A stretch of 64,000 nucleotides of DNA from Candidatus Altiarchaeota archaeon. Its GTDB lineage: Archaea > Altiarchaeota > Altiarchaeia > IMC4 > SCGC-AAA252-I15. The notes under the pieces are model-generated. The model made no database searches. It was not told the origin of the DNA and saw only the letters and a list, made by a program, of their open reading frames with translations. The stretch covers positions 2,579 to 66,578 of the forward strand of contig JAZDMS010000035.1 in assembly GCA_043800705.1 (NCBI GenBank), in the 5' to 3' direction. Below are positions 1 through 64,000 of this stretch, piece by piece (within the stretch, counting starts at the first letter, position 1; each line of letters begins with the position of its first letter). The position numbers and the translations under genes were made by a program.

Positions 1-475
1 TCCACTGAGGCGGCGTCACATAGATTACGCTGAACTTCTGAGTCTCGCCCGGATTAAGGTTAGTTATCACAGTCGTCTTTTCACCGCCGGAAACAACATT
101 GCCTTCTGAGGATTGTAGTTGGGTGACTATCGGGACTGCAGCCATCATCTTAGCGCCATTGTTGGTCACGTACCCCGCCACCATGGCATTCATGTAATAG
201 TCGTCGTCGCATCCGTCAACAGCGACAGAAACCTTGCTGAAGTCAGCCTGAACCGTATCCACGACAGTCGCCTGCGTCGTCGAAGGGGCTGTCGTATCCT
301 CGGTTAACGTCTGTATAGTCGACTTTGCGATCGTCGCAGGCGGATTCGGGTTGTAGACCGTGTATCCGGTCTGGCCGCCCAGGCAACCGGAACTAAGAGT
401 CAACAACACGACTACTAACAGGGCATAAGGAAATATCCCCCCCTCACCAAACGATATTTTTTTATCCTCTTTCAT
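1..475 (-). CDS. lipoprotein with FxLYD-like C-terminal domain (3' end runs off window)
   Basis: Hand translation from ATG 475: MKEDKKISFGEGGIFPYALLVVVLLTLSSGC (lipobox), Thr-rich linker, then GYVTNNGAKMMAAVPIVTQLQSSEGNVVSGGEKTTVITNLNPGETQKFSVIY. The frame stays open to position 1. It is absent from the ORF track because no stop lies in the window. Confidence 0.55.
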   Translation of the reverse strand, partial: MKEDKKISFGEGGIFPYALLVVVLLTLSSGCLGGQTGYTVYNPNPPATIAKSTIQTLTEDTTAPSTTQATVVDTVQADFSKVSVAVDGCDDDYYMNAMVAGYVTNNGAKMMAAVPIVTQLQSSEGNVVSGGEKTTVITNLNPGETQKFSVIYVTPPQW

Positions 476-620
476 TTTTTTCACCTATCTTTGTTTTTTT
501 CTTGACTTTTATTTATCGTTCAAATTTTGATGCTGATAAAGTGCAGGAGACGCACACCGGATTCTGGCACGGGAATCCCGCACTTCATAGATAAACGCCA
601 CAGCCCTGGGCCGCGGGTGT

Positions 621-779
621 TTATTCCCTATCCTCCCTCTCCAAAGACACCCTATCGGTTTTTTGGTCGTTTTTCATGATCTCCCTGTCGGTTCTTTGGT
701 CGTTTTCCATAGAGTCCCTATCGTTTCTCTGATCGGTCAGCAAAGCCGCTCGGTCGTTTCTCTTATCGTCGCTTTCCAT
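621..779 (-). CDS. 52-aa hydrophilic 11-residue-repeat peptide
   Basis: Hand translation: MESDDKRNDRAALLTDQRNDRDSMENDQRTDREIMKNDQKTDRVSLEREDRE. AAAAATGAGGTGGAT lies directly upstream of the ATG. The repeat type matches 5789..6061 and the N-terminus of 6162..7709. It is below the ORF-track length cut-off. Confidence 0.4.
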   Translation of the reverse strand: MESDDKRNDRAALLTDQRNDRDSMENDQRTDREIMKNDQKTDRVSLEREDRE

Positions 780-796
780 ATCCACCTCATTTTTCA

Positions 797-1048
797 TCAT
801 TTATTGGTTAAAATGTTCCTCCCCTTGATCAGCCTGATCAACATCACGATCGCCGCGATTACAAGGAGCATATGGATTATGCCCCCTGCTGCTGCAGTAA
901 CCACGCCCAGCAACCAGAGAATGAGGAGTATGATGATGATGGTCTCTAAGAGACCTCCCACTCCCGAAGATACCACTCCCAGTATCCAGAGAACCACGAC
1001 TACCATAAGTATCGTTTCAATCATATCCATTTTCAGACAACCCCACAA
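797..1048 (-). CDS. small membrane protein, tandem lmo0937-like repeats
   Basis: ILLILWLLGVVTAAAGGIIHMLLVIAAIVMLIRLIKGR matches my recollection of the lmo0937 small-membrane-protein family. A first half-copy (VVVLWILGVVSSGVGGLLE) precedes it. Confidence 0.6.
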   Translation of the reverse strand: MWGCLKMDMIETILMVVVVLWILGVVSSGVGGLLETIIIILLILWLLGVVTAAAGGIIHMLLVIAAIVMLIRLIKGRNILTNK

Positions 1049-1162
1049 TTGCCAGGAAAGCCTTTAATATCCGTGGATGTCATCACTGACTTGTTCGTTT
1101 CTACGTCCTTAATCAAGGACCAGAATTCGATCTCGTCGGTTATATCCGTCTTCTTCGCCATC

Positions 1163-1468
1163 TTATTTCCCCCTGAGCTTCGACATCACGATGACCCCGA
1201 CTATCGCCCCTATGGCTGCCGCGACTACCGTTGCTGATGCCGGGTTCTTCTTCACTTCGCTCTCGATTCGTGCCTCGGCTTTGGACATGTCCTTCTTGAC
1301 CTTTGTCCTGACGTGCTTCGATAGTTTCACCCAGTCGGCCCCTGACATGCTGGCGGCCGTCCTGTAGTTGGCTATCACCTTGTCTTCGGCCTTTTGAAGC
1401 ACGGCCTTTATCTTTTTCTTTTGTTCTTCTGTCAAACTCTCCTTCTTCGCCTTCTTTTTAAAAGCCAT
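1163..1468 (-). CDS. DUF883/YqjD-ElaB-like tail-anchored protein
   Basis: Lys/Glu-rich helical body followed by a C-terminal anchor, VKKNPASATVVAAAIGAIVGVIVMSKLRGK. A shared leader motif lies upstream. Confidence 0.5.
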   Translation of the reverse strand: MAFKKKAKKESLTEEQKKKIKAVLQKAEDKVIANYRTAASMSGADWVKLSKHVRTKVKKDMSKAEARIESEVKKNPASATVVAAAIGAIVGVIVMSKLRGK

Positions 1469-1531
1469 AATCTCACCTATTTTTCCTCATTTGGATTCTG
1501 CCGGATCGTATCGATTAAACCAGCATTATAC

Positions 1532-2059
1532 CTATTTGCATGCGCCCTCAACGCATCCGTTCGGGCATCTGTACCTGAGGGACTTGCTCATATCGCCGTC
1601 ACAGTACGACTCCACTAACCAGTCTGCTCCGTCACAATGGTCAGTCATACTTGATATATCCCAGGTTGTCGTTCCCTTTACGTAAAAATGCCCATTATCT
1701 GAGTCTTTACATCCAGGTCCAGAAACCGAGTTCACGCCGTAGTAGCTGTTTGCAGAGTCTTCCAACACACCGGATTTCTCGTACATCGCCTGAGCGGCTT
1801 TCATCTGGGCGAACCTGTTATCCAGATAAGCCTGACTGACTCCTTGATAAGGCAGACTATCGCCTCGTGCGGGTGCAGGATCTGCCGCTATCTTGATTGT
1901 GTAGCCGGTGACGGGTGGATAGCCAGTCCACAGGACAATTCCCACAATCGCCACTATTCCTCCGATCACCAGGATGGCAAGCAAGGAAAAGACGACGAAT
2001 GCTTTAGCTAAGCCGTTCTCTTTTAGATTCTGCATGATTTTTTCATAGTTTGATTCCAT
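1532..2059 (-). CDS. membrane-anchored extracellular protein with one six-Cys module
   Basis: N-terminal TM segment (FVVFSLLAILVIGGIVAIVGIVLW). The block GDSLPYQGVSQAYLDNRFAQMKAAQAMYEKSGVLEDSANSYYGVN is conserved with 4962..5771. Then comes the module GPGCKDSDNGHFYVKGT...DHCDGADWLVESYCDG...YRCPNGCVEGACK. Confidence 0.7.
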   Translation of the reverse strand: MESNYEKIMQNLKENGLAKAFVVFSLLAILVIGGIVAIVGIVLWTGYPPVTGYTIKIAADPAPARGDSLPYQGVSQAYLDNRFAQMKAAQAMYEKSGVLEDSANSYYGVNSVSGPGCKDSDNGHFYVKGTTTWDISSMTDHCDGADWLVESYCDGDMSKSLRYRCPNGCVEGACK

Positions 2060-2080
2060 TGTTTCACCTCTTCTTTTCCC

Positions 2081-2755
2081 CTATTTGTACAGCCATCCGA
2101 AGATGCCTTTGCTTTCTTTTTCCCTTTGTGCCAGGCCTTGCAGCCTGTTTTGTTCGACGTCTAGTTCTTTGAGCTGTTCGTCGATGAATTGCCCGATTTC
2201 CTCGCTGGTGCCTTTTCGGAGTTCCTTCAATTGCGCTATCCGCGCCCTATTAGCCTTGACCTCCGGCTCTATCTCATTAGCGGCAGTATCGTCCCCCCCA
2301 AACAAAAACCTCTGAAACCAGCCTCTGTTGTTCATCCTTTCTTCTGCCCCTTGGGTTTTGTTGATGGAGTTGTTGAATTGCCGTGCGACCTCAGCCACCT
2401 CCTGGCCGATGCCTCTGTCCTCGGTCATATTCCTCAAAGCCAAAAGGGACATCACGCGCTCCCGCACGACATTCTGGTTTTTGAATTCCTTAGTCTTGTC
2501 CCTGTTGTTGGTTTCGTTATCAACTTTGTCTTTTTCTTCGGAGATTTTCTGCTGGAGTCTCTCTATGACCCGTAATCTAGCCTGGATGCTGGCATCGCTC
2601 GGATTGCCATTCTGCATGCTATTGTTTATCGCATTAATGGCCTGATTTTGGCCTTGGATGCCGTCTTTATTACCCTTGTCCGAGTTTTCGTTTGCTGCGG
2701 AGACAACAGTCACCAGCAAGGAGACTAGGGCCAACAAAACCAATATTTTTTTCAT
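2081..2755 (-). CDS. secreted coiled-coil protein, function unknown
   Basis: Signal peptide MKKILVLLALVSLLVTVVSA followed by Glu/Lys/Asn/Gln-rich helical sequence. Confidence 0.6.
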   Translation of the reverse strand: MKKILVLLALVSLLVTVVSAANENSDKGNKDGIQGQNQAINAINNSMQNGNPSDASIQARLRVIERLQQKISEEKDKVDNETNNRDKTKEFKNQNVVRERVMSLLALRNMTEDRGIGQEVAEVARQFNNSINKTQGAEERMNNRGWFQRFLFGGDDTAANEIEPEVKANRARIAQLKELRKGTSEEIGQFIDEQLKELDVEQNRLQGLAQREKESKGIFGWLYK

Positions 2756-2806
2756 CTTTTTCCCTTTTTTATTTCTGTATGCTTTTTATCCGCGATAAAA
2801 TCAAAA

Positions 2807-2837
2807 GGTGAGGGCGGGTTTTCGTGCGCCCTCCACC
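2807..2837 (-). terminator. hairpin plus T-run downstream of 2843..4582
   Basis: The stem GAGGGCG/CGCCCTC (extendable to GGTG../..CACC) is followed on the minus strand by TTTTGATTTT. Confidence 0.5.
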
Positions 2838-2842
2838 TAAAC

Positions 2843-4582
2843 TTATGCCTTAAGCTTTCTTTTCGCTTCCGCACTCATCAGACGGTTGTCCTGCGCCCAT
2901 ACCCCGTATCCTGCGATTAGACACAATAGCAGCATCAGGTTTCTGAAACCTGCCGCGTATAGGGCTTGCATGGATTGCTCAGAAGGTGACATAGTGTATA
3001 CGGCGTATCCTGCCAGCAATGACGCATCACCATCCCACTCTTGCTCTGCCAGCTGTTGCGGTTCCTGTGTCCTCATTTCTTGGACCGTAGTCAATGTAGT
3101 CGATGTAGTCAATGTAGTGCTTGCTGTAGTAGGCACTGTCGCTACAATCATCGGCCTAACCCTCATTGTCGAAGTCGTTGTGGGGGGTTCGGTCGTTGTC
3201 GGAGCAGTGCATTCTTCATCCACTAAGATACACCTATCTTGTAGACCACAGTACTTATACCCTGCATCAACTGCACATCCATGATTATCCAAAGTCGTGG
3301 TTGTCGGAGCCTCGATTGTTGTTGTGGTGGTAATAATGCGTTTATGTCCTCCGTTTCCGCCGGATGCTATGGTGGTTGTCGTTGTCGTCGTATCATCCGG
3401 ATTTGTGGTCGTTGTCGTGCCAAAATACACCCATATTTCTTTGCTCTGGTTCTCGTTACTCGGATCGGCTTCGTCGGTTACGTACCCGTACAGGCTGTAA
3501 TTGCCAAACAGGTTTAAGCCAAATGTGTCCCAAACGAGGGTATTTGTGCCGTTTACTGGGGGCAATAGATCTTCCACCCCGGGCGTCCCATTGTATGTAA
3601 ACCACAGCCTAAGCAGCGGGTTTGTCCCCTCTTGTACGCCCGCCGTTATGGTTATCGGGTCATCCTGCATAGCCGCCGACACATCGGTCGTGAACTTCGT
3701 TATATAAGGTGGCAGCGTCGTAGTCGTCGTTGTAGTAGGCGTTGGGGTTATTGGCCCTGTGACAGGATTGCCCTCTAAGCTAACCGCAGTCTGTGACAGC
3801 GCTCTGCCGTTCAGTACTGCGCCAGTTTGGATCGCAATATTCGTCATATCCAGGATATTTCCATTGAACGTAGAGTACGTTCCAAGTGTCGTTGTGTCAG
3901 CGACTCTCCAGAAAACATTCGCAGGTATGGCTCCACCGTTGAGTAATACCTTAATGCCGGAATCAACGTCACCAGCTGAGGCGATATTGAGAGTTCCTGG
4001 TATCTGGAATATCCATACATCAGTTGGGCCTCCATTGAGTGTGACATCCGTTGATATTGTCACGCCAGAAGTAAACGTATAAACACCCGGAGTGAGTGTC
4101 AGCCCGCCAAGCTCACCACTTCCAGCGTTGGTATCATCCATTGGACGTGCGCCGGCATCGGTATACGCGGTTCCCATGTCTAATACTGCGTTGTCGACAT
4201 AGGTCTTGTCAGTTGAGCTACCGGCATAACAGGTTATATCGCTGCTACCCGTATATGCCGCATCAACACCGTATATTGTCCCAGATATTTCTGAACAAAA
4301 TATATTGTCCATCGCGGCAGCACTAATCGGACTAGAGCCGATGTCCCCGGTTATAGCAGAACCATGGCTATCGGTGTTCGTGATTCCAGCTTTTGTTAGA
4401 ATCGCGAAATTGCCGGCTGTTCCAAGACCCACAGGTGCCGGCGATGCGTACGCAGACACTTCACATGCCATCACTGAAAAAAACATGAGGCATACTAAAC
4501 TAATTGTTGCTATTTTCATTTGTTCCGTTATTTGTTCCATTATTGTCCACCATTTATATGTTTTTTTACACTTTTTTTCCAT
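2843..4582 (-). CDS. DUF3494 (ice-binding-like) beta-solenoid surface protein with poly-Thr stalks and a C-terminal TM anchor
   Basis: LGTAGNFAILTKAGITNT, ITGDIGSSP, LTLTPGVYTF, VTLNGGPTDVWIFQIPGTLNIA, ANVFWRV and GRALSQTAVSLEGNPVT match the DUF3494 pattern. Several TTTTT runs follow. The C-terminus carries a hydrophobic segment, LMLLLCLIAGYGVWA. Confidence 0.8.
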   Translation of the reverse strand: MEKKCKKTYKWWTIMEQITEQMKIATISLVCLMFFSVMACEVSAYASPAPVGLGTAGNFAILTKAGITNTDSHGSAITGDIGSSPISAAAMDNIFCSEISGTIYGVDAAYTGSSDITCYAGSSTDKTYVDNAVLDMGTAYTDAGARPMDDTNAGSGELGGLTLTPGVYTFTSGVTISTDVTLNGGPTDVWIFQIPGTLNIASAGDVDSGIKVLLNGGAIPANVFWRVADTTTLGTYSTFNGNILDMTNIAIQTGAVLNGRALSQTAVSLEGNPVTGPITPTPTTTTTTTLPPYITKFTTDVSAAMQDDPITITAGVQEGTNPLLRLWFTYNGTPGVEDLLPPVNGTNTLVWDTFGLNLFGNYSLYGYVTDEADPSNENQSKEIWVYFGTTTTTNPDDTTTTTTTIASGGNGGHKRIITTTTTIEAPTTTTLDNHGCAVDAGYKYCGLQDRCILVDEECTAPTTTEPPTTTSTMRVRPMIVATVPTTASTTLTTSTTLTTVQEMRTQEPQQLAEQEWDGDASLLAGYAVYTMSPSEQSMQALYAAGFRNLMLLLCLIAGYGVWAQDNRLMSAEAKRKLKA

Positions 4583-4877
4583 CTATCTTTACCCTTTTTT
4601 CCCTCATTTAGACTCTGCGTGATTGTATCGGATAACCACGTCTCTGTGGCCACCCATTATGATAATAAATTGGGGGTCAAAGCCCCCGTATAATCGGTTA
4701 AGTCCTCATGATGTTCTTGCCTGCCGGGCGGTTCTTGACCATTCCTTTCCCGCAGGGTCGTCCGCCCGTCTTCGCTACGGTTTTTGCCCGGTTCTTGGCT
4801 GCAGTCATCCTGCCGCCCCTGCTTATTTTTGCCATTTTTATTCACCCTTTAATCCTTTTTTTTTTTTAAAAAAATTT

Positions 4878-4910
4878 GAGCTACGGGCCTTTTTAGAGGC
4901 CCGTATGCTC
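4878..4910 (-). terminator. conserved hairpin ACGGGCC-loop-GGCCCGT downstream of 4962..5771
   Basis: 7-bp GC stem at 4883-4889/4898-4904, followed on the minus strand by ATTTTTTT. The loop CTAAAAA matches the hairpin at 6122-6143. Confidence 0.5.
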
Positions 4911-4961
4911 TTGGAGGTATTGATCCTCAATAGAGGATTTCCTCATGTTTCTCTAACTTCC

Positions 4962-5771
4962 CTATTTGCATGCTCCATCGGCGCATCCGTTCGGGCATTT
5001 ATACTGGATAAGTTTGCCAGTATCGCCGCCACAGTACCACTCCCTTAGCCAGACCGCTCCGTCACAGTTGTCCGCTACAGACCATCCGTTCCAGTTCGCT
5101 GTCCCTTTTATGTAGAAGTTTCCGTGATCGGAACTTATGCATCCAGGTCCTGCAGATTCATTCACGCCGTAGTAGCTGTTTGCGGAGTCTTCCAACACAC
5201 CGGATGATTCATACATCGCCTGTGTGGCCTTCATCGATGCGAACCTGCTGTCCAGATAGGTTTGGCTAACCCCCTGATAGGGTAGGCTTTGTCCTTGCGT
5301 TGAGGTCGGTCCCCCAGGGTATGTCCCAGGATCGCCTGTGCCAAGCACCTCTTTTGGGTACCCGTAACCATAGGCGTAACCGTAATGATTTGGGTAGTAA
5401 CCTGTTGCCACTGCTGCCCCGGATATCCAAGATGACGCGTAACCTGTTATCCCAGACCAGAAACTGCTCGATTGCCGGCATTCTCCGTCCATACAGCCGT
5501 TAGGGCATGTGTAACGGAACTGCTTTGCCGCTGCGCCGTCGCAATACCACTCTATCAGTCTCACGACCGGCGCACCACCGCCGTTATTCACGCAATTGTC
5601 AGTGTGGTATATGTAGTTGTTGTTTGCGTCCACTTCCAACACAGAACCCTTGGCATAGATGCTTCCGTAACCGGATGTGTAGCATCCTGGTCCTGTTTGC
5701 GCTATCGCAAAAGTCGCCAAAGACAACAGCATCAGAGTCGCCAAACCGTTCTTTATAACATTTTTTTCCAT
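4962..5771 (-). CDS. secreted protein with two six-Cys modules
   Basis: Signal peptide MEKNVIKNGLATLMLLSLATFAIAQ. Module 1 is GPGCYTSGYGSIYAKGS...DNCVNNGG...IEWYCDG...YTCPNGCMDGEC. Module 2 is GPGCISSDHGNFYIKGT...DNCDGAVWLREWYCGG...YKCPNGCADGACK. Confidence 0.75.
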   Translation of the reverse strand: MEKNVIKNGLATLMLLSLATFAIAQTGPGCYTSGYGSIYAKGSVLEVDANNNYIYHTDNCVNNGGGAPVVRLIEWYCDGAAAKQFRYTCPNGCMDGECRQSSSFWSGITGYASSWISGAAVATGYYPNHYGYAYGYGYPKEVLGTGDPGTYPGGPTSTQGQSLPYQGVSQTYLDSRFASMKATQAMYESSGVLEDSANSYYGVNESAGPGCISSDHGNFYIKGTANWNGWSVADNCDGAVWLREWYCGGDTGKLIQYKCPNGCADGACK

Positions 5772-5788
5772 CGTTTCACCTCATTTTT

Positions 5789-6061
5789 TTATAAAATAGA
5801 TTCTGCTATTTTTTGGTCGTTTTTCAAGGTCACCCTATCGTCTTTTTGATGATCTTTCAAAGTTCCCCTATCGTCTACTTGCTGGCCGTTCAAAGCCGCC
5901 CTATCATCCTTTTGATGGCTGTCCATTATCACTGTCTCGATCTTTTCATCGTTTTTCAATGTTGACAATGCGCTTTTTTGACGGCTTTTCAACGTCTCCC
6001 GAGCGTTTTTTTGACGGCTTTTCATGGCCGACATAGCCTTTGTTTCATCTTTTTTCTCCAT
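5789..6061 (-). CDS. 90-aa hydrophilic protein made of 7 x 11-residue repeats
   Basis: KSRQKNARETL / KSRQKSALSTL / KNDEKIETVIM / DSHQKDDRAAL / NGQQVDDRGTL / KDHQKDDRVTL / KNDQKIAESIL. AAAAAATGAGGTGAGGAT precedes the ATG. Confidence 0.5.
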   Translation of the reverse strand: MEKKDETKAMSAMKSRQKNARETLKSRQKSALSTLKNDEKIETVIMDSHQKDDRAALNGQQVDDRGTLKDHQKDDRVTLKNDQKIAESIL

Positions 6062-6116
6062 ATCCTCACCTCATTTTTTCCACTCCTAGATTATGTCCGT
6101 TTTTCTTCTTTTCCGC

Positions 6117-6149
6117 GAGTTATGGGCCTTTTTAGGGGCCCATAAGCTC
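6117..6149 (-). terminator. conserved hairpin ATGGGCC-loop-GGCCCAT downstream of 6162..7709
   Basis: 7-bp stem at 6122-6128/6137-6143 with the same CTAAAAA loop (minus strand) as 4883-4904. No clear T-run follows, so terminator function is uncertain. Confidence 0.4.
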
Positions 6150-6161
6150 CGGGTTTGTCTT

Positions 6162-7709
6162 TTATCCTACATTGAACTCGCCTACACCATAACCGGTCTG
6201 TATGTTTTTCTCTTGTCCTGGTTGGACTGTAGTCGGGTTGTAGTAGAGGATAACAGAGCTATCGCTTAGGATGCTTTGTTGTCCGTCTATGCTGTAGCCC
6301 CATGCGGTGTCCTTGCTTTGCTTCCAGTCTGCGACGACCAGCTTGTCGGGGGAGGTCATGCCGTCCTTGCCGCCTATGAATCCTATGGCGACGAGGGTCG
6401 GTTGTTCACCCTGGTTGTACGCCTTCCAGTACCCTGCGGAAAGCTGGCTTTGGGAGAATTCATTCTCCGTTGTTATAAGGCCTTTACCTGGTATGAAGAT
6501 CGGCGCTCCGTCGTTCAATCCAACCTTTGTGTCGATAAGCAATCTCGCGCCAATACGGTGGCCGGATACGTCATCGTTCGCCAGCTTGACCTTATTCAAT
6601 ACTGTCGTGTTCTGGATGACGCTCCACTCTTCAACCACGCGTATATTCGAAGGAAGCACCCATTCGCTTACGATTGAGGAACCGCCTATCTTCGGCTTCA
6701 CGGTATTGTATTTATCCATTTGAATGCCGTCTCTTGGGTCGCCAGATGTGGTGTAGAATCGGTCATCAACGTTTATGGTCAGGAAGGTGCCATCCCATGG
6801 GTTGGGGTAGCCATATGTCAGCTTCTCCCAGTTGTTGCCAAATAGTCCGCCAATGGAGAATACGCCTATGTTTTGGTGGTCTTCCACTTCAACGCTGATA
6901 TGGCTGTACCGTTGAAACAGGGGTGCGTTGCTGTCTGGGCCTGTGCCTGTTGTAAACGCCCACACGTAGTCGCTTCTCATCGCATTGCCTGCGAGGTCAT
7001 CGGCCCCGGAGGATATTTTGGCAGTATATCTGGTGTTAGGCTTCAGGTCGTTGTTTGGCGTAAAAATCCCAGTTCTGCCGACATTTTTCACGGTTCCTGC
7101 TATTTGAGTCCCGTCAGGTCCTGTCACTGTGAATGCTCCAGTTACCGTCTGCTCGGACATAGCCTCGCTAAAAGCTGCGAAGATGTCTTTGTTAAGCGGA
7201 ACATTCATCGCATAGTTCTCAGGTTCCGTATAGCTCACCGTCGGCGCGGTCGTATCTGATATATCCTTGACTGCGTATCCGGTTATGGGCGGCGAGATGT
7301 TCCAAAGGACTATCCCCCCCATCCCCAGTATTGCAACTAAACCCAGGAGGGCAAGCGCAAAGAGGGCGAATCCGTTTTGTTTATCCATTTTTTCGGTCAT
7401 TTCAGCCCTCTCATCTGCAATTTTTTGGTCGTTCCTCAACGTCACCCTGGCGTTTTTATGGTCGTTTCTCTGAGTGACCCTGGCGTTTTTCTGATCGTTT
7501 CTCATAGTCACTATATCGTTATTCTGGTCGTTTTTCATAGCCGCCGAGTCGTTTTTCTGATCGTTGTCCAAGGACACCCTATCGTCTTTCTGATCGTTGC
7601 CCAAAGTCGCCGATTCGTTTTTCTGATCGTTGTCCAAGGACACCCTCTCGTTCTTTTCGTCGTTTTTCAAAGACGCTCTGTCGTTTTTTTCATCGCATGT
7701 TTCCATCAT
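6162..7709 (-). CDS. membrane protein: cytoplasmic 9 x 11-residue repeat head, TM segment, SbsA/Big_5-like Ig domain, unknown C-terminal domain
   Basis: N-terminus KNDEKNERVSL/DNDQKNESATL/GNDQKDDRVSL and similar, encoded by 33-bp DNA repeats at about 7400-7700. TM segment FALFALALLGLVAILGMGGIVLW. TAPTVSYTEPENYAMNVPLNKDIFAAFSEAMS...TRYTAKISSGADDLAGN resembles the SbsA Ig-like domain. Confidence 0.75.
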   Translation of the reverse strand: MMETCDEKNDRASLKNDEKNERVSLDNDQKNESATLGNDQKDDRVSLDNDQKNDSAAMKNDQNNDIVTMRNDQKNARVTQRNDHKNARVTLRNDQKIADERAEMTEKMDKQNGFALFALALLGLVAILGMGGIVLWNISPPITGYAVKDISDTTAPTVSYTEPENYAMNVPLNKDIFAAFSEAMSEQTVTGAFTVTGPDGTQIAGTVKNVGRTGIFTPNNDLKPNTRYTAKISSGADDLAGNAMRSDYVWAFTTGTGPDSNAPLFQRYSHISVEVEDHQNIGVFSIGGLFGNNWEKLTYGYPNPWDGTFLTINVDDRFYTTSGDPRDGIQMDKYNTVKPKIGGSSIVSEWVLPSNIRVVEEWSVIQNTTVLNKVKLANDDVSGHRIGARLLIDTKVGLNDGAPIFIPGKGLITTENEFSQSQLSAGYWKAYNQGEQPTLVAIGFIGGKDGMTSPDKLVVADWKQSKDTAWGYSIDGQQSILSDSSVILYYNPTTVQPGQEKNIQTGYGVGEFNVG

Positions 7710-7818
7710 TTCACCTCACTTTTTTCCCCTCATTCGGATTCTGCCCATATGCAGCTGCTGATTCCATGCACCACAAGTACGCATCTACACCGCCTGTGTC
7801 GGATACCTGCCGGGCTGA

Positions 7819-7870
7819 TGTAGAGTAGAATGGAGCGTAGTGTAGAACGGGAAAGCGGAGTAGAACGGAT
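7819..7870. repeat. three direct copies of GTAGAAYGG
   Basis: aGTAGAATGGagcgtagtGTAGAACGGgaaagcggaGTAGAACGG, in the intergenic region upstream of 6162..7709. Confidence 0.5.
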
Positions 7871-8256
7871 CTGCCATCAAGGTCAATGGATAGGACAGAT
7901 GCGCGCGGTTTCAGATTTATCAACCGATAAAAACTTTTTAAAAGAATTAGGAGAAAGTCTGAGACGCTAATTGCGGGTTTCGTAATGAAGCGAACGTCGC
8001 TCCTTTGATATTTTATAGTTTCAGCATTTACCAATAAACCTTCGAGGTTATATCCGAGTGAAGCTTAATGAAGGCATGGGTTACAAAAAGGTTACCCGAA
8101 GTATGGTTTCAGCAGGATTGTTTCACCTGATTTCCCCTGCCCATTTTAGGTGTTTAATAAGGGAAGGGGATTAATAAAGGATGATATATAAACGGATAGG
8201 GTGGTTTGATATAATGAGAGGTTATATTCGTTGTTATCTGTTATGGGTGAGATTTA

Positions 8257-9972
8257 ATGACTTCAAAAGCTGTTAAGCAAAAGTATATTGGGATTGAAAA
8301 GTGCCGCACAGGAATTCGCGGGCTGGATGAGATCACGGAAGGCGGCATACCACGGGGGCGTCCGACGCTCATTTGCGGCGGCGCCGGCTGCGGCAAGACC
8401 TTGATGGCGATGGAGTTCATCGTGCGCGGTGCGCGGGACCTCGGGGAACCCGGGGTTTTCATGGCGTTTGAGGAGACCGAAAAGGATTTGGGGAGCAACA
8501 TCTCCTCCCTCGGCTTCGACCTGCCGGCGTTGGTTGCAGCCAAGAAGGTCGCGGTCGACTACGTTTTCATCGAGCGGAAGGAGATAGAGGAGACAGGCGA
8601 ATACGATCTGGAGGGACTGTTCGTGCGCCTCAACAGCATGATCGACTCCGTCGGGGCTAAAAGGGTCGTGCTTGACGGTCTGGAGGCTCTATTCGCAGGA
8701 CTGCCCAGCGAAGGCATCCTTCGCTCAGAGCTGAGGCGGATGTTCCGCTGGCTCAAGGAGAAGGGCATCACGGCAGTCATAACCGCCGAGCAAGGTGAGA
8801 ATACCCTGACGCGCCACGGTCTCGAGGAGTACGTCAGCGATTGTGTCATATACCTTGACAATAGGTTACAAAACCAGGTTGCGACCAGGAGGGTACGCAT
8901 AATAAAGTATCGCGGCAGCAGTCACGGCACCAACGAATACCCTGCATTGATTGACGAGCAGGGCTTCAGCGTCCTGCCGATAAATACTCTCGGTCTATCC
9001 CACCGGGTGAGCTTGAAACGGATTCCATCTGGGATAGCAAGGCTTGACAATATGCTGTCCGACAAGGGATACTTCAAAGGCTCTAGCATCCTCATCTCGG
9101 GAACCGCAGGGTCGGGGAAGACGAGCGTAGCTATGGCTTACGTAGACAGCGCATGCAAGCGCGGAGAAAAGTGCCTTTACTGGTCGTCCGAGGAGTCGCC
9201 CGAACAGATCGTGAGGAACATGGCCTCAATCGGTTTAGACCTGCAAAAGCACATCGACGCTGGACATCTAATAATTCGCTCCATCCGGCCGACGTTATAT
9301 GGTTTGGAATCCCATCTGGTGAACATTCACAAGATGGTCTCTGAATATAAGCCCGACTCGGTGATTATGGATCCTGTCACCAACCTCAACGAAGTCGGAG
9401 ACGAAGCCGAAATCAAGTCGATGCTGACGAGGGTGATAGACTTCCTGAAATCCCGTGGAATCACAACCATCTTCACCAGCCTAACCGGAATGAAGGTGAA
9501 TGTGGAGCAGTCCGAGGTTGGAGTAAGTTCGCTGATGGACACGTGGATACTCCTTAGGATGGTTGAGTCGGCAAGCGAGCGAAATCGCATAATATTCGTG
9601 CTCAAGAGCCGCGGAATGGCCCACTCTAACCAGATGCGCGAGTTCATACTCAGCGACCATGGAATAGACCTTGTAGACGTATACGAAGGGTCAGGCGGCG
9701 TATTCACCGGCACTGCAAGACTCAACCTGGAGGCCAAGGAAAGGATGGAAGCGCTGGCGTCCGAGCTGAAAGCCGAAGCCCACAAGCGCGAGGTTGAGAT
9801 AGAATGCAAGGGACTGCGGGTGCAAATCGAGGCATTGCAGACGAAGCTTTCGAACGTCAACGAGGAGGGGGCAACGAACGTCAAACAGGAGAGGGACCGG
9901 ACAGACGAAGCCAAGAAAAGCCACACTGACATGGGGCGGGCGCGAGGAAGGGACAAGCAGAAAGATAACTGA
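8257..9972 (+). CDS. kaiC: circadian-clock-type ATPase KaiC with a C-terminal coiled-coil extension
   Basis: Two RecA-like halves with Walker A motifs GGAGCGKT and GTAGSGKT. Catalytic EE pairs occur in FEETEKD and [24 protein letters not shown]...[16 protein letters not shown] aligns with the S. elongatus phospho-site region ISTITDTIILL. A Glu/Lys-rich heptad-like tail of about 85 aa follows. Confidence 0.92.
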
Positions 9973-9973
9973 A

Positions 9974-10273
9974 ATGCCAAAAAGAAAAAAGAAATGGGAT
10001 CTGCGGCTTTATGTCGCAGGGCAGACGCCGCACTCGCTCAAGGCGTTCGCGAACCTCAAGAAAATATGCGACGAACACCTTCCTGGGCAATACACCCTTG
10101 TGATCATCGACCTTCTGAAGGAGCCGAAGCTCGCAGCAGGCGACCAAATAATCGCAGTTCCGACCCTCGTGAGGAAACTCCCCCAACCCATAAAGAAGAT
10201 CATAGGCGACCTCTCCGACACCGAGCGTGTCCTCGTCGGTCTCGACCTGCGGCCAATGACAAACACACTATAA
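9974..10273 (+). CDS. kaiB: KaiB
   Basis: [63 protein letters not shown] is a typical thioredoxin-like KaiB fold sequence. It starts 1 nt after the kaiC stop. Confidence 0.9.
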
Positions 10274-10284
10274 AATGAGAAAAC

Positions 10285-10625
10285 ATGAAAAGTAAAGCAA
10301 AGCATGATAAAACCACCAAACTGATAGAGAAGACGTTTACCGAAGGCGACAAATCCTATTACGTCCTCAGACTATACGTTGCCGGGCTCACTCCAAACTC
10401 CAGCCACGCAATCGATTCGATCAGAAAAATCTGCAATGAATACCTTAAAGGCAGATATGACCTGCAGATAATCGACATCTACAAGCACCCTACACTAGCC
10501 AAGGGGAGCAGATAATCGCCGCACCGACCCTGATAAAGAAACTGCCGCTACCCCTGCGCAGACTCATCGGGAACATGGCGGATGAAAAGAAAACCCTCAT
10601 AGGCCTAGACCTGCGATTCAGATGA
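10285..10625 (+). pseudogene. kaiB: second kaiB interrupted by a 1-nt frameshift in a G run
   Basis: Frame 1 reads YYVLRLYVAGLTPNSSHAIDSIRKICNEYLKGRYDLQIIDIYKHPTLAKGSR*. The shifted frame continues IIAAPTLIKKLPLPLRRLIGNMADEKKTLIGLDLRFR*. One extra G in aagGGGGag would restore LAKGEQIIAAPTL. Confidence 0.75.
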
Positions 10626-10679
10626 GAGTAGCGGATAGTTCTTATTAATCCGTATGGCTAAAACTCGTGCTATCCCTAA

Positions 10680-13079
10680 ATGAAAGACAAAACCGATAGC
10701 AAGCTGCAAAAAGAGAACGCCGATTTGCGCGCCAGACTGGGTGAAGCTGAAGAAACGCTGCGCGCCATCCGCGAAGGGGAAGTGGATGCGATTATAGTCT
10801 CAGGAAACAAGGGAAACCGGGTCTTCTCGCTGTCCGAGTCGGAGAACCTCCATCGCCTGATGGTCGAGACCATGAATGAGGTCGGCATCGCCACGACGCC
10901 GGATGGCACGATACTTTTCTGCAACAATCGGGCCACTGAACTCCTCGCACAGCCGCAGAACAAGCTCTTAGGCCGCAATCTGGCCGAATTTATCGCTTCC
11001 CAGGACATTCATCACTTCAAGGACATACTCAAAATCGCATTGAAGGAGACTACGCACAAAAGGATTCTATTCCAGTCCAGGAATGGCAACTCCATCCCCC
11101 TGGAAATATGGGCAAGCCACCTCAAAAGCCAAGGAAATCCCATAATAAGCCTCGTCGCGACAGACCTGTCCCAATTAGAGGCGGTGCAAAACCTAGTAAA
11201 ACAACTGAGGGAGAGCGAGGAGAAGTTTCGCGGAATCGTAGAGACTGCTAGGGAGGGCATAATAACCGCTACTCTAGGCGGTAATTTCACCTTCGTTAAT
11301 CAGATGATGGCAGACATGCTCGGCTATCCAGTCGATGAAATCCTGAACAAAACAAGTTTGGATTTCAGCTTCAAAGACTTGAAAAAGCCAGTTCTGGACT
11401 TAAGAAACGAGCTAAAAACCAAAAAGATATTGAGTGGCGAGTTCAAGTTCCGCCGCAAAGACGGCTCAGTGCTGTGGTCAAGCTATAACGCTTCGCCGAT
11501 TTTCGACAGCAGTGGACGACACGTAGCCAATCTTGCCATGCATACGGACATCACCGAACGCAAGAAGGTCGAAGCCAAGATAAAACAGGCCGAGGAGGAC
11601 CTTCGGCAGACCCGCGATTACCTGGAGAACCTCCTGAACTACGCGAACGCACCGATCATCGTATGGGATAAAATGCAGAGGATATTCAGGTTCAACAAGG
11701 CTTTCGAACACCTTACAGGATACACAGCCCATGACGTGATAGGGAAAAGGCTGGATATTCTCTTCCCGAAAGACAACCGAAAGGAGTCATTGGATAAGAT
11801 CAAGCAGACAGCTGTGGGGGATTACTGGGAATCCGTCGAGATTCCGATACTCCAAAAGGACGGAGAAGTAAGGATAGTGCTATGGAACTCGGCGAACATC
11901 TACGACAAGGACGGCAAGACTATACTATCGACGATAGCGCAGGGACAGGATATCACCGCACGGAAGAATGCGGAGTTGGAGCGCGAACACTTCATCAGCA
12001 AGGTCCAGCAGCTGTCGGCGGAGGCCCAGATGAAGGCGAACGAACTCGAAGCGATTTTCAAGTCAATGGCTGAGCCGCTGATCATCTATGACGTGTCCGG
12101 AAAGGCGGTAAAACACAACCAAGCAATGTCAAAGATGCTGGGCTTCGACCCAGCAGGGCTGACAATCCGGGGGATTATGGGAAAAATTTCCCTCATGACT
12201 GAGGAGGGCGCTCCCTTCAATGTCGAGGAAACCCCCGAAGGCCGCGCGTTAAAAGGCGAGACCGTGCATGACGTGAAGCTGATATTCAAATACGAGACTG
12301 GGAGGGAGAAGATTGTGCTATCGAACTCAGCCCCCATAATCACCAAGGGGAAGGTGACTGGCGTGATAGTCGTATGGCATGACATAACCGAGACGGAAAA
12401 GGTCAAGAAGCTGAGGGACAGGATGCTGAGGGACCTGTCGCACCAGCTGAAAACCCCGCTGTCGATAATCGAGATGGGACTTGAACGTCTTTCAAAAGAA
12501 TCCAGCGACAGCGGCGGACACCACCATCAGAACATGGACATGATCCTTAGGAACACACGACAAACGAGGGAGCTCGTAACGAAGATACTGAAGCTCAGCA
12601 GGCTCGAGTCCGGAAGTGAGAAGGTGAAGAGAGCGAGATTCGACCTGGCTAAGGAGATGTTAGGGGCGTTGGCTGATTTGATGCATCTGGCAGAGGAGAA
12701 ACGGCTGGTACTGACGTATCATGGGCCCGCCAACCTAGAAGTGAATTCAGATAGAGATAAGGTGATGGGGTCAATCACCAACCTAGCGGAAAACGCCATA
12801 AAATACACCGAGACCGGGGATATAGACGTAAAGCTTGACGAATTCGCGGATAACGTCGTTGTCGAAGTCTTAGACACAGGCGTCGGCCTCAGCGAAGAGG
12901 ACATCGAAAATGTGTTCAACGCTTTCTACAAGGTCGATCCTAGCGTGCCAGGTGCGGGAGTAGGACTGAACATAGTGGCTGAGAACATGAAGCTCCTGGG
13001 CGGAAGCATCAAGGCAGAGTCCCAAGGCCATGGCAAAGGCAGTGTTTTTAAGTTGACAATACCAAAGGGAACCAAATGA
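10680..13079 (+). CDS. multi-PAS sensor histidine kinase
   Basis: N-terminal coiled coil (LRARLGEAEETLRAIREGEVDAIIV) and several PAS/PAC blocks (e.g. DITERKKVE, DITARKNAE). H-box LSHQLKTPLS. HATPase_c motifs NLAENAIKYT, DTGVGL and GAGVGLNIV. Confidence 0.9.
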   Translation: MKDKTDSKLQKENADLRARLGEAEETLRAIREGEVDAIIVSGNKGNRVFSLSESENLHRLMVETMNEVGIATTPDGTILFCNNRATELLAQPQNKLLGRNLAEFIASQDIHHFKDILKIALKETTHKRILFQSRNGNSIPLEIWASHLKSQGNPIISLVATDLSQLEAVQNLVKQLRESEEKFRGIVETAREGIITATLGGNFTFVNQMMADMLGYPVDEILNKTSLDFSFKDLKKPVLDLRNELKTKKILSGEFKFRRKDGSVLWSSYNASPIFDSSGRHVANLAMHTDITERKKVEAKIKQAEEDLRQTRDYLENLLNYANAPIIVWDKMQRIFRFNKAFEHLTGYTAHDVIGKRLDILFPKDNRKESLDKIKQTAVGDYWESVEIPILQKDGEVRIVLWNSANIYDKDGKTILSTIAQGQDITARKNAELEREHFISKVQQLSAEAQMKANELEAIFKSMAEPLIIYDVSGKAVKHNQAMSKMLGFDPAGLTIRGIMGKISLMTEEGAPFNVEETPEGRALKGETVHDVKLIFKYETGREKIVLSNSAPIITKGKVTGVIVVWHDITETEKVKKLRDRMLRDLSHQLKTPLSIIEMGLERLSKESSDSGGHHHQNMDMILRNTRQTRELVTKILKLSRLESGSEKVKRARFDLAKEMLGALADLMHLAEEKRLVLTYHGPANLEVNSDRDKVMGSITNLAENAIKYTETGDIDVKLDEFADNVVVEVLDTGVGLSEEDIENVFNAFYKVDPSVPGAGVGLNIVAENMKLLGGSIKAESQGHGKGSVFKLTIPKGTK

Positions 13080-13453
13080 ACGTTAAGCCAAAGATTCTGG
13101 TGGTCGAGGACAACCTGGACATACAGTCGATATACTCCCAGATACTTCCAGGAAAATACGACATCACACAGGTCACCAACACGAAGGACGCCTGGAAGGC
13201 GATCTCAGAGACAGAATACGACCTCATGATACTCGATATCATACTGCCCAAGGGCGCTCAGGGAGACAGGTTCTACATCCAGTTAAGCCAGAACCCGGAA
13301 TTCTCCCAGATACCAGTGCTCTTTGTAACGGTCATAGACGACCACATGGAGGCGAAGACGCTCGGGAACATCAACCGGGCAGAGTGGCTGACTAAACCGT
13401 TCACGGAAGAGGCGCTTTTGGCAAAGATAAAGACAGTGCTCTCAAAAAAGTAG
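13076..13453 (+). CDS. single-domain response regulator (CheY-like receiver)
   Basis: KILVVEDNLDI, DLMILDIILP and TKPF motifs. Its ATGA start overlaps the kinase stop. Confidence 0.85.
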   Translation: MNVKPKILVVEDNLDIQSIYSQILPGKYDITQVTNTKDAWKAISETEYDLMILDIILPKGAQGDRFYIQLSQNPEFSQIPVLFVTVIDDHMEAKTLGNINRAEWLTKPFTEEALLAKIKTVLSKK

Positions 13454-14183
13454 GCGGCTGCGACAATCATCAATCCCCCCTACTTTTGTCAGAATATATG
13501 CAAAAAACAAAAACCGGCAGGTTTTTATACCTGTATGCGTATATAATCACGGAGTAACTATTGAATAAAAACTTCGAAGAAAAAACAAGCGGATATGCCC
13601 TAAAAGAGAGGCATGCTATTTTTAATAACGGTTCATCCTTTACCGAGCCATCTAACATAAACGGCGTTAATGGATCCACCATAACTTTCCCGTTTTTTAT
13701 TGAAACACATAAAACTTTACCGAAGGTTCTGTTTACGAAAGGCGGAGTTGCCGGGACTGAATTGGCTGGCCGAACAAGGAGTGATGTGAGGGCTGCCATG
13801 GATCCGGGGATGGTTAATGCGACTGTTGCGCGTGAATGCGATGCTTTTTCTAGATTTGGCGAATCCGACAACTCCCCTCACGATCATTCACCGTTGGGTT
13901 TCATATCGGAATTTTGTCATTGGAAGAGGTGAAACTATGCGAAATACTGCAGAGAAACAAAGGAGAAAGGGATATGGGGGCAATGTGAATGAAGGCGTCA
14001 CAGCAGCAAAGTTCGCCCTATCGAATGAAGTTAAGAGGCTGATGCCGTCGACCAGATTATACTGGTGTAGGGAGCCAACGTGGTGTTACCGTTGAAAGTG
14101 CAGCTTAAACAAAAAAGCCAAAAAATGCAGCGCTTGCATCGAGATGAAAGGTGAAGGGATGCGTGTATGCGGTGGTGGGAAAG

Positions 14184-14315
14184 ATGAATGGCGTGAACAA
14201 TACGGGAGATCTTCCGGCAGACGCAGTTGCCGTCTGTCTGGTTTGCGGCAGCCCGTCTGCCGAGTCGGAACACTGCACCTTCTGCAACAAATACCTGCGG
14301 GGGGTTGGGGCCTGA
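14184..14315 (+). CDS. possible 43-aa zinc-ribbon peptide
   Basis: Hand translation: MNGVNNTGDLPADAVAVCLVCGSPSAESEHCTFCNKYLRGVGA (CxxC...CxxC). A GGTGG lies about 8 nt upstream. Weak support. Confidence 0.25.
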   Translation: MNGVNNTGDLPADAVAVCLVCGSPSAESEHCTFCNKYLRGVGA

Positions 14316-14316
14316 G

Positions 14317-14574
14317 ATGAAAGGAGACGCTCAAACCGGCATGTCCGGCAAAAAACAACCCCTGGATGCGAAAGTCTTTGATGACAAAACATCAGTCCGA
14401 AAGGCAAAATCAAGCCTGAAGAGGGTTTTAAAAGACGTCATAAGGATGGCAGAAACCGAAAGCAGGATCGAGGCTGTTAGGATACGGAATCTGATCCTCG
14501 CCGATCTGGCAGTAATCGAGCCGGCATTATCCGTGAATAAAGGAGATGGCGAAATGATGCCATACGATAATTAA
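14317..14574 (+). CDS. possible 85-aa hypothetical protein
   Basis: Internal ATG of ORF 14227..14574, 1 nt after the zinc-ribbon stop: MKGDAQTGMSGKKQPLDAKVFDDKTSVRKAKSSLKRVL... No recognisable domain. Confidence 0.3.
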   Translation: MKGDAQTGMSGKKQPLDAKVFDDKTSVRKAKSSLKRVLKDVIRMAETESRIEAVRIRNLILADLAVIEPALSVNKGDGEMMPYDN

Positions 14575-14613
14575 TTGAATGCGAATAAAGGTGCGAAGTT
14601 TAAAGGTGGAAAA

Positions 14614-14943
14614 ATGGACGGATATGAACAACTACCCTCAGAGGGAATAGGAACATTGCAAGAGACGGTAAAGATGCTAGGGAAACAGTGGGCGATACCC
14701 ATACTTGTGGAGATACAGCAATCCCCCCGGGAGAAGGCCGGTTTTAGGGAATTACAGAACAGGCTGGATAATATCAGCTCAAAGGTGCTTTCTGAGAGGC
14801 TTAAGGAGATGGTGGAACACGACATTCTCAAGCGAAGAGTGAACGCCAACCTGTCCCCAATTAGGGTCAATTACCGGCTGACAAAGAAAGGCAATGTCGC
14901 ATGTCATGTCCTCAACAGGCTAATTGAATGCTCCATGGCCTAG
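14614..14943 (+). CDS. HxlR-family winged-helix transcriptional regulator
   Basis: LGKQWAIPILVEI...FRELQNRLDNISSKVLSERLKEMVEHDILKRRV...YRLTKKG. The start is placed at ATG 14614, which sits behind GGTGGAAAA. Confidence 0.8.
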   Translation: MDGYEQLPSEGIGTLQETVKMLGKQWAIPILVEIQQSPREKAGFRELQNRLDNISSKVLSERLKEMVEHDILKRRVNANLSPIRVNYRLTKKGNVACHVLNRLIECSMA

Positions 14944-15049
14944 ACGATGAGGTAACCAATCCGTTACCCTCGCCTATATACTCTCAAGCGCAGATGTGTG
15001 TTGAGAGCTTTCCCATATCCTTCTGATTCGAAAAAGGCTAGGCTATATC

Positions 15050-15925
15050 ATGGTTCTGGAGTCTATTGTCGTGCCGGAAAGATGGTTGCATCATCCTATG
15101 CGGATGTTAGTGATAGGCCTAGTGTACTCCCTTCTTGGGATAATGCTTGGAATCCTGTTATTCGGAAGATACGCGAGCGTCGCAGGCATATTCCTCACCA
15201 CGATCCCGCTTGTAGTGATATGGTACCATGCGATCTACGATGAAGAGAGGAAGTCCATGGAAAAAAGCACGGAACACATGCACCTTGCTCAGTACAAACA
15301 TATCCTCTGGTTCTTTATCTTTCTCTTCGTAGGAATGGTATTCGCCTATAGCCTCTGGTTCACATTCATGCCGCTTGCTCTGGTCACGGTGTCAACAGCG
15401 ATCCAAATAGATACGATTTACTCCATACAGAACCAATTCGCAGCCACTGGTGCATCGACCTTGGATACCAACGATCTGGTGGTCATTCTTTTAAACAATT
15501 TGCGTGTCCTCCTTTTTTGCATAATATTCTCATTCGTCTATGGCGCCGGGGCGATATTCATCCTCAGTTGGAACGCTTCTGTGATAGGGGTCGCAATAGG
15601 CAATATGGGGAGGGAAGGTTTGGCGCGATTAGGCCAACTGGGCCAAAGCCCATCAATCATGACCTATTTCAGCGTCCTTCCGGTGAGCATCAGCTACCTG
15701 ATACACGGCCTGCCAGAGGTTGTAAGCTACTTCTTCGGGATCCTTGCAGGAGGCATAATATCCGAGGCAGTAGTCTGCCACCATTATAGAGAACCTGAGT
15801 TCTGGCGGGTAATCAAGGATTCATCCTCACTGATACTTGTATCTTTAATGATTTTATTGCTGGCAGCGCTGATAGAGGTCTACGTCACTCCCGTCTTGTT
15901 CGACCCGCTAAAGGCCATAACCTAG
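15050..15925 (+). CDS. SpoIIM/DUF95-like integral membrane protein
   Basis: Multi-TM protein. LLNNLRVLLFCIIFSFVYGAGAIFILSWNASVIGVAIG resembles the SpoIIM/DUF95 core. Confidence 0.5.
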   Translation: MVLESIVVPERWLHHPMRMLVIGLVYSLLGIMLGILLFGRYASVAGIFLTTIPLVVIWYHAIYDEERKSMEKSTEHMHLAQYKHILWFFIFLFVGMVFAYSLWFTFMPLALVTVSTAIQIDTIYSIQNQFAATGASTLDTNDLVVILLNNLRVLLFCIIFSFVYGAGAIFILSWNASVIGVAIGNMGREGLARLGQLGQSPSIMTYFSVLPVSISYLIHGLPEVVSYFFGILAGGIISEAVVCHHYREPEFWRVIKDSSSLILVSLMILLLAALIEVYVTPVLFDPLKAIT

Positions 15926-15983
15926 GGACTATGACCATCGGGGGCATTGGTGCATAAAAAGGCCGCCGGCGAATCATAGCCTT

Positions 15984-16808
15984 ATGAGAAAGGCGGCCGT
16001 CGTTGTCGCGGCGGTGTTGGCACTGTTGGCGGCGTATTCCCTCATCGAGCCGTACCTCATCCTGGTGAACCGGGTCGATTTCGCGGACGATAGGTTGCCG
16101 GAATCGTTCGACGGCAAGAGGATCGTGTTCGTATCGGACATCCACTGCGGGCCGTTGTTCTCGATTGGCAGGACCAGGGAGCTCGTCGATAGCATAGACG
16201 GGCTCGAACCGGACATGATACTCCTTGGGGGGGATTACATCTCCAGCGACGACATCTTCAACACTGGAGACCGGATCGGGCCTTGCCTCGGGGAGTTCAG
16301 CCGCCTGAAAGCCCCCCTCGGGGCGTATGCGGTCCTCGGAAACCATGAGAACTGGGCGGGGAGGGACAGGGCTATGAATTCGTTGGAGTCGGCGAGTATC
16401 AGGGTCATTGACAATGACGGTGTTTGGGCCTCATCCGGGAACGGCAGCATCAGGATAGCGGGAGTCGCCGACTTATGGACGCAGCGGCAGGACTTCAATG
16501 CCGCATTGGACGGAGCCAAAGCGAGTGACTACACCATACTCCTGTCACACAACCCGGACATCGCAGAATACCTCAGATCAGACAGCATTGCATTGGTCCT
16601 CTCAGGCCACACCCACGGAGGACAGGTGACGTTATTCGGCCTATGGACGCCCTATCTGCCTTCGAATGCGGGACAGAAGTACGCAGGAGGATTCGTGAAG
16701 ACGAACCACACGACCGTCTTCGTGACGAAAGGCGTAGGCACGACCGGTCTTCCGATGAGGTTCTTCGCAAGGCCGGAGATCGTCGTCCTCACACTGCACC
16801 GGGAGTGA
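15984..16808 (+). CDS. metallophosphoesterase (YkuE-like), N-terminal TM
   Basis: VFVSDIHCG, GGDY, GNHE, SHNP and SGHTHGGQ motifs. Confidence 0.85.
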   Translation: MRKAAVVVAAVLALLAAYSLIEPYLILVNRVDFADDRLPESFDGKRIVFVSDIHCGPLFSIGRTRELVDSIDGLEPDMILLGGDYISSDDIFNTGDRIGPCLGEFSRLKAPLGAYAVLGNHENWAGRDRAMNSLESASIRVIDNDGVWASSGNGSIRIAGVADLWTQRQDFNAALDGAKASDYTILLSHNPDIAEYLRSDSIALVLSGHTHGGQVTLFGLWTPYLPSNAGQKYAGGFVKTNHTTVFVTKGVGTTGLPMRFFARPEIVVLTLHRE

Positions 16809-18282
16809 TGCCCTCGGCGGCATCCCATTTGACGAGGCTCCTGCGAAGGATGACGATCGAGGCCGGCAGGAGCACGATGGCATACAGCGCCGTCAGCGAC
16901 AGCGACAGCATCTGGCTTGCGTACCCTGTCATGAAGAGGACCGCAGGCAGTATGAGCGGCGGCAGTATCGCCAGGACGTAGAGCGCGAACACTCCGCCGC
17001 TGTAGAGCATGACGTTCGGCTTAAGCCCGGTGAGATATGCAGTGACGGCAACGGAATAGGCCGCAACGGAAGCCGCGAGCAGAAGACCCGCGGGGAGGAA
17101 GACCAGCGCAGGGGCGAGGAGGGAGTAAGAGGCTGCGATGATGGGCGTCCCTACTGCGACTGATACGGCCCCGTAAAGGGCGAGCTTCGATGCCATTATG
17201 TAGCTCGTATGGATCGGCATGAATGCGTAAAGTTCCTCGAAGTCGAGCTCCGTGAGCCAGCTGTAGAGACTCGTCGAGACAAGGCCTGTCATCAGCGAGA
17301 TCAGCATCATGAAGTGGTAGGTTTCAATCGGCAGGAGCCTCGAGAAGAAGGACACCATAGCTACGACGGCGACTATGGGCAGGCCGAAGCTCATGAAGAT
17401 CTTCCCGATTCCCCCTTCGCTGCGGTTCAGGTCCAGGAGGTCCTTCGCGACGAACGGAGAGAGTCTGCCGAACCCAAGCTTGCCGACCAGTGATACATAT
17501 TGGTTGTGGTAGCGCCTTGCGGACAGGCGATAGTCGACCTTCAGTGCCCAGATCGAAGACGCCGACAATGTGAATGCCAAGGCCAGTGCGATAAATGCGT
17601 CCTGTGGGCTGTGATGGAGGTAAAACTGAAGCGGCGGCAGAAGGGATGAGAGCCCTTCCAGGCTGAGCCAGGCCGGGTCATGGAGGGAGTACGCGAAAGT
17701 CCCTGCAAAGACGGCGGCAAGGAGCGCTTTCCCAAGGTGTGCGTATGCAGTCGTTGCGGCGAAGCTCAGGGAGAGGCCGAACAGGAACGTCAGTGCCAGC
17801 GAGGCTGCGAGATATGGGACGGAAGCCAGCGTCAGCCCCAGCATAAGCCTCGAGGGCGCATATGCCGCGAAGAAGGGGAGTATGAGGAAGAATGCGTAGA
17901 ATATCGTGTCCTTGAGCACGAAGTTTGCGAATATCCCGCGCTCCGAGACCGGGAGGGTCCTGCTCGCATACGCGATCAGGCTTATGTCGCCGAGCCTGCG
18001 GTTCAGCGCCTCCTGCCCCATGAAGCCGAAGCCCCCGACAGACAGGCCGAAGAAGAGGTATATCAGGTGCATGACGGCGGCCATCTGTTCGCTTGTCAGA
18101 AGCAGCCTGTAGATGGGCAGAAGCATCGATGCCGTGAATGCGAGGATAGCCATGATTATCGGGAAGAAGCTGAAGCTCCTGTTGCCAAGAAGGATGGAGT
18201 GCATCCTCCACTCCTCCCTCATCATATGCCTAAGCAGTGGGAGCATCCCCCCCTCCGACGAGGTCAATGAACAACTGCTCAA
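16789..18282 (-). CDS. ABC exporter permease (polytopic membrane protein)
   Basis: About 12 hydrophobic segments, directly downstream of the ATPase gene. The true start is probably an internal Met (18246 or 18225). Confidence 0.65.
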   Translation of the reverse strand: MSSCSLTSSEGGMLPLLRHMMREEWRMHSILLGNRSFSFFPIIMAILAFTASMLLPIYRLLLTSEQMAAVMHLIYLFFGLSVGGFGFMGQEALNRRLGDISLIAYASRTLPVSERGIFANFVLKDTIFYAFFLILPFFAAYAPSRLMLGLTLASVPYLAASLALTFLFGLSLSFAATTAYAHLGKALLAAVFAGTFAYSLHDPAWLSLEGLSSLLPPLQFYLHHSPQDAFIALALAFTLSASSIWALKVDYRLSARRYHNQYVSLVGKLGFGRLSPFVAKDLLDLNRSEGGIGKIFMSFGLPIVAVVAMVSFFSRLLPIETYHFMMLISLMTGLVSTSLYSWLTELDFEELYAFMPIHTSYIMASKLALYGAVSVAVGTPIIAASYSLLAPALVFLPAGLLLAASVAAYSVAVTAYLTGLKPNVMLYSGGVFALYVLAILPPLILPAVLFMTGYASQMLSLSLTALYAIVLLPASIVILRRSLVKWDAAEGITPGAV

Positions 18283-18961
18283 GGTGTTCGCGCCTCTTCA
18301 ACAGGTCGTGTATCGGGCCTTCAGCAACGATTTCACCCTTATTGAGGATGGCTACCTCGTCGCACAGCTCTTCGACGGTCTCCAGGAGGTGGCTGCATAT
18401 GAAGACGGAATTCCCCTCCTTCGCATATCCTTTGAGGAAGTCCTTCACCCGCTTCTGCGCTATCGGGTCCAGGTTGACGAGAGGCTCGTCGATGAACACT
18501 ATAGTGGGCTTGTGGAGGAATGCCTGGCTGACCATCAGCTTCTGCCTGGTGCCCCTCGAAAGGTCCTTGCAGAGGACGTTCCTGTGGCCGTCGTAGTCCA
18601 ACAGCTTGAACCACCTGTCCGCCTCCTTTTCCCAGCCCATTATCCCGCGGATCTCGGCGACGAACGACAGGTATTCCTCTGCCGTGAGGAAGCTCGGAGG
18701 CGACTCCTGCTCGGGGATGATGCCCACCTTTCTGCGGACGCCGACTGGATCTGAGACGGCGTCCAAGCCCAGGACGGAGACCCTCCCCGAAGTGGGCTTG
18801 ATCTGGCCGGTAAGGGACTTGATGATCGTCGTCTTGCCGGCTCCGTTTGGGCCGACGAGGCCGAAGATGCTCCCGGAACCTACCGAGAACGAGACGCCTT
18901 TGACGGCCTTTACTGTGCCATAATCCTTGACGAGGCTCTCGACGGAGACTACGATCGTCAT
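18230..18961 (-). CDS. ABC transporter ATP-binding protein
   Basis: Walker A GPNGAGKTT, signature LSRGTRQKL, Walker B VFIDEP. Confidence 0.9.
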   Translation of the reverse strand: MTIVVSVESLVKDYGTVKAVKGVSFSVGSGSIFGLVGPNGAGKTTIIKSLTGQIKPTSGRVSVLGLDAVSDPVGVRRKVGIIPEQESPPSFLTAEEYLSFVAEIRGIMGWEKEADRWFKLLDYDGHRNVLCKDLSRGTRQKLMVSQAFLHKPTIVFIDEPLVNLDPIAQKRVKDFLKGYAKEGNSVFICSHLLETVEELCDEVAILNKGEIVAEGPIHDLLKRREHLEQLFIDLVGGGDAPTA

Positions 18962-18991
18962 GGCTACATATTGTGCGCGCGACTTATTAGC

Positions 18992-20511
18992 CTAGTTCTT
19001 AGCGGGAGGCTCCTTTTTTCCCGGAGCAGAGGGCAGATTCTCGTGCAAGGCTTCGATTTCGCCGTCTCTGACAGCCTGCGTGGATATCCCAAACTTTGCA
19101 CCCGCCAGGATGTTATGTATCATGGAGTACCTCCTCAAGGGGGAGACCTGAAGACCGGTTTCCTTGGCCATCCCAATGACATCGAGCTCCCGCTGGAGAA
19201 GGTTGATCAATCCGGCACCCACACCATGTTCGGCCAGGATCGGGAGGTCACCGGCCATATAATCGCCGACGTCGACGCCGGTCCAATTCAGGTCAGGCAC
19301 AAGGCCTCTGCGTCGGGCATATCCAGTGACTTTCGTTCCCGGAAAAAGCGTCGTTCCCGCTACCAGCTTGGTCTCCACGCCGTATTCCTCAGCAAGCATG
19401 TATGCCATCATATTGCTTCCGATGAGATCGTCTATGTTCTCCCCTGGGAGGCCTAGTATGAAGTATGCTGTAGATCTGATGCCCAACTCCTTCAGCCAAC
19501 CCGCGACTTTCCCGACATCCTGATTGGTGAACTTCTTTCCAAGGACACGCTCCCTCACGCCTTCGTTCGCCGACTCTATCCCGAATTCCACTTTTTGCAG
19601 CCGTTGTCACGCATTATCTTAAGAAGTTCCCGGTCAACGGTCGATATCGTGATATTCGACGTCCAGATTGCCGTCGGGTCTATCCGCCCCATACCCTTCG
19701 CTATCTCGATGACTCTCCCCCTGTCGGAGGTGAACGTGTCGTCAACGAACTGGATGAGCTCGGGATTGAATCTGCCATACAGCCATCGGACTTCGGACAG
19801 GACGTTTTCCGGGCTGCGGTACCTGACTTTACGGCCCGTGAAGGCAGACCCTGAGCAGAACATGCAGGCGAATGCGCAGCCGCGGGAGGTCGAGACAGGA
19901 AACGATGTAAATGTCTTCTTGCACATACCTATATAGTATCTGGGTATGTCAAACAGGTCCCATGCGGGGAAAGGCAGGCAGTCAAGGTCTTCGTTGAATG
20001 GGTGGCAGCGGTTGTGGACAGGCTTTCCCCCGACCCTGAAGCTCCAGCCCAAGAGGCCGCCCAAGCTGCCTTCGAGCTCTCCACTGCTTCCGGAGGATTT
20101 TACCGCTGACATGAGCTCGACCATGGCCTGCTCGCCCTCCCGCCTGCAGATCCCGTCGAATAAGCCCTCTTTGAGATAGTCGCCGGCAGTGAATCCCATG
20201 TGCGGGCCTCCGCCGACCACGAACACGCCGGGCTTCTCGTCCTTCGCGGTTTTCGCTATCGCTGAAATGTAGAGCCTGTTCGAGGTCAGGCCGTATATTC
20301 CCACGACCGTGGGGTCGACTCGCCTCATCGTCGCCTCCACGGATTCGATGACATGGCCTGTCTCTGCGAAGCTGAGGTCTTCGACCGCCACCTGGAAGCC
20401 CGCCTGCCTCACGGATGCCGCCACATACGCCAGCCCCAACGGGGGATAAGGATATCCGCCCGCGACGAGGCCGGCATCGGCGGCATTGATCAACAACAGG
20501 TCAGTCGCCAT
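18992..20511 (-). pseudogene. B12-binding-domain radical SAM enzyme split by a 1-nt frameshift
   Basis: The N-terminal part (19576..20511) carries the B12-like domain and SRGCAFACMFCSG (CX3CX2C), and ends ...MRDNGCKKWNSG*. The second ORF (18992..19591) starts (V)EFGIESANEGVRERVLGKKF, which is the expected continuation. One extra base at ggctgcaaaaag|tggaattc would give GCKKVEFGIES. Confidence 0.75.
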
Positions 20512-20552
20512 ATAGGGATAATGGAGGGACTGGAGTAAATACCTTCAGCGCA

Positions 20553-21056
20553 TCACTGCGGCTTGTAGCAGGAATCGGGTACGATGTTGCGCTCGATTAT
20601 CTTCGGCACCTGCCCGTACTTCGTGTAGTCCGGTAGGTGGCTCACATAGGTCGTGGTCGTGGTCGACTGCGGCGGCCTGTATTCGAGCGTGGTCGACGCG
20701 GATGTGGTCGTCGTGTATCGAACCAATGTAGTCGTGGACGTCGACGAAGTAGTGGCCGTAGAGGATGTCGATGATGTTGTCGTGGTCGCCGGGGCCTCTG
20801 ATCTTCCGCCGTCCATCGCATATGCGGCGCCAAGGCCTACGATGAGCAGGGACAACGCTGCCAGGATCGTCGAAAAAAGCGCACCACCGACCAGTAGAGG
20901 CCTCTTCTTTACCATGGCTGATATTACCGCTTGTGGGAATTTATCCTGCATCCTATGAGCCATGACAGCAATTCGGCGGGCAAAACGACCGCTAAAGCCG
21001 CTGCGACAGGCAAAAGGGCGTCGAACAAGGCGGACCCGGTCCCGCATAGGAGGCAC
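20553..21056 (-). CDS. membrane-anchored Ser/Thr-rich protein
   Basis: TM segment LLVGGALFSTILAALSLLIVGLGAAYA followed by TTTTSSTSSTATTSSTSTTT. The start is probably an internal Met. It is the last gene of the cop operon strand. Confidence 0.45.
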   Translation of the reverse strand: MPPMRDRVRLVRRPFACRSGFSGRFARRIAVMAHRMQDKFPQAVISAMVKKRPLLVGGALFSTILAALSLLIVGLGAAYAMDGGRSEAPATTTTSSTSSTATTSSTSTTTLVRYTTTTSASTTLEYRPPQSTTTTTYVSHLPDYTKYGQVPKIIERNIVPDSCYKPQ

Positions 21057-21061
21057 ATTTT

Positions 21062-21871
21062 CTAGTCCTTTGGCATATAGTGGAACATGTCGAGGGACGT
21101 GTTCGTCGGCTCCAGGATGCCTGCTACGTATGCGTCGGCGCCGAAGAATCCGTCCAGCCTGTCCCCCACGCCCTTGATGAGCCCTTCGTCCATCATCATC
21201 TTCGCCTCGGAGGCGCCGAGGACAAGGGGTGCGTATGTCCTGTTCTGGTTGGCATGCAGGTCGATTCCCGCGAAGTCCAGGCTGACGACGGCCCTGTCAT
21301 CCTTTATCGGTTTGAAACCGTCCAGGCTCCCCTGGGCGAACCGCAGCGCCGTCGGCCAGTTCGTGCCTTCTTTGTCGATGTAGTAGAAGAATTTAGGCAT
21401 CTTCTCCTCGGTGTATTTCACTGTTATCGCCTCTCCCGGCGGTAGGGAGTCGTATGTCTCCTTCGGCAGGATATGCATCATGTCCATGAGCGTGCCGGTC
21501 CTCTTGAGCATCCCGGTCACCCGCGTCTGCCTGCCCAGGAATCCTTCATCGACTGTGTAGCCCCAAATGGCTTGCGAGACGGTTATGTTGTTTTCCTCTG
21601 CCATGTCTTTTGCCTCTTCGTAGCCCAGTACCATGGAATCCGCTTCCGGGACTGGATCGCCCATGACGACGGGCACGCTCGAGAGTCTGCCTACAGGCAC
21701 ATATGCCAGAATCTCGGGGGCGTCCTCTTCGAACAGAACCTTTATCTTCATATCGCCGAACACCATCGGGTTTATTCCCTGGCTCATGCTGAAATAACCC
21801 TGCTGGTACAATGCCGCGGAACCCAGCAGGATCACCAAAGCCGTGAACGCGAATGCCTTCTTGTTTTCCAT
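21062..21871 (-). CDS. exported protein of unknown function (internal duplication), co-oriented 1 nt after copA
   Basis: Signal/anchor MENKKAFAFTALVILLGSAALY. The motif pair GMLKRTGTLMDMMHILPKE and GILEPTNTSLDMFHYMPKD marks two related halves. Confidence 0.6.
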   Translation of the reverse strand: MENKKAFAFTALVILLGSAALYQQGYFSMSQGINPMVFGDMKIKVLFEEDAPEILAYVPVGRLSSVPVVMGDPVPEADSMVLGYEEAKDMAEENNITVSQAIWGYTVDEGFLGRQTRVTGMLKRTGTLMDMMHILPKETYDSLPPGEAITVKYTEEKMPKFFYYIDKEGTNWPTALRFAQGSLDGFKPIKDDRAVVSLDFAGIDLHANQNRTYAPLVLGASEAKMMMDEGLIKGVGDRLDGFFGADAYVAGILEPTNTSLDMFHYMPKD

Positions 21872-21872
21872 C

Positions 21873-24059
21873 TTAATCCAACCTCCCGTATTTCAGAAGC
21901 AGCGAGTTCGTGACGACGGAGACGGAGCTCAACGCCATCGCACCACCCGCGATGATCGGCGAAAGGAGCCATCCCGTGAACGGATATAGGAGCCCCGCCG
22001 CGACCGGTATGCCGAGGGTGTTGTAAAACAGCGCCCAGAACATGTTCTGCCTGATCTTGCCCATCGTCGCCTTGCTAAGCCTGATGGCCTTCACGATGTC
22101 CAGGGGGTCGTTTCGCATGAGGACTATGCCGCCGGACTCCATCGCGACATCCGTGCCGGAAGCCATGGCCACGCCGACGTCGGCCTGGGCGAGCGCGGGT
22201 GCGTCGTTTATGCCGTCGCCGACCATCGCCACCTTCATCCCCTCGGACTGCAGCTTTTTCACGTGACCTGCCTTGTCCTGGGGCAGGACTTCTGCGAAGA
22301 CGCTATCCACGCCAAGCTGGCGTCCCACGGCCTCAGCAGTCCGCCTGTTGTCTCCGGTTATCATATACACTTTGATCCTCATCTTCTTCAGGCGCTCCAC
22401 CGCCTCCTTCGAGGACTCCTTGATCGTGTCCGCGATCGCGACGATGGCTGCCAGTTTCCCGTCGACCGACAGCGTGACGGCGGTCTTTCCCTCGTCTTCC
22501 AGCCTGCAGAGCCTTGGCTCAAGAACCGAACAGTCGACCTTTTCGTTGGAAAGGAGGGCCCTGTTGCCGAGGACCACCCTCTTGAAGTCCACGATGGCCT
22601 CCACGCCCTGGCCCGGGACGGCCTTGAAGTCGAGAGGCTCGCCGGGGGCGACTCCCTTGGCTTTGACGTATTCCAGTACCGCCTCGGCCAGCGGGTGTTC
22701 GCTGTTCTTCTCTACAGCACCCACATACTGAAGGACGGTCTCCTCGCTGAAGCCCTCCAAGACGATGAAATCCGTCACCGAAGGCTTGCCTTTCGTCAGC
22801 GTCCCGGTCTTGTCCAGGACGACCGCATTTATCCTGTGGGCGGTCTCCAGCGCATCCCCGCTCTTTATGAGCACGCCTTCCCCTGCGCCGCGGCCGACGC
22901 CGACCATTATCGCAGTCGGCGTAGCGAGGCCCAGGGCACATGGGCAGGATATGACGAGGACGGACACGGCTATCGTGAGCGCAAAGGCGAAGCTCTTGCC
23001 CATGATGAAGTACCATGCCAGAAACGACAGCAATGCAATGATTATGACCACGGGAACAAAGTAGCTGGATACGACGTCCGCGAAGCGCTGTATCGGCGCC
23101 CTGCTGCCTTGAGCGTCTTCGACGAGGCGTATGATCTGCGCGAGCGTCGTCTCGGAGCCGACCTTCGTGGCCTTGAACCGGAACGAGCCGTGCTTGTTTA
23201 TCGTGGAGCCGATGACTGTGCTTCCCGCCGTCTTTTCTACCGGGATGCTCTCCCCGGTGATCATGGACTCGTCTATGCTCGACGAGCCGGATACGATTAT
23301 CCCGTCAACCGGGACCTTCTCCCCCGGCTTGACGACGACTATGTCGCCCGCCCTGACCGAGTCGACGGGCACTACAGCCTCCACTCCGTCGCGGACTACT
23401 GTGGCCGTCTTGGGCCGCAGGTCCATGAGCTTCCGAATAGCCTCCCCGGTCCTGCCTTTTGCGCTCATCTCCAGGTATTTCCCGGCCAGAACGAAGGTTA
23501 TGAGGACAGCCGACGTCTCGAAGTACTGGTCCGCCATCGGCTTCGTAAGCATGATCGCGACGCTGTAGATGTATGCTGCAGAGGTGCCCACCGCGACGAG
23601 GGTGTCCATGTTGCTGGTCCTGTTCTGAGCTGCGGCCCACGCCCCCCGGTAGAACCTGGAGCCCGCGATGAACTGTATCGGCGTGCAAAGGAGGAACAGG
23701 ACGAATATCCTGTAGGGGAAGTCCATGATGAACATCCCTATGAGGAAGGCTGGCAGCGCGATGGCGACCGAGCCTATCAGAAGGCGCCTCAGTTCGACTA
23801 TCTCCCGCTTCTTCTCCAGCTCCTCGAGGCCCTTGTCGGCTTCGGTCGAGACGGTGGCGCCGTAGCCTTTCTTCTTCACTGCCTCGATCAGCTTCGGCAC
23901 GTCGAGCTTCGATTCGTCGTATTCCACGTGGGCCTTCTCCGTGGAGAGGTTCACGTTCGCGGAAACGACGCCGTCAGTCTTCTGAAGCCCCCGTGTCACA
24001 AGCGCCGAGCAGCTTGCGCAGTGCATACCCGAAATCTTGAGGTTGATCTTCTTAGCCAT
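21873..24059 (-). CDS. copA: copper-translocating P1B-type ATPase
   Basis: N-terminal HMA motif [33 protein letters not shown]. Confidence 0.95.
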
Positions 24060-24068
24060 ATCAGATCA

Positions 24069-25961
24069 TCACATCATCCCGCAGCCGCAGCCGCTGGACG
24101 GCTTAGCCTGTGCGCCGGAGCCTAATCCCCCGCCGCCCATCATCCCGCATCCTCCGGTGCCTCCGCAGCCGCAACTTCCGCCGCTTGGGGCGGCAGGCGC
24201 CTCAGCCAGGGCATTTTTCACCTGCGCTGCGTCGGTCAAGTCCACATTCTCCTTGACGATGAAATTGCCCTTGATCATACCCATCCAGCAGCTCCATGGG
24301 ACCGTTCCAGCCTTATCTGGCGTGAACTCCACAGTCTGCTGCCCCTTCTTTATGTCGAACTGGAGGCCGAGACTCGGGACCTTTATCCCGCTGTTGCATC
24401 CCGTTAACTGTTGCCCGTCGATGACCCATTTCACCGGGACTCCGGCCTTGAGGACGAACGTGTTAGGCTGCCAGCCGGATGCGGTCACGTTCATATGGAT
24501 CGTCTGGTATCCTTCGGAGCCGGCATTCTTCTGCCCGACCGCGGTTGTGGTCGACGGACTGCCTGATGCAGTGGTCGTCGGAGCAGGCGCGGACCATGCA
24601 GCCTGAGACTGGGCCACGGGCCCCCCCTTCGCAGCCACGTCGTCCCTTACGATAAATGTGCCGGGGATCATGCCCATCCAACAGCTCCACGGGACCGTCC
24701 CCGCCTCCGCCGGCGTGAACGTTATCGTCTGCATGCCTTTTTTTATGTCGAATTTCAGGCCGTACTTAGGCACCTGTATCGCGCTATTGCAGCTTGTGAT
24801 CTGCTGGCCGTCGATTATCCATTTCACGGGCACCCCCGTCTTCAGGATGAACCGGTCAGGCTGCCACCCATAGGCGGTCACGTTCATCCGTATCACCTGG
24901 CTGCCTTCTGCGTCCATTTCCACGGCGTCGCCTGAGGGCGACTGCATCACCGTGGGCGCAGCATTCGCGACGACGGTGTTGACGTCGTAGCCCGTGCCGG
25001 TCAGCGCTATTCCCCTGTTTATCATCACCAGTCCAAGGAGCAGCACAACCGCCCCGGAATATTTCAATATCTTTTTTGTCATCTTGATACTGAGAAAGGA
25101 GGTTATGACCCCGAACCCGAGCAGGAGGGGGAGTGTCCCGAGGCCGAATGAGACCAGATATATCGCCCCATAGTATGGGCTGCCGGACGCCGCAGCCAGC
25201 AGGTAAATCGCCTGCAGCGGACCGCACGCTATCATGAGGCCGTTCAGTAGGCCGATCGACGTCGGACTGTTGGTGGACTGTATCCTGGATGAGACGAATG
25301 TGGGGGTGCTGAGCCTAAGGCTGCGTAGGAGGTTCACACCCAGCATGTTCAAGCCGAACAAAATCAGGAAAAGACCGGCGATGACGGCTGCGACCCCCCG
25401 AAGAAGGGGAGTGAATGTGAAGAACGAGCCTAAGAGGCCGAATACCGCCCCGAAGAATCCGTACGACAGCGTCTTTGCTAGGCCGTATTTCACGTGTGAT
25501 ATGTAGCTTGATCCCTTCCGGGCGGCGTAGCTTACGACGAATCCGCCGCACATCGCTATGCAGTGGAAGCCGGTGAACGCTCCGACAACGAAGAGGAGCG
25601 GGATGGAGATATCCTTCCCTATTGAGGGCGCGTAGGATTCCATGAACGGGGCGATGGCCAGGTAGGCCCCGGCCACCAAGGCAAGGACTCCGATGATCGG
25701 CAGAGCGTCCGATACGCCGGACGATGAGCCGTCCTTGCAGGCGTATCCCTTCTCCTCGATAGCGGATCTTATCCGGTCATATGTCTCCGTCTGTCCATCA
25801 TAGGTCACCTCGCATATGCCTTTCCCGTAGTGTGCCGCGACGTGTACGACGCCCGGCACCTTCTGGACATGCCTCGCGATTATCTTCTCGCAGCCTGTGC
25901 AGACCATCCCGTCTATTCCGATGCTGTCCGTCTTCTGGCCGCTAGCGTGTGTTTTTTTCAA
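24069..25961 (-). CDS. fusion protein: HMA domain, DsbD_2/TauE-like membrane domain, two cupredoxin-like domains, Cys/Gly/Met-rich tail
   Basis: GMVCTGCEKI (HMA). TM region with FHCIAMCGGF and MIACGPLQAIYL. Two repeats of about 95 aa (...GVPVKW(I/V)IDGQQ(I/L)T(S/G)CNS...TVPWSCWMGMI(P/K)G(T/N)FIV). Tail SGGSCGCGGTGGCGMMGGGGLG...SSGCGCGMM. Confidence 0.8.
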   Translation of the reverse strand: MKKTHASGQKTDSIGIDGMVCTGCEKIIARHVQKVPGVVHVAAHYGKGICEVTYDGQTETYDRIRSAIEEKGYACKDGSSSGVSDALPIIGVLALVAGAYLAIAPFMESYAPSIGKDISIPLLFVVGAFTGFHCIAMCGGFVVSYAARKGSSYISHVKYGLAKTLSYGFFGAVFGLLGSFFTFTPLLRGVAAVIAGLFLILFGLNMLGVNLLRSLRLSTPTFVSSRIQSTNSPTSIGLLNGLMIACGPLQAIYLLAAASGSPYYGAIYLVSFGLGTLPLLLGFGVITSFLSIKMTKKILKYSGAVVLLLGLVMINRGIALTGTGYDVNTVVANAAPTVMQSPSGDAVEMDAEGSQVIRMNVTAYGWQPDRFILKTGVPVKWIIDGQQITSCNSAIQVPKYGLKFDIKKGMQTITFTPAEAGTVPWSCWMGMIPGTFIVRDDVAAKGGPVAQSQAAWSAPAPTTTASGSPSTTTAVGQKNAGSEGYQTIHMNVTASGWQPNTFVLKAGVPVKWVIDGQQLTGCNSGIKVPSLGLQFDIKKGQQTVEFTPDKAGTVPWSCWMGMIKGNFIVKENVDLTDAAQVKNALAEAPAAPSGGSCGCGGTGGCGMMGGGGLGSGAQAKPSSGCGCGMM

Positions 25962-26164
25962 TCTTTCACCGTGTATCCGAGGGCTGTTATCGCATTCTTG
26001 ACTTTTTCAGCGTCCAGTTTCCCCTCGTATTTGACGATGACCGTTCCGTCTTTGTGGCTTGCATGCACGGACTTGACGCCGTCTATCTCTCCGACGTCCT
26101 CCTTCACCAGCGCCTCGCAGCTTCCGCAATGCATCCCGCCGACTTTGATCTTCAGCTCTTCCAT
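25958..26164 (-). CDS. copZ: copper chaperone (HMA domain)
   Basis: MEELKIKVGGMHCGSCEALV... The start is placed at the internal Met behind GAGAGGTAAAAAA. It overlaps the next gene start by 4 nt. Confidence 0.8.
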   Translation of the reverse strand: MEELKIKVGGMHCGSCEALVKEDVGEIDGVKSVHASHKDGTVIVKYEGKLDAEKVKNAITALGYTVKD

Positions 26165-26214
26165 TTTTTTACCTCTCGATATCGATACGATGAAACTGAC
26201 TATAAGCATGTGGG

Positions 26215-26228
26215 TGAAACTAGTTTCA
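26215..26228. promoter_or_regulatory. perfect 14-bp palindrome TGAAACTAGTTTCA upstream of copZ
   Basis: It overlaps the nifU stop codon. A further AGTTTCA half-site lies about 20 nt closer to copZ, and a TTATAG box sits between them. Confidence 0.35.
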
Positions 26229-26693
26229 ACACGCCCCTTGCGTGTGCTCGATCTCCGTCCTCTCCCGCCTGATGCGAAGGTGCGCCGCTTCGAGCTCCGG
26301 GGGCATCTTGATGCCCTTCTTGGAGTAGTAATCGTAGACCGCCTCCTTCAGGGCGTCCGCAGCCAGCATCGAGCAGTGGAGCTTCACCGGCGGCAGCCCA
26401 CCGAGCGACGACGCAATGTCCTGGTTGGTGACCGCCAGCGCCTCATCGATCGTCCTGCCCTTGGCAAGCTCCGTGGCCTTGCTGCTTGTCGCTATGGCGG
26501 CCGCGCATCCGAGCGTCTTGAACTTGATGTCTTCGACGTAGTCCTTCCCTTCGGGGTTCCTGCCGACGCGGAGGTAGACCCACATCAGGTCTCCGCAGCG
26601 CATGTTCCCAGCCTCCCCAACCCCGTCCGCGTCCGCGATCTCGCCAACGTTCCTCGGGTTCTGGAAATGGTCCATTACGTCTTTGCTGTACAT
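26226..26693 (-). CDS. iscU: Fe-S cluster scaffold NifU/IscU-like
   Basis: MDHFQNPRNVG, NMRCGDLM, LGCAAAIATSS and LPPVKLHCSMLA motifs. Confidence 0.9.
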   Translation of the reverse strand: MYSKDVMDHFQNPRNVGEIADADGVGEAGNMRCGDLMWVYLRVGRNPEGKDYVEDIKFKTLGCAAAIATSSKATELAKGRTIDEALAVTNQDIASSLGGLPPVKLHCSMLAADALKEAVYDYYSKKGIKMPPELEAAHLRIRRERTEIEHTQGAC

Positions 26694-26697
26694 GGGT

Positions 26698-27849
26698 TCA
26701 CCTCTTGAGCGGGCTTATGCGCCTGAGCCCCTCTACTTCCTGCTTGAGGACTTCGACCGCATAGTCGATGTCTTCTTCCTTCGTCTCGTGCCCTACGGTC
26801 ATCCTAAGGCTGCCATGCGATTCCTCTGCCGGAAGCCCGATTGCCGTGATTACGTGGCTCGGCTCCAGGCTCTGCGAAGAGCATGCCGAACCGGTTGAAC
26901 AATATATGCCCTTCGCGTCGAGGCGCAGGAGCAGCGACTCCCCTTCGATCGCCTTGAACGTGAAATTCGCGTTGTTTGCAAGCCTGCGCGTCGGGTGGCC
27001 GTTGAGCCTGACGGATCCGATGCCGCCGATCACGCCGCTGATGAGCCTGTCCCGGAGCACTCTCATCCGCTGCACATCCTGCGGGGTCGCAATATCCGCA
27101 GCCTTTGCGAAACCAACGATTCCTGCTACGTTCTCGGTGCCCCCCCGCATCTTTGACTCCTGCTGCCCCCCATGCTGTGTTGGGGTCAGCCTAATGCCTC
27201 GCTTCACTATAAGGGCGCCGACACCTTTGGGGCCGTTTATCTTGTGGGCGTTTATGCTCACCATGTCCAGGTCCATCTTCTTCAGGTCTATTTCCTCCTT
27301 CGTGAACGACTGGCAGGCGTCGGTGTGGAATGGGACGTTTTTTTCCTTTGCGGCCTTTGCGATCCCCGCTATGTCCTGCACCGTCCCGATCTCGTTGTTT
27401 GCGTGGCCGACCGTCACCAGTATCGTGTCCTTCCGTATCGCCTGCCGCACCTGCTCTGGGCTCACGGCCCCGTATTCGTCGACTGGGAGGTATGTGACCT
27501 CGAATCCCTGGATCTCAAGCCATTTGAGGGGATTGATGACGGAGCTGTGCTCTATGCGGGTCGTTATTATATGGGTCCCCATCTTCCTGTTCAGAAGCGC
27601 GATGCCCTTCAGCGCCAGGTTGTTGGATTCGGTCCCTCCCGAGGTGAACACGACCTCGCTGGGGTTTGCACCCACCAGACAGGCCAGCCTTGCCCTGCTT
27701 TCCTCGATCGCCTCGTATGCCTGCCTCCCAAGGGCATGCAGCGAGTTCGGGTTGCCATATCTTTCCCGAAAGTACGGCAGCATGGCTTCCAGCACCTCCT
27801 TGCGCAATGGCGTCGTAGCCGCGTTGTCCAGGTATATTTGCCTCATCAT
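26698..27849 (-). CDS. iscS: cysteine desulfurase NifS/IscS
   Basis: IYLDNAATTP, SINAHKINGPKG (PLP Lys), GSACSS (active-site Cys). The start is placed at ATGATG 27849 rather than the TTG used in the ORF track. Confidence 0.92.
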   Translation of the reverse strand: MMRQIYLDNAATTPLRKEVLEAMLPYFRERYGNPNSLHALGRQAYEAIEESRARLACLVGANPSEVVFTSGGTESNNLALKGIALLNRKMGTHIITTRIEHSSVINPLKWLEIQGFEVTYLPVDEYGAVSPEQVRQAIRKDTILVTVGHANNEIGTVQDIAGIAKAAKEKNVPFHTDACQSFTKEEIDLKKMDLDMVSINAHKINGPKGVGALIVKRGIRLTPTQHGGQQESKMRGGTENVAGIVGFAKAADIATPQDVQRMRVLRDRLISGVIGGIGSVRLNGHPTRRLANNANFTFKAIEGESLLLRLDAKGIYCSTGSACSSQSLEPSHVITAIGLPAEESHGSLRMTVGHETKEEDIDYAVEVLKQEVEGLRRISPLKR

Positions 27850-27860
27850 AACACCGTTAA

Positions 27861-27874
27861 TTAACAATTGTTAA
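27861..27874. promoter_or_regulatory. candidate operator TTAACAATTGTTAA (perfect palindrome) 11 nt upstream of the nifS ATG
   Basis: Seen directly. It overlaps a second palindrome, GTTAATTAAC. Related boxes lie at 32634, 41364 and 41437. Confidence 0.5.
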
Positions 27875-27931
27875 TATACTCACATATGTGGGAAAAGACA
27901 TTTAAGTACCCCCTAGTATCCTTTAGGTCAC

Positions 27932-28408
27932 CTAATTTAAAACGATGATGTTTGTGAGGCCCCTCCTTCTGCGCTCCAAGAGGCGCCTTGACTCGAGTGA
28001 GTCGAGCGTCCTCGTCACCCTGACCTTCGACCAGCCCAGCTTGTCCACTATGTCGCGCTGGAACATCGTGCCCGACGATTCGATTATGAGCCGGTAGACC
28101 TCCCGTTCCTCTGGGTCTAGCTTGCCTAGGTTCTTGTCCCAAGACGCTCTGCCATCGGCGGGTATGATGTCTTTCCCCTTCAAGGCGAGGACTGCGCCGA
28201 AGATGAAGAGGAGGGCGACTATCCCCGCACCGAAGTAAAAATAGTCCGGAATTGAGAACCGCCTCATCGTGCACGTATCCCCGCAGGTGCAGGAATCGTT
28301 CGCCGAGCCGGCCAGCCCGTCGAGAAAAAGGAAAAGCACAACAGACATGGACAGCGCCAAAATGACGATTACAAGGCCCAATTCGCGCACACCGAAACTT
28401 AATTTCAT
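27932..28408 (-). CDS. membrane-tethered winged-helix (MarR-like) regulator with a CxCxxxC motif
   Basis: Two TM segments flank SANDSCTCGDTCTMRRF. C-terminal HTH: EREVYRLIIESSGTMFQRDIVDKLGWSKVRVTRTLDSLESRRLLERRRRG. Confidence 0.6.
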   Translation of the reverse strand: MKLSFGVRELGLVIVILALSMSVVLFLFLDGLAGSANDSCTCGDTCTMRRFSIPDYFYFGAGIVALLFIFGAVLALKGKDIIPADGRASWDKNLGKLDPEEREVYRLIIESSGTMFQRDIVDKLGWSKVRVTRTLDSLESRRLLERRRRGLTNIIVLN

Positions 28409-28412
28409 AACA

Positions 28413-29291
28413 TCATGCCTCGCATTTCACCGCTTTCGACCCGGATAGCATCTTCACCAGCGCGCAGCTCCTGCAGACCTCGTTCGACGAGGGTTCTCCA
28501 CAAAGCCTGCAAGAGCGGACATTCGCTCCGCTGAAACCCCCCCTCAGGCTCGGCAGAGCCTCGACAAGGCCCCGCACCATAGACTCCTTGGTCCCGGGCA
28601 TCTTGGCCTCGAAGCCGTTCAGGTAGCCTTTGACCTCGGTCCTGTACGAGTCCAACGAGCAGGGGCATGGCTCGTATTGGACAGGGAACCCGCGTATCTG
28701 GGAGTATCTCTTGACTTCCTCTTCGAGGCAGAAGTAGAGGGGCTTGATCCTGGGAACGAACCGCTCGTCCGGGGCTATCCCGGACTTCGGCCCGCTCCGA
28801 GCCATTGCAGCTATGTCTCCCCGGACGTAGTTCATCAGAAGGGTCTGGGCCTCGTCGTCCATGTTGTGGCCTGTCGCGATCGACGTCGCCTTAAGCCGCT
28901 TAGCCTCCCTGTTGAGGATGTTGCGCCTGATGACCCCGCAGATGGTGCATGAGTTCATGTGTATCCCCTTCCCGTCGAGGACGGACTTCATGTAGCATAC
29001 GGAGCATCCGTAGAGGTCGCGCATGTGCACTACGTGCAGGACGATCCCGTTTTCTCTGCAGAACGCCTGGATGTTCCCGAGGTTCCGCCTGGAATGCTCG
29101 CCGAGAAGCTGGTCGATCGTGAGCCCTTCGACGACGTAGCCGAGCTTCTTTAGGAGATAGAGGGCGGTAGTGGAGTCCTTCCCGCCGGATACTGCGACAA
29201 GGACCTTCTCGCGAGGCTTCAGGAGACGATGATTCAGGATAGTCGAGCGGACCTTCGTTTCGAACCGGGAAATGAACTTTTTGTCGTCCAC
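28413..29291 (-). CDS. PP-loop ATPase, TtcA/TtuA/NcsA-family tRNA thiolase
   Basis: VLVAVSGGKDSTT (SGGxDS PP-loop) plus Cys pairs CSVC, CTIC and CRLCG...CRSC. Confidence 0.8.
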   Translation of the reverse strand: MDDKKFISRFETKVRSTILNHRLLKPREKVLVAVSGGKDSTTALYLLKKLGYVVEGLTIDQLLGEHSRRNLGNIQAFCRENGIVLHVVHMRDLYGCSVCYMKSVLDGKGIHMNSCTICGVIRRNILNREAKRLKATSIATGHNMDDEAQTLLMNYVRGDIAAMARSGPKSGIAPDERFVPRIKPLYFCLEEEVKRYSQIRGFPVQYEPCPCSLDSYRTEVKGYLNGFEAKMPGTKESMVRGLVEALPSLRGGFSGANVRSCRLCGEPSSNEVCRSCALVKMLSGSKAVKCEA

Positions 29292-29292
29292 G

Positions 29293-30684
29293 TCAAACCC
29301 TCTCGACGGTCGACGATCCGTCCTTCTGGTCCTTGATCTTCAAACCCCGTTTAAGGAGTTCGTCCCTCAACCGGTCGGATTCTACCCAGTTCTTCGCAGC
29401 CCTCTGGAGGTCCCTCTCTTTTATGAGACCTTTATCATCGTCTGTCAAGTCGATGCCCGAGCCAAGGCGTAGGCCCATTACCCCGAAGAGGTCGTCGAAT
29501 ACGGCCTCAGCAGCCGTCAGGGATTCCGGAGAGTCTCCGCCTGCGTCCAAGACCGCGTTTACATGCCGCACGGAGTCGAATAACGCCCCGACAGCCTGGG
29601 GCGTGTTGAAGTCATCGTCCATATGGGCATCGAACACCCCCCTGAGCCTCTGCACATCATCTTTCGCAGCCGACCCAGATCCCTTCGCTGACCGGATTGC
29701 AAAGGAGATCCTCGTTTTGAAATCCGCAAGCCGCTGCGCGGCCTTTTTCGCGTTTTCCACGTTCTGCGTGGAGTAGTCCACCGGACTTCGATAGTGTGTC
29801 TGCAATATGAAAAGCCGGAACGCGTCGGCGCTGTACGTCTTCAGGAACTCCCGGACTGCCAGGATGTTTCCGAGGCTCTTGCTCATCTTCTCCCCCGACG
29901 AATTGAGGAATCCGGTATGCATCCAGTACCTGACGAACGGCCTCTTCCCGGTCAACGCTTCGCTCTGTGCGATTTCGTTCTCGTGGTGGGGGAATATCAG
30001 GTCGAGGGCGCCGCCGTGGATGTCTATCTGGTCGCCGAGGTGCCTCTGGCTCATGACCGTGCATTCGATGTGCCATCCCGGGCGGCCTACCCCCCAGGGG
30101 CTCTCGAATCCGAGCTCGCCCTCCCCGGTCCTCTTCCAAAGCGAGAAATCCAGAGGCGTCCGCTTGTCTGGATCGGGCTCGACACGGTGCTGGCCAAGCT
30201 GCTTGGTATCCTGGTTGGATAGGAGGCCGTAGCCTTCTGCCTTGGAGACGTCGAAGTAGACGCCCTTTTCAGTCACGTAGGCTATGCCCTTGCGTATGAG
30301 CGCTTCTGTTGCGGCTATTATTCCGCCGATGTTCTCCGTGACCTTCGGATATGCGTCGGCTTCGAGGAGGCCGAGGCTTCTCTGGTCTTCGTATGCCCGC
30401 CTCGCATATTCCTTCGAAAGTTCGAGCGGCCTGGTATTCCGTTCCTTGGCCCGCTTGATGATCTTGTCGTCGACGTCGGTGACGTTCTGTATGTACCGGA
30501 CCCTGTAGCCGCGGTACCGCAGGTACCGGAGGATCGAATCGAACGCCACATAGGTCCTTGCATGGCCTATGTGCATGTCGTCGTAGACAGTGAGGCCGCA
30601 GATGTAGACCCGGACTTCCCCGTCTGTGAGCGGCTTGAAGTCTTCAGTCTTCCTCGTCAATGTGTTGTATACCCTGAGTGCCAT
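29293..30684 (-). CDS. cysS: cysteine--tRNA ligase
   Basis: HIGHARTYV (HIGH) and KMSKSLGN (KMSKS) motifs. 463 aa. Confidence 0.95.
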   Translation of the reverse strand: MALRVYNTLTRKTEDFKPLTDGEVRVYICGLTVYDDMHIGHARTYVAFDSILRYLRYRGYRVRYIQNVTDVDDKIIKRAKERNTRPLELSKEYARRAYEDQRSLGLLEADAYPKVTENIGGIIAATEALIRKGIAYVTEKGVYFDVSKAEGYGLLSNQDTKQLGQHRVEPDPDKRTPLDFSLWKRTGEGELGFESPWGVGRPGWHIECTVMSQRHLGDQIDIHGGALDLIFPHHENEIAQSEALTGKRPFVRYWMHTGFLNSSGEKMSKSLGNILAVREFLKTYSADAFRLFILQTHYRSPVDYSTQNVENAKKAAQRLADFKTRISFAIRSAKGSGSAAKDDVQRLRGVFDAHMDDDFNTPQAVGALFDSVRHVNAVLDAGGDSPESLTAAEAVFDDLFGVMGLRLGSGIDLTDDDKGLIKERDLQRAAKNWVESDRLRDELLKRGLKIKDQKDGSSTVERV

Positions 30685-30695
30685 TTAAAAAAATT

Positions 30696-30790
30696 AGCGA
30701 GGGAAGGGATTCGCACCCTTGGTGGTACGGTTTGCCGTGGCGTTTTTGGCCTTTGCAGACCGTTCTGTTGGGCTACTCCAGCACCCTCGC
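30696..30790 (-). tRNA. tRNA-Cys(GCA)-like gene with an insertion of about 20 nt 3' of the anticodon and a non-canonical T-loop
   Basis: Minus strand: GCGAGGG-TG-CTGG..CAG-A-ACGGT-CTGCAA-[AGGCCAAAAACGCCACGGCA]-A-ACCGT-..-AAGGG-TGCGAAT-CCCTT-CCCTCGC-T. The acceptor (7 bp), anticodon (5 bp) and T (5 bp) stems are perfect. The T-loop has G where U55 is expected, and the D-loop lacks GG. Folded by hand, not verified by software. Confidence 0.5.
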
Positions 30791-30877
30791 ATATGTATCA
30801 AATAACGTGTTGTGTTTTAAATGCCGGAGGTAAAAATCACGAAGCGATTTTATTGGACTCCAGCACCCTCGCATGCA

Positions 30878-30968
30878 GTTTTCTGTTTTCGGTTTTCCGT
30901 TTTCCGATGTCTTTATTAGACATTCATTATTTTTTAATGCCCGAAACCGGAGACTGGAAACTGAAAAC
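30878..30968. repeat. inverted arrays of four GTTTTCN heptamers flanking a small palindrome
   Basis: GTTTTCT GTTTTCG GTTTTCC GTTTTCC, then GATGTCTTTATTAGACATTC, then ...CCGAAAC CGGAGAC TGGAAAC TGAAAAC. The right arm ends 1 nt before the cysE stop codon. Confidence 0.6.
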
Positions 30969-30969
30969 A

Positions 30970-31572
30970 TCATATGTTCCACTCCGGCGGTTTTTCCCCG
31001 GCCTCTTTGGGGTCTTTGTATCTTACGTAGGCCCCTTCGACGATGCGCAGCTGTCCTTTTGAGGTGACTACTGTGGAGTCTTCGGGGATGTCGTCGATTA
31101 TGACCGTGTGCGCCCCGATTCTGCTGTTTTTCTTCACTATTACGGGGCCGAGTATGGCTGCTCCTACGCCGATGGTGACGTTGTCTTCGATGGTGGGGTG
31201 TCTTTTGTTGCCTTTTTTGTCCCTCCACCAGCCGTGTCCTCCCAGTGTGACGCCGTGGTAGAGCATGACGTTGTCTCCTATCTCCGTCGTTTCCCCGATG
31301 ACTACCCCGGTGGCGTGGTCGATGAAGAACCGTTTCCCTATCTTCGCTGCGGGGTGGATCTCCGCGCCCGTGAGGAAGCGGCCGAGGTAGGATATCGCCC
31401 TTGGTATGAACGGGAGGCCTATGCTGTGCAGGGCGTGTGATATCCGGTAGAGGATTATGGCCTGTACGCCGGGGTACAATACCACTTCCAGGAAGTTTAT
31501 CCCCTTCTTGAGCGCAGGGTCCTTTTCGTATGCCACCTGGAAGACGTCGAACATCCTATTTCCTCTCCTCAT
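30970..31572 (-). CDS. cysE: serine O-acetyltransferase
   Basis: Hexapeptide-repeat core [43 protein letters not shown]. Confidence 0.9.
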
Positions 31573-32488
31573 ACAGCGGTGTCGAAAGGTATCTTTCGCC
31601 GGTGTCGGGGACGATGACCAATACGCGTTTTCCTTTTCCGAGCCGTTTAGCGACCGCCAGTGCCGCCCATACGTTCGCTCCGGAGGATATGCCTGCGAGG
31701 ATTCCCTCCTCCTTCGCCAGCCGCTCCGATGTCTTGTACGCGTCCTCGTTCTTCACCTGTATCACTTCGTCGACCAGCTCCTTCCGGTATATGTCCGGGA
31801 CGAATCCGGCCCCAATGCCCTGTATCTTGTGGGGGCCTGGTTGTCCTCCCGAGAGGACGGGGGAGTCTGCGGGCTCGACTGCGATGAATCTTGCGTTGAT
31901 GAATTTCTTCTTGAAGAAGGTCGCTATTCCGGTTATCGTCCCTCCTGTTCCGACTCCGGCGACGAATGCGTCGAATGAGCCGACTTCCGCCATTATCTCC
32001 TGCGCCGTTGTCTCGATGTGGGCTTTGATGTTGGCCTTGTTCTTGAACTGCTGGGGGATGAAGATGTGCGGCCCTTCCTTGGCGATCTCCTCGGCCTTGG
32101 CTATCGCGCCTTTCATCCCCTTTGCACCCTCAGTCAGGATGAGCTCGGCTCCGAATGCCTTCAGTATCTTCCGTCTCTCCAAGCTCATCGTCTCCGGCAT
32201 CGTCAGCTTAAGCCGGTATCCTTTGACTGCCGCGACCATGGCAAGCCCTATTCCCGTGTTGCCAGAGGTGGGCTCGACTATGATGCTTTCCTTCTTCAGG
32301 ACGCCCGCCTTCTCGGCTTCCTCGATCATGTACAATGCTATCCGGTCCTTCACCGAGGAGCCGGGGTTGAAGTATTCCAGCTTGGCTACCACTTCCGCGT
32401 CGTTTGGGCCGGGCAGCCTGTTGAGTCTCACGTGGGGTGTTCCGCCTATCGTCTCCAGTATGTTGTTTTTGATCGTCATTTGATTCAC
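31556..32488 (-). CDS. cysK: cysteine synthase (O-acetylserine sulfhydrylase)
   Basis: NPGSSVKDR (PLP Lys), [22 protein letters not shown]. Confidence 0.93.
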
Positions 32489-32633
32489 CTCTTTGTTATG
32501 CGTGTGGATATAAAAATCAAAGTTCGTATTGTGTCCGGGTTTTTGTTTTGTGTCAGGCGTTTATAGCCTACACTGGCAGAAACAACAGCCGCATGAGCGG
32601 GCCGTGAATGCAGTTATTCCCAGATCCATTTTG

Positions 32634-32647
32634 TTAACGATTGTTAA
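32634..32647. promoter_or_regulatory. candidate operator TTAACGATTGTTAA in the cysK/thiI divergent region, 4 nt before the thiI ATG
   Basis: Seen directly. It also reads as the direct repeat TTGTTAA-CGA-TTGTTAA. Confidence 0.45.
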
Positions 32648-32651
32648 TATT

Positions 32652-33833
32652 ATGGTGGTCCCATATAAATACTCACCCAGAGTTAATCTTAAAGTGGACT
32701 TCGACTGCATCCTCATTAGATACGGGGAAATAGGCCTGAAAGGCGGGAATCGGGGATTTTTCGAAAGGAAGCTCCAATCCAACATCGTTTGGGCGCTTAA
32801 GCGGGAGGGCGCCGTCTACGAAGTCGTGAAGAGGGTCCAGGGAAGGTTTCTCGTCGTATCAAAGGACGCCAAGGCTCTAGAGGCGGTAAGGAACGTCTTC
32901 GGGATAGTCTCATACAGTCCGGCCAATATGGTAGGATGTGGGGTTGAGGAGTTGTGTGAGGCAGCCGTGAAGATAGTGGTCGCCTCGAAGCCCGATTCGT
33001 TCAGGGTAACGACGCAGAGACTGGACAAGAGGATGGATACGACCTCACAGAAGATCAACGAGGCCGTCGGGGCCGGGATCGTCGCGAGGACCGGTGCCAA
33101 AGTCAGCCTAAAGTGCGCCAAATTGGATATCGGATTGGATGTCACCGGCGACTGCGCATACATCTTCACTGAAACGTTCGCAGGGCTCGGAGGCCTTCCA
33201 GTCGGCGTCTCGGCAAGGGTGCTGTGCCTCCTTTCCGGGGGTATCGACAGCCCGGTCGCCGCATGGCTGATGATGAAGAGGGGGTGCCAGGTTACGCTGG
33301 TCCATTTCATGCACGAGCAGGGGTGCAGGCTGCCTACGAAGATAGAGTGCCTTTATCGGTCCCTTTGCAGGTTTGGCCCCGGCCTCAGGCTGATAGTCGT
33401 CCCTGCCGCGGAGCTTGAGCGGGAGATCATCATGAAGGCGCCTTCGAAGGACAGGATAGTCATACTAAGGAATATGTTCCTCAAGGCTGCGGTGAAGCTA
33501 CTGCGCTCCGAGAGGGCCCACGCCATCGTCACCGGAGACAACGTGGGACAGGTGGCGTCGCAGACGATAGAGAACATGGAGGCTTATCAGGCAGGCATCG
33601 ACGCCCTCGTCCTGAGGCCGCTGGCATGCTATGACAAGCAGGAGATAATTGATCTGGCCAGGAGGGTCGGGACCTTCGAGGAGTCGACGTCCGCTTACGT
33701 CGACTGCTGCAGCTTCCTCGTCCCGAAGCATCCGCAGACGAAGGCCACCGCGGAGGATGTGGATTCGTCGGTCAGGTCCATGGACGAGGGCATATTGGAC
33801 CTGATTCTCTCGAAGATGATTTTCATCGATTAG
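32652..33833 (+). CDS. thiI: tRNA 4-thiouridine synthase ThiI (THUMP + PP-loop)
   Basis: ILIRYGEIGLKGGNRGFFE and LLSGGIDSPVAAW (PP-loop). The start is placed at ATG 32652 (MVVPYKYS). Confidence 0.88.
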   Translation: MVVPYKYSPRVNLKVDFDCILIRYGEIGLKGGNRGFFERKLQSNIVWALKREGAVYEVVKRVQGRFLVVSKDAKALEAVRNVFGIVSYSPANMVGCGVEELCEAAVKIVVASKPDSFRVTTQRLDKRMDTTSQKINEAVGAGIVARTGAKVSLKCAKLDIGLDVTGDCAYIFTETFAGLGGLPVGVSARVLCLLSGGIDSPVAAWLMMKRGCQVTLVHFMHEQGCRLPTKIECLYRSLCRFGPGLRLIVVPAAELEREIIMKAPSKDRIVILRNMFLKAAVKLLRSERAHAIVTGDNVGQVASQTIENMEAYQAGIDALVLRPLACYDKQEIIDLARRVGTFEESTSAYVDCCSFLVPKHPQTKATAEDVDSSVRSMDEGILDLILSKMIFID

Positions 33834-35077
33834 TCCGTGAGCCTTTTTTCGCCTTCCAGGAGCCTGATGCCGGTGGCGTCCTGGGCGACTTCGAGCATTC
33901 CACGGTATCTTCCGTCACTGCCCCGTAATGCGAAGAAGCGGAGGCATACGAATTTCCCCCGAAGCTGGAGCCAGTACTCGTCCGCGTCTTTCTGCCCGGA
34001 CTTGAACTCCTCAATGAGCCTGTTGAGCGCCTTGCCGGCCTTGGCCGGATACATGCTCTGGATCCTTGAGCCGATAGAGTCAGGGTTCCTTGCCGTGATC
34101 CTTTGTCTGGTCCCCTGGTTGTAGTAGACCACTATGTCGTTCTCGTCGACGAATGTCACGTCCAAGGGGAGGCTCTTGAGCAGGAGATTGACCTGTTCGT
34201 GCGTCAGGTTGCCGACATCCATATCGAGGCCTCCTGTGACTTGGACCCTGTCCGATGGCTTCGGCATGAATCCGTCCAGGGGGGACCCGTCTGATTGGGA
34301 CACATCTGCGGGGCGGATGCTGTCCCATTCATCAGCTGACATCAGGCTCAAAGCGCCGGGCAATAGGCTGTATTCCTCCTTCTTGATCTGGTCGCGCATT
34401 GTATGCATGAGGCGCCTAAGGGTCGTGATCGATGCGGGAGCAGACTCGTTCACCTGCTTCTTGGCGAGCCGCAGAAGGGTTCTTGCGTCCTCCTCCCGGG
34501 CCCTCAGGCCTTTCATAGGCTCGACGTAGCCCTTCGATTCCAGGATCGGGAAAAGCCGGGCTTCCAGGTTGGCATAATGCTCGACGTTTTCGGATAGCCG
34601 CTCGATATGCTTTGCAAGGACGTGCTTGACCGCGGAGAACGTCTTATTGTCCCATGTCCCGACAGCTCCGACGAGGCCGTCTATTTCCGACATGACCTTC
34701 TGCGCCTGTGCGTTCTCCGAAAGGTATGTGTCGATTAGGTGGCCTTGCGGGGCTTGAACTTTGACGCCCGCCTTCTCAGCGGCCTGGAAGACGTCCAGCG
34801 GCTTTGGGCCCTCTGCATGGGGGGCAATATTCCCAGCGCCTTTGCCCCCTTCGTTCCTTTGTATCTCGCCATTAAGTGCCCGGATGAGGTTTGCGACGTC
34901 GACGCCGCCCATACCCGCAAGCTCCTGGAGGGTGGCGATGTTCCCCATGGTCTTCCTCACGAGAGGATTGCGCAGACGGTCGTATTTTGGCGAGACGTTC
35001 AGGAGGAAATCAAGGAGGTAGGGATATTTCAGGAACAAGGCCCCCATCTTAGTCTCAGGTGCAAGGTCCACGGACAA
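33830..35077 (-). CDS. DUF1858/hemerythrin-like/DUF438/PAS protein
   Basis: N-terminus LFLKYPYLLDFLLNVSPKYDRLRNPLVRKTMGNIATLQELA (DUF1858-like). C-terminal PAS-like part (VTFVDENDIVVYYNQG...RFFALRGSDGRYRGMLEVAQD). Start uncertain: TTG 35077, GTG 35071 or ATG 35047. Confidence 0.7.
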   Translation of the reverse strand: MSVDLAPETKMGALFLKYPYLLDFLLNVSPKYDRLRNPLVRKTMGNIATLQELAGMGGVDVANLIRALNGEIQRNEGGKGAGNIAPHAEGPKPLDVFQAAEKAGVKVQAPQGHLIDTYLSENAQAQKVMSEIDGLVGAVGTWDNKTFSAVKHVLAKHIERLSENVEHYANLEARLFPILESKGYVEPMKGLRAREEDARTLLRLAKKQVNESAPASITTLRRLMHTMRDQIKKEEYSLLPGALSLMSADEWDSIRPADVSQSDGSPLDGFMPKPSDRVQVTGGLDMDVGNLTHEQVNLLLKSLPLDVTFVDENDIVVYYNQGTRQRITARNPDSIGSRIQSMYPAKAGKALNRLIEEFKSGQKDADEYWLQLRGKFVCLRFFALRGSDGRYRGMLEVAQDATGIRLLEGEKRLTD

Positions 35078-35093
35078 GATTATGAACCGAAGA

Positions 35094-35792
35094 TTATAAG
35101 CCCTCGGCCATGCTGTCAAGGAGCAGGAAAATGAGCCTTTTGGTCTCGCTGGTCCTCCAGGCATTGGTAAGGATCCCGTAAGGAGTACCTACGTATCTTC
35201 CGGGGACCAAGTCATCAGCAGATTCTGTTGCCATGGTCCGGACGTCCTGCATTGAGTATTCCAGGTGAAACTGTAGGCCGACGACTTTCCCGTCCAAGCC
35301 TTCGAATGCCTGGTTTGCGCAGGCCTTGCTCGCCGCGGTCCTCGTGCAGCCTTCAGGTATCGTGAATGTGTCTGCGTGCCAGTGCATAGGCCGGAATTTT
35401 TCCGGAAATCCCGCGAATGCCCGTGAACGGCGTCCTTCATCGGTGATGGATGTCTCATGCCAGCCGATCTCCCGTTCATTATTGCGGGTGACTTTCCCCC
35501 CAAGGATTATTGACAGAAGCTGCGCCCCCAGGCAGACTCCGAGGACGCATTTTTTCGCATCAACGGCCTCCGCCAGGAAAGTCTTCTCTCTGGCAAGCCA
35601 GGCGTGCTTCTCATCTGCGTAGGCGTTCATAGGGCCGCCCAAAACAGCAATCAGGTCGAAATCACCCACCAGGGGCAGTGATTCCCCAAGGTATAGGCGC
35701 GTGCATGCCGTCTTATGTCCCCTCTCCCTTGCCCAGGCGGCGATGTTAGCCGGCCCTTCGTTGGGGACATGCTGCAGGAGATGTACATTCAT
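35094..35792 (-). CDS. class I glutamine amidotransferase-like protein
   Basis: VLGVCLGAQLL nucleophile elbow and HWH...FHLE. GuaA-N-like size. Confidence 0.8.
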   Translation of the reverse strand: MNVHLLQHVPNEGPANIAAWARERGHKTACTRLYLGESLPLVGDFDLIAVLGGPMNAYADEKHAWLAREKTFLAEAVDAKKCVLGVCLGAQLLSIILGGKVTRNNEREIGWHETSITDEGRRSRAFAGFPEKFRPMHWHADTFTIPEGCTRTAASKACANQAFEGLDGKVVGLQFHLEYSMQDVRTMATESADDLVPGRYVGTPYGILTNAWRTSETKRLIFLLLDSMAEGL

Positions 35793-36100
35793 TGGCGTAT
35801 CATTACCAATAGCATCTTGAACCTTTTTATCGCCTTAAGCGCGTGGGTTTTGTTCGCCGGCATGATTATGTATTCGCCTGCCTTCAGCGTATGTGGCGTT
35901 CCGGCGATTGAGACCTCGGCCTCTCCGTCAAGGACCTGGACGAATGCGTCGAACGGGGCTGTGTGCTCGGACAGGCCCTGGCCGGCGCCGAATGCGAACG
36001 ACGTTATCGACCCCGCCTGCTTGTCGATTATTTCCCTGCTGATTATCGAATCGTCCTGGTAGTCGAGTTCCAGACGCCCCGGTTTCCCTGCCTGCATCAT
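35789..36100 (-). CDS. cupin domain protein
   Basis: GLSEHTAPFDAFVQVLDGEAEVSIAGTPHTLKAGEYIIMPANKTHALKA. Confidence 0.75.
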   Translation of the reverse strand: MMQAGKPGRLELDYQDDSIISREIIDKQAGSITSFAFGAGQGLSEHTAPFDAFVQVLDGEAEVSIAGTPHTLKAGEYIIMPANKTHALKAIKRFKMLLVMIRQ

Positions 36101-36318
36101 ACGGCCACCACAGACCGCACCTTAGGCACTACAGCCCTTATGTGCCGCTCTATCCCGTGCTTCAGGGTCATCTGGCTCATCGGGCATCCGCAGCATCCGC
36201 CGGTGAGGCGGACTTTCACGACTCCGTCCTCGGACACTTCGACCAGTTCCACTCCTCCGCCGTCGGCCTCCAGCATCGGCCTCACTTCCCCCAACGCCTT
36301 CTCAACTTCTTCTTTCAT
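36097..36318 (-). CDS. NifU C-terminal (Nfu-type) Fe-S carrier domain protein
   Basis: MKEEVEKALGEVRPMLEADGGGVELVEV...LTGGCCGCPMSQMTL. Its ATGA start overlaps the stop of 36315..37199. The longer ORF 36097..36684 is an artefactual extension. Confidence 0.8.
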   Translation of the reverse strand: MKEEVEKALGEVRPMLEADGGGVELVEVSEDGVVKVRLTGGCCGCPMSQMTLKHGIERHIRAVVPKVRSVVAV

Positions 36319-37199
36319 TTTTCCCATTCCTCCGAGAGTATCTCTCCCCTTATGCTCACGATTATCGATTTTATCGGAACCTTCCTCTTCGCCTGCGATG
36401 CGGCCCCCTTTACCAGGTGAACCAGTCCTCCGCAGCATGGGACCTCCATCATCACGACAGTGAGGGTGTTGACTTTCGCGTCGTCGATGAGGGATGCTAT
36501 CTTTTGGGCATAAACGTCCTGGTCTGAGTCCAGTTTCGGGCATGCTATGGCGATGCTCCTGCCGGAGAGTATCCTGCCGTGGAATCCTCCGAGCGCGTAT
36601 GCGGTGCAGTCCGCGGCGATGACCACGTCCTTCCCTCGGTAGTATGGCGCCTGCGGCGAAACCAGATGCAGTTGGATAGGCCATTGGCGAAGCTGCGACG
36701 ACGTGTCGCCGGTCTCATCGCCCCCTGTTTTCCGGTCTTCGGTCTTCGGTCCTCCGTCTTCAGTCTCGAAGCTCACCATCCTCGACCCCGGACAGCCTCC
36801 GCCGTCTGAGGGGCAGCCTCCACCCGAACCGTGCAGGTCCGGGGCCGGTATCCCCTTGTCCTTCAATGCGGCAAGTGCCTCCTTTAGGTAGCCGAATTCG
36901 CCGTGCTCCTTCAGGTGGATGAGATGCGCCTTGATCGTGTTCGGTCCTGCCTTAATGATGTTCTCCATGACCTTCTTCTCCTCGTACGGCTTCGCATCCC
37001 GCTCCACAACCTTCATAGCCCCGGTGGGGCAGTGGCCCACGCATGCGCCAAGGCCGTCGCAGAACAGGTCGCTTATGAGCCGCGCCTTCCCATCTATTAC
37101 CTGGAGCGCACCTTCAGGGCAGTTTGGGATGCATTGCCCGCATCCGTTGCATTTGTCCTCTTCGACCGCTATGATCTTCCGTTTAGCCATTTTTCCCAC
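36315..37199 (-). CDS. 4Fe-4S dicluster domain protein with an uncharacterised Cys-rich C-terminal domain
   Basis: CNGCGQCIPNCP and CDGLGACVGHCP ferredoxin motifs. C-terminus contains IACPKLD and EVPCCGGL. Confidence 0.75.
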   Translation of the reverse strand: MGKMAKRKIIAVEEDKCNGCGQCIPNCPEGALQVIDGKARLISDLFCDGLGACVGHCPTGAMKVVERDAKPYEEKKVMENIIKAGPNTIKAHLIHLKEHGEFGYLKEALAALKDKGIPAPDLHGSGGGCPSDGGGCPGSRMVSFETEDGGPKTEDRKTGGDETGDTSSQLRQWPIQLHLVSPQAPYYRGKDVVIAADCTAYALGGFHGRILSGRSIAIACPKLDSDQDVYAQKIASLIDDAKVNTLTVVMMEVPCCGGLVHLVKGAASQAKRKVPIKSIIVSIRGEILSEEWEK

Positions 37200-37530
37200 C
37201 CATCCTGACGCATTTTCCCCCTCCGGCGAGTATGCCGCACTGGCAGAGGTCTCCCCCGAATTCTCCCATATAGGAGTCTATGGAAGCCAGTAAAGGTGAG
37301 GCGAATCTATCGTCGAGCGAGTAAAGGACATTCTTTCCTTCCCGCCTGGATGCGACAAGGCCCCATGCGTCAAGGAGCGCGAGACTGTGACTTATCCGGC
37401 TCTGCTCGAGACCCGTCTTTTTGCATATTTCCGATACATTTTTTGGTCCACCCCTCAGGGATGAGACAACGGAAAGCCGGGTGCGGTTGCCCAACGCCTT
37501 GAAGAAGAGTTCATATGAACATTTTTTCAT
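37183..37530 (-). CDS. ArsR/SmtB-family transcriptional regulator
   Basis: FKALGNRTRLSVVSSLRGGPKNVSEICKKTGLEQSRISHSLALL. Confidence 0.85.
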   Translation of the reverse strand: MKKCSYELFFKALGNRTRLSVVSSLRGGPKNVSEICKKTGLEQSRISHSLALLDAWGLVASRREGKNVLYSLDDRFASPLLASIDSYMGEFGGDLCQCGILAGGGKCVRMGGKNG

Positions 37531-37589
37531 ATGAGTATAATGGTTCCGGAAGATATTTATGGAGTGCAGTAACCGTGCGGTAATCGTCC

Positions 37590-38147
37590 TCAGATCTTCT
37601 GGGCCTTGTCTGCGGCTTCGATCACAAGGTTCACTACGTTCACCAGTGTCTTCTTGTCCTTAACAGACCCGTTGTCGACATAGGATATGTCGTGCCTTCC
37701 GATGGTGAACCCTATTCCGCACGAGGTTATCTTCCCCTGCATGTCGGCGTCCAGATATCTTTTAACCGTCTCAGGGTCTCCGCCTTTTACCCTGAATCTG
37801 CCCATGAACTCCGGGTTGACGCATTCGAATTTCATGAAACCCGGCTTCCTTGCGGCACCGGCCAGGTAGTCGGCCTTCCCGACGGTGAATCCCTCTCCGA
37901 CGTTCCCGTTGTGGATTACCCGTACCCGAAGAGAAACGCCGACAGTGTCGATGATAACCTCGAATCCTCGGATGTGGCCGTTGGCCCTCGACGCGCCCAT
38001 GAACTGCGACGAGTAGGCGAGGCCGAGCTCTGATGCGACGGATTTTATGAGGCGGCCGCGGCCGCTTGCGCGAAACGCCTTCAATGCGATGAGAGACGCG
38101 ACTGCCGCTATCGCAGCCAATGCTATAAGACCGATGTCCATTGCCAC
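37590..38147 (-). CDS. N-terminally anchored hypothetical protein
   Basis: TM segment MAMDIGLIALAAIAAVASLIALKAF. No recognisable domain. Confidence 0.5.
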   Translation of the reverse strand: MAMDIGLIALAAIAAVASLIALKAFRASGRGRLIKSVASELGLAYSSQFMGASRANGHIRGFEVIIDTVGVSLRVRVIHNGNVGEGFTVGKADYLAGAARKPGFMKFECVNPEFMGRFRVKGGDPETVKRYLDADMQGKITSCGIGFTIGRHDISYVDNGSVKDKKTLVNVVNLVIEAADKAQKI

Positions 38148-38227
38148 GGATAGTACTTCGGAGTGTATATTAAAGTCTTGTATGTTACCGGGTGGAAACC
38201 CTTTAATGTAATAATCTTCCCGCCATC

Positions 38228-38635
38228 ATGGTTGACATGGATGGGTCAATCGCCATTTCGCTCGTAATGGCGGTCGCAGCGGCTTCGGGCTGTATCTCAT
38301 CCGGGGGCGTTTACGATGTTAGCCTGCATGAGGGAAGGAGCATTATAGATGACAACAGGGGAAACCCTGATTTCGTCATCCTGGACGTGCGTACTCCCGA
38401 AGAGTACTCGGCTGGCCATATTGAGGGGGCAGTGCTTTTGGACTTTGAGGCCGATGACTTCAAACAGAAGGCCGATGGGCTGCCGAGGCAGAAGACATAT
38501 ATAGTATACTGCAGGAGCGGCCGAAGGAGCGCTGAGGCCGTCAATGCATTGTCCGGGCTGGGTTTCAGGGACCTCCACAACATGAGGGGCGGGATAACGG
38601 AGTGGAAGGCAGAGGGGTACCCCACAGTCAGTTAG
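38228..38635 (+). CDS. rhodanese-domain sulfurtransferase (lipoprotein-like signal)
   Basis: VILDVRTPEEYSAGHIEGA, active-site loop YCRSGRRS, and AAASGC lipobox. Confidence 0.85.
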   Translation: MVDMDGSIAISLVMAVAAASGCISSGGVYDVSLHEGRSIIDDNRGNPDFVILDVRTPEEYSAGHIEGAVLLDFEADDFKQKADGLPRQKTYIVYCRSGRRSAEAVNALSGLGFRDLHNMRGGITEWKAEGYPTVS

Positions 38636-38751
38636 GCTTTTTATCATCTGGCATGAGTCCGTGCAGGAGCCATCCCTTCGCCCCCGGTTTGCACGGGGCA
38701 TTTCTTTTCTCGCATCTTCCATCGAGCTCATGTGGGCAGCTCCAGGCCATC

Positions 38752-39885
38752 TTACCGTTCTAGGGCGTTCTTTTCTAGAAAGTCGACGAGGACGTTGCCG
38801 AGGGTGTTGTTGTAGACGAGGAATGCGTCGTGGCCGTATGGGAGGTCCAGTTTCCGGTAGACTGATGGGACTCCCGCCTCCGCGAGCCCTGCGAAAACCT
38901 CCTCGACCTGCTGCGGCGGATAAAGCCAGTCCGACGTGAATGAGACCAGCAGCACCTTCGCCTTGACCGTCTTGAACACGTCCTTCAGATCCCTCCTTCC
39001 GCCTTCGGTGAGGTCGAACTGGTCTATTGCGTTCGTGATGTAGAGGTAGCTGTTGGCGTCGAACCTGCGCACGAAGCTCTTGCCGTTGTAGTCGAAGTAG
39101 CTTTGCAGCTCGTACTCTATCCCGAACTTTTTCTTTCCGTTCTTCCCCTTAACCTTCTCCCTGCCGAACTTCTTAAGGAGGGTCTCCTGGCTGAGGTATG
39201 TGACGTGCCCGATCTGCCGCGCCAGCGACAGGCCGCGCTTCGGCTGCCCCCTCGGGTAGTAGTTGCCTCCGTTGTAGTCGGGGTCGGAGAGGATTATCCT
39301 CCGGCCTATGTCGTTGAAGACGAACCCTATAGGGTACTGCTTCGCCGACGCTGCGACGACTATGGCGGACTTCACGCTGTCAGGGTAGTCGACGGCCCAC
39401 TGCAGCGCCTGCATCCCGCCCAGGCTGCCGCCGGTGACGCAATGCAGTTTCTTTATTCCAAGATGGTCGATGAGCTGCTTCTGCGCGCGGACGATGTCGC
39501 GGACGGTGATTATCGGGAAGTCGAGGCCATATGGTTTCCGTGTCTTGGGATTTATGGAAGACGGGCCGGTCGAGCCCCTGCATCCGCCTATGACGTTCGA
39601 GCAGATGACGAAGTATTTTCTCGTATCGAAGGACTTCCCAGGGCCGACTGCCACATCATACCAGCCGTGCTTACTGGATCCGATCCTGCTCTTTCCGGCG
39701 GCGTGGGCGTCTCCCGACAGGGCGTGGCAGAGGAGGATGACATTGGTGCGCTCAGCGTTGGGTTTCCCGTATGTCTCGTACGCTATCCGGACGGGAGCCA
39801 GCTTTTCGCCGCTATCGAGCGCGAGCTCCGGGAATTCCCAGTATTTTGTCTTCACGACCCCTACAGATCCGTGCCTTCTTGCCAT
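38752..39885 (-). CDS. metX: homoserine O-acetyltransferase
   Basis: ILLCHALSGDAHAAG and GGSLGGMQALQW (nucleophile elbow). The start is placed at the internal Met MARRHGSVGV. The upstream part of the track ORF overlaps a better small ORF in another frame. Confidence 0.9.
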   Translation of the reverse strand: MARRHGSVGVVKTKYWEFPELALDSGEKLAPVRIAYETYGKPNAERTNVILLCHALSGDAHAAGKSRIGSSKHGWYDVAVGPGKSFDTRKYFVICSNVIGGCRGSTGPSSINPKTRKPYGLDFPIITVRDIVRAQKQLIDHLGIKKLHCVTGGSLGGMQALQWAVDYPDSVKSAIVVAASAKQYPIGFVFNDIGRRIILSDPDYNGGNYYPRGQPKRGLSLARQIGHVTYLSQETLLKKFGREKVKGKNGKKKFGIEYELQSYFDYNGKSFVRRFDANSYLYITNAIDQFDLTEGGRRDLKDVFKTVKAKVLLVSFTSDWLYPPQQVEEVFAGLAEAGVPSVYRKLDLPYGHDAFLVYNNTLGNVLVDFLEKNALER

Positions 39886-39896
39886 CTTCTTTCCCC

Positions 39897-40037
39897 CTAA
39901 CAGCCGCATGATATGCGGCCTTTTAATTGTGCCCCACAATGCCAGCATCTGCCCGTGGTGACCGCGATGTGCCGGAATATGCATCCATGGCAGTTGTCGC
40001 AGACAACCTCCTGAGGCTTCTTTTCCTTCGTTGTCAT
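39897..40037 (-). CDS. 46-aa zinc-ribbon peptide between metY and metX
   Basis: Hand translation: MTTKEKKPQEVVCDNCHGCIFRHIAVTTGRCWHCGAQLKGRISCGC. GGAGGT lies 8 nt upstream of the ATG. It is below the ORF-track cut-off. Confidence 0.4.
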   Translation of the reverse strand: MTTKEKKPQEVVCDNCHGCIFRHIAVTTGRCWHCGAQLKGRISCGC

Positions 40038-40041
40038 CTTT

Positions 40042-41334
40042 CTATACCTCCTTCAAGGCTCCGTCCAAGTCGGCGGTTATGTCGTCGACGTTCTCGAGGC
40101 CTATAGACAGCCGGACCAGGTCGGGGGTGATGCCGCCCTCCAGGAGCTGTTTCTCAGATAGCTGGCTGTGTGACGTGCTTGCCGGATGCAACGCAAGGCT
40201 CTTCGCGTCGCCGACGTTCGCCAGATGCGAGAACAGCTTCAGACCGTTTATCAGCTTCTCGCCGGCCGGCCTTCCTCCTTTGACGCCAAAGACGATCACT
40301 CCGCCGTATCCCTTCTTCAGGTACTTCTTGGCATTGTCATGTGTCGGGTGCGTGTCGAGGCCGGGGTATTTGACCCAGGTCACTTTGTCGTGGGCTTCGA
40401 GGTGTTCCGCGACCTTCAGGGCGTTCTGACTGTGCCGCTCTAGCCGCAGGTTCAGGGATTCCAGCCCCTGCAGGAATATCCACGAGTTGTCCGGGCTTAT
40501 GCAGCCGCCGAGGTTCCGTAAGGGGACCAGCCTCATTCGGAGTATGTATGCCAGGGGGGTCAACGGGCCGAGGTCGAACGCGTATCTGAGGCTGTGGTAG
40601 CTCGCGTCCGGTTCCGTAAGGAGCGGGTGTTTCTTCGATTTGCTCCAGTCGAATCTCCCGCTGTCGATGACCGCGCCGCCTATCGCAGTCCCGTGTCCGC
40701 CTATCCACTTCGTCAGCGAATGGGCGACTATGTCCGCTCCGTGCTCGATCGGGCGCAGAAGGTACGGCGTCGTGAATGTGCTGTCTATGATGTAGGGTAT
40801 GCCGTTGTTGTGGGCGATGTCCGCCAGCTCCTTGAAGTCGGGGACGTTCAATGCCGGATTTCCGATTGTTTCCGTGAATAGCGCCTTCGTCTTCGGCGTG
40901 ATCGCCTTCTTCGCCTTGTCCGGGTCAGTTGGGTCGAAGAAGTTCGTCCTTATCCCAAAGTCGGGGAGGATGTTGTTGAACTGGGTATAGGTCCCCCCGT
41001 ACAGGTCGTTGGCTGACGCTATCTCGTCGCCGACCCTCGCAAGGTTGATTATGCTGTAGAAAATCGCAGTAGTGCCGGACGATAGCGCCAGCCCTCCGAC
41101 TCCGCCTTCAAGGGCGGCTAGGCGTTTTTCAAGCACATCGGTGGTCGGGTTCATGAGCCGGGTGTATATGTTCCCGAGCTCCTTCAGCCCGAACAGGTTC
41201 GCGGCGTGCGTTGCGTCCTTGAAGACATAGCTCGACGTCCTGTGAACGGGCACCGCCCTCGCCAGAGTCGTGGGGTCTACTTCCTGACCTGCATGAATTG
41301 CCTTCGTTTCGAATTTTTTATCCTCTTGCGCCAT
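40042..41334 (-). CDS. metY: O-acetylhomoserine sulfhydrylase (PLP-dependent)
   Basis: FETKAIHAGQ and HSLTKWIGGHG (PLP Lys). 430 aa. Confidence 0.92.
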   Translation of the reverse strand: MAQEDKKFETKAIHAGQEVDPTTLARAVPVHRTSSYVFKDATHAANLFGLKELGNIYTRLMNPTTDVLEKRLAALEGGVGGLALSSGTTAIFYSIINLARVGDEIASANDLYGGTYTQFNNILPDFGIRTNFFDPTDPDKAKKAITPKTKALFTETIGNPALNVPDFKELADIAHNNGIPYIIDSTFTTPYLLRPIEHGADIVAHSLTKWIGGHGTAIGGAVIDSGRFDWSKSKKHPLLTEPDASYHSLRYAFDLGPLTPLAYILRMRLVPLRNLGGCISPDNSWIFLQGLESLNLRLERHSQNALKVAEHLEAHDKVTWVKYPGLDTHPTHDNAKKYLKKGYGGVIVFGVKGGRPAGEKLINGLKLFSHLANVGDAKSLALHPASTSHSQLSEKQLLEGGITPDLVRLSIGLENVDDITADLDGALKEV

Positions 41335-41363
41335 TTTCGTTTTACCTCCAACAATCCGTGGAG

Positions 41364-41376
41364 TAACAATCGTTAA
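41364..41376. promoter_or_regulatory. candidate operator (TTAACGATTGTTA on the metY strand) just downstream of a TATA-like box
   Basis: Minus strand: ATATTTATATAAGAC-TTAACGATTGTTAC-...-GGAGGTAAAACGAAA-ATG. Confidence 0.45.
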
Positions 41377-41436
41377 GTCTTATATAAATATCTTTCGTTT
41401 TTTTTATGCAGATTAGCATAACTTATGCATATTAAA

Positions 41437-41450
41437 TTAACTATTGTTAA
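41437..41450. promoter_or_regulatory. candidate operator TTAACTATTGTTAA 8 nt upstream of the HTH gene
   Basis: CATATTAAA-TTAACTATTGTTAA-GTCTATAG-GTG. Confidence 0.45.
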
Positions 41451-41458
41451 GTCTATAG

Positions 41459-41749
41459 GTGAAACTTCCATGTGAACAGGCATTGTGGTACGTCCTTCCG
41501 CAGATACGCGCGGACATAGCAAGGGAACTCATCGAGAGGGGGATGAACCAAAAGCAGGCTGCGAAGAAGCTGGGCGTCACTCCGTCTGCCGTCTCCCAGT
41601 ACCTGAACAAGAAAAGGGCAGGCAAGCTTAAGCTGCCGGCAGACTACTCCAGCCTGATCAAGGATGCAGTAGAGGACATCATCAAGAACGAAGACGACGA
41701 GGTGCTGTCCGTAACGATCTGCAAATGCTGCGCCAAATCCAGAGGCTGA
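41459..41749 (+). CDS. small HTH transcriptional regulator with an N-terminal Cys and a C-terminal CxCC
   Basis: GMNQKQAAKKLGVTPSAVSQYLNKKR helix-turn-helix. Cys residues occur in KLPCEQ and TICKCCAK. GTG start as in the ORF track. Confidence 0.65.
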   Translation: MKLPCEQALWYVLPQIRADIARELIERGMNQKQAAKKLGVTPSAVSQYLNKKRAGKLKLPADYSSLIKDAVEDIIKNEDDEVLSVTICKCCAKSRG

Positions 41750-41892
41750 ACGAAAGGGTTTTTGGGTATTCTCAAATAGGATGTATGGCTGGCCGCAAGA
41801 TCGCGAGCGGGATTTAAACGGACAGACACAATAACAATCCCGACAATAATATTCCCGATAAAATACCTGAAGTATGCGGTAAAGGCGACAAG

Positions 41893-43749
41893 ATGAACAG
41901 TACCCTAACCAAGGCGTGCATGATCCTCGCGCTCGCGGGATTCGCAGCCGGTGCCGCATCATACGAGGCAGACGGACACTTCGCGAAGGCGGAGGAGGAC
42001 TACCGGCTCCAGACATACAGGAATGCGCTGATTGAGGTGTTTCTCGCAAGGGACGAATACAACGAGTCCGGCAACATCTGGGGGATGCAAAAGTGCGACC
42101 GGCTCGTGACGCAGATCGAGTCCTCGATGAACCCGACACAGATCGCCGACACATACTACGGGATAGCGAGCGACTACTTCACGGATTCGCAGGACGACAC
42201 GGAGGCCCTCGGAAGGGCCGCCAGGATGGGGGAACGCTGCGTCGCTGTCTGCTTCACGAACATCACATGCGGACTCAGGTGCGCCGACCTGGCCGGCAAG
42301 GCGAACGCCAGGATCAACGACATCGTCAACAGGTGCATAAGGGAGGCGCAGGCGCGGCTGCAGAGCGCCAAGGACAACATTGACGACTACCTGAACGCGC
42401 GCGAACTTGCGACTAGCGCCAGCGCGAAATTCTCGGAATGCGGATACAGGAAGGGCGTCGAAGAGGCCTCTTCGGTGCTGGCTTCGATCGACGAGAAGAT
42501 GAGGAATGTCAGGATGAACGCAGCCGCGCTCACCGACCAGGCATACGAGGACTATGCCAGAGGGGACAACGAATCCTGCGTCCAGAACGCCAACAAGTCG
42601 CTCAGCCTCTATGGAAGGATAGGGGACCCGGACGGCATGCAGAAGGCGAGGATGATACTCGAAGAATGCGAGGGGACGCTCAGGGACTGGGAGACGCAGC
42701 TGAACAAGGATGCGGGGGAGTACATGCAGGACGCATACGACGCATACAAGGTCGACATGCCCCCCGACTGCGACAGCGCCGCGAGGAACGCGACCGCCGC
42801 AAAGGGCCTCTACCAGCAACTTTACGACAAATTCAGCGTGCAGGAGAAGGACAAACCCACGAACCTCCAGTTCAAGACCGGAGAATACGCGGTAAAACTG
42901 TCGCAGGTCGCAGCTCTCATCGCGGACATCCAGACGGTCAAGTCGCACGTCATAGCATTGGACACCGCCGAAAGCTTCTACATGAGGGCGTTCGACGAAT
43001 ACCTCGTACACAACTACAACGACGCGAGGTCGTACGTCAGGAAGGCCAAGGAGATGTTCCAGGGGAACGAGGACTACCCCAACGCAAGAAAATGCGACTC
43101 CCTGGCCGCCAGGATAGAGGAGGACGACGGGAAGATGACGCAGGCCACAGCCCACCTGGAGGAGGCGAAGAGGATGCTGGACGACTTCAGGTTCCAGGAG
43201 GCCTTGACCGGATTGTCGAAGGCAAGGGGGCTGTACCTGGCCATAAAGTACGATGAAGGGGCGAAGAAGGCTGACCAGCTGGAGGCCTCGATAACACAGG
43301 TCGCGGCAAAACTGGGCAAAGCAAACGACTTCCTGTCCAAGGCCGCAGCCTACAGGCGAGAGGGGAGATACGAGGATGCGATAGCCGCCGCCACCGAGGG
43401 GCGCCTGATCTACTCCGAGATAAAGCATGCAAAAGGCGTCGAATCGGCGGACAAGCTCATCACAGAAGGCAGGAGGATAATGGATGAAGAGGCCGGCAGG
43501 AGGAGCCTCTACATAGTCTGCGCACTCTTCGTGTTCGTCGTCTCTGCAGCTCTGGCCGTACAATACAGGAGCAGGAAGTCGGCGGTGGAGGAAAAGCTCA
43601 GGAGGGGCGAGGTTGAGGCGCAGGAGAAGATGCGCAGGCAGACGGAGGCGATGAGCATAAGGACAGAGGAGGAGACGAAGACTCAGGTGGAGACCGAACT
43701 TCGGAGGCTCGTCGACAGCGAGCGGAAGAAGATCGACGACGGCCTCTGA
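41893..43749 (+). CDS. large helical-repeat (TPR-like) exported protein with a C-terminal TM and charged tail
   Basis: Signal-like MNSTLTKACMILALAGFAAGAAS. Recurrent Y..A...Y..G.Y..A helical-pair pattern. TM segment LYIVCALFVFVVSAALAVQY followed by a Glu/Arg/Lys tail. Confidence 0.7.
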   Translation: MNSTLTKACMILALAGFAAGAASYEADGHFAKAEEDYRLQTYRNALIEVFLARDEYNESGNIWGMQKCDRLVTQIESSMNPTQIADTYYGIASDYFTDSQDDTEALGRAARMGERCVAVCFTNITCGLRCADLAGKANARINDIVNRCIREAQARLQSAKDNIDDYLNARELATSASAKFSECGYRKGVEEASSVLASIDEKMRNVRMNAAALTDQAYEDYARGDNESCVQNANKSLSLYGRIGDPDGMQKARMILEECEGTLRDWETQLNKDAGEYMQDAYDAYKVDMPPDCDSAARNATAAKGLYQQLYDKFSVQEKDKPTNLQFKTGEYAVKLSQVAALIADIQTVKSHVIALDTAESFYMRAFDEYLVHNYNDARSYVRKAKEMFQGNEDYPNARKCDSLAARIEEDDGKMTQATAHLEEAKRMLDDFRFQEALTGLSKARGLYLAIKYDEGAKKADQLEASITQVAAKLGKANDFLSKAAAYRREGRYEDAIAAATEGRLIYSEIKHAKGVESADKLITEGRRIMDEEAGRRSLYIVCALFVFVVSAALAVQYRSRKSAVEEKLRRGEVEAQEKMRRQTEAMSIRTEEETKTQVETELRRLVDSERKKIDDGL

Positions 43750-43825
43750 CGCGGATATATATTGCATGATTCGCAGTATAATCCATCCAAACGGAAAATC
43801 TTTGACATGACAGGGTTGATTTCAA

Positions 43826-45118
43826 GTGATTGAGCCTAAAAATTTCCTCTTCGTCTCGCTGGATGCGCTGATCGGCGACACCGCATGGCAGGTCGTCAAG
43901 GAAGGGCACAACGTAAAGTACTACATCGACGACAAGGAGGAGAAGGACGTGGCCGACGGCTTCGTCCCCAAGGTCGACGACTGGCAGAAGGAGGTCGCCT
44001 GGGCGGACGTCGTCGTATTCGATGACGTCCTCGGCCACGGCACCTTCGCTAAGAAACTGAGGGACGAGGGCAAGCTCGTCGTCGGAGGGACCCCGTACAC
44101 CGACATGCTCGAAGACGACAGGCAGTTCGGCCAGGAGGAGCTGAAAAAGGCGGGAGTCAACATCATCCAGCAGCAGATGTTCACGTCGTTCGAGGATGCG
44201 CAGGAATACGTCCGCTCGAACCCCGGAAAATACGTGATAAAGCCGAGCGGCGAGGCGCAGAACATGAAACAGCTCCTGTTCGTCGGCGAGGAAGACACCG
44301 GCAGGGACGTCATCCAGGTCCTCGATCACTACAAGATGGTGTGGTCGAAGAAGATCAAGGAGTTCCAGCTTCAGAAGAAGATCGGCGGCGTCGAGGTCGC
44401 GGTCGGGGCGTTCTTCAACGGCAACGAGTTCATATACCCCATAAACGTCAACTTCGAGCACAAGAAGCTGTTCCCGGGGAACATCGGCCCCTCCACGGGG
44501 GAAATGGGAACGAGCATGTTCTGGAGTCCCCCGAACAACCTGTTCAAGGAGACGCTCGCGAGGATGGAGACTAAACTGAAGGAGGAACACTACGTCGGAT
44601 ACATGGACATTAACTGCATAGTCAACGCCAACGGCGTCTACCCCCTTGAGTTCACGGCGAGGTTCGGCTACCCGTGCCTGTTCATACAGCAGGAGGGGAT
44701 GCTGATGCCGATGGGGGACTTCTTCCTCCAGCTGGCGAGGGGGGAGAAGTTTCAGCTGAAGACCAGAAGCGGGTTCCAGATAGGAGTGAGGATAATCGTC
44801 CCGCCGTACCCGTTCACCGACAACGAGGCCTTTGAGACGCACAGCAAGGAGGCGGTCATAATCTTCAAGAAACCGGAGGACAGGGAGGGATACCACATAG
44901 AGGACGTGAAGCTCGTCGACGGAGAATGGGTCGTCGCGGGAACCACCGGCGTCGTCCTCACCGTCTGCGGCTGCGGGCAGACGATGCAGCAGGCCAGGCA
45001 GAGGGCATACTACAAAGTCAACAACGTCATACTACCCAACAGGTACTACAGGCTTGACATAGGGGAAAGGTGGGCCGAAGACTCCGACAGGCTGCACAAC
45101 TGGGGATACCTGAGATAG
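43826..45118 (+). CDS. PurD-family ATP-grasp protein (divergent phosphoribosylamine--glycine ligase-like)
   Basis: YVIKPSGEAQ, GPSTGEMGT (compare PurD GPNTGGMG) and EFTARFGYP (compare EFNxRFGDPE). The canonical N-terminal GGGGREHA is absent. Confidence 0.55.
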   Translation: MIEPKNFLFVSLDALIGDTAWQVVKEGHNVKYYIDDKEEKDVADGFVPKVDDWQKEVAWADVVVFDDVLGHGTFAKKLRDEGKLVVGGTPYTDMLEDDRQFGQEELKKAGVNIIQQQMFTSFEDAQEYVRSNPGKYVIKPSGEAQNMKQLLFVGEEDTGRDVIQVLDHYKMVWSKKIKEFQLQKKIGGVEVAVGAFFNGNEFIYPINVNFEHKKLFPGNIGPSTGEMGTSMFWSPPNNLFKETLARMETKLKEEHYVGYMDINCIVNANGVYPLEFTARFGYPCLFIQQEGMLMPMGDFFLQLARGEKFQLKTRSGFQIGVRIIVPPYPFTDNEAFETHSKEAVIIFKKPEDREGYHIEDVKLVDGEWVVAGTTGVVLTVCGCGQTMQQARQRAYYKVNNVILPNRYYRLDIGERWAEDSDRLHNWGYLR

Positions 45119-45120
45119 AA

Positions 45121-45726
45121 TCAGTCCTTTTCTTCAGTGGGCACCGACTGCTTCGGCTGCGGACCCGTTGTCTCTGCTTGAGGCTGCTCATCCATCAGGA
45201 ATACCGCCGCAGCGAGGGTCGTCGTCCATTTGCCGTCCTTGTCGCCTTCCGCGGATTGAACGATGTTAGAAGTCCGGTATATGTTTCCGCTCGTCTTATA
45301 GACCTGCTCCCGCTCCTCCCACGCAGTGGTGGGGTCGAAGTCGATGCCTAAAGTGGTCGCAAGCATCGTCGCTGCCATGTCCTCCGCGTATTCGCCGGCC
45401 TTCTTCGCGGTCTCGCCGTATGAGTGATGCTCTGACAGATAACCGTAGCCCTTGTCTGGGGCCGCGAGGCCGATAGCCGAGGAAATGAGCCTGTTGGGCT
45501 CGCTGGTCTCGTTCCTGGCCAATACGACGAAGGTGATCGACCCGGGCCTGAGGTTCTTAAGGCCTTCGTTTGCGGAGATGATCTTGCAGTGCGGCGGAAG
45601 GATGCTTGAGACGGTGACGAGGTTGCATTTTTCGATGCCCGCCTTTCTGAGGGCGAGTTCGAACGACGCCAGCTTGTCCTTGTGGACCCCGACACCCTTC
45701 GTGAAAAAGCACTTCTTTGGTATCAT
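45121..45726 (-). CDS. pdaD: pyruvoyl-dependent arginine decarboxylase
   Basis: [39 protein letters not shown] (self-cleavage Ser-Ser). An acidic or Pro-rich C-terminal extension follows. Confidence 0.88.
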
Positions 45727-45838
45727 TATCCAGAGGACCTCTTATGGCTCCATCCCGGAGAAAACGCATTTATCCATGTGTTTACTGGCCATATATTCGT
45801 TATATTGAAATATAAACGCCCACTTTTCAGCCGGGAAA

Positions 45839-46711
45839 TCAGCCGGATTTTCGACATGAGACGTACCCCATCACCTTGTAGGCGAGTTTTGCGGCCAGGA
45901 AATCGGGACTCTTGTTCTTTTCAGGACTCAGTTCCATCAGGTCGAATCCGACGACCTCCCGCTCCCCGATGACCGATTTCAGTATCTTCAAGGAGTCGTA
46001 CCACCCGAGGCCGCCTGGCTCCGGTGTCCCGGTGGACGGCATGATCGACGGGTCGAATCCGTCTACATCGAATGTTATGAAGACCTTCTCTTTAAGGGCG
46101 GATATTATATCCGCGGTCCTGTCCCTTTGCAGGACGTCCGATGCGAAGTATAGCTTGCCTTCAGCCCTTAGCCGCTTCACAAGGTCCGCTTCGTCGTCGC
46201 CTAGGCTGCGTATGCCGACATGGACTGTGTCGGCGAACTCCCTGATCCTCGCCATCGCGCACGCGTGGCTGTATCTTGAACCCCCATAGGATTCGCGCAG
46301 GTCGCTGTGGGCGTCAAACTGGAGGACTGATACCCCGCAGTGCATATCAGCCACCGCCTTAGCTACGCCGACTGACACTGAGTGCTCGCCGCCGAAGACG
46401 ACGGGGAACTTCCCGTCAGCCAGCACCCGGCCGACGGAGGCCTCCACTGTCCGGATCATCACCTCGGGCCCGGCCTTGATAGACAACGGCTGCAGGGTGG
46501 CGATGCCGCACTCGGCAGGAGTGCAGTCCAGTTCCTCGTCGTAGAGCTCCAGGTACCGGGACGCCTCGAGTATGGCGGCAGGCCCCCTTGCGGCCCCCTT
46601 GCCATAGCTTGTGGTTAGCTCATAAGGCACCGGCAGTACGACAAAACGGGCATTAGCGTAGCCGCTGTGGGACGCATCCAAACCGCAGAATACGGGGGAC
46701 TTAGGTGCCAT
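45839..46711 (-). CDS. speB: agmatinase (arginase family)
   Basis: GGEHS, QFDAHSDL, ITFDVDGFDPS and TGTPEPGG motifs. Confidence 0.9.
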   Translation of the reverse strand: MAPKSPVFCGLDASHSGYANARFVVLPVPYELTTSYGKGAARGPAAILEASRYLELYDEELDCTPAECGIATLQPLSIKAGPEVMIRTVEASVGRVLADGKFPVVFGGEHSVSVGVAKAVADMHCGVSVLQFDAHSDLRESYGGSRYSHACAMARIREFADTVHVGIRSLGDDEADLVKRLRAEGKLYFASDVLQRDRTADIISALKEKVFITFDVDGFDPSIMPSTGTPEPGGLGWYDSLKILKSVIGEREVVGFDLMELSPEKNKSPDFLAAKLAYKVMGYVSCRKSG

Positions 46712-46797
46712 CTGATTGAAGTATACGGGAAAAGGATAAATATACTTTACATTTGGTTACGGATAGGTTTTTAACGCGGTAACCGAATAGGATACCT

Positions 46798-46971
46798 GTG
46801 GAAGGGGACGCCAATCCGAGATACAGGTGCAAGCTGTGCGGATACGTATACGACCCTGCAAAGGGCGACCCGGACTCCGGCATCAAGCCTGGAACAAAGT
46901 TCAAGGACATCCCTGAGGCCTGGAGGTGCCCCATATGCGGGGCGACGAAGGCCGACTTCGAGAAGGTCTGA
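46798..46971 (+). CDS. rub: rubredoxin
   Basis: Hand translation (GTG start): (M)[56 protein letters not shown]. It has two CxxCG knuckles. It is below the ORF-track cut-off. Confidence 0.8.
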
Positions 46972-47028
46972 ACGGCCGCACAGTGCTCGCTGTAGTTTGA
47001 GGATAAATAAAAGAAGGAGGGTGAACAT

Positions 47029-47529
47029 ATGATCGACAAAAAAATCGAGGATGGATTTAACAGCCAGATTAATGCAGAGTTATATTCGGCATACCTGTAC
47101 CTGTCGATGGCGGCATACTTCGAATCTGAAAACTTCAAAGGATTCGGGAAATGGATGAGGGAGCAGTCGCTTGAGGAGTCAAAGCACGCCATGAAGTTCT
47201 ATGACCACATAATGGAAAGGGGCGGAAAGGTGACCCTAAAGCCGATAGAAGGCCCTAAGACCGAGTGGAAGAGCCCGCTGGATGCGTTCGAGGATGCCTA
47301 CAGCCATGAGCAGAAGGTAACGGCCATGATCAACGGCCTAGTCGAATTGACGGCCTCAGAGAAGGACAATCCCGGCAACAGCATGCTGCAATGGTTCGTG
47401 GACGAGCAGGTTGAGGAGGAAAGGAACGCCAGGGAGATAGTCGCCTTCCTGAAGAGGATAAAGGATGCGGGGGGAGCCCTCATGATGATCGACCACAGGC
47501 TCGGAAAGCGGGGACAGAAGAAGGAATGA
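47029..47529 (+). CDS. ftn: ferritin
   Basis: NAELYSAYLYLSMAAYFE...EESKHAMKFYDHI...EQKV diiron ligand pattern. Confidence 0.9.
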   Translation: MIDKKIEDGFNSQINAELYSAYLYLSMAAYFESENFKGFGKWMREQSLEESKHAMKFYDHIMERGGKVTLKPIEGPKTEWKSPLDAFEDAYSHEQKVTAMINGLVELTASEKDNPGNSMLQWFVDEQVEEERNAREIVAFLKRIKDAGGALMMIDHRLGKRGQKKE

Positions 47530-47538
47530 GGTAGGGGG

Positions 47539-47796
47539 ATGGCCGACAGGAAGGTATTGGTGTACAGCACGCCTGCGTGCCCGTATTGCAGGATGGCGAA
47601 GGACTACCTGAGCAGGAAAAGCATCGCGTTCAAGGATATCGACATCGCAGCCGACAGGGAAAAAGCCAAGGAGATGATAGAACTGAGCGGACAGATGGGA
47701 GTCCCGCAGATAGTGATCGGCAAAAACGTCATCGTCGGCTACGACCCCGACGAGATAGAGAATGCGCTTAAGCATGGTGATTCCGATGAACGCTGA
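47539..47796 (+). CDS. glutaredoxin-like protein
   Basis: VYSTPACPYCRMAKDYL, GVPQIVIG. Confidence 0.8.
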   Translation: MADRKVLVYSTPACPYCRMAKDYLSRKSIAFKDIDIAADREKAKEMIELSGQMGVPQIVIGKNVIVGYDPDEIENALKHGDSDER

Positions 47797-48958
47797 AATA
47801 AGGAAGGGCATACATTCGATAGGGTCTTTGGACTGGGACAGGAGGCTCTTCGATGAGCTGATACCGCTTCCTGACGGCACATCATACAACTGTTATCTGG
47901 TGAGGGGAAGCCAGAAGACGGTACTGATAGACACAGTCGACCCTGCGAAGGAGGGGGAACTGGTCGCGAATCTCGAAATACACGGGCTGAGGGCGATCGA
48001 CTACGTCGTCGCCCACCACGCAGAACAGGACCACTCTGGCTCGATCCCGAAGGTCCTGGAGATGTATCCGGGGGCGAAGGTCCTATGCACAGAAAAATGC
48101 AAGGAGCTTCTGAAAGACCATCTCAAGGTCGCTGAAGACAGGTTCATGACCGTCAAGGACGGCCAGGAAGTCCCGCTCGGAGGCAGGACCCTGACATTTA
48201 TCCATACACCCTGGGTCCACTGGCCCGAAACCATGGTGACATACCTCAAAGAGGACGAGATCCTATTCAGCTGCGACTTCTTCGGCAGCCACCTTGCGAC
48301 AAGCAGCTTATATGCCGCAGACAATCCGAAGGTCCTTCAGAGCGCGAAGAGGTACTACGCAGAGATAATGATGCCGTTCCGGGGGATCATAAGGAGCAAC
48401 CTCGAAAAGCTGAGACCCCACAAGATCGGGCTCATAGCCCCAAGCCACGGACCAATCCACGAAAAGCCGCAGGTGATAATCGACTCATACAGGGAATGGA
48501 CGTCGGACGCCGTCAAGAACGAGGCCGTCATAGCATACGTCTCGATGCACGGCTCGACGAGGCAGATGGTGGACCACCTGGTCGAAGCCCTCATGGAAAG
48601 GGGCGTAACTGTCAAGCCGTACAATCTCCCTAAGACCGACATCGGCGAACTGGCCATGGACCTCGTCGACGCAGCCACCCTTGTGGTCGCGACGCCGACA
48701 GTCCTCGTCGGACCACACCCCGCAGCAGTCTACGCCGCATTCCTGACAAACGCGCTTCGGCCCAAGCTCAGGCACGTGGCGGTGATCGGCTCATACGGTT
48801 GGGGCGGCAAGGCGGTGGAGACCCTAGCATCGATGATAGGCAACCTCAAGGCCGAAGTCCTCGAGCCGGTACTGGCCAAAGGCCAGCCGAAGGAGAAGGA
48901 TTTCAAGGCATTGGATAGGCTTGCGGACTCTATAGCCGAAAGGCATAAGAAGCTGTAA
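47786..48958 (+). CDS. fprA: flavodiiron protein (FprA-type O2/NO reductase)
   Basis: Metallo-beta-lactamase-like HHAEQDHSG and a C-terminal flavodoxin domain (AYVSMHGSTRQM). The start is placed at ATG 47786. Confidence 0.88.
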   Translation: MNAEIRKGIHSIGSLDWDRRLFDELIPLPDGTSYNCYLVRGSQKTVLIDTVDPAKEGELVANLEIHGLRAIDYVVAHHAEQDHSGSIPKVLEMYPGAKVLCTEKCKELLKDHLKVAEDRFMTVKDGQEVPLGGRTLTFIHTPWVHWPETMVTYLKEDEILFSCDFFGSHLATSSLYAADNPKVLQSAKRYYAEIMMPFRGIIRSNLEKLRPHKIGLIAPSHGPIHEKPQVIIDSYREWTSDAVKNEAVIAYVSMHGSTRQMVDHLVEALMERGVTVKPYNLPKTDIGELAMDLVDAATLVVATPTVLVGPHPAAVYAAFLTNALRPKLRHVAVIGSYGWGGKAVETLASMIGNLKAEVLEPVLAKGQPKEKDFKALDRLADSIAERHKKL

Positions 48959-48959
48959 A

Positions 48960-49898
48960 ATGCACGACCTGATAATCGTCGGGGCCGGACCAGCAGGCAT
49001 AACGGCCGCGGTATATGCGGCGAGAAAGACGACGAAGACGCTAGTCCTGTCCAAGGACGTCGGCGGGCAGGCGGCGCAATCCTGGGATATAGAGAATTAC
49101 ACGGGATACCAGTTCATAACCGGGCCCGAGCTTGCCAAAAAGTTAGAGGAACACCTGAAGAACCCTAACATCGAGTCGAAGATCGGAAAAGCCCATGAGG
49201 TGGTCTCCATCGTAAAAGCCGGGGATGGATTCAAGGTCAAGACGACGGAGGCAGAACATGATGGCAGGACAGTCATCGTGGCCTCCGGGCGTAAGCCAAG
49301 GCGCCTGAACGCCCCAGGGGAGAGCGAGTTCAAGAACCGGGGTGTCACCTACTGTGCCACATGCGACGGACCCCTCTTCGCAGGCAAGGACGTGGCGATA
49401 ATCGGGGGGGGTAATTCGGCATTGGATGCCGCCATGCAGATGATCCCCCTGGCAAGGAGGATATACATGATAGACATGGCAGACCACATAATAGGCGATA
49501 CCGTGATACTCGAAAAGGTAAGGGCAGCACCAAATGTCCAGATAATGAGCAGGACGAAGGTGAGGGAGATCGTCGGCAGCAGGTTCGTGCAGGGGATAAA
49601 GGTCAGCGAAGTGGGCGGGGATGCCAGAACCATCCCCGTAGAGGGCGTCTTCATAGAGATAGGCTCGATGCCTGCGAACGAACCCGGATGCGATGTGAGC
49701 TTCAACGAGAGGGGGGAGATAAAGGTCAACGAAAGGTGCGAGACGAACGTCCCCGGCCTGTTCGCCGCAGGCGACGTGACCAACGTCCCTGAGAAGCAGA
49801 TAATAGTCGCAGCTGGGCAGGGCTGCATAGCCAGCCTGAGCGCATTCAGATACATATCGAGGCAGAATAACAAAGAGGTGGGACACAATGACGAATGA
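48960..49898 (+). CDS. thioredoxin-reductase-like FAD/NAD(P)H oxidoreductase
   Basis: [26 protein letters not shown] redox motif, [12 protein letters not shown]. Confidence 0.85.
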
Positions 49899-50268
49899 AA
49901 GGGGAGACATATACAGGTGCGGGACATGCGGGAACATAGCCGTTACATTGCACGCAGGCGGGGGGACATTGGTATGCTGCGGAAACGACATGGAACTGAT
50001 GAAGGAGAAGACGGAAGACCAGGGCAACGAGAAACACGTCCCCGTCATAGAAAAGACACCGAATGGCTACAAGGTCAGGGTAGGCTCGGTCCAGCACCCG
50101 ATGGAGGAAAAACACCACATAATGTGGATTGAACTCATCGCAGACGGCAAAAGCTACAGGGAATTCCTGAAGCCCGGAATGAAGCCGGAGGCCGAATTCT
50201 GCCTGAGCGCGGCGACTGTAGCCGCGAGGGAATACTGCAACATCCACGGACTGTGGAAGTCGAAATGA
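49888..50268 (+). CDS. dfx: desulfoferrodoxin (2Fe superoxide reductase)
   Basis: N-terminal CGTCGN...VCCG desulforedoxin site. [20 protein letters not shown] and YCNIHGLW centre II ligands. Confidence 0.9.
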
Positions 50269-50277
50269 GGATTTGAG

Positions 50278-51102
50278 ATGAAAGAAAGAACTGCGATGCT
50301 GGTTGCGACATTTGTAGCCTTTGTCCTGATATCCGGATGCATGGAAAGCCAGACCCAGGCCACTACGACAACAGGCGGCGGCGACCGGCAGTCGGTTGTG
50401 AAGGTGTCATCCGGCTCGCTTGGCAGGATACTGACAGACGCCTCAGGCAGGACGCTGTATGTGTTCACAAAGGACGAAAGCGGAAAAAGCAACTGCGCAG
50501 GCCAATGCGCCCAGAACTGGCCGCCTCTTCTAGTCGAAGGACAGCTTCTGAGTGGAGAGGGGGTGACAGGCGACCTTGCCACGATACCCAGATCCGACGG
50601 CGCGATGCAGGCGGCCTACGTGGACATGCCGCTATACTACTTCGCGCAGGACGCGAACCCCGGAGACGTCAAAGGCCAGGCAGTCAACGGCGTATGGTAC
50701 GTCGTCAACCCCGACACCGGCCCGGTGATTCCATCGCCGCAGGCGACAGATGCCCAGGTGACGACGACACAACCACAGGTCACGACTACCGCAGGCGATC
50801 CATCGGAGCCCAATGGGCTTCTGATAGCGAAGACCGCGGACGTCGCCCCCGGCGCAAGCGTCGACTTCATTTACGATGGAGGGAAGGCGATACTCGTAAA
50901 CGTCGGCGGGACATATGTTGCCTACGTGAACTCATGCCCACACAAGGGATGTGCGACCGTATATGAGGGTTCTAAGCTTACATGCCCCTGCCACAACTCC
51001 CAATTCGACGCCAAGAGCGGGGGTGTGTTAAAGGGACCGGCGACCACTCCATTGACCACCATCAGCGTCAAAGTCGTCGGAGACGGGATATACGCCCCAT
51101 AG
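50278..51102 (+). CDS. lipoprotein: COG4315-like (Yx[FWY]xxD) repeats fused to a Rieske [2Fe-2S] domain
   Basis: Lipobox LISGC. GRILTDASGRTLYVFTKDESGKSNCAGQCAQNWPPLL and MPLYYFAQDANPGDVKGQAVNGVWYVV. Thr-rich linker. CPHKGC...CPCHNSQF. Confidence 0.75.
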   Translation: MKERTAMLVATFVAFVLISGCMESQTQATTTTGGGDRQSVVKVSSGSLGRILTDASGRTLYVFTKDESGKSNCAGQCAQNWPPLLVEGQLLSGEGVTGDLATIPRSDGAMQAAYVDMPLYYFAQDANPGDVKGQAVNGVWYVVNPDTGPVIPSPQATDAQVTTTQPQVTTTAGDPSEPNGLLIAKTADVAPGASVDFIYDGGKAILVNVGGTYVAYVNSCPHKGCATVYEGSKLTCPCHNSQFDAKSGGVLKGPATTPLTTISVKVVGDGIYAP

Positions 51103-51144
51103 GCCGAAAAACGGCCAGGCCATGCGCCTGGCCGGATTGTTCGT

Positions 51145-51912
51145 ATGGACCTGTTAACGCTATTTTCCGCATTCGCCTACGGACTGTCCAGCAGCCTGAG
51201 CCTCTGCCTCGCATCATGTCTGCCGTTCTATATGCCGATACTGTTCGGCTATGGCCAGGACAGGAGGGGGGGAATCGTCCTCTCGCTCGGGTTCGCGGCC
51301 GGCAGGTTCGCGGGATACCTGTCCCTCGGCGCGGTCGCGGCGTGGATGGGGGCGGAGTTCATCGGATTCTTCAGCGGGACGTTCCCCGCCGTCTCGAGCT
51401 GGATAGTCTTCGTGTTCGGGATATTGACGGTTTTCTACGGCATACTGATTCTTGCGAAGGCAAAAGTCGGGTTCCTTTCGGAGGGGCGATGCAGGACATA
51501 CATCGACAAGGCAGGCGGCGCGGGGAATCCTATCCTCGGCACCCTAGCCCTCGGATTCGTCTCGACCATCACCCCCTGCGTCCCGGTATTCACATTCCTG
51601 CTGCTGCCTTTCGCGCTCGGAAAGATCTGGGAGACCGCGATGGTCACGGTGGCGTTCGGCCTCGGGGCGAACATGGCATTCGTCGCCATAGGCTTCGCCA
51701 TAGGATTGGGGATGGAGAACGTCAAGGAAAGGTTCAACAGTGCGAAGAGGCCGCTCGAGGTCTTCAGCGCCGCGGCGCTCATGGTTTTCGGGACGTTCTA
51801 TGCGCTTTGGGCTTCGGGGCCGCTGCTATTCGGCTGGAGCAACGCCAGTTACACGCTGCCTTCAGTCTACGATTTCACGGATTTCCTGGGATATCTTCTG
51901 AGAATTCCCTGA
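51145..51912 (+). CDS. DsbD_2/CcdA-like polytopic membrane protein
   Basis: Six or more TM segments. Membrane-embedded Cys pair LSLCLASCLPF and TITPCVPVF. Confidence 0.5.
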   Translation: MDLLTLFSAFAYGLSSSLSLCLASCLPFYMPILFGYGQDRRGGIVLSLGFAAGRFAGYLSLGAVAAWMGAEFIGFFSGTFPAVSSWIVFVFGILTVFYGILILAKAKVGFLSEGRCRTYIDKAGGAGNPILGTLALGFVSTITPCVPVFTFLLLPFALGKIWETAMVTVAFGLGANMAFVAIGFAIGLGMENVKERFNSAKRPLEVFSAAALMVFGTFYALWASGPLLFGWSNASYTLPSVYDFTDFLGYLLRIP

Positions 51913-52351
51913 GCTTCTGCGTATAGGACCCGGATTTCACCTCGGACTCGGTCAGCCCTAATGTCGCCGTCGGCTTAAGGCCCGACAGTTCCCCCATGTG
52001 TTTCACTGCCCTGTCTCCGCCGGAGCCGCCGTATGTGGCGAAGAACGCCGCCTTCCGCATCTTCCCCTTCATCCGAGTCAGATATGTCCTCACCGCAGGG
52101 GACATCGTCATCGCCCAGACCGGCGTGCCTACCACGACGATATCGTACTGGGACGGATCGTATTTTACGGATCCCAAATCCGTGAGCTTCTTCATAGCCG
52201 CATCCTTTCCACCCATCATATAGCCGATCGGGCCTTTGCGGCCCTTTTTGTCTGTCAGCTCCTCGACGTCGGAACCGAGGATTTTAGCCAATTCCTCCGA
52301 AACCTTCCTCGTCGAACCGTCCCTGGAGTAGTAGACGACTAAGCTTTTCAT
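51875..52351 (-). CDS. flavodoxin-like protein
   Basis: MKSLVVYYSRDGSTRKVSEELAKIL...IVVVGTPVWAMTMSP. The 288-aa track ORF has an Arg-rich artefactual N-terminal extension. Confidence 0.8.
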   Translation of the reverse strand: MKSLVVYYSRDGSTRKVSEELAKILGSDVEELTDKKGRKGPIGYMMGGKDAAMKKLTDLGSVKYDPSQYDIVVVGTPVWAMTMSPAVRTYLTRMKGKMRKAAFFATYGGSGGDRAVKHMGELSGLKPTATLGLTESEVKSGSYTQKLREFSEDIPGNP

Positions 52352-52403
52352 GTCAGAGGATATGCTCAAGGAGATAAATACTCGAGCCAAAGACGAGGAA
52401 GGA

Positions 52404-52781
52404 CTAAGACATCTGCTCGAGCGCCAGGTGGCATTGACCCCTGACCGAAGGATCCGTAATCCTGTCGCAGAGGCGCGGGTCCTTTGTTGCGACTCCGACG
52501 CGCCCGTAACAAAGCTCCCTCGTCTGGGCCTTCTTGACCTTGTCGCAGATGGACTCGTCCTTGAGGGTCGACGCCGTGTTGATGTAGCATAGGTCCTTAA
52601 GCTTGTCGTCCGTCTTCGAGTCGCACGCATCCTCGCTCGCATACACCGGCGTGTCGTTGCCCGCCCGCTCGTCCCTCGGAAGGACCGTCGAGCTCGTCGA
52701 CCCAGACTGGACAGCCGACGAATCCTCCAAACAACCCGCACAAAGGACCGACAAGGCCAATAAGGCCATAGGGTAATGCAT
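52404..52781 (-). CDS. lipoprotein with three Cys-pair repeats
   Basis: Lipobox LCAGC. Repeats CDSKTDDKLKDLCY / CDKVKKAQTRELCY / CDRITDPSVRGQCH. Confidence 0.55.
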   Translation of the reverse strand: MHYPMALLALSVLCAGCLEDSSAVQSGSTSSTVLPRDERAGNDTPVYASEDACDSKTDDKLKDLCYINTASTLKDESICDKVKKAQTRELCYGRVGVATKDPRLCDRITDPSVRGQCHLALEQMS

Positions 52782-52822
52782 AGATTTTATTAGCAGACAA
52801 ACCTTATATTTGCAGGTTAACT

Positions 52823-54118
52823 ATGGAGGTCGGGATAATAGGGGGAGGCATCGGGGGCCTATATTCAGCCTATCGGCTGCAGAAGAGAGGGATAAAGACC
52901 ACCGTTTTTGAGAAGGGAGAGGATATTGGCGGACTTGCCGCCTGCACCAGGGTAGAGGGGGCGCCTATCGAAAGATACTACCACCATTTCTTCGGATCCA
53001 ATGATGTTCTGATATCCCTCATCCGTGAATTGGACCTTCAGGACGACATAACCTGGGCGAATACAAAGATGGGATTCTACTGCGACGGGGAGATATATCC
53101 ATTCGGCTCCCCGGAGGACCTCCTAAGGTTCAAGCCGCTCAAGGTAGCGGACCGGCTGCGGCTCGGTTTCTTCCTAACATGCCTGAAATTTCTAAAAGAC
53201 GGGTCTGGACTCGACGGGATCAATGCAGATGAATGGCTTGTGAGATGGTGCGGAAGAGAGGCGTACGAAAAGATTTGGGGGCCTCTCCTCAAGGCAAAGT
53301 TCGGGAACCGCAAGGGAGACGTGTCCGCAGCATGGATTTGGGGCAGGGTGCATGAGAGGGCTGGAAGCAGGGGGGAAAACGGCCTCAAGGAGGAGCTTGG
53401 CTACCTAAATGGAGGCTTTGGGAGGATATTATGCGCTTTGGAGCAGTCCATTATCTCCGATGGGGGGTGGGTTCTGCGCAACTCCGAAGTCGTTAGCCTG
53501 GGCCGGGAAGGAGAAAGGGTGTCCTGCACCCCCAAGGACGGGACCAGACACAACTTTGATAGGGTCATATCTACCGTACCGTTGCCTATCTTCATCAGGA
53601 TCGCTGAAAGGCTCCCCGAAGAATTCCGGAAACGGCTTGCGAAAGTGAAGTATGCAGGGGTGATATGCGCCGTGCTCAGGCTTCGAAGACCCCTGGGGAA
53701 ATATTACTGGATCAACATATCCGATCCAGCCATCAAGGCATCAGGCGTTCTGGAACACACCAACTTCATCGGACCGGAGAACTACGGAGGCGCATCAATA
53801 GCATATGGGTTCAACTATGTCGATGACTGGAAACTGGCTGAGGATAAGACTGACGAGGAGGCCGTGTCAGGGTATGTCGACGACTTCAAGGCTATTTTCC
53901 CTGGATTCAGGAAATCCGACGTATTGGGAGCCGAAGTCAGCAGGTACGAGTTCGCGACGCCGGTCTACACGACCGGATTCTCCAGGGCAATGGAAGAACT
54001 CGCGAATCCACTACCCGCCGTATACGTCATTAGTACCGTCCAGATCTATCCTCGAGGAAGGACAATCGACAATACGCTAAGGGTATGCGACGATGTTTTG
54101 AAGCTGATTAAAAAATGA
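52823..54118 (+). CDS. FAD-dependent oxidoreductase (amine oxidase/phytoene desaturase-like)
   Basis: VGIIGGGIGGLYSAYRLQKRGIKTTVFEKGEDIGGL dinucleotide-binding motif. Confidence 0.8.
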   Translation: MEVGIIGGGIGGLYSAYRLQKRGIKTTVFEKGEDIGGLAACTRVEGAPIERYYHHFFGSNDVLISLIRELDLQDDITWANTKMGFYCDGEIYPFGSPEDLLRFKPLKVADRLRLGFFLTCLKFLKDGSGLDGINADEWLVRWCGREAYEKIWGPLLKAKFGNRKGDVSAAWIWGRVHERAGSRGENGLKEELGYLNGGFGRILCALEQSIISDGGWVLRNSEVVSLGREGERVSCTPKDGTRHNFDRVISTVPLPIFIRIAERLPEEFRKRLAKVKYAGVICAVLRLRRPLGKYYWINISDPAIKASGVLEHTNFIGPENYGGASIAYGFNYVDDWKLAEDKTDEEAVSGYVDDFKAIFPGFRKSDVLGAEVSRYEFATPVYTTGFSRAMEELANPLPAVYVISTVQIYPRGRTIDNTLRVCDDVLKLIKK

Positions 54119-55851
54119 GAAGAAATAGGGGGATCGGATTAGACAATGCCATGATAGCATTGGTTGCGGTGATATTCGCGACCTCCGTCTTCCTGGCATA
54201 CAGGCACGAACAGGCATTCAGAATCACGAGCGTGGAATATTCAAGGAACGGTTCCCCGTACAGGGATGCTCCGATGCCGTTTTGGGGAGGCGACGGAACA
54301 TTCATCATCAACTACACAACAAACAGGGAATCTATCCGGCTGATCTTTTTTGCGAACGACTGCGTGCAGGAGATCGAAATCGAGGGGAAGAGGGTCTACG
54401 AGGCCGAATGCACGCACTGCAAGGATTGCTCCGGACTGGGCGCCAGAATGGCCGTAAATCCGAACACGGCCAACACAATTAAGGTAAAGACAAAGAACCT
54501 AGACGATCTGCCCGCATTCTTCATTGAAAACGCCGAAAGCAGCCTTGTAGCGAGGGTGTCGGCGATATCGTCTTTTATCTGCCTATTAGGGATGATTTGG
54601 ATCAGGTCCAGGGGGGAGATGCTCAGGGAGTTCTTACAAAAGGCCTTTAAGGCTCTGTCGACAAACAGGTACATGGCCGCAGTCATCATCCTGTCCTTTG
54701 CCGTGCAGCTTACGCTTGCGGTGAGCACGACAAGGTCCCAGGACGTACAGAACTGGGTGGTCTGGACGGAGAGCCTGTTCCATAACGGCAGATTAGACCT
54801 GACATCGCTTCATCCCGACTTCAGATACATTGAAAACCTGTACATGAACAAGCCGCCGGGCGCATACCTGTATCCGTTTGCCATCATCCGCGCATTGTTC
54901 GGATTCAGCCACGTTTATCTGCTCTATCTGACGAGGCTTCCACCCATTTTGGGGACTTTGATCGCCGGATATGCGATCTGGGATATTTTAAGGCCAATAG
55001 GCGGAAAGTCCGCAATTATCGCGGCTTCGGCTTATCTTCTGAATCCCGCAGTCTGGGTGGAGGCTGCGGTACAGGGGAAACACGACGCACTAACGATAGC
55101 ATTCCTCCTTTTGGCGGTAAAAAACCTCGAAAAGGGGCGGTTCCCGATTTACTTCGGCTTATCCGTCCTAGGCAAACAGTTCGCCCTCTTCTGCCTTCCG
55201 TGGATTATCATGGGAAGGAGGATGCTAAAGCCCGCAGTATACGCCGGCACAATATTCATCATCCTAGCCCTGCCTTTCCTGGCCTACAACCCCCTACTTT
55301 TCATTAAGAGGATGATCGTCACCCACACAGAGGACATGCCAAACCGGTTGTCGTGGATGTCCACGGTTGGGCTTGATGCGAACAATGAGGGGGTTTTGAT
55401 TACGAAGGCTTTCCTCGCGTTATATTTCATCATGCTTATGGCAGGGGCCCATTTCATCAAGACTGACGAATACCGCTCAACAGCCATCGTTTACTGCCTA
55501 TTCATCCTTTTCAGCAAGACCGTGCAGGACCAATATTTCCTCTGGACCCTCCCGTTTCTACTTTTGGCTCACTTCAGCCATCGGAGGCTGATCCTCCCGG
55601 CAGCATACGTAGTGGGGAGCCTGTCGATCCTTTTCTCCTTCGAGGGCACGCAGTTCACGTTGGGGCCCGATTACCAGAAAATTTGGAACATGCTTATTGC
55701 GGTGGCCTACCTTGCCGCATGCATCGACATGATTCGTTTTCCAAAGGCATTGAACGTCAAAGTTCCGAAGAATCGACAACGTCGGCGTCTTCTGACCCAG
55801 AGTAAAACCGCGGATCAATCCGCACCCTCAAAAGATCTGAAAGCGCCCTGA
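54115..55851 (+). CDS. polytopic GT-C-type membrane glycosyltransferase-like protein (DUF2029/PMT-like)
   Basis: Many TM segments after an extracellular N-domain. It sits beside GT2 and GtrA genes. The family assignment comes from topology and context only. Confidence 0.55.
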   Translation: MRRNRGIGLDNAMIALVAVIFATSVFLAYRHEQAFRITSVEYSRNGSPYRDAPMPFWGGDGTFIINYTTNRESIRLIFFANDCVQEIEIEGKRVYEAECTHCKDCSGLGARMAVNPNTANTIKVKTKNLDDLPAFFIENAESSLVARVSAISSFICLLGMIWIRSRGEMLREFLQKAFKALSTNRYMAAVIILSFAVQLTLAVSTTRSQDVQNWVVWTESLFHNGRLDLTSLHPDFRYIENLYMNKPPGAYLYPFAIIRALFGFSHVYLLYLTRLPPILGTLIAGYAIWDILRPIGGKSAIIAASAYLLNPAVWVEAAVQGKHDALTIAFLLLAVKNLEKGRFPIYFGLSVLGKQFALFCLPWIIMGRRMLKPAVYAGTIFIILALPFLAYNPLLFIKRMIVTHTEDMPNRLSWMSTVGLDANNEGVLITKAFLALYFIMLMAGAHFIKTDEYRSTAIVYCLFILFSKTVQDQYFLWTLPFLLLAHFSHRRLILPAAYVVGSLSILFSFEGTQFTLGPDYQKIWNMLIAVAYLAACIDMIRFPKALNVKVPKNRQRRRLLTQSKTADQSAPSKDLKAP

Positions 55852-56518
55852 TAACCCTGAGAGGGCCGTATTTGCTTGCCCCCCAAGTCCGGGGATTGTG
55901 CTTTGTCTCTATTTCGCAAACCCTGAAACCACGGAGGTAGAGGATTGTGGGGATGAATCTGTGAGTCTGGCTTCGTAGGCGTAGCCCCTTAAGGCATCGC
56001 CCCCGGTATGCCCGCAGGGAACATCCTTCATCGTGCATTCCATCGTTGACTATCAATGTCCGGGCGAGATTGCCAAAAGATGAGACAAACCGCTTGAGGA
56101 GGGGGTCGTTTCTGTCCCGCCTCCAGCCGCATACGCAGTCGTATCCGTCATCCAGCCGTTTGATGAGCTTAGGTATGTCGGAGGGGTCGTTTTGCAGGTC
56201 CGCATCCATTTGTACAACCACGTCCCCCCTGCATCGTCTGAAACCCACATCCAAAGCAGCAGTCTGTCCGAGGTTCGTATGCAGTCTTACGACCCTCACC
56301 AACCCATCAGAGCCATGTACCGACTTCATCTCCTCGTACGTCCCGTCGGTGCTGCAATCGTCGACGAACACTATCTCGTATCGGAGCCCGCAATGCGCCA
56401 ACACCTTCGTCAGCTGCAGATAGAGCGGCCGGATATTGCCCCTCTCGTTGTTTGCCGGCACCAGCACACTCAAGTCCACTGATTTTTTCATAGGGGGTAA
56501 TGAAATTGTTTTCCCCAT
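55757..56518 (-). CDS. family 2 glycosyltransferase (polyprenyl-phosphate sugar transferase-like)
   Basis: LSVLVPANNE, VFVDDCSTDGT, QMDADLQNDP. Confidence 0.88.
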   Translation of the reverse strand: MGKTISLPPMKKSVDLSVLVPANNERGNIRPLYLQLTKVLAHCGLRYEIVFVDDCSTDGTYEEMKSVHGSDGLVRVVRLHTNLGQTAALDVGFRRCRGDVVVQMDADLQNDPSDIPKLIKRLDDGYDCVCGWRRDRNDPLLKRFVSSFGNLARTLIVNDGMHDEGCSLRAYRGRCLKGLRLRSQTHRFIPTILYLRGFRVCEIETKHNPRTWGASKYGPLRVIRALSDLLRVRIDPRFYSGSEDADVVDSSEL

Positions 56519-56524
56519 TAAATG

Positions 56525-56932
56525 TCAGAAGTCCTCCTGGAAGACCTTCCGCTTGTAGGTGAGGTATTTGAAGACGAACGTGCACGCCGTCACCGAGACG
56601 ATCGATAGCATGTAGTAGAGGCCCATGTTTTCGGTGATGAACTTCACCAGGGTGATGTTGAGGGCGTAGAACACCGCGATGAGAAGCACGTACCTGATGA
56701 ATCTCTGTCCCGCCTTCCCCTTTGCTTTGAATATGACCTTCATAGTGAGTACGAAGCTGAGGATTATCGTCAGGGAAAGGGAGACCGCATAGGAGTGAAA
56801 GTAGTAGATCCCCGCATATTCGGTCAGGACGTATGTCAATGCCAGCAGGAGGGAATACGTGAATCCGTTGACGCAGACGTATTTCACGAATTTGGAGGAC
56901 AGGGTCTTTCGAATCATGCCTGAAAAATCCAT
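56525..56932 (-). CDS. GtrA-like membrane protein
   Basis: FVKYVCVNGFTYSLLLALTYVLTEY and four TM segments. The start is placed at the internal Met MDFSGMIRK. Confidence 0.75.
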   Translation of the reverse strand: MDFSGMIRKTLSSKFVKYVCVNGFTYSLLLALTYVLTEYAGIYYFHSYAVSLSLTIILSFVLTMKVIFKAKGKAGQRFIRYVLLIAVFYALNITLVKFITENMGLYYMLSIVSVTACTFVFKYLTYKRKVFQEDF

Positions 56933-57162
56933 TTTGTCACTTCGGTGAGGCATCCATAGGGGGGATATGTTTTGCGGTGGGGTTGTCCTGTGTTCACTCC
57001 TAGATTGGGAGAGCATCACTTCGCCCAGAGACGAACCTTGTAGGGTTCATGGTTGCGCAGGGGCCGTTTCCACCGCAATGTTGCCTGTACCTCTTGACGC
57101 CAGCCGTTCATCAGATCGCGGAGGCCTTCGCAGGCAGGCTAGAATATTAGGGGCGGACTCGC

Positions 57163-58356
57163 TTATAAGCTGCCGTCAAACACCTTCAAGGCGCAGTATT
57201 TGCCGCACATGCTGCATTCCCCGCCTTTCTCGTGTTTCCCGCGCGTCTGCCCGGCCCAAGGATCAATGGCGTTTTTGAACATTGTCTTCCAATCCAGCCG
57301 CCTTCTGGCCTTGCTCATCGCATCGTCCCTCTCGGTGCGGCCTAGTTTCACGATGTCGGCTGCATGGGCTGCGATCTTCGACGCTATCACACCCTCCCTC
57401 ACGTCCTCCACGTCGGGTAGGCCTAGGTGTTCGCTCGGGGTTACGTAGCAGAGGAAGTCTGCGCCATACATGCCTGCGACCGCGCCGCCGATGGCGGACG
57501 TTATGTGGTCATGACCCACTCCAATATCGGTCACCAGCGGGCCGAGAACATAGAAGGGGGCGTTGTGGCAGACCGCCTTCTGAAGCCGCATATTGTATTC
57601 TATCTGGTCGAGGGGGACGTGGCCCGGGCCTTCGACGATGACCTTCACTCCGTGCTCCCATGCGCGGGAGGTGAGCTCGCCTAACACCTTCAATTCGGAA
57701 AGTTGCGCATCGTCTGTGGCGTCGCGGATGCACCCAGGCCTTAGGGCGTCTCCGAGGCTTACGACGACGCCGTATTCAGCTAGGACTTCCATTATCAGGT
57801 CGAATCCGATATATAGGGGGTTTTCAGCCCTATTCTTCATCATCCAGGCCGCCAGGAAGCAACCACCCCTGCTTGTGATCGGGATAGTCCTCTTCTTGGC
57901 GTACATTATCCCCTGGAGGGTCAATCCTGCGTGGATGGTCATGAAATCCACCCCGTCCCTGCACTGCTCTTCGATCTCCTTCAGGTAGTCCTCTATCGTG
58001 AATTGCAGGCGCTTATGGGCATAGACCTGGTAGATGGGTACGGTCCCCAGTGGAACGTCCATTTCCGCCAGAAGCCTCCTCCTGGTCTTCGGAGTATTGC
58101 CGTCGACGCTCAAGTCCATCAACGCATCAGCTCCGGCCTCAACCGCCACCCTGGCCTTCCTCAGCTCCCGGACCATGCTGCTGCCGTCCGGCGACGTCCC
58201 TATGTTGGCGTTGACCTTAGTGGAGATGCCGGCGCCGACGGCCATCGGCTTGATCCTACGCCGGGGATTCCCGACGACTACGACGCTGCCGTCCCGGACA
58301 CGCCGGGCCAGCTTTGTCTTCGAAATCCCCTCATCCTTGGCGACCTTATCCAACAT
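57163..58356 (-). CDS. thiC: phosphomethylpyrimidine synthase
   Basis: MTIHAGLT, VEGPGHVPL, GADFLCYVTPSEHLGLP and C-terminal CSMCGKYC. Confidence 0.93.
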   Translation of the reverse strand: MLDKVAKDEGISKTKLARRVRDGSVVVVGNPRRRIKPMAVGAGISTKVNANIGTSPDGSSMVRELRKARVAVEAGADALMDLSVDGNTPKTRRRLLAEMDVPLGTVPIYQVYAHKRLQFTIEDYLKEIEEQCRDGVDFMTIHAGLTLQGIMYAKKRTIPITSRGGCFLAAWMMKNRAENPLYIGFDLIMEVLAEYGVVVSLGDALRPGCIRDATDDAQLSELKVLGELTSRAWEHGVKVIVEGPGHVPLDQIEYNMRLQKAVCHNAPFYVLGPLVTDIGVGHDHITSAIGGAVAGMYGADFLCYVTPSEHLGLPDVEDVREGVIASKIAAHAADIVKLGRTERDDAMSKARRRLDWKTMFKNAIDPWAGQTRGKHEKGGECSMCGKYCALKVFDGSL

Positions 58357-58626
58357 TTTCGAAACTATTATACGGCAAACCCTATATACTATGAGCTCAA
58401 ATAAAATAAGCTGATAACATTCGGGTTAAGCTTTATAATCGGATAATCCATATCAGATAACCCAATCGATCGCCATTAAGCCCACGCGAAGCAGCCGTTT
58501 AAGGCTGGCGAAGTTGCCATTGCAGACTCGCGAGGAGGAGTCGCAAGACATACTGCAGGGCAGTATGAAGACCTTCGCCCCCGGGGCTCGAGGCCACAAT
58601 ATTAGACAAAAAAAAATTAAAAAAAA

Positions 58627-58700
58627 GCCCACGTGTGGTAGCGGATATCCCTGCAGCCTTACTAAGGCTGGCTCATTTATCATCTTCGCCTACGTGGGCT
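58627..58700 (+). other. decayed tRNA-like copy (acceptor, D and anticodon-type arms present, T-arm missing)
   Basis: GCCCACG-TG-TGGTAGCGGATATCC..CAGCC-TTACTAA-GGCTG-..no T arm..-CGTGGGC. The same acceptor stem and A-rich upstream tract as the tRNA-Arg at 58738. Confidence 0.35.
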
Positions 58701-58737
58701 CGATGACACAACAAAAGACAAAAAAAACCAAAACAAA

Positions 58738-58809
58738 GCCCACGTGGGGTAGCGGATATCCTGGTGGCTTGCGGAGCCGCAGACTCGGGTTCGAATCCCG
58801 ACGTGGGCG
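58738..58809 (+). tRNA. tRNA-Arg (anticodon GCG)
   Basis: GCCCACG-TG-GGGT-AGCGGATA-TCCT-G-GTGGC-TTGCGGA-GCCGC-AGAC-TCGGG-TTCGAAT-CCCGA-CGTGGGC-G. Canonical T-loop, A14 and GG in the D-loop. Hand-folded. Confidence 0.85.
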
Positions 58810-59124
58810 TATCGTATCACGACAAAGGGAATTCTTATCACGAGCACGTCGGGATGTCACAACCTCGAAGGTTGTGCATAATCCCGACGTGGGCGCCAAT
58901 TCATATCACGATATCACGGGCAGGTCGGGATGACATGGCTCCGCAGAGTCATGGAATCCCGACGTGGGCGCGAAGTAAGGTCACGAACACGTCGGGAGGT
59001 CGCAGCATCGCGGGTTGTACAGAGTCCCGGCACGGACGCTTAAGGCCATACAGATTGCGAATCCGCACCATAGGCGGCCGGGATGTAAAAAGCCGAATGT
59101 TTTTTAGTAAAATCCCGACGTGGG
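58794..59124 (+). repeat. four direct copies of the tRNA-Arg 3' end (AATCCCGACGTGGGCG), three embedded in imperfect hairpin units
   Basis: 16-mers at 58794, 58880 and 58955, and a 14-mer at 59111. Each downstream copy is preceded by its complement (CACGTCGGGAT or GGTCGGGAT) and a variable central stem-loop. Confidence 0.7.
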
Positions 59125-59164
59125 GGCATCTTCTGTTTTGGGTTTTTATTTGGCTGTGCGTAGT

Positions 59165-59692
59165 ATGTGTCCTATGGGCGAGGATGAGGGGGTTATTTGG
59201 GTCAAATCGTCCGCTGACATCCCCAGGAACGATTTTCTCAATTTCAGCCCGCAGGAGCTGAAGGCCAGATATCCGAAGATTCCGTTGGAGGATTTGCTCC
59301 TTCAGAGGCATATCTTCTTCCCGAGGAAGTTTTCGCTGCCGCCTCAGGTGGACAAGGCCACGTTGAAGTACAGGCAGAACCTCATCCTTAAGGGGCCTTC
59401 TGACCTGAAGGATTCCATTTTCTTGGATATGCCGGTTGAGGATATCAACAGACAGTTCCCCCAGTTCTCCCCTGAGGATATTGCCGGGGAGAAGGCTGTC
59501 CGGGAGGTGCGCCAGCTCATGAAGAAGATCACCGGCAGTCTGAAAAGCAGGGACCTGAATACGAAGGATAATGTGCTTGCCGACATCTCGAAGGCGAGGC
59601 GCAGCCTCGCGAACGCGTCATCCTCATCGGAGGAGATGGTTAAGGCGATGCAGTGGATCCTTCAGATCGAGGAGAACGTCAACCGCTGGTAG
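59165..59692 (+). CDS. hypothetical protein
   Basis: Open frame from ATG 59165 (MCPMGEDEGVIWVKSSADIPRNDF...). Charged and helical, with no recognisable domain. The region looks lower in GC. Confidence 0.45.
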   Translation: MCPMGEDEGVIWVKSSADIPRNDFLNFSPQELKARYPKIPLEDLLLQRHIFFPRKFSLPPQVDKATLKYRQNLILKGPSDLKDSIFLDMPVEDINRQFPQFSPEDIAGEKAVREVRQLMKKITGSLKSRDLNTKDNVLADISKARRSLANASSSSEEMVKAMQWILQIEENVNRW

Positions 59693-59697
59693 CTGGC

Positions 59698-60390
59698 TCA
59701 CACAGCCTTGTCGGGGTAGATTATCCTGTATACGCCGTATATGGAGGACATCAGCGAGGCTATTGAGAATGAGAATACGAAATATACAATCAGCTTTACG
59801 GGCCATGCCTCTACGTCGAAGCTGTCCATTGGCAGGAGTATGAGGAGCGAGAAGAATATGGATACGAATAGGAAGAGGAACTGGTTAGATATGATCAGCT
59901 TGATCTTTTGCTCCTCCTTCATGAGAGATGATAGGGTGACGATGCTGTATTGGACCGCTCGGTAGTTTGATTCCATCCGCTTGTGCCCCTCCCCCCATCC
60001 GCGGAGATAGTCGAGGAATTCGTCGTCGTTGGAGAATATCTTGGAGAAGTCCGGGTCCGCGATCCTGCGGATGAGCTCCTTGCGTATCTGGACGATCTTG
60101 TTCTTGATGGTCTCGATGTAGAATATGAGGAATGCTCCGAGGATGCCGACCATCGCCGCGTAGCCTTGGGCGATGCTCGAGAACAGGTACCTGAGCGATT
60201 CGAGGCGGAAGTACACGGCAGGATAGGTGAGTAGGTCAAATAGCGCAAGAAGCAGTGTGAAGCTGATCGAGAACAGCAGTATGGATATGTGCTTGTCAGG
60301 GTATTTGAGGAATATCAGGGTCGTCGCCAGGGCGAACACTATGGGCAGAATCGAAAGCGGCAGTGCGATGCATATCGGGTCTAATGCCAT
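59698..60390 (-). CDS. hypothetical membrane protein
   Basis: TM clusters at the N- and C-termini around a charged central segment. No recognisable domain. Confidence 0.55.
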   Translation of the reverse strand: MALDPICIALPLSILPIVFALATTLIFLKYPDKHISILLFSISFTLLLALFDLLTYPAVYFRLESLRYLFSSIAQGYAAMVGILGAFLIFYIETIKNKIVQIRKELIRRIADPDFSKIFSNDDEFLDYLRGWGEGHKRMESNYRAVQYSIVTLSSLMKEEQKIKLIISNQFLFLFVSIFFSLLILLPMDSFDVEAWPVKLIVYFVFSFSIASLMSSIYGVYRIIYPDKAV

Positions 60391-60451
60391 TTTAGTACTA
60401 CTATTCTTTGGCCATATTAATACGTTCGAGGGGCTAATATATTGGGGTTAT

Positions 60452-60706
60452 ATGAACCATGAGAAATTCAGGGCACAGATGAGGCTGCAGGGCATCCACA
60501 GGGGGACATTCGTGGTCTGTCACACGGCAAACAGCATATGCACGGGTTACGTCGAAGGCATCTGCTACCCCACAAAGAGGAGGGGATTCGTCAATCTGGC
60601 GGGGACGCGGAAGATCAACCAAGGCCGCGGGGAGGACTGGTATGACCACATATACAGCGTCCGGCTGAGCAGGATTCGGACCGTGAATGCTATGAAGGAG
60701 CTTTAG
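60452..60706 (+). CDS. hypothetical 84-aa protein
   Basis: Internal ATG of ORF 60227..60706 (MNHEKFRAQMRLQGIHRGTFVVCHTANSICTGYVEGICYP...). It ends 1 nt before the methyltransferase gene. Confidence 0.35.
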   Translation: MNHEKFRAQMRLQGIHRGTFVVCHTANSICTGYVEGICYPTKRRGFVNLAGTRKINQGRGEDWYDHIYSVRLSRIRTVNAMKEL

Positions 60707-60707
60707 G

Positions 60708-61823
60708 ATGGGCGGGCCCCCTTGCGAGTATTTCGGCGTTTGCGGAGGATGCTCCCTCCAAGGCGTCGAATACGGGGCGCAGGTCGGGCGCAAGAGGAGG
60801 ATGCTGGCCGACGCACTCGGATTCGAGGATGTGGAGGCCCATTCCCTTGGCGAGTTCTCCTATCGGACCAGGATGGATTTCGCCTTCCACGGAGGAGGGC
60901 TTGGTTTCCGTCGCAGGGGCAGCTGGAGGGAGTTCTTCGATGTCGAATCCTGCATGATATCCAATCTGAGGATCAACGATCTGCTTGCGGAGTTGAGGGT
61001 GTTTTTCAAGGAGGTGGACGCATTCGATCCATCCTCGCATGGGGGAACATTTCGTTATGCTATCTTGAGGGCTCCGGGGGACGATTCATCGGTCTCGTTC
61101 GTCCTCAACAAGGATTCTCCGAGGCTTGCGGGGGCGCTGGACAGGGTTAGATCGTTCGCTTCGTCGACGTCTGCGGAGAATGTCATGGCAGCATACGTCC
61201 CGTCCCGGACTGATGCGAGCCTGTCACGCGACTATGAGGTCGTCAAGGGGGGTGATATGCTTTCTGAGTCATTCCTCGGAAAGGCGTTCAAGTACCACAT
61301 CCAGGGCTTTTTCCAGAACAACCACGGAGTCGCGGAGCTGATGCACTCCTACTGCCGCAGGCTTCTCATGGCGCATGATACGCGAAGCGCTCACCTTTTG
61401 GACCTGTACGGCGGGGCTGGTACGTTCGGCATAGTCAACTCCGACCTTTATAGGTCCGTGAAGATCGTGGAATCAGATCCGGGGTGCATCGGTGCCGCGC
61501 GCATGAACATCGAAGCCAATGGAGCGGGGAATGCGGAGGCCGTCCTGTCCGACGCCAAATTTTTAGGCCGGCTGGACCTGCCAGTTCCGGTCCATGTCAT
61601 AACCGATCCGCCCAGGGCTGGGATGCATCCCAAGGCGGTGAAGCGGCTTCTGGAGATGAGGCCGGATGTTGTCGTCTATGTGTCGTGCAACGTCAGGCAG
61701 CTGGCCGGGGATATCCGAAAATTTTCAGGCTATGATGTGGTGAATGCCGCATTATTCGATATGTTCCCGCAGACGCCGCACATCGAGGCTGTGGTTGAGC
61801 TCAGGCGACAGGCCAGAGAGTGA
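60708..61823 (+). CDS. RumA/TrmA-family RNA (uracil-5-)-methyltransferase
   Basis: N-terminal Fe-S Cys cluster CEYFGVCGGCSLQ. SAM motif DLYGGAGTFG. DPPRAGMH, YVSCN, DMFPQTPHIE. Confidence 0.88.
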   Translation: MGGPPCEYFGVCGGCSLQGVEYGAQVGRKRRMLADALGFEDVEAHSLGEFSYRTRMDFAFHGGGLGFRRRGSWREFFDVESCMISNLRINDLLAELRVFFKEVDAFDPSSHGGTFRYAILRAPGDDSSVSFVLNKDSPRLAGALDRVRSFASSTSAENVMAAYVPSRTDASLSRDYEVVKGGDMLSESFLGKAFKYHIQGFFQNNHGVAELMHSYCRRLLMAHDTRSAHLLDLYGGAGTFGIVNSDLYRSVKIVESDPGCIGAARMNIEANGAGNAEAVLSDAKFLGRLDLPVPVHVITDPPRAGMHPKAVKRLLEMRPDVVVYVSCNVRQLAGDIRKFSGYDVVNAALFDMFPQTPHIEAVVELRRQARE

Positions 61824-62403
61824 CCCTCTGTGCGACCATGTTCTGGGAGGACTGTATCACGATCATCGTCTTGGGTCCGTTGTTGGGTATGATGCTGATT
61901 CGCATGTCCTCGTCTTCGAATAATCCCCGGTCCAACTTCACAATGATGTTGATGACGTCTCCGACGTTGATGTATCCACGTTCGTATAATGACGCCCTTT
62001 TCCTGTAGTAGACCATGTATTTCTGGGTTGTCGACGCCAGGCACTCCAAATCGCATGTGTCGTTGTAGGACAGAAGCTGCTCCGTGTTATCTATCTCTAC
62101 GTGTATGAGGGTGGTGTTCAATGGCAGGGTCAGGGTCCCTGGCAACAAGCGGGTCATCATCTGGATGTCAGTGATCCTGTGAGGAGTTCCTGTAGGGCTG
62201 GGGTCCCGGCCTATGATGCTTATGACCTCCACACCTGCGGCTACGTTCTTCCGGGCCTCCGTGCTGTGGCTTATCTCCTTCTGTGTGAGGCTGGAACTTG
62301 TGGTGAGTAGGAATATGCCGGCCACCGCGGTCGTTATGGTCAGTGCTATGAATATTATGAGCGAATCAAGGCTGGTCAGTCCGCGTCGGCGTCTGGTCTT
62401 CAC
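61801..62403 (-). CDS. archaeal type IV pilin/archaellin-like protein (class III signal peptide)
   Basis: MKTRRRRGLTSLDSLIIFIALTITTAVAGIFLL matches the archaeal prepilin/archaellin N-terminal pattern. Confidence 0.6.
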   Translation of the reverse strand: MKTRRRRGLTSLDSLIIFIALTITTAVAGIFLLTTSSSLTQKEISHSTEARKNVAAGVEVISIIGRDPSPTGTPHRITDIQMMTRLLPGTLTLPLNTTLIHVEIDNTEQLLSYNDTCDLECLASTTQKYMVYYRKRASLYERGYINVGDVINIIVKLDRGLFEDEDMRISIIPNNGPKTMIVIQSSQNMVAQRVTLWPVA

Positions 62404-62446
62404 ATTCAGTTATTTGTCTTGGGGAAATATATAAGCCGTATCGGGG

Positions 62447-63013
62447 CTAATGGGTCCGCAGTGTGGCGTTTCTCGTTGTTGTGAGGCCCCTTGGGACTTC
62501 GCATGTCTCCCAGACGCCGAATTTCATGTTCACCTTCGCGGAGGTGTAGCCGCATTCGCTGCCTGGGACCTTGGAGCTGAAGTCGTTGTAATCCGCCACT
62601 GCGTTGGTGAGGTTGTAGGTGACTGTCGCGAACTTTTTAGAATCAGCCCAATCGCTCGGTTTCCCGGTCTTGTCCCCGAATGCTGGCTTGCTCTGGCACC
62701 GGGTGGTGATGGTGCTGGCCTCGGTGAACGTGTCTTCGCAGACATAGAAGGGGGCTTCGGTGGTCGTGGTAGTGTCGGTCGTAGAGGTGGTGGTCGTCGA
62801 GGTTGAGCTCGTCGACGTGGTGGTGGACGTTGTCGTCGACGTTGTGGAAGTCGTCGATGTCGTCGTGGTCGGGAAGAGTGCGGCGGATACGTCGGGGATT
62901 TCCAGCTCCGGCTGCATTATCATGTAGGCGCCCACGACCACGACCACCAGTATGGTGGCTGCGACAAGCAACAAAAGCACTCCCCCAAGCAGGTATTCTG
63001 GCGCGATTTCCAA
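62447..63013 (-). CDS. N-terminally anchored surface protein with a poly-Thr/Ser stalk
   Basis: TM segment LLGGVLLLLVAATILVVVVVGAYMI, then TTTSTTSTTSTTTSTTTSTSSTSTTTTSTTDTTTTT, then a Cys-containing globular end. Confidence 0.55.
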   Translation of the reverse strand: MEIAPEYLLGGVLLLLVAATILVVVVVGAYMIMQPELEIPDVSAALFPTTTTSTTSTTSTTTSTTTSTSSTSTTTTSTTDTTTTTEAPFYVCEDTFTEASTITTRCQSKPAFGDKTGKPSDWADSKKFATVTYNLTNAVADYNDFSSKVPGSECGYTSAKVNMKFGVWETCEVPRGLTTTRNATLRTH

Positions 63014-63044
63014 TGTGTAATCTTAAGGTAGTCGGCCCTTATAT

Positions 63045-63995
63045 TCACGTTTTTTTTGGCTTGCACAGGCCGTCGAAGTAGTCGTCTGCGTCGCACTCGT
63101 CCTCTGGGCCGAAGACGCAGACGCCGTATTCCCTCCCGCTCAGGCGTTTTTTGACCCTGTATGCGTGGCCGTTTTCTTCGCAGAACCTGGCGGCCGCATC
63201 GTATACGCTGGATTGGAGGGTCGTCGTTGTCGTGGAGCATTCGCCCACCATGAACCCGAGGGTGGAGGTGCTCTTTGTGAATGTGGTGCAGGCTATGCAC
63301 GGGTTTGTGAAAGTCCGCCAGTCTGTCTTGTTCGATGCCTGGGGCGTGTGCTCTATGAATGCGCAGACTGGGTTATAGTCGATTACGCACGGTTCCCGGC
63401 TAACATAGCCCTGGCAGTTCGTGAGGTTTCCGCTGGCCTGATCGCATCTTCCGGAGAAGTACGCCTCCTCCTCGCACATGCCGCCGTCCGGGAACACGCA
63501 TATGTTGAACGTCGCACCCGTGGGCTGCCGCTTCTGCTTAAGGTGGAAGCCCTTTTCGATGCAGAAACTAGATGCGATGCCTTCGAATTGGCTTACGATG
63601 CAGACGCCGTCCACGCAGCTTTTGCGAACGCCTACCGGCTGATCCTCTGTGACGCAGTCCCCCTCGAATATGCACCTTTCGGAGACGGCCTCTGATGCAG
63701 TCTTTACGACCCCGTTGTCTATCCGTAGCAGGACTGAATGGGATTTTCTTCCGCAGTCGAAGGTCATCCTGAAAACCCAGCAAGAGGGGCATCCGGCATC
63801 GGTGGAGGATGCGAGCTTCAATCCTCCGCAGTCCGACAGGAAGGATGACATGTTCTTCACGTAGGCTTCGGCTGCGATCCTGTTCTCGACCTGCCCCATT
63901 GGGATGTAATGCAGCGTCGTCGTCTCGGCCACGGAAGTGGTGGTCGTTTCAGGTTCCGGCTGGCTCATGCAACCCATAACCAGGGCTGAGGCCAT
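63045..63995 (-). CDS. lipoprotein with two DUF333-like modules and a Kazal-like module
   Basis: Lipobox LVMGC. ASSFCIEKGFHLKQKRQPTGATFNICVFPDGGMCEEEAYFSGRC and AARFCEENGHAYRVKKRLSGREYGVCVFGPEDECDADDYFDGLC are DUF333-like. CVIDYNPVCAF...TFTNPCIAC is Kazal-like. Confidence 0.65.
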   Translation of the reverse strand: MASALVMGCMSQPEPETTTTSVAETTTLHYIPMGQVENRIAAEAYVKNMSSFLSDCGGLKLASSTDAGCPSCWVFRMTFDCGRKSHSVLLRIDNGVVKTASEAVSERCIFEGDCVTEDQPVGVRKSCVDGVCIVSQFEGIASSFCIEKGFHLKQKRQPTGATFNICVFPDGGMCEEEAYFSGRCDQASGNLTNCQGYVSREPCVIDYNPVCAFIEHTPQASNKTDWRTFTNPCIACTTFTKSTSTLGFMVGECSTTTTTLQSSVYDAAARFCEENGHAYRVKKRLSGREYGVCVFGPEDECDADDYFDGLCKPKKT

Positions 63996-64000
63996 CAGGA

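Follow-up and report, generated by a model that had tools for sequence, protein, structure and literature searches.

The gene for a tRNA can stand in several relationships to genes that act on or through it. In methanogens, the pylTSBCD cluster holds the tRNA-Pyl gene beside its synthetase and amino-acid biosynthesis genes. In Bacillus subtilis, the gltX-cysE-cysS operon carries a T-box leader that senses tRNA-Cys. tRNAs and mRNAs also share transcripts, as in the Escherichia coli thrU-tyrU-glyT-thrT-tufB operon and in the 'tRNA punctuation' model of mitochondrial expression. Here we analyse a tRNA-Cys locus on a 64,000-nucleotide stretch of DNA from a Candidatus Altiarchaeota archaeon (the window), which resembles each of these systems in part.

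Like pylTSBCD, the locus gathers a tRNA, a synthetase and biosynthesis genes into one contiguous cluster on the same strand. Unlike pylTSBCD, it concerns a standard amino acid, runs in the order biosynthesis-tRNA-synthetase, wedges the tRNA between coding genes with spacers of 5–25 nt and is accompanied by further sulfur-transfer genes (ttuA-like, iscS, nifU and thiI). With the Bacillus operon it shares the linkage of cysE to cysS and an apparent tie between tRNA-Cys and their expression. The mechanism is not common to the two, however: the Bacillus tRNA acts in trans on a riboswitch, whereas here the tRNA gene lies inside the predicted operon, and Rfam finds no T-box-like element at the window locus. 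A further parallel to the Altiarchaeota loci is with the tufB operon and tRNA punctuation, where a tRNA adjoins protein genes and cuts by RNase P and RNase Z separate the messages; the tight spacing in lineages L084, L092 and L093 implies such a punctuation-like arrangement. What sets the window locus apart from these cases is that its tRNA and the synthetase encoded downstream are cognate partners and that the tRNA bears an intron; we infer co-transcription there from spacing. Searching the literature for introns in Altiarchaeota tRNAs and for joint transcription of tRNACys and cysS turned up nothing specific.

The tRNA-Cys element sits within the string cysK-cysE-tRNACys-cysS-ttuA-like, from which thiI is divergent. 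The features of the locus, all on the minus strand, are as follows.

28413–29291, minus strand: PP-loop tRNA thiolation enzyme (TtuA/NcsA/TtcA-like), its start overlapping the cysS stop
29293–30684, minus strand: cysS, cysteine--tRNA ligase, 463 aa (TIGR00435, 489.5 bits)
30687–30693, minus strand: T7 tract, a possible archaeal oligo-T terminator, within the 11 nt that separate the tRNA from the cysS ATG
30696–30790, minus strand: tRNA-Cys(GCA) gene, 95 nt including the intron, discriminator U73 at 30696, CCA not encoded
30696–30732, minus strand: 3' exon, tRNA nt 38–73, with T loop UGCGAAU (G55 at 30714) and T stem AAGGG/CCCUU
30733–30752, minus strand: 20-nt intron, AGGCCAAAAACGCCACGGCA, at the canonical 37/38 position with a relaxed bulge-helix-bulge (BHB) motif
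30753–30790, minus strand: 5' exon, tRNA nt 1–37, with anticodon GCA at 30754–30756 and A18 at 30774, from sequence and alignment
30815–30821, minus strand: TTTAAAA, a TATA-like box at -31 to -25 from tRNA nt 1, possibly the tRNA's own promoter
30819–30868, minus strand: two-tier hairpin in which nt 5–15 of the upstream copy pair with CUCCGGCAUUU (30819–30829)
30833–30851, minus strand: inner hairpin AAAAUCGC-UUC-GUGAUUUU, enclosed in the two-tier hairpin, with a T5 run (30832–30836) at its end
30857–30872, minus strand: exact copy of tRNA nt 1–16, GCGAGGGTGCTGGAGT, extended to 18 nt (to 30874) by the AT before it
30878–30968, minus strand: long imperfect palindrome with GUUUUC/GAAAAC-rich arms, directly 3' of the cysE stop
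30970–31572, minus strand: cysE, serine O-acetyltransferase (TIGR01172 / NF041874)
31556–32488, minus strand: cysK, cysteine synthase A (TIGR01139, 444 bits)

The element is a recognisable, if unusual, tRNA gene and not a new type of regulator. Read directly from the minus strand, the acceptor stem GCGAGGG/CCCUCGC has 7 of 7 pairs, the anticodon stem ACGGU/ACCGU 5 of 5 and the T stem 5 of 5 Watson-Crick pairs, while the D stem CUGG/ACAG has three pairs and a G13.A22 mismatch common to all relatives. The anticodon loop reads CUGCAA...A, U33, A37 and U73 are present, and the variable region is 6 nt. A preliminary description of this DNA, made from the letters alone, had reported a 95-nt tRNA shape with a GCA anticodon and perfect acceptor, anticodon and T stems, an insertion of about 20 nt after position 37, and a T loop with G at position 55. 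Every feature is there, the insertion measuring 20 nt, and one point calls for refinement. The D loop, AGUAGCCCA, does lack the GG pair as described, but through a single substitution, G18 to A; G19 is retained.

Comparison with tRNA models places the element in the tRNA family. With permissive filters over the region, the Rfam tRNA family RF00005 scores it at 40.2 bits (E 3e-7), above the gathering score of 29, modelling a 22-nt insert in the anticodon loop; with default filters over the whole window, Rfam misses it. When 12 orthologous tRNA-Cys genes, with the window sequence left out, are made into a covariance model, that model gives 69.3 bits (E 2e-13) and finds no other tRNA-Cys-like match within the 64 kb. 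Because of these two scores, the cloverleaf shape exceeds chance. ARAGORN, which the preliminary description had suggested running, makes no call with intron mode on or off. The ARAGORN miss is due to the odd T loop, not to the tRNA being absent. CysRS recognises tRNA-Cys by the GCA anticodon and the U73 discriminator, and both identity elements are present and invariant in all 13 orthologues.

Orthologues at the same site show that the arrangement is conserved. The window CysRS is 100% identical to a Candidatus Altiarchaeota MAG protein, and its roughly 40 best relatives are from Altiarchaeota. An exact look-up of its sequence found no record, and the matches listed by a genome-collection scan with this protein, which were dominated by universal motifs, were distant cysS loci of bacteria and archaea. 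Contigs encoding CysRS relatives, together with a metagenome scan with a tRNA pattern, supplied about 16 distinct lineages. tRNA-Cys(GCA) lies between cysE and cysS in 11 of them, the window included; the ten others are L082/L090, L084, L087, L088, L092, L093, L120, L122, L123 and L124. Most of the orthologues in this gap are canonical tRNAs scoring 57–66 bits, with a D-loop GG and a T loop UUCRAAU. The spacer from tRNA to cysS ATG is 11 nt in the window, 5 in L084, 22 in L088 and about 25 in L120, and that from the cysE stop to the tRNA is 7–11 nt in L084, L092 and L093. Elsewhere the genes come apart. In L091 the tRNA follows cysK-cysE with cysS not adjacent, in L089 it stands away from both cysE and cysS, and no tRNA precedes cysS in L081, L118, L119, L126 or the P0007 locus. 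tRNA-Cys and cysS can therefore be separated, and although as a rule they are neighbours, there are exceptions. The physical coupling of cognate tRNA, synthetase and both cysteine biosynthesis genes pointed out in the preliminary description is correct, and it extends to relatives.

Covariation among the orthologues fits selection on a cloverleaf. In an alignment of 10 spliced sequences, 95.4% of cells are paired and nine pairs have changes on both sides; none of 500 shuffles matches this, and no slid register comes close. Pairing reaches 100% in three of the stems (acceptor, anticodon and T) across the 10 sequences. Relative to its nearest relatives, the window T stem has changed from G49:C65 to A:U and from G50.U64 to A:U, with pairing preserved. 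Such compensatory changes are what purifying selection on a working tRNA would predict, and not what decay would. The covariation check that had been proposed thus came out in favour of the first of two readings offered at the outset, a real intron-containing tRNA-Cys next to its synthetase, which orthology and synteny also back. We consider it likely that the element is the Altiarchaeota tRNA-Cys(GCA) orthologue within cysK-cysE-tRNACys-cysS-ttuA-like, and we infer its function, splicing and co-transcription from sequence.

Upstream of the tRNA lies a copy of its own 5' end. The preliminary description had reported an 18-nt duplicate 82 nt upstream; the copy is real (30857–30874), and its tRNA-matching part is 16 nt, preceded by AT. 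The copy and the tRNA are 82 nt apart, start to start, with 64 nt between the repeats, and none of 5000 shuffles of the upstream region produced a copy of that length. The two-tier hairpin that contains it folds at -20.1 kcal/mol (z -3.6). Farther upstream, the palindrome behind cysE folds at -22.9 kcal/mol (z -2.75) and is found nowhere else in the window.

The copy recurs in relatives at nearly the same distance. The 16-nt sequence is also found at -82 in L082, -83 in L090 and -80 in L088, and L091 has two copies, at about -126 and -79. L090 carries at least two tandem units of 82–83 nt, and L082, from the same population, carries one. Judged sequence by sequence, the MAFFT alignment of units being structurally too inconsistent for formal pair counting, all six units from relatives fold as a two-tier hairpin, their inner stems differing in sequence with pairing kept. 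In every unit, nt 7–15 of the copy pair with a downstream complement around a small hairpin with A-rich and U-rich arms. Shorter copies match the lineage's own tRNA 5' end in L123 (9 nt, 4 of 5000 shuffles) and L122 (7 nt, 95 of 5000); six other lineages searched by the same shuffle-tested comparison have no 5'-end copy.

Copies of tRNA ends are not confined to tRNA-Cys or to 5' ends. The window tRNA-Arg (58738–58809) is preceded by a tandem unit of about 111 nt with a pseudo-tRNA that lacks a T arm, and three more copies of its last 16 nt follow it, mostly beside an inverted copy and a small nested hairpin. Downstream of tRNA-Cys, L082 carries a 14-nt copy of the 3' end of the gene and L124 a 20-nt copy that stops 10 nt short of the true cysS ATG, and the hairpin that precedes them is homologous between these two lineages, across clades. 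Since tRNA-Arg is flanked by copies of its own ends, such copies are general to tRNA loci in the lineage and are not a device for controlling cysS. We therefore reject a cysS-specific device and assign the upstream copy to a recurring class of tRNA-end two-tier hairpins.

Integration offers one source for such copies. Integrating elements classically leave direct repeats of tRNA ends behind, and the exact 16-nt copy found here is a direct repeat of a tRNA end. Element integration is the published explanation for a 5' fragment that lies ahead of an intron-bearing tRNA gene in Caldiarchaeum, and for the intron polymorphism that goes with it (PMC3293823), and pTN3-like archaeal integrases use tRNA genes by way of their 5' half (PMC8371274). 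As in the Caldiarchaeum tRNA-Thr and pTN3-type cases, identity in the window runs slightly beyond the gene and into the D loop, and the presence of an intron varies among close relatives. Unlike those footprints, the window repeats lie only 64 nt apart, the copy pairs with an inverted copy, some strains have tandem units, and the spacing holds from lineage to lineage. No gene for an integrase or another element lies between the repeats or near them, the neighbours being cysE and cysS. A search for an attP site with the 16-mer against viral contigs gave 24 matches, all in unrelated coding sequence. A simple integration relic is disfavoured by the lack of element genes, the constant spacing and a copy that stays perfect despite divergence of the spacer, and integration does not account for the paired inverted copy. 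The modules would most likely have arisen by duplication at tRNA ends, either of an integration type or local, and may now serve at most as a structured spacer or as a terminator after cysE.

Three other origins were examined and rejected. Enumeration found no BHB motif joining the end of the copy to tRNA position 17, as a split tRNA or D-loop intron would need. Inspection by eye found no terminal inverted repeats at the ends of the 64-nt spacer, which disposes of a MITE with target-site duplication. The copies occur only beside their own tRNA, which is not how a genome-wide REP-like repeat behaves.

Alternatively, the upstream copy and its complement may form a functional RNA or DNA element and not a passive footprint. 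Such an element could act as a decoy against mispairing with the tRNA 5' strand, as a processing or terminator module, or as a decoy or protected attachment site against integrating elements. Five of six units keep 16 of 16 positions identical, although their spacers have drifted apart and their inner stems vary in sequence while staying paired, and spacing stays constant at 80–83 nt. The shorter copies in L123 and L122 are matched to their own lineage, the 3' module is homologous between L082 and L124, and tRNA-Arg shows the same architecture. Yet six lineages with the same gene order manage without the copy, unit number varies within one population (one in L082, at least two in L090) as it does for slippage-prone repeats, no known family matches, and concerted evolution with the adjacent, selected tRNA could itself keep the copies identical. 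On this balance we regard a functional copy as a tentative proposal, possible but not the favoured account.

The first departure of the tRNA-Cys gene from its family lies in the elbow. G18 and U55 are among the most conserved nucleotides of the tRNA elbow, and the contact between them is itself conserved (PMC7912444). Alignment with orthologues shows A18 and G55 in their place in the window tRNA-Cys. The conserved G19, U54, C56 and A58 are still present, and G19-C56, U54-A58 and G53-C61 are intact. A18 is a genuine change because it is also found in L120/L121, two independent assemblies, where U55 is kept; these are the closest relative of the window, with the CysRS fragment most similar to its own. 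G55 is unique to the window MAG among 13 orthologues and occurs in none of the other loci fetched. A18 probably arose first and G55 second. Together they constitute a lineage-specific change of both G18-U55 partners in a gene whose remainder is under purifying selection. tRNA-Arg, the other tRNA gene in the window, has a normal elbow, so the oddity is specific to tRNA-Cys.

The second departure lies in the intron. Excision of 30733–30752 restores a 7-nt anticodon loop, CUGCAAA. Like archaeal 37/38 introns cut by EndA at a BHB motif, the insertion lies exactly at 37/38 and shows two 3-nt bulges (A36-A37-A on the 5' side; C-A-A38, after the anticodon stem, on the 3' side), a central helix of four positions and a 3-bp inner helix (GGC/GCC), with an outer helix of 5. 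Unlike them, it has three of four central pairs, one of them a G.U (C32:G, U33.G, G34:C and a C35.A mismatch), and faces a more stable rival fold. The BHB prediction called for in the preliminary description thus bears out the 37/38 junction as the best candidate of the region by enumeration, but the strict hBHBh' motif (two 3-nt bulges with 4 bp between) has no 4/4 candidate anywhere in the region.

Introns at 37/38 occur in three lineages, with lengths of 20 nt in the window, 41 nt in L124 and 83 nt in L082/L090. The 3' junctions of the first two are alike, ACGGCA|A in the window and GCGGCA|A in L124, where the first G pairs with C35; the L082/L090 intron has a perfect 4-bp central helix. 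In the window anticodon arm the BHB register reaches -7.4 kcal/mol against a minimum free energy (MFE) of -13.8, the competing fold having a 3x3 internal loop. The window intron is a homologue of spliceable introns, its own motif being relaxed, and its splicing competence is uncertain because the BHB register costs 6.4 kcal/mol, compared with only 1.3–1.6 above MFE in L082 and L124. By family the element is thus a tRNA, and by its intron it falls in the archaeal 37/38 class, with two departures, the A18/G55 elbow and the relaxed BHB motif.

These departures could mark a decaying tRNA-Cys copy, one that has lost its function through G55, G18A and a damaged splice motif while another tRNA-Cys does the work. 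The uniqueness of G55 among 13 orthologues, the central C.A mismatch and energetic cost of the BHB register, and rejection by ARAGORN all lean this way. Against it, all 21 stem pairs are intact save the family-wide G13.A22, the stem substitutions specific to the window are compensatory, and the anticodon loop, U73 and the three elbow pairs survive. The element is, moreover, the only tRNA-Cys-like match in 64 kb, and archaeal tRNA gene sets are usually non-redundant (PMC3293823). We consider decay unlikely and prefer a tRNA-Cys that is probably functional with its G55.

How such a gene would be expressed can be sketched from its spacing. Transcription would begin at the TATA-like box centred at -28, read through from cysKE, or both. 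The position of TTTAAAA fits the usual archaeal TATA-to-start distance, and the box is not clearly conserved in relatives. The 7–11 nt between cysE and the tRNA in relatives implies that the tRNA there is read through from cysKE. RNase P would then take off the 5' leader, the splicing endonuclease would excise the 20-nt intron at the weakened BHB with ligation of the exons, and the 3' trailer would be cleaved after U73 and CCA added. The product would be charged by the CysRS encoded 11 nt downstream.

The cysS message would most likely be a read-through continuation of the tRNA transcript. The 5–25 nt in front of cysS are too short for a promoter, which makes this source the most likely one, and the region 25–31 nt upstream of the window cysS ATG, which is part of the T arm, is not rich in A and T. 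The ATG lies at 30684, after the trailer AAUUUUUUUAA, and opens a MxLRVYN start common to orthologues; a trailer cut would leave the message with a near-leaderless 5' end. The same cuts by RNase P and the 3' trailer nuclease would form the 3' end of a cysKE message and the 5' end of a cysS-ttuA message. tRNA-Cys and cysS are thus probably co-transcribed, judging from their tight spacing and the overlap of cysS with the ttuA-like gene.

Oligo-T runs complicate this scheme. T runs terminate transcription under the usual archaeal rule, and a T7 tract just before cysS is expected to stop much transcription, which counts against the read-through model. The T5 run at the upstream hairpin and the T7 tract may each terminate part of transcription, favouring tRNA over cysS, with T7 limiting read-through in the window organism only. 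Relatives have AAGAC (L084) or AAAAAAACTCCGCACACAAAAA (L088) in place of T7, and because the T5 and T7 runs are unconserved they are a local feature and not a conserved attenuator. The second reading of the preliminary description was a leader or attenuator that mimics a tRNA and controls cysS. Such a cis-regulatory element, setting cysS transcription in response to CysRS or tRNA-Cys, is highly improbable: the element does end 11 nt before the cysS ATG with U7 next, has a non-canonical elbow and is predicted to pair an AU-rich leader with the trailer and start codon, but its same-site orthologues are ordinary tRNAs (57–66 bits) with no U-tract, tRNA-Cys occurs without downstream cysS (L091, L089) and cysS without the tRNA (L081, L118, L119, L126, P0007), T-box and leader families in Rfam give no match at E<=10 except noise, and end duplicates also flank tRNA-Arg.

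A bolder synthesis, which we judge quite unlikely, is that Altiarchaeota tRNAs are flanked by previously undescribed functional end-copy modules and that tRNA maturation gates cysS expression. If so, each module would stay identical to its tRNA and serve RNA processing or termination, or would work as a decoy or shielded attachment site against integrating elements, and at tRNA-Cys the module, the weak splice motif, A18/G55 and U7 would together set the balance between tRNA maturation and continuation into cysS. Whatever their role, tRNA-end modules matter for understanding how tRNA genes come to be disrupted or duplicated and how mobile elements target them.

The preferred reading, a working tRNA-Cys gene next to its synthetase, has consequences of its own. 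If functional, this would be an elongator tRNA, found in nature, whose elbow has A18/G55 where nearly all tRNAs have the G18-U55 (Psi55) contact. It would be useful for probing the role of that contact in folding and for the enzymes that make Psi55 and modify the T loop, and it would be relevant to recognition by CysRS, RNase P/Z and the ribosome. Standard tRNA finders miss the element, and genomes of this kind may be wrongly scored as having no tRNA-Cys. The locus neatly exemplifies the inclusion of a cognate tRNA gene in the probable operon of its synthetase and amino-acid biosynthesis genes. This arrangement is conserved across a poorly studied archaeal phylum and implies that archaea, too, may process mRNAs punctuated by tRNAs.

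The gene cysS lies within a wider conserved Altiarchaeota sulfur neighbourhood, found in the window at 28413-35164 and in contig loci of related lineages (L081-L084, L118, L119, L123 and L124). It comprises cysK, cysE, tRNA-Cys and cysS together with a TtuA/NcsA-like tRNA thiolase, thiI, iscS-like and nifU-like genes, a regulator of DUF7343/MarR-like type, and HMA genes for copper handling. Gene order differs from lineage to lineage. Adjoining thiI in the window (33830-35164, minus strand) is a gene whose 444-aa product combines DUF1858, hemerythrin and PAS domains. This protein has no NCBIfam match and may sense O2, NO or iron.

The related locus L088 carries a perfect 16-17-bp hairpin, GCGAGGUAAGCGCAACAC-UUCG-GUGUUGCUUACCUCGC, on the minus strand about 110-150 nt 5' of tRNA-Cys (fold -23.9 kcal/mol, z -6.2). 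Its ends are identical to the tRNA-Cys acceptor strands (GCGAGG…CCUCGC), and it is therefore an acceptor-stem 'minihelix', located between cysE and the hairpin module that holds the upstream copy of the tRNA 5' end. Directly 3' of the cysE stop in the window is a long imperfect palindrome (30878-30968) whose arms contain GUUUUC/GAAAAC-type repeats; it possibly forms a terminator or the 3'-end structure of an mRNA. Comparable CUUUC/GAAAG hairpins occur in relatives, there placed 3' of the tRNA-Cys genes.

The 3' end of tRNA-Cys is copied too, about 95-112 nt 3' of the gene, in two related loci, over 14 nt in L082 and 20 nt in L124. The regions that hold these copies are:

L082 2556-2690: region with the tRNA-Cys 3'-end copy
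L124 2922-3045: region with the tRNA-Cys 3'-end copy

A homologous hairpin precedes the copy in both (…GGGTTGATAAGGGC…CCGTAGGTGCCC…TTAT). The L124 copy stops 10 nt short of the real cysS start (ATGACGTTGCGCGTGTAC, about 3046), and the existing gene call from 3001 (GTG) is probably too long because of that start. Only the L082 lineage has a class-A-like beta-lactamase family gene (2884-3945; Pfam Beta-lactamase2, 147 bits) between tRNA-Cys and cysS, 3' of the 3'-end copy; this arrangement suggests that the tRNA locus underwent an insertion.

Partial self-copies also flank another tRNA gene of the window on both sides (region 58478-59130):

58738-58809, plus strand: tRNA-Arg(GCG) gene

Upstream lies a tandem unit of ~111 nt (58584-58650 versus 58696-58761), inside which lies a pseudo-tRNA (58627-58700) that lacks a T arm but has acceptor strands as well as a D arm and one resembling an anticodon arm. 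The final 16 nt of the gene, AATCCCGACGTGGGCG, are repeated downstream at 58880, 58955 and 59111, and these direct copies pair with inverted ones located at 58845, 58921 and 58987. Segment 58806-58895 of this downstream module folds (-34 kcal/mol, z -4) into a strong hairpin with a second, small one nested in it. The surroundings contain no integrase: upstream is thiC, and Pfam gives no match for the ORFs on the downstream side.

Standard tRNA detection was unsuccessful on the tRNA-Cys genes of the window (30696-30790) and L082 (2397-2555). ARAGORN, run on the window gene with intron mode both on and off, missed it, as did Rfam with default filters; the L082 gene, with its 83-nt intron, gave no Rfam match even at E<=0.1. 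Genomes of this kind could be recorded by automated annotation as having no tRNA-Cys.

What the first reader, a model, noticed from the sequence alone, without database searches (positions are those of the whole stretch)
58480..59124. tRNA-Arg flanked by decayed tRNA-like copies upstream and four direct repeats of its 3' end embedded in hairpin units downstream
Upstream of a canonical tRNA-Arg(GCG) (58738-58809) are two partial look-alikes that start with the same GCCCACG acceptor strand (58480 and 58627). The second retains acceptor, D and anticodon-type arms but has no T arm. Both it and the tRNA are preceded by similar A-rich tracts. Downstream, the last 16 nt of the tRNA (AATCCCGACGTGGGCG) recur at 58880 and 58955, with 14 nt at 59111. 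Each copy is preceded by its own complement (CACGTCGGGAT), giving units of about 75-90 nt with conserved ends and variable centres. This may be a scar field from repeated site-specific integration and excision at the tRNA (att remnants). Alternatively it may be a family of tRNA-3'-end-mimicking minihelices, which could act as substrates or decoys for CCA-adding or RNase enzymes. A stretch that looks lower in GC follows immediately.
Basis: partly seen in the sequence, partly recalled or inferred. Interest (0 to 1): 0.7.

Follow-up and report, generated by a model that had tools for sequence, protein, structure and literature searches.

The report
tRNA-Arg gene ringed by tRNA-end repeats
A normal arginine tRNA gene in an uncultured Altiarchaeota archaeon sits between two decayed tRNA-like units and four hairpins built from copies of its own 3' end; relatives show this is a fast-changing recombination hot spot, not a proven new RNA system, though parts of it are unexpectedly conserved.

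Summary
tRNA-Arg(GCG) lies at 58738-58809. Chance expectation is 0.8 matches. Each copy is the right arm of a near-palindromic hairpin (units A-D). Two tRNA-like units (U1, U2) lie upstream.

The window is from a Candidatus Altiarchaeota MAG. Related thiC/tRNA-Arg loci carry 0, about 0.5, 1, 2 or 4 hairpin units and 0, 1 or 2 upstream units. Fossil copies often carry the tRNA allele that is functional in a different relative, and unit C keeps that relative's 3' flank. Gene order breaks right after the array, and in one species pair at a hairpin apex. I found no integrase, no viral attP, and no dispersed copies.

Best reading (confidence 0.5): by-products of repeated insertion or gene replacement at the two ends of tRNA-Arg, later amplified and homogenised by unequal crossing-over and gene conversion. 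The array probably now serves only as the tRNA's long 3' trailer and terminator region.

Some features argue for function. The upstream unit's hairpin is shared by clades only about 60% identical in ThiC, and it is homologous to part of a relative's tRNA-Arg intron. Hairpin 5' arms also track the resident tRNA's T stem. A functional tRNA-mimic leader/trailer RNA therefore stays open (about 0.25).

The parts
58432..58439 (+). Only TATA-like element (TTTATAAT) upstream of the array. It may be a shared promoter for U1-U2-tRNA-array and/or for divergent thiC.
   Evidence: motif scan and sequence. Promoter use is inferred, not shown.
58480..58595 (+). U1, upstream tRNA-like unit. It comprises GCCCACG, hairpin hp1 (58491-58509, GCAGCC..GGCTGGC), the stem GGCGAAG/CTTCGCC enclosing a unique 59-nt structured insertion (58514-58572), ..GGGGC, and the trailer TCGAGGCC.
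   Evidence: D7, D9; insertion unique; fold z = -2.7; alignment with the U units of L001, L081 and L012-L092.
58596..58626 (+). A-rich spacer (A9, A8). Together with the U1 trailer it is duplicated before the tRNA.
   Evidence: families D4 (90% over 42 nt) and D5 (79%)..
58627..58707 (+). U2, a chimeric unit. Its 5' part is the tRNA-Arg acceptor strand plus D arm (23 of 24 nt). Then come hp1 (CAGCC-TTACTAA-GGCTG, 58654-58670), the block CATCTTCGCC..CGTGGGC (acceptor-like closure 58693-58699), and the trailer TCGATGAC.
   Evidence: (z = -3.3). No tRNA score.
58708..58737 (+). A-rich spacer, paralogous to 58596-58626.
   Evidence: D4 and D5.
58738..58809 (+). Functional-looking tRNA-Arg(GCG), without an intron.
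58810..58844 (+). Trailer/spacer S0 with two TATCACG motifs. TATCGTATCACG is shared with the L081 tRNA trailer (AATCGTATCACG).
   Evidence: (D8, D10).
58845..58895 (+). Hairpin unit A: 5' arm 58845-58855, inner 8-bp hairpin, 3' arm plus exact 16-mer at 58880-58895.
   Evidence: I18; -33.7 kcal/mol, z = -6.5.
58896..58970 (+). Spacer S1 (two TATCACG-like motifs) plus hairpin unit B: 5' arm 58921-58931, a different inner 8-bp hairpin, exact 16-mer at 58955-58970.
   Evidence: I1, D3, D10; z = -5.8.
58971..59038 (+). Spacer S2 plus unit C. The 5' arm (58988-58998) and centre are paralogous to A (76%). The 3' arm is an 'old-type' tRNA end, AGTCCCGGCACGGACG (59023-59038). The hairpin has decayed.
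   Evidence: D2; z = +0.5. The arm matches the L002 tRNA end at 14 of 16 nt.
59039..59077 (+). 39-nt spacer starting CTTAAGG. It corresponds to the 39-40-nt tRNA-to-hairpin spacer of L002 and L082, which starts CTTAG/CTTAC.
   Evidence: direct comparison of sequence and length.
59078..59126 (+). Unit D, the decayed ortholog of the single hairpin of L002 and of the L081 units. It comprises CCGGGAT, GTAAAAAGCC.., T6 (59100-59105, the first T run of 4 or more after 58432), and AATCCCGACGTGGGGG (59111-59126).
   Evidence: (z = -0.3).
59127..59150 (+). Ancestral 3' flank (..TCTTCTGTTTTGGGTTTTTAT) with a T5 run. It is shared with the flank after the last copy in L002 (TCCTTCTGT) and L081 (GTTTTGGGTTAT).

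Best explanation
The 650-bp field is a by-product of recurrent DNA recombination at the two ends of the single tRNA-Arg(GCG) gene next to thiC. It is not a set of independent genes.

Proposed steps, with their status:
1. DNA was inserted, or the tRNA allele replaced, at the T-loop-to-3'-end segment. This gave the gene a new 3' end and trailer and pushed the old 3' end plus its flank downstream (inferred; units C and D are the fossils). Similar events at the acceptor/D-arm segment left 5' fragments upstream (U units; inferred).
2. Each junction carries an inverted copy of the tRNA 3' end, so it forms a palindrome. The sequence shows this directly. The enzyme or process that made it is unknown: a tyrosine-recombinase core site or a fold-back/template-switch event.
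3. Direct repeats of 16-25 nt lying 70-150 nt apart then drove unequal crossing-over and short-tract gene conversion. This produced U1-U2 and A-B-C and kept the young copies identical to the gene (inferred from the mosaic pattern of similarity).
4. Today the array is most likely just transcribed as the tRNA's 3' trailer. No T run of 4 or more occurs between 58432 and 59100. RNase Z would release the tRNA at 58809, and transcription would stop at the T6/T5 runs in and after unit D (inferred; nothing here shows expression).
For: Copy number and fossil alleles:
- Copy number is unstable among relatives with 72-90% ThiC identity. Hairpin units: 4 in the window, 2 in L081/L281, 1 in L002, a 5' arm only in L082/L283, one decayed in L285, none in L001, L003, L004, L084 and L284. 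U units: 2, 1 or 0.
- Fossils carry alleles that are functional elsewhere. The L081 copies equal the L002 tRNA end. The L002 copy equals the L082 tRNA end. Window unit C resembles the L002 end plus its CTTA flank, followed by the same 39-nt spacing to unit D.
- The sequence after the last copy is not homologous to the sequence after the tRNA. That points to insertion rather than simple tandem duplication. L092 shows what a true tandem duplication looks like.

Breakpoints and gene order:
- L082/L283 have 2.6 kb with two genes between the tRNA plus 5' arm and a distal copy. Homology to the sister species L002 stops at the hairpin apex.
- Gene order downstream differs in every relative. The window carries about 2.7 kb (59127-61800) that is not found at this position in L285 or L004.

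Decay and mosaic structure:
- Old units decay while young ones are perfect.
- U2 is a chimera of the tRNA 5' part and the U1-type 3' part, with the spacer duplicated. This is what unequal crossing-over predicts.

Precedent:
- Partial 5' or 3' tRNA copies from mobile-element integration in archaea (PMC9897764).
- The Caldiarchaeum model linking a 5' tRNA fragment, a mobile element and intron gain (PMC3293823).
Against: - No integrase or recombinase gene in the window or in 7 related loci.
- No attP-like match in IMG/VR (exact 20-mer) or in the phage collection.
- The inserts between copies are only 60-90 bp.
- Plain att duplication does not predict an inverted copy of the core 25-35 nt upstream, nor a new perfect inner hairpin in each unit type.
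- The 5' arm follows the resident tRNA's T stem in 5 of 5 lineages. The D-type hairpin is nearly identical in L002 and L081.
- U hairpin hp1 is shared by clades with about 60% ThiC identity.
- The last two points suggest either constraint or very active conversion, neither of which a neutral scar requires.
Confidence: 0.5

Rival explanations
1. The units are functional tRNA-mimic RNA modules. U would be a structured tRNA-like leader, and A-D would be trailer hairpins whose base copies the acceptor/T-stem stack. All would be co-transcribed with tRNA-Arg and recognised by tRNA enzymes (RNase P, RNase Z, CCA-adding enzyme) as processing signals, decoys or terminator elements. Alternatively, the 5' arm pairs with the tRNA 3' strand to control maturation.
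For: - No T run of 4 or more between 58432 and 59100, so one transcript is possible.
- Strong folds for A, B and the units of L081, L002 and L285.
- Inner hairpins keep their structure with unrelated sequences.
- The 5' arm is complementary to the resident tRNA 3' strand in all five lineages. In L081 it matches the tRNA better than it matches its own 3' arm.
- U hp1 and the hp2 base (GCGAAGGAG..CUCUGRCG) are conserved while the interior differs.
- The repeats end exactly at the discriminator base.
- Known analogues exist: the tRNA-like element processed by tRNase Z at the Haloferax 5S rRNA (PMC3296008) and plant mitochondrial t-elements (PMC1920247).
Against: - Units C and D in the window have lost their hairpins.
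- Several relatives have no hairpin unit, no U unit, or neither.
- The stems are 20 bp or longer and continuous, not the 12-bp minihelix with a T loop. Acceptor pairs 2-71 and 3-70 are always mismatched.
- The arm covariation can be explained by copying from the tRNA.
- In D-type units the T5 run precedes the 3' arm, so the full hairpin may not even be transcribed.
- No Rfam family matches.
- There are no expression data.
Confidence: 0.25
2. The array has a purely local origin, with no mobile element. Fold-back or template-switch replication errors at the T-arm inverted repeat created palindromes of the tRNA 3' end. Slippage, unequal crossing-over and gene conversion then did the rest. The variable downstream genes would be an unrelated flexible island.
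For: - The arms are built from the resident tRNA's own T-stem variant in each lineage.
- No integrase is present anywhere.
- L092 shows a plain tandem duplication at the same tRNA.
- Palindromes are perfect when young and decay later.
Against: - Fossil 3' arms and the U 5' end in L081 carry another lineage's allele. The sister species L002 and L082 differ by two flipped acceptor pairs, and the fossil keeps the other allele. This looks more like allele replacement than point mutation.
- The non-tRNA parts of the arms and the spacers are unrelated to the local flank.
Confidence: 0.18
3. The hairpins are MITE-like palindromic mobile elements. Altiarchaeum genomes are reported to be rich in MITEs. 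The terminal inverted repeats of these elements would resemble the tRNA end, and they would insert next to it.
For: - Inverted arms of 11-15 bp around a variable centre.
- High conserved-MITE density reported for Ca. Altiarchaeum hamiconexum (PMC11602168).
Against: - No other copy of the arms or of the D-type hairpin in the 64-kb window or in 1.5 Mb of fetched loci.
- No target-site duplication.
- No transposase.
- The copies are strictly in tandem at one tRNA.
Confidence: 0.05

Closest known systems
Partial tRNA-gene duplications (attL/attR direct repeats) left by integrative elements in archaea. Examples: SSV1 at tRNA-Arg, PYG1 at tRNA-Gln, pNOB8-type plasmids (PMC9897764, PMC3293823).
   Same: - Direct repeats consisting of the 5' or 3' end of a tRNA gene flank non-homologous DNA.
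- Mismatched alleles are preserved in the displaced copy.
- Occupancy varies between relatives.
- Gene order breaks at the tRNA.
   Different: - No integrase and no cargo. The inserts are 60-90 bp, apart from 2.6 kb in L082/L283.
- Repeats are 16-25 nt rather than about 44 nt.
- Each 3' copy is paired with an inverted copy to form a long hairpin.
- Up to four copies lie in tandem, with fragments on both sides of one gene.
Caldiarchaeum subterraneum tRNA-Thr(GGU) locus and its model of tRNA gene disruption (PMC3293823).
   Same: - A 5' tRNA fragment lies upstream of the intact gene.
- Intron presence or absence differs between close relatives.
- Strains within one population differ.
   Different: - There, a 1.8-kb element with a recombinase gene separates the fragment from the gene. 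Here the separation is 30-240 nt with no recombinase.
- Here the sequence that follows the upstream fragment (hp2/M block, trailer and spacer) is homologous to the interior of a relative's intron (L003).
E. coli tyrT locus: a tRNA-Tyr gene followed by tandem 178-bp repeats that each contain the last ~19 nt of the tRNA (recalled from memory of Rossi, Egan and Landy's work, not checked here).
   Same: Tandem downstream repeats each end with the tRNA's 3' terminal segment. The arrangement is attributed to unequal recombination and lies in the tRNA's transcribed trailer.
   Different: - It is bacterial.
- The repeats are long and similar to one another and are not palindromic.
- There are no upstream fragments.
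tRNA-like processing elements: the Haloferax 5S rRNA leader cut by tRNase Z (PMC3296008), plant mitochondrial t-elements (PMC1920247), mascRNA, and gammaherpesvirus tRNA-hairpin transcripts (the last two from memory).
   Same: Non-tRNA structures that copy the acceptor/T-arm region lie next to another RNA and could be cut by tRNA-processing enzymes. The tRNA-then-hairpins layout is also similar.
   Different: - Here the helices are long and continuous, with no T loop.
- No processing is shown.
- The older copies decay.

Membership tests
Integrative-element att duplication at a tRNA gene | Direct repeat identical or nearly identical to the tRNA 3' (or 5') end, at a distance from the gene. | tested here: met
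   3' copies at +141, +216, (+285) and +372, and a 5' copy at -111.
Integrative-element att duplication at a tRNA gene | Integrase or recombinase gene within or beside the repeat-bounded segment. | tested here: not met
   Pfam and PHROGs scans of the ORFs flanking the array and of the low-GC region at 663-16808 of the window, plus ORFs in L002, L081, L283 and L285, found none.
Integrative-element att duplication at a tRNA gene | Repeat-bounded DNA absent from relatives (occupied versus empty site). | tested here: met
   0 to 4 units among relatives. A 2.6-kb segment in L082/L283 is absent from L002.
Integrative-element att duplication at a tRNA gene | Matching attP on a virus or plasmid. | tested here: inconclusive
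   No exact 20-mer in IMG/VR and no blastn hit in the phage collection. Archaeal plasmids and Altiarchaeota viruses are poorly sampled, and the scan finds exact matches only.
Canonical tRNA or tRNA pseudogene (for U1, U2 and A-D) | Score against the tRNA covariance model; cloverleaf with a T arm. | tested here: not met
   Only 58738-58809 scores. Nothing else scores at E <= 10. ARAGORN finds one gene.
MITE or other dispersed palindromic element | Multiple dispersed copies with terminal inverted repeats and target-site duplications. | tested here: not met
   The arms and the D-type hairpin occur only at this tRNA in the window plus 1.5 Mb of loci. No target-site duplication is visible.
Integron attC array (CALIN) | R''/R' boxes (RYYYAAC..GTTRRRY), and cassettes or an IntI integrase. 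| tested here: not met
   The arms are CACGTCGGGAT/ATCCCGACGTG with no AAC/GTT ends. No integrase is present.
Archaeal C/D box sRNA (for the UCGAUGAC block) | C box RUGAUGA and D box CUGA in a terminal K-turn arrangement. | tested here: not met
   There is no CUGA partner. Rfam gives only a 14.9-bit snoR113 hit at E = 4 on the minus strand.
Archaeal BHB intron (for the 57-nt insertion in L281 and the 59-nt insertion in U1) | Bulge-helix-bulge structure at both junctions. | tested here: inconclusive
   The predicted fold gives a 5-6 x 1 internal loop, not a 3-4-3 BHB. Relaxed motifs cannot be excluded.
tRNA-like processing element (t-element type) | Cleavage by RNase P or RNase Z at the mimic. 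| not testable with these tools
   This needs RNA end mapping or enzyme assays.

The most novel reading that the evidence does not exclude
U and the hairpin units form a conserved Altiarchaeota 'tRNA-Arg module'. A tRNA-5'-mimic leader and palindromic tRNA-3'-mimic trailer hairpins would be expressed with the tRNA and used by the cell. Possible uses are as processing or termination signals, or as decoy landing pads that divert recombinases from the single-copy gene. The homology between U and the L003 intron would then capture intermediate states of how archaeal tRNA introns arise from flanking tRNA-derived sequence.
Probability: 0.2. Interest if true: 0.75.

Novelty: new variant of a known kind. 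Interest (0 to 1): 0.45.

Why it matters
tRNA genes are the classic landing sites for mobile DNA. How archaeal tRNA genes acquire introns, fragments and split forms is still an open question.

This locus and its relatives offer a natural series of states:
- an intron-less gene with 5' and 3' fossils;
- an intron-containing gene whose intron is homologous to the upstream fossil;
- a within-species insertion polymorphism;
- a gene-bearing insertion at a hairpin.

Together these make recombination-based models of tRNA gene disruption testable in an uncultured phylum. If the hairpins proved to be functional tRNA mimics, they would be a new kind of archaeal RNA element. If not, the locus is a warning example for tRNA annotation and for inferring att sites from repeats alone.

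Tried and rejected
- Rfam at gathering and E <= 10 thresholds found nothing but the tRNA.
- The phage collection (blastn) and IMG/VR (exact tRNA-end 20-mer) gave no hit.
- An IMG/VR scan with the 15-mer GGGATGYAAAAAGCC returned only chance hits, none with a tRNA-end arm nearby.
- An exact look-up of the window's own ThiC failed.
- Three relatives' contigs had no DNA available.
- A type III toxin-antitoxin reading (repeat array, terminator, then a small ORF) was rejected. ORF 59165-59692 has no family hit, and relatives with hairpin units have different downstream genes.
- Reading U as a real D-armless, split or alternative tRNA was rejected. The 'anticodon' differs in every lineage (ACU, CAU, GCU, and 6-nt loops) and no tRNA model scores.
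- A tRNA-primed retroelement primer-binding-site reading of the 5' arm was rejected. No reverse transcriptase is present, and no such elements are known in archaea.
- C/D box, H/ACA and integron attC readings failed on their defining motifs.
- I looked for a distal att copy bounding the extra 2.7 kb (59127-61800). None exists at up to 5 mismatches.
- Comparing G.U with A.C mismatches in the stems, to tell RNA-level from DNA-level selection, gave about 6-7 against 4. That is not informative.

Full report
**What is there**

The window encodes one tRNA, tRNA-Arg(GCG), at 58738-58809 (ARAGORN; Rfam 56.7 bits). It lies 380 nt from the start of a divergent thiC gene (57163-58356, minus strand).

The tRNA's last 16 nt recur at 58880 and 58955 (exact) and at 59111 (one mismatch). 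They occur nowhere else in 64 kb. Chance expectation is 0.8 matches, and 0 of 100 shuffles reached the observed five. A fifth, diverged copy sits at 59023-59038, so there are four downstream units, A to D, at spacings of 86, 75, 68 and 88 nt.

Each copy is the right arm of a near-palindrome.
- The left arm is the reverse complement of the tRNA's T-stem 3' strand plus four acceptor nucleotides.
- An inner hairpin of unrelated sequence lies between the arms.
- A and B fold far better than shuffles (z = -6.5 and -5.8). C and D have decayed (z = +0.5 and -0.3).

Upstream, U2 (58627-58707) has the tRNA's acceptor strand and D arm (23 of 24 nt), an anticodon-like hairpin (hp1), no T arm, and a closing CGTGGGC. 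U1 (58480-58595) keeps GCCCACG and hp1, plus a stem that encloses a unique 59-nt structured insertion. The U trailer, the A-rich spacer and the tRNA 5' part are duplicated as a block (42 nt at 90%). None of these units scores as a tRNA even at E <= 10.

**Where it comes from**

ThiC is identical to a protein of an NCBI Candidatus Altiarchaeota MAG. The nearest other genomes have 72-78% ThiC identity.

The thiC/tRNA-Arg(GCG) neighbourhood is conserved, but the flanks of the tRNA differ in each relative.

| Locus | Hairpin units | U units | Other features |
|---|---|---|---|
| L002 | 1 | 0 | |
| L082/L283 (90% ThiC identity to L002) | 5' arm only | 0 | then 2.6 kb with two secreted-protein genes, then TATCCCGACGTGGGCG |
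| L081/L281 | 2 | 1 | |
| L285 | 1, decayed | 0 | |
| L001 | 0 | 1 | 150-nt tRNA intron |
| L003 | 0 | 0 | 80-nt tRNA intron |
| L004, L084, L284 | 0 | 0 | T-rich terminators directly after the tRNA (L004, L084) |
| L012, L014, L091, L092 (distant clade, ~60% ThiC identity) | 0 | 1, at 190-237 nt upstream | L092 alone has a 206-bp tandem duplication of the tRNA 3' end plus flank |

**Evidence for recombination history**

- *Fossil alleles.* The two L081 copies (AATCCCGGCACGGGCG) differ from L081's own tRNA end but equal the functional end in L002. The L081 U unit starts with the matching GCCCGTG. The L002 copy equals the functional end in L082. Window unit C resembles the L002 end and keeps its CTTA flank. 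C is followed by 39 nt and then unit D, which is the same spacing as from the tRNA to the hairpin in L002 and L082.
- *Orthology of C-spacer-D.* Window C-spacer-D is therefore orthologous to 'tRNA end-spacer-hairpin' of L002. The stretch from the present tRNA 3' end through the left part of C is an insertion that supplied a new 3' end and trailer. That trailer, TATCGTATCACG, is shared with L081.
- *Insertion rather than duplication.* The sequence after the last copy is not homologous to the sequence after the tRNA. This is unlike the plain tandem duplication in L092.
- *Breakpoint at a hairpin.* Homology between the sister species L002 and L283 ends at the apex of the hairpin.
- *Broken gene order.* Downstream gene order differs in every relative. 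L285 and L004 keep tRNA-flagellin-DUF333, as at window 61801-63995. The window has about 2.7 kb in between that is not found at this position in L285 or L004. It includes an ORF with only two homologues among 5.8 billion proteins.
- *Chimeric U2.* U2 combines the tRNA 5' part with the U1-type 3' part, which is what unequal crossing-over between U and the tRNA would give.

These features match known consequences of element integration at archaeal tRNA genes (PMC9897764) and the Caldiarchaeum model (PMC3293823).

**What does not fit a simple att-scar story**

- No integrase or other recombinase was found in the window or in seven related loci.
- No attP-like sequence was found in IMG/VR or the phage collection.
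- The inserts are tiny, and every junction is palindromised, with a different inner hairpin in each unit type.
- The T-stem part of the 5' arm follows the resident tRNA in five of five lineages: TCGGG, CCGGG, CCGGG, CTGGG and CCGGA.
- U hp1 (GCAGC..GCTGGC) is shared by clades with about 60% ThiC identity, even though loops and insertions vary. One 57-nt insertion is polymorphic within a single species, between L081 and L281.
- The block CATCTTCGYCC..GGGMCTYGATGAC of U is about 85% identical to part of the L003 tRNA intron.

These points mean either very active gene conversion or some functional constraint. I could not separate the two.

**Present-day working (inferred)**

The only TATA-like element is at 58432. 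No T run of 4 or more occurs on the plus strand until 59100-59105, inside unit D. A T5 run follows at 59143. The array is therefore probably transcribed as leader and trailer of the tRNA precursor, with the conserved D-type hairpin region acting as the terminator. Nothing here shows expression.

**Verdict**

The minihelix hypothesis remains untested and is weakened by the decay of units C and D.

I rate this a new variant of a known kind (tRNA-gene fragment duplications at a recombination hot spot) and of moderate interest. The interest comes mainly from the palindromised junctions, the deep conservation of the upstream unit, and its homology to a relative's intron.

Noticed in passing
window 1-15000: GC content is 46-52%, against 55-62% for 16000-53000. 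The genes include an ice-binding-like protein, a Big_5 surface protein, KaiC and a PAS histidine kinase. This may be a separate genomic island.
   Followed up: partly
L001 129-351 (minus strand) and L003 3188-3343 (minus strand): tRNA-Arg(GCG) genes with introns of about 150 nt and 80 nt at position 37/38. The introns share their ends (GAACSGTCACGCC ... ACGTTCGCAAAC). ARAGORN missed both genes.
   Followed up: partly
L281 243-299 compared with L081 (same ThiC protein, different samples): A 57-nt two-hairpin insertion replaces 3 nt in the loop of U hairpin hp1. The surrounding sequence is otherwise almost identical, so this is a within-species polymorphism.
   Followed up: partly
L092 4720-4990: A 206-bp tandem duplication of the tRNA-Arg 3' end plus 50 nt of flank. 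It is absent from the close relatives L014 and L091.
   Followed up: partly
window 59165-59692 and 59698-60390: Two ORFs with no family hits. The first has only two homologues in the 5.8-billion-protein search. GC content is 0.51-0.53. They lie directly after the array and are missing from syntenic relatives.
   Followed up: partly
window 60708-61823 and 61801-62403: A TrmA/RumA-like methyltransferase gene (Pfam tRNA_U5-meth_tr; it also hits a PHROG family annotated as DNA methyltransferase). Its end overlaps by 23 nt the end of a convergent archaeal flagellin/pilin gene.
   Followed up: no
window 58815, 58836, 58904, 58912, 58980: An 8-mer, TATCACGA (or GTCACGA), is repeated five times in the spacers before the hairpin 5' arms. 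It is also present in the L081 spacers. It could be a protein-binding site or a degenerate extension of the inverted arm.
   Followed up: partly
L283 500-530 (minus strand), equivalent to L082 60-100: Just after the distal tRNA-Arg end copy there is a second tRNA-like fragment, GTTCGAATCCCACACAC. It suggests remnants of another tRNA's T arm.
   Followed up: no
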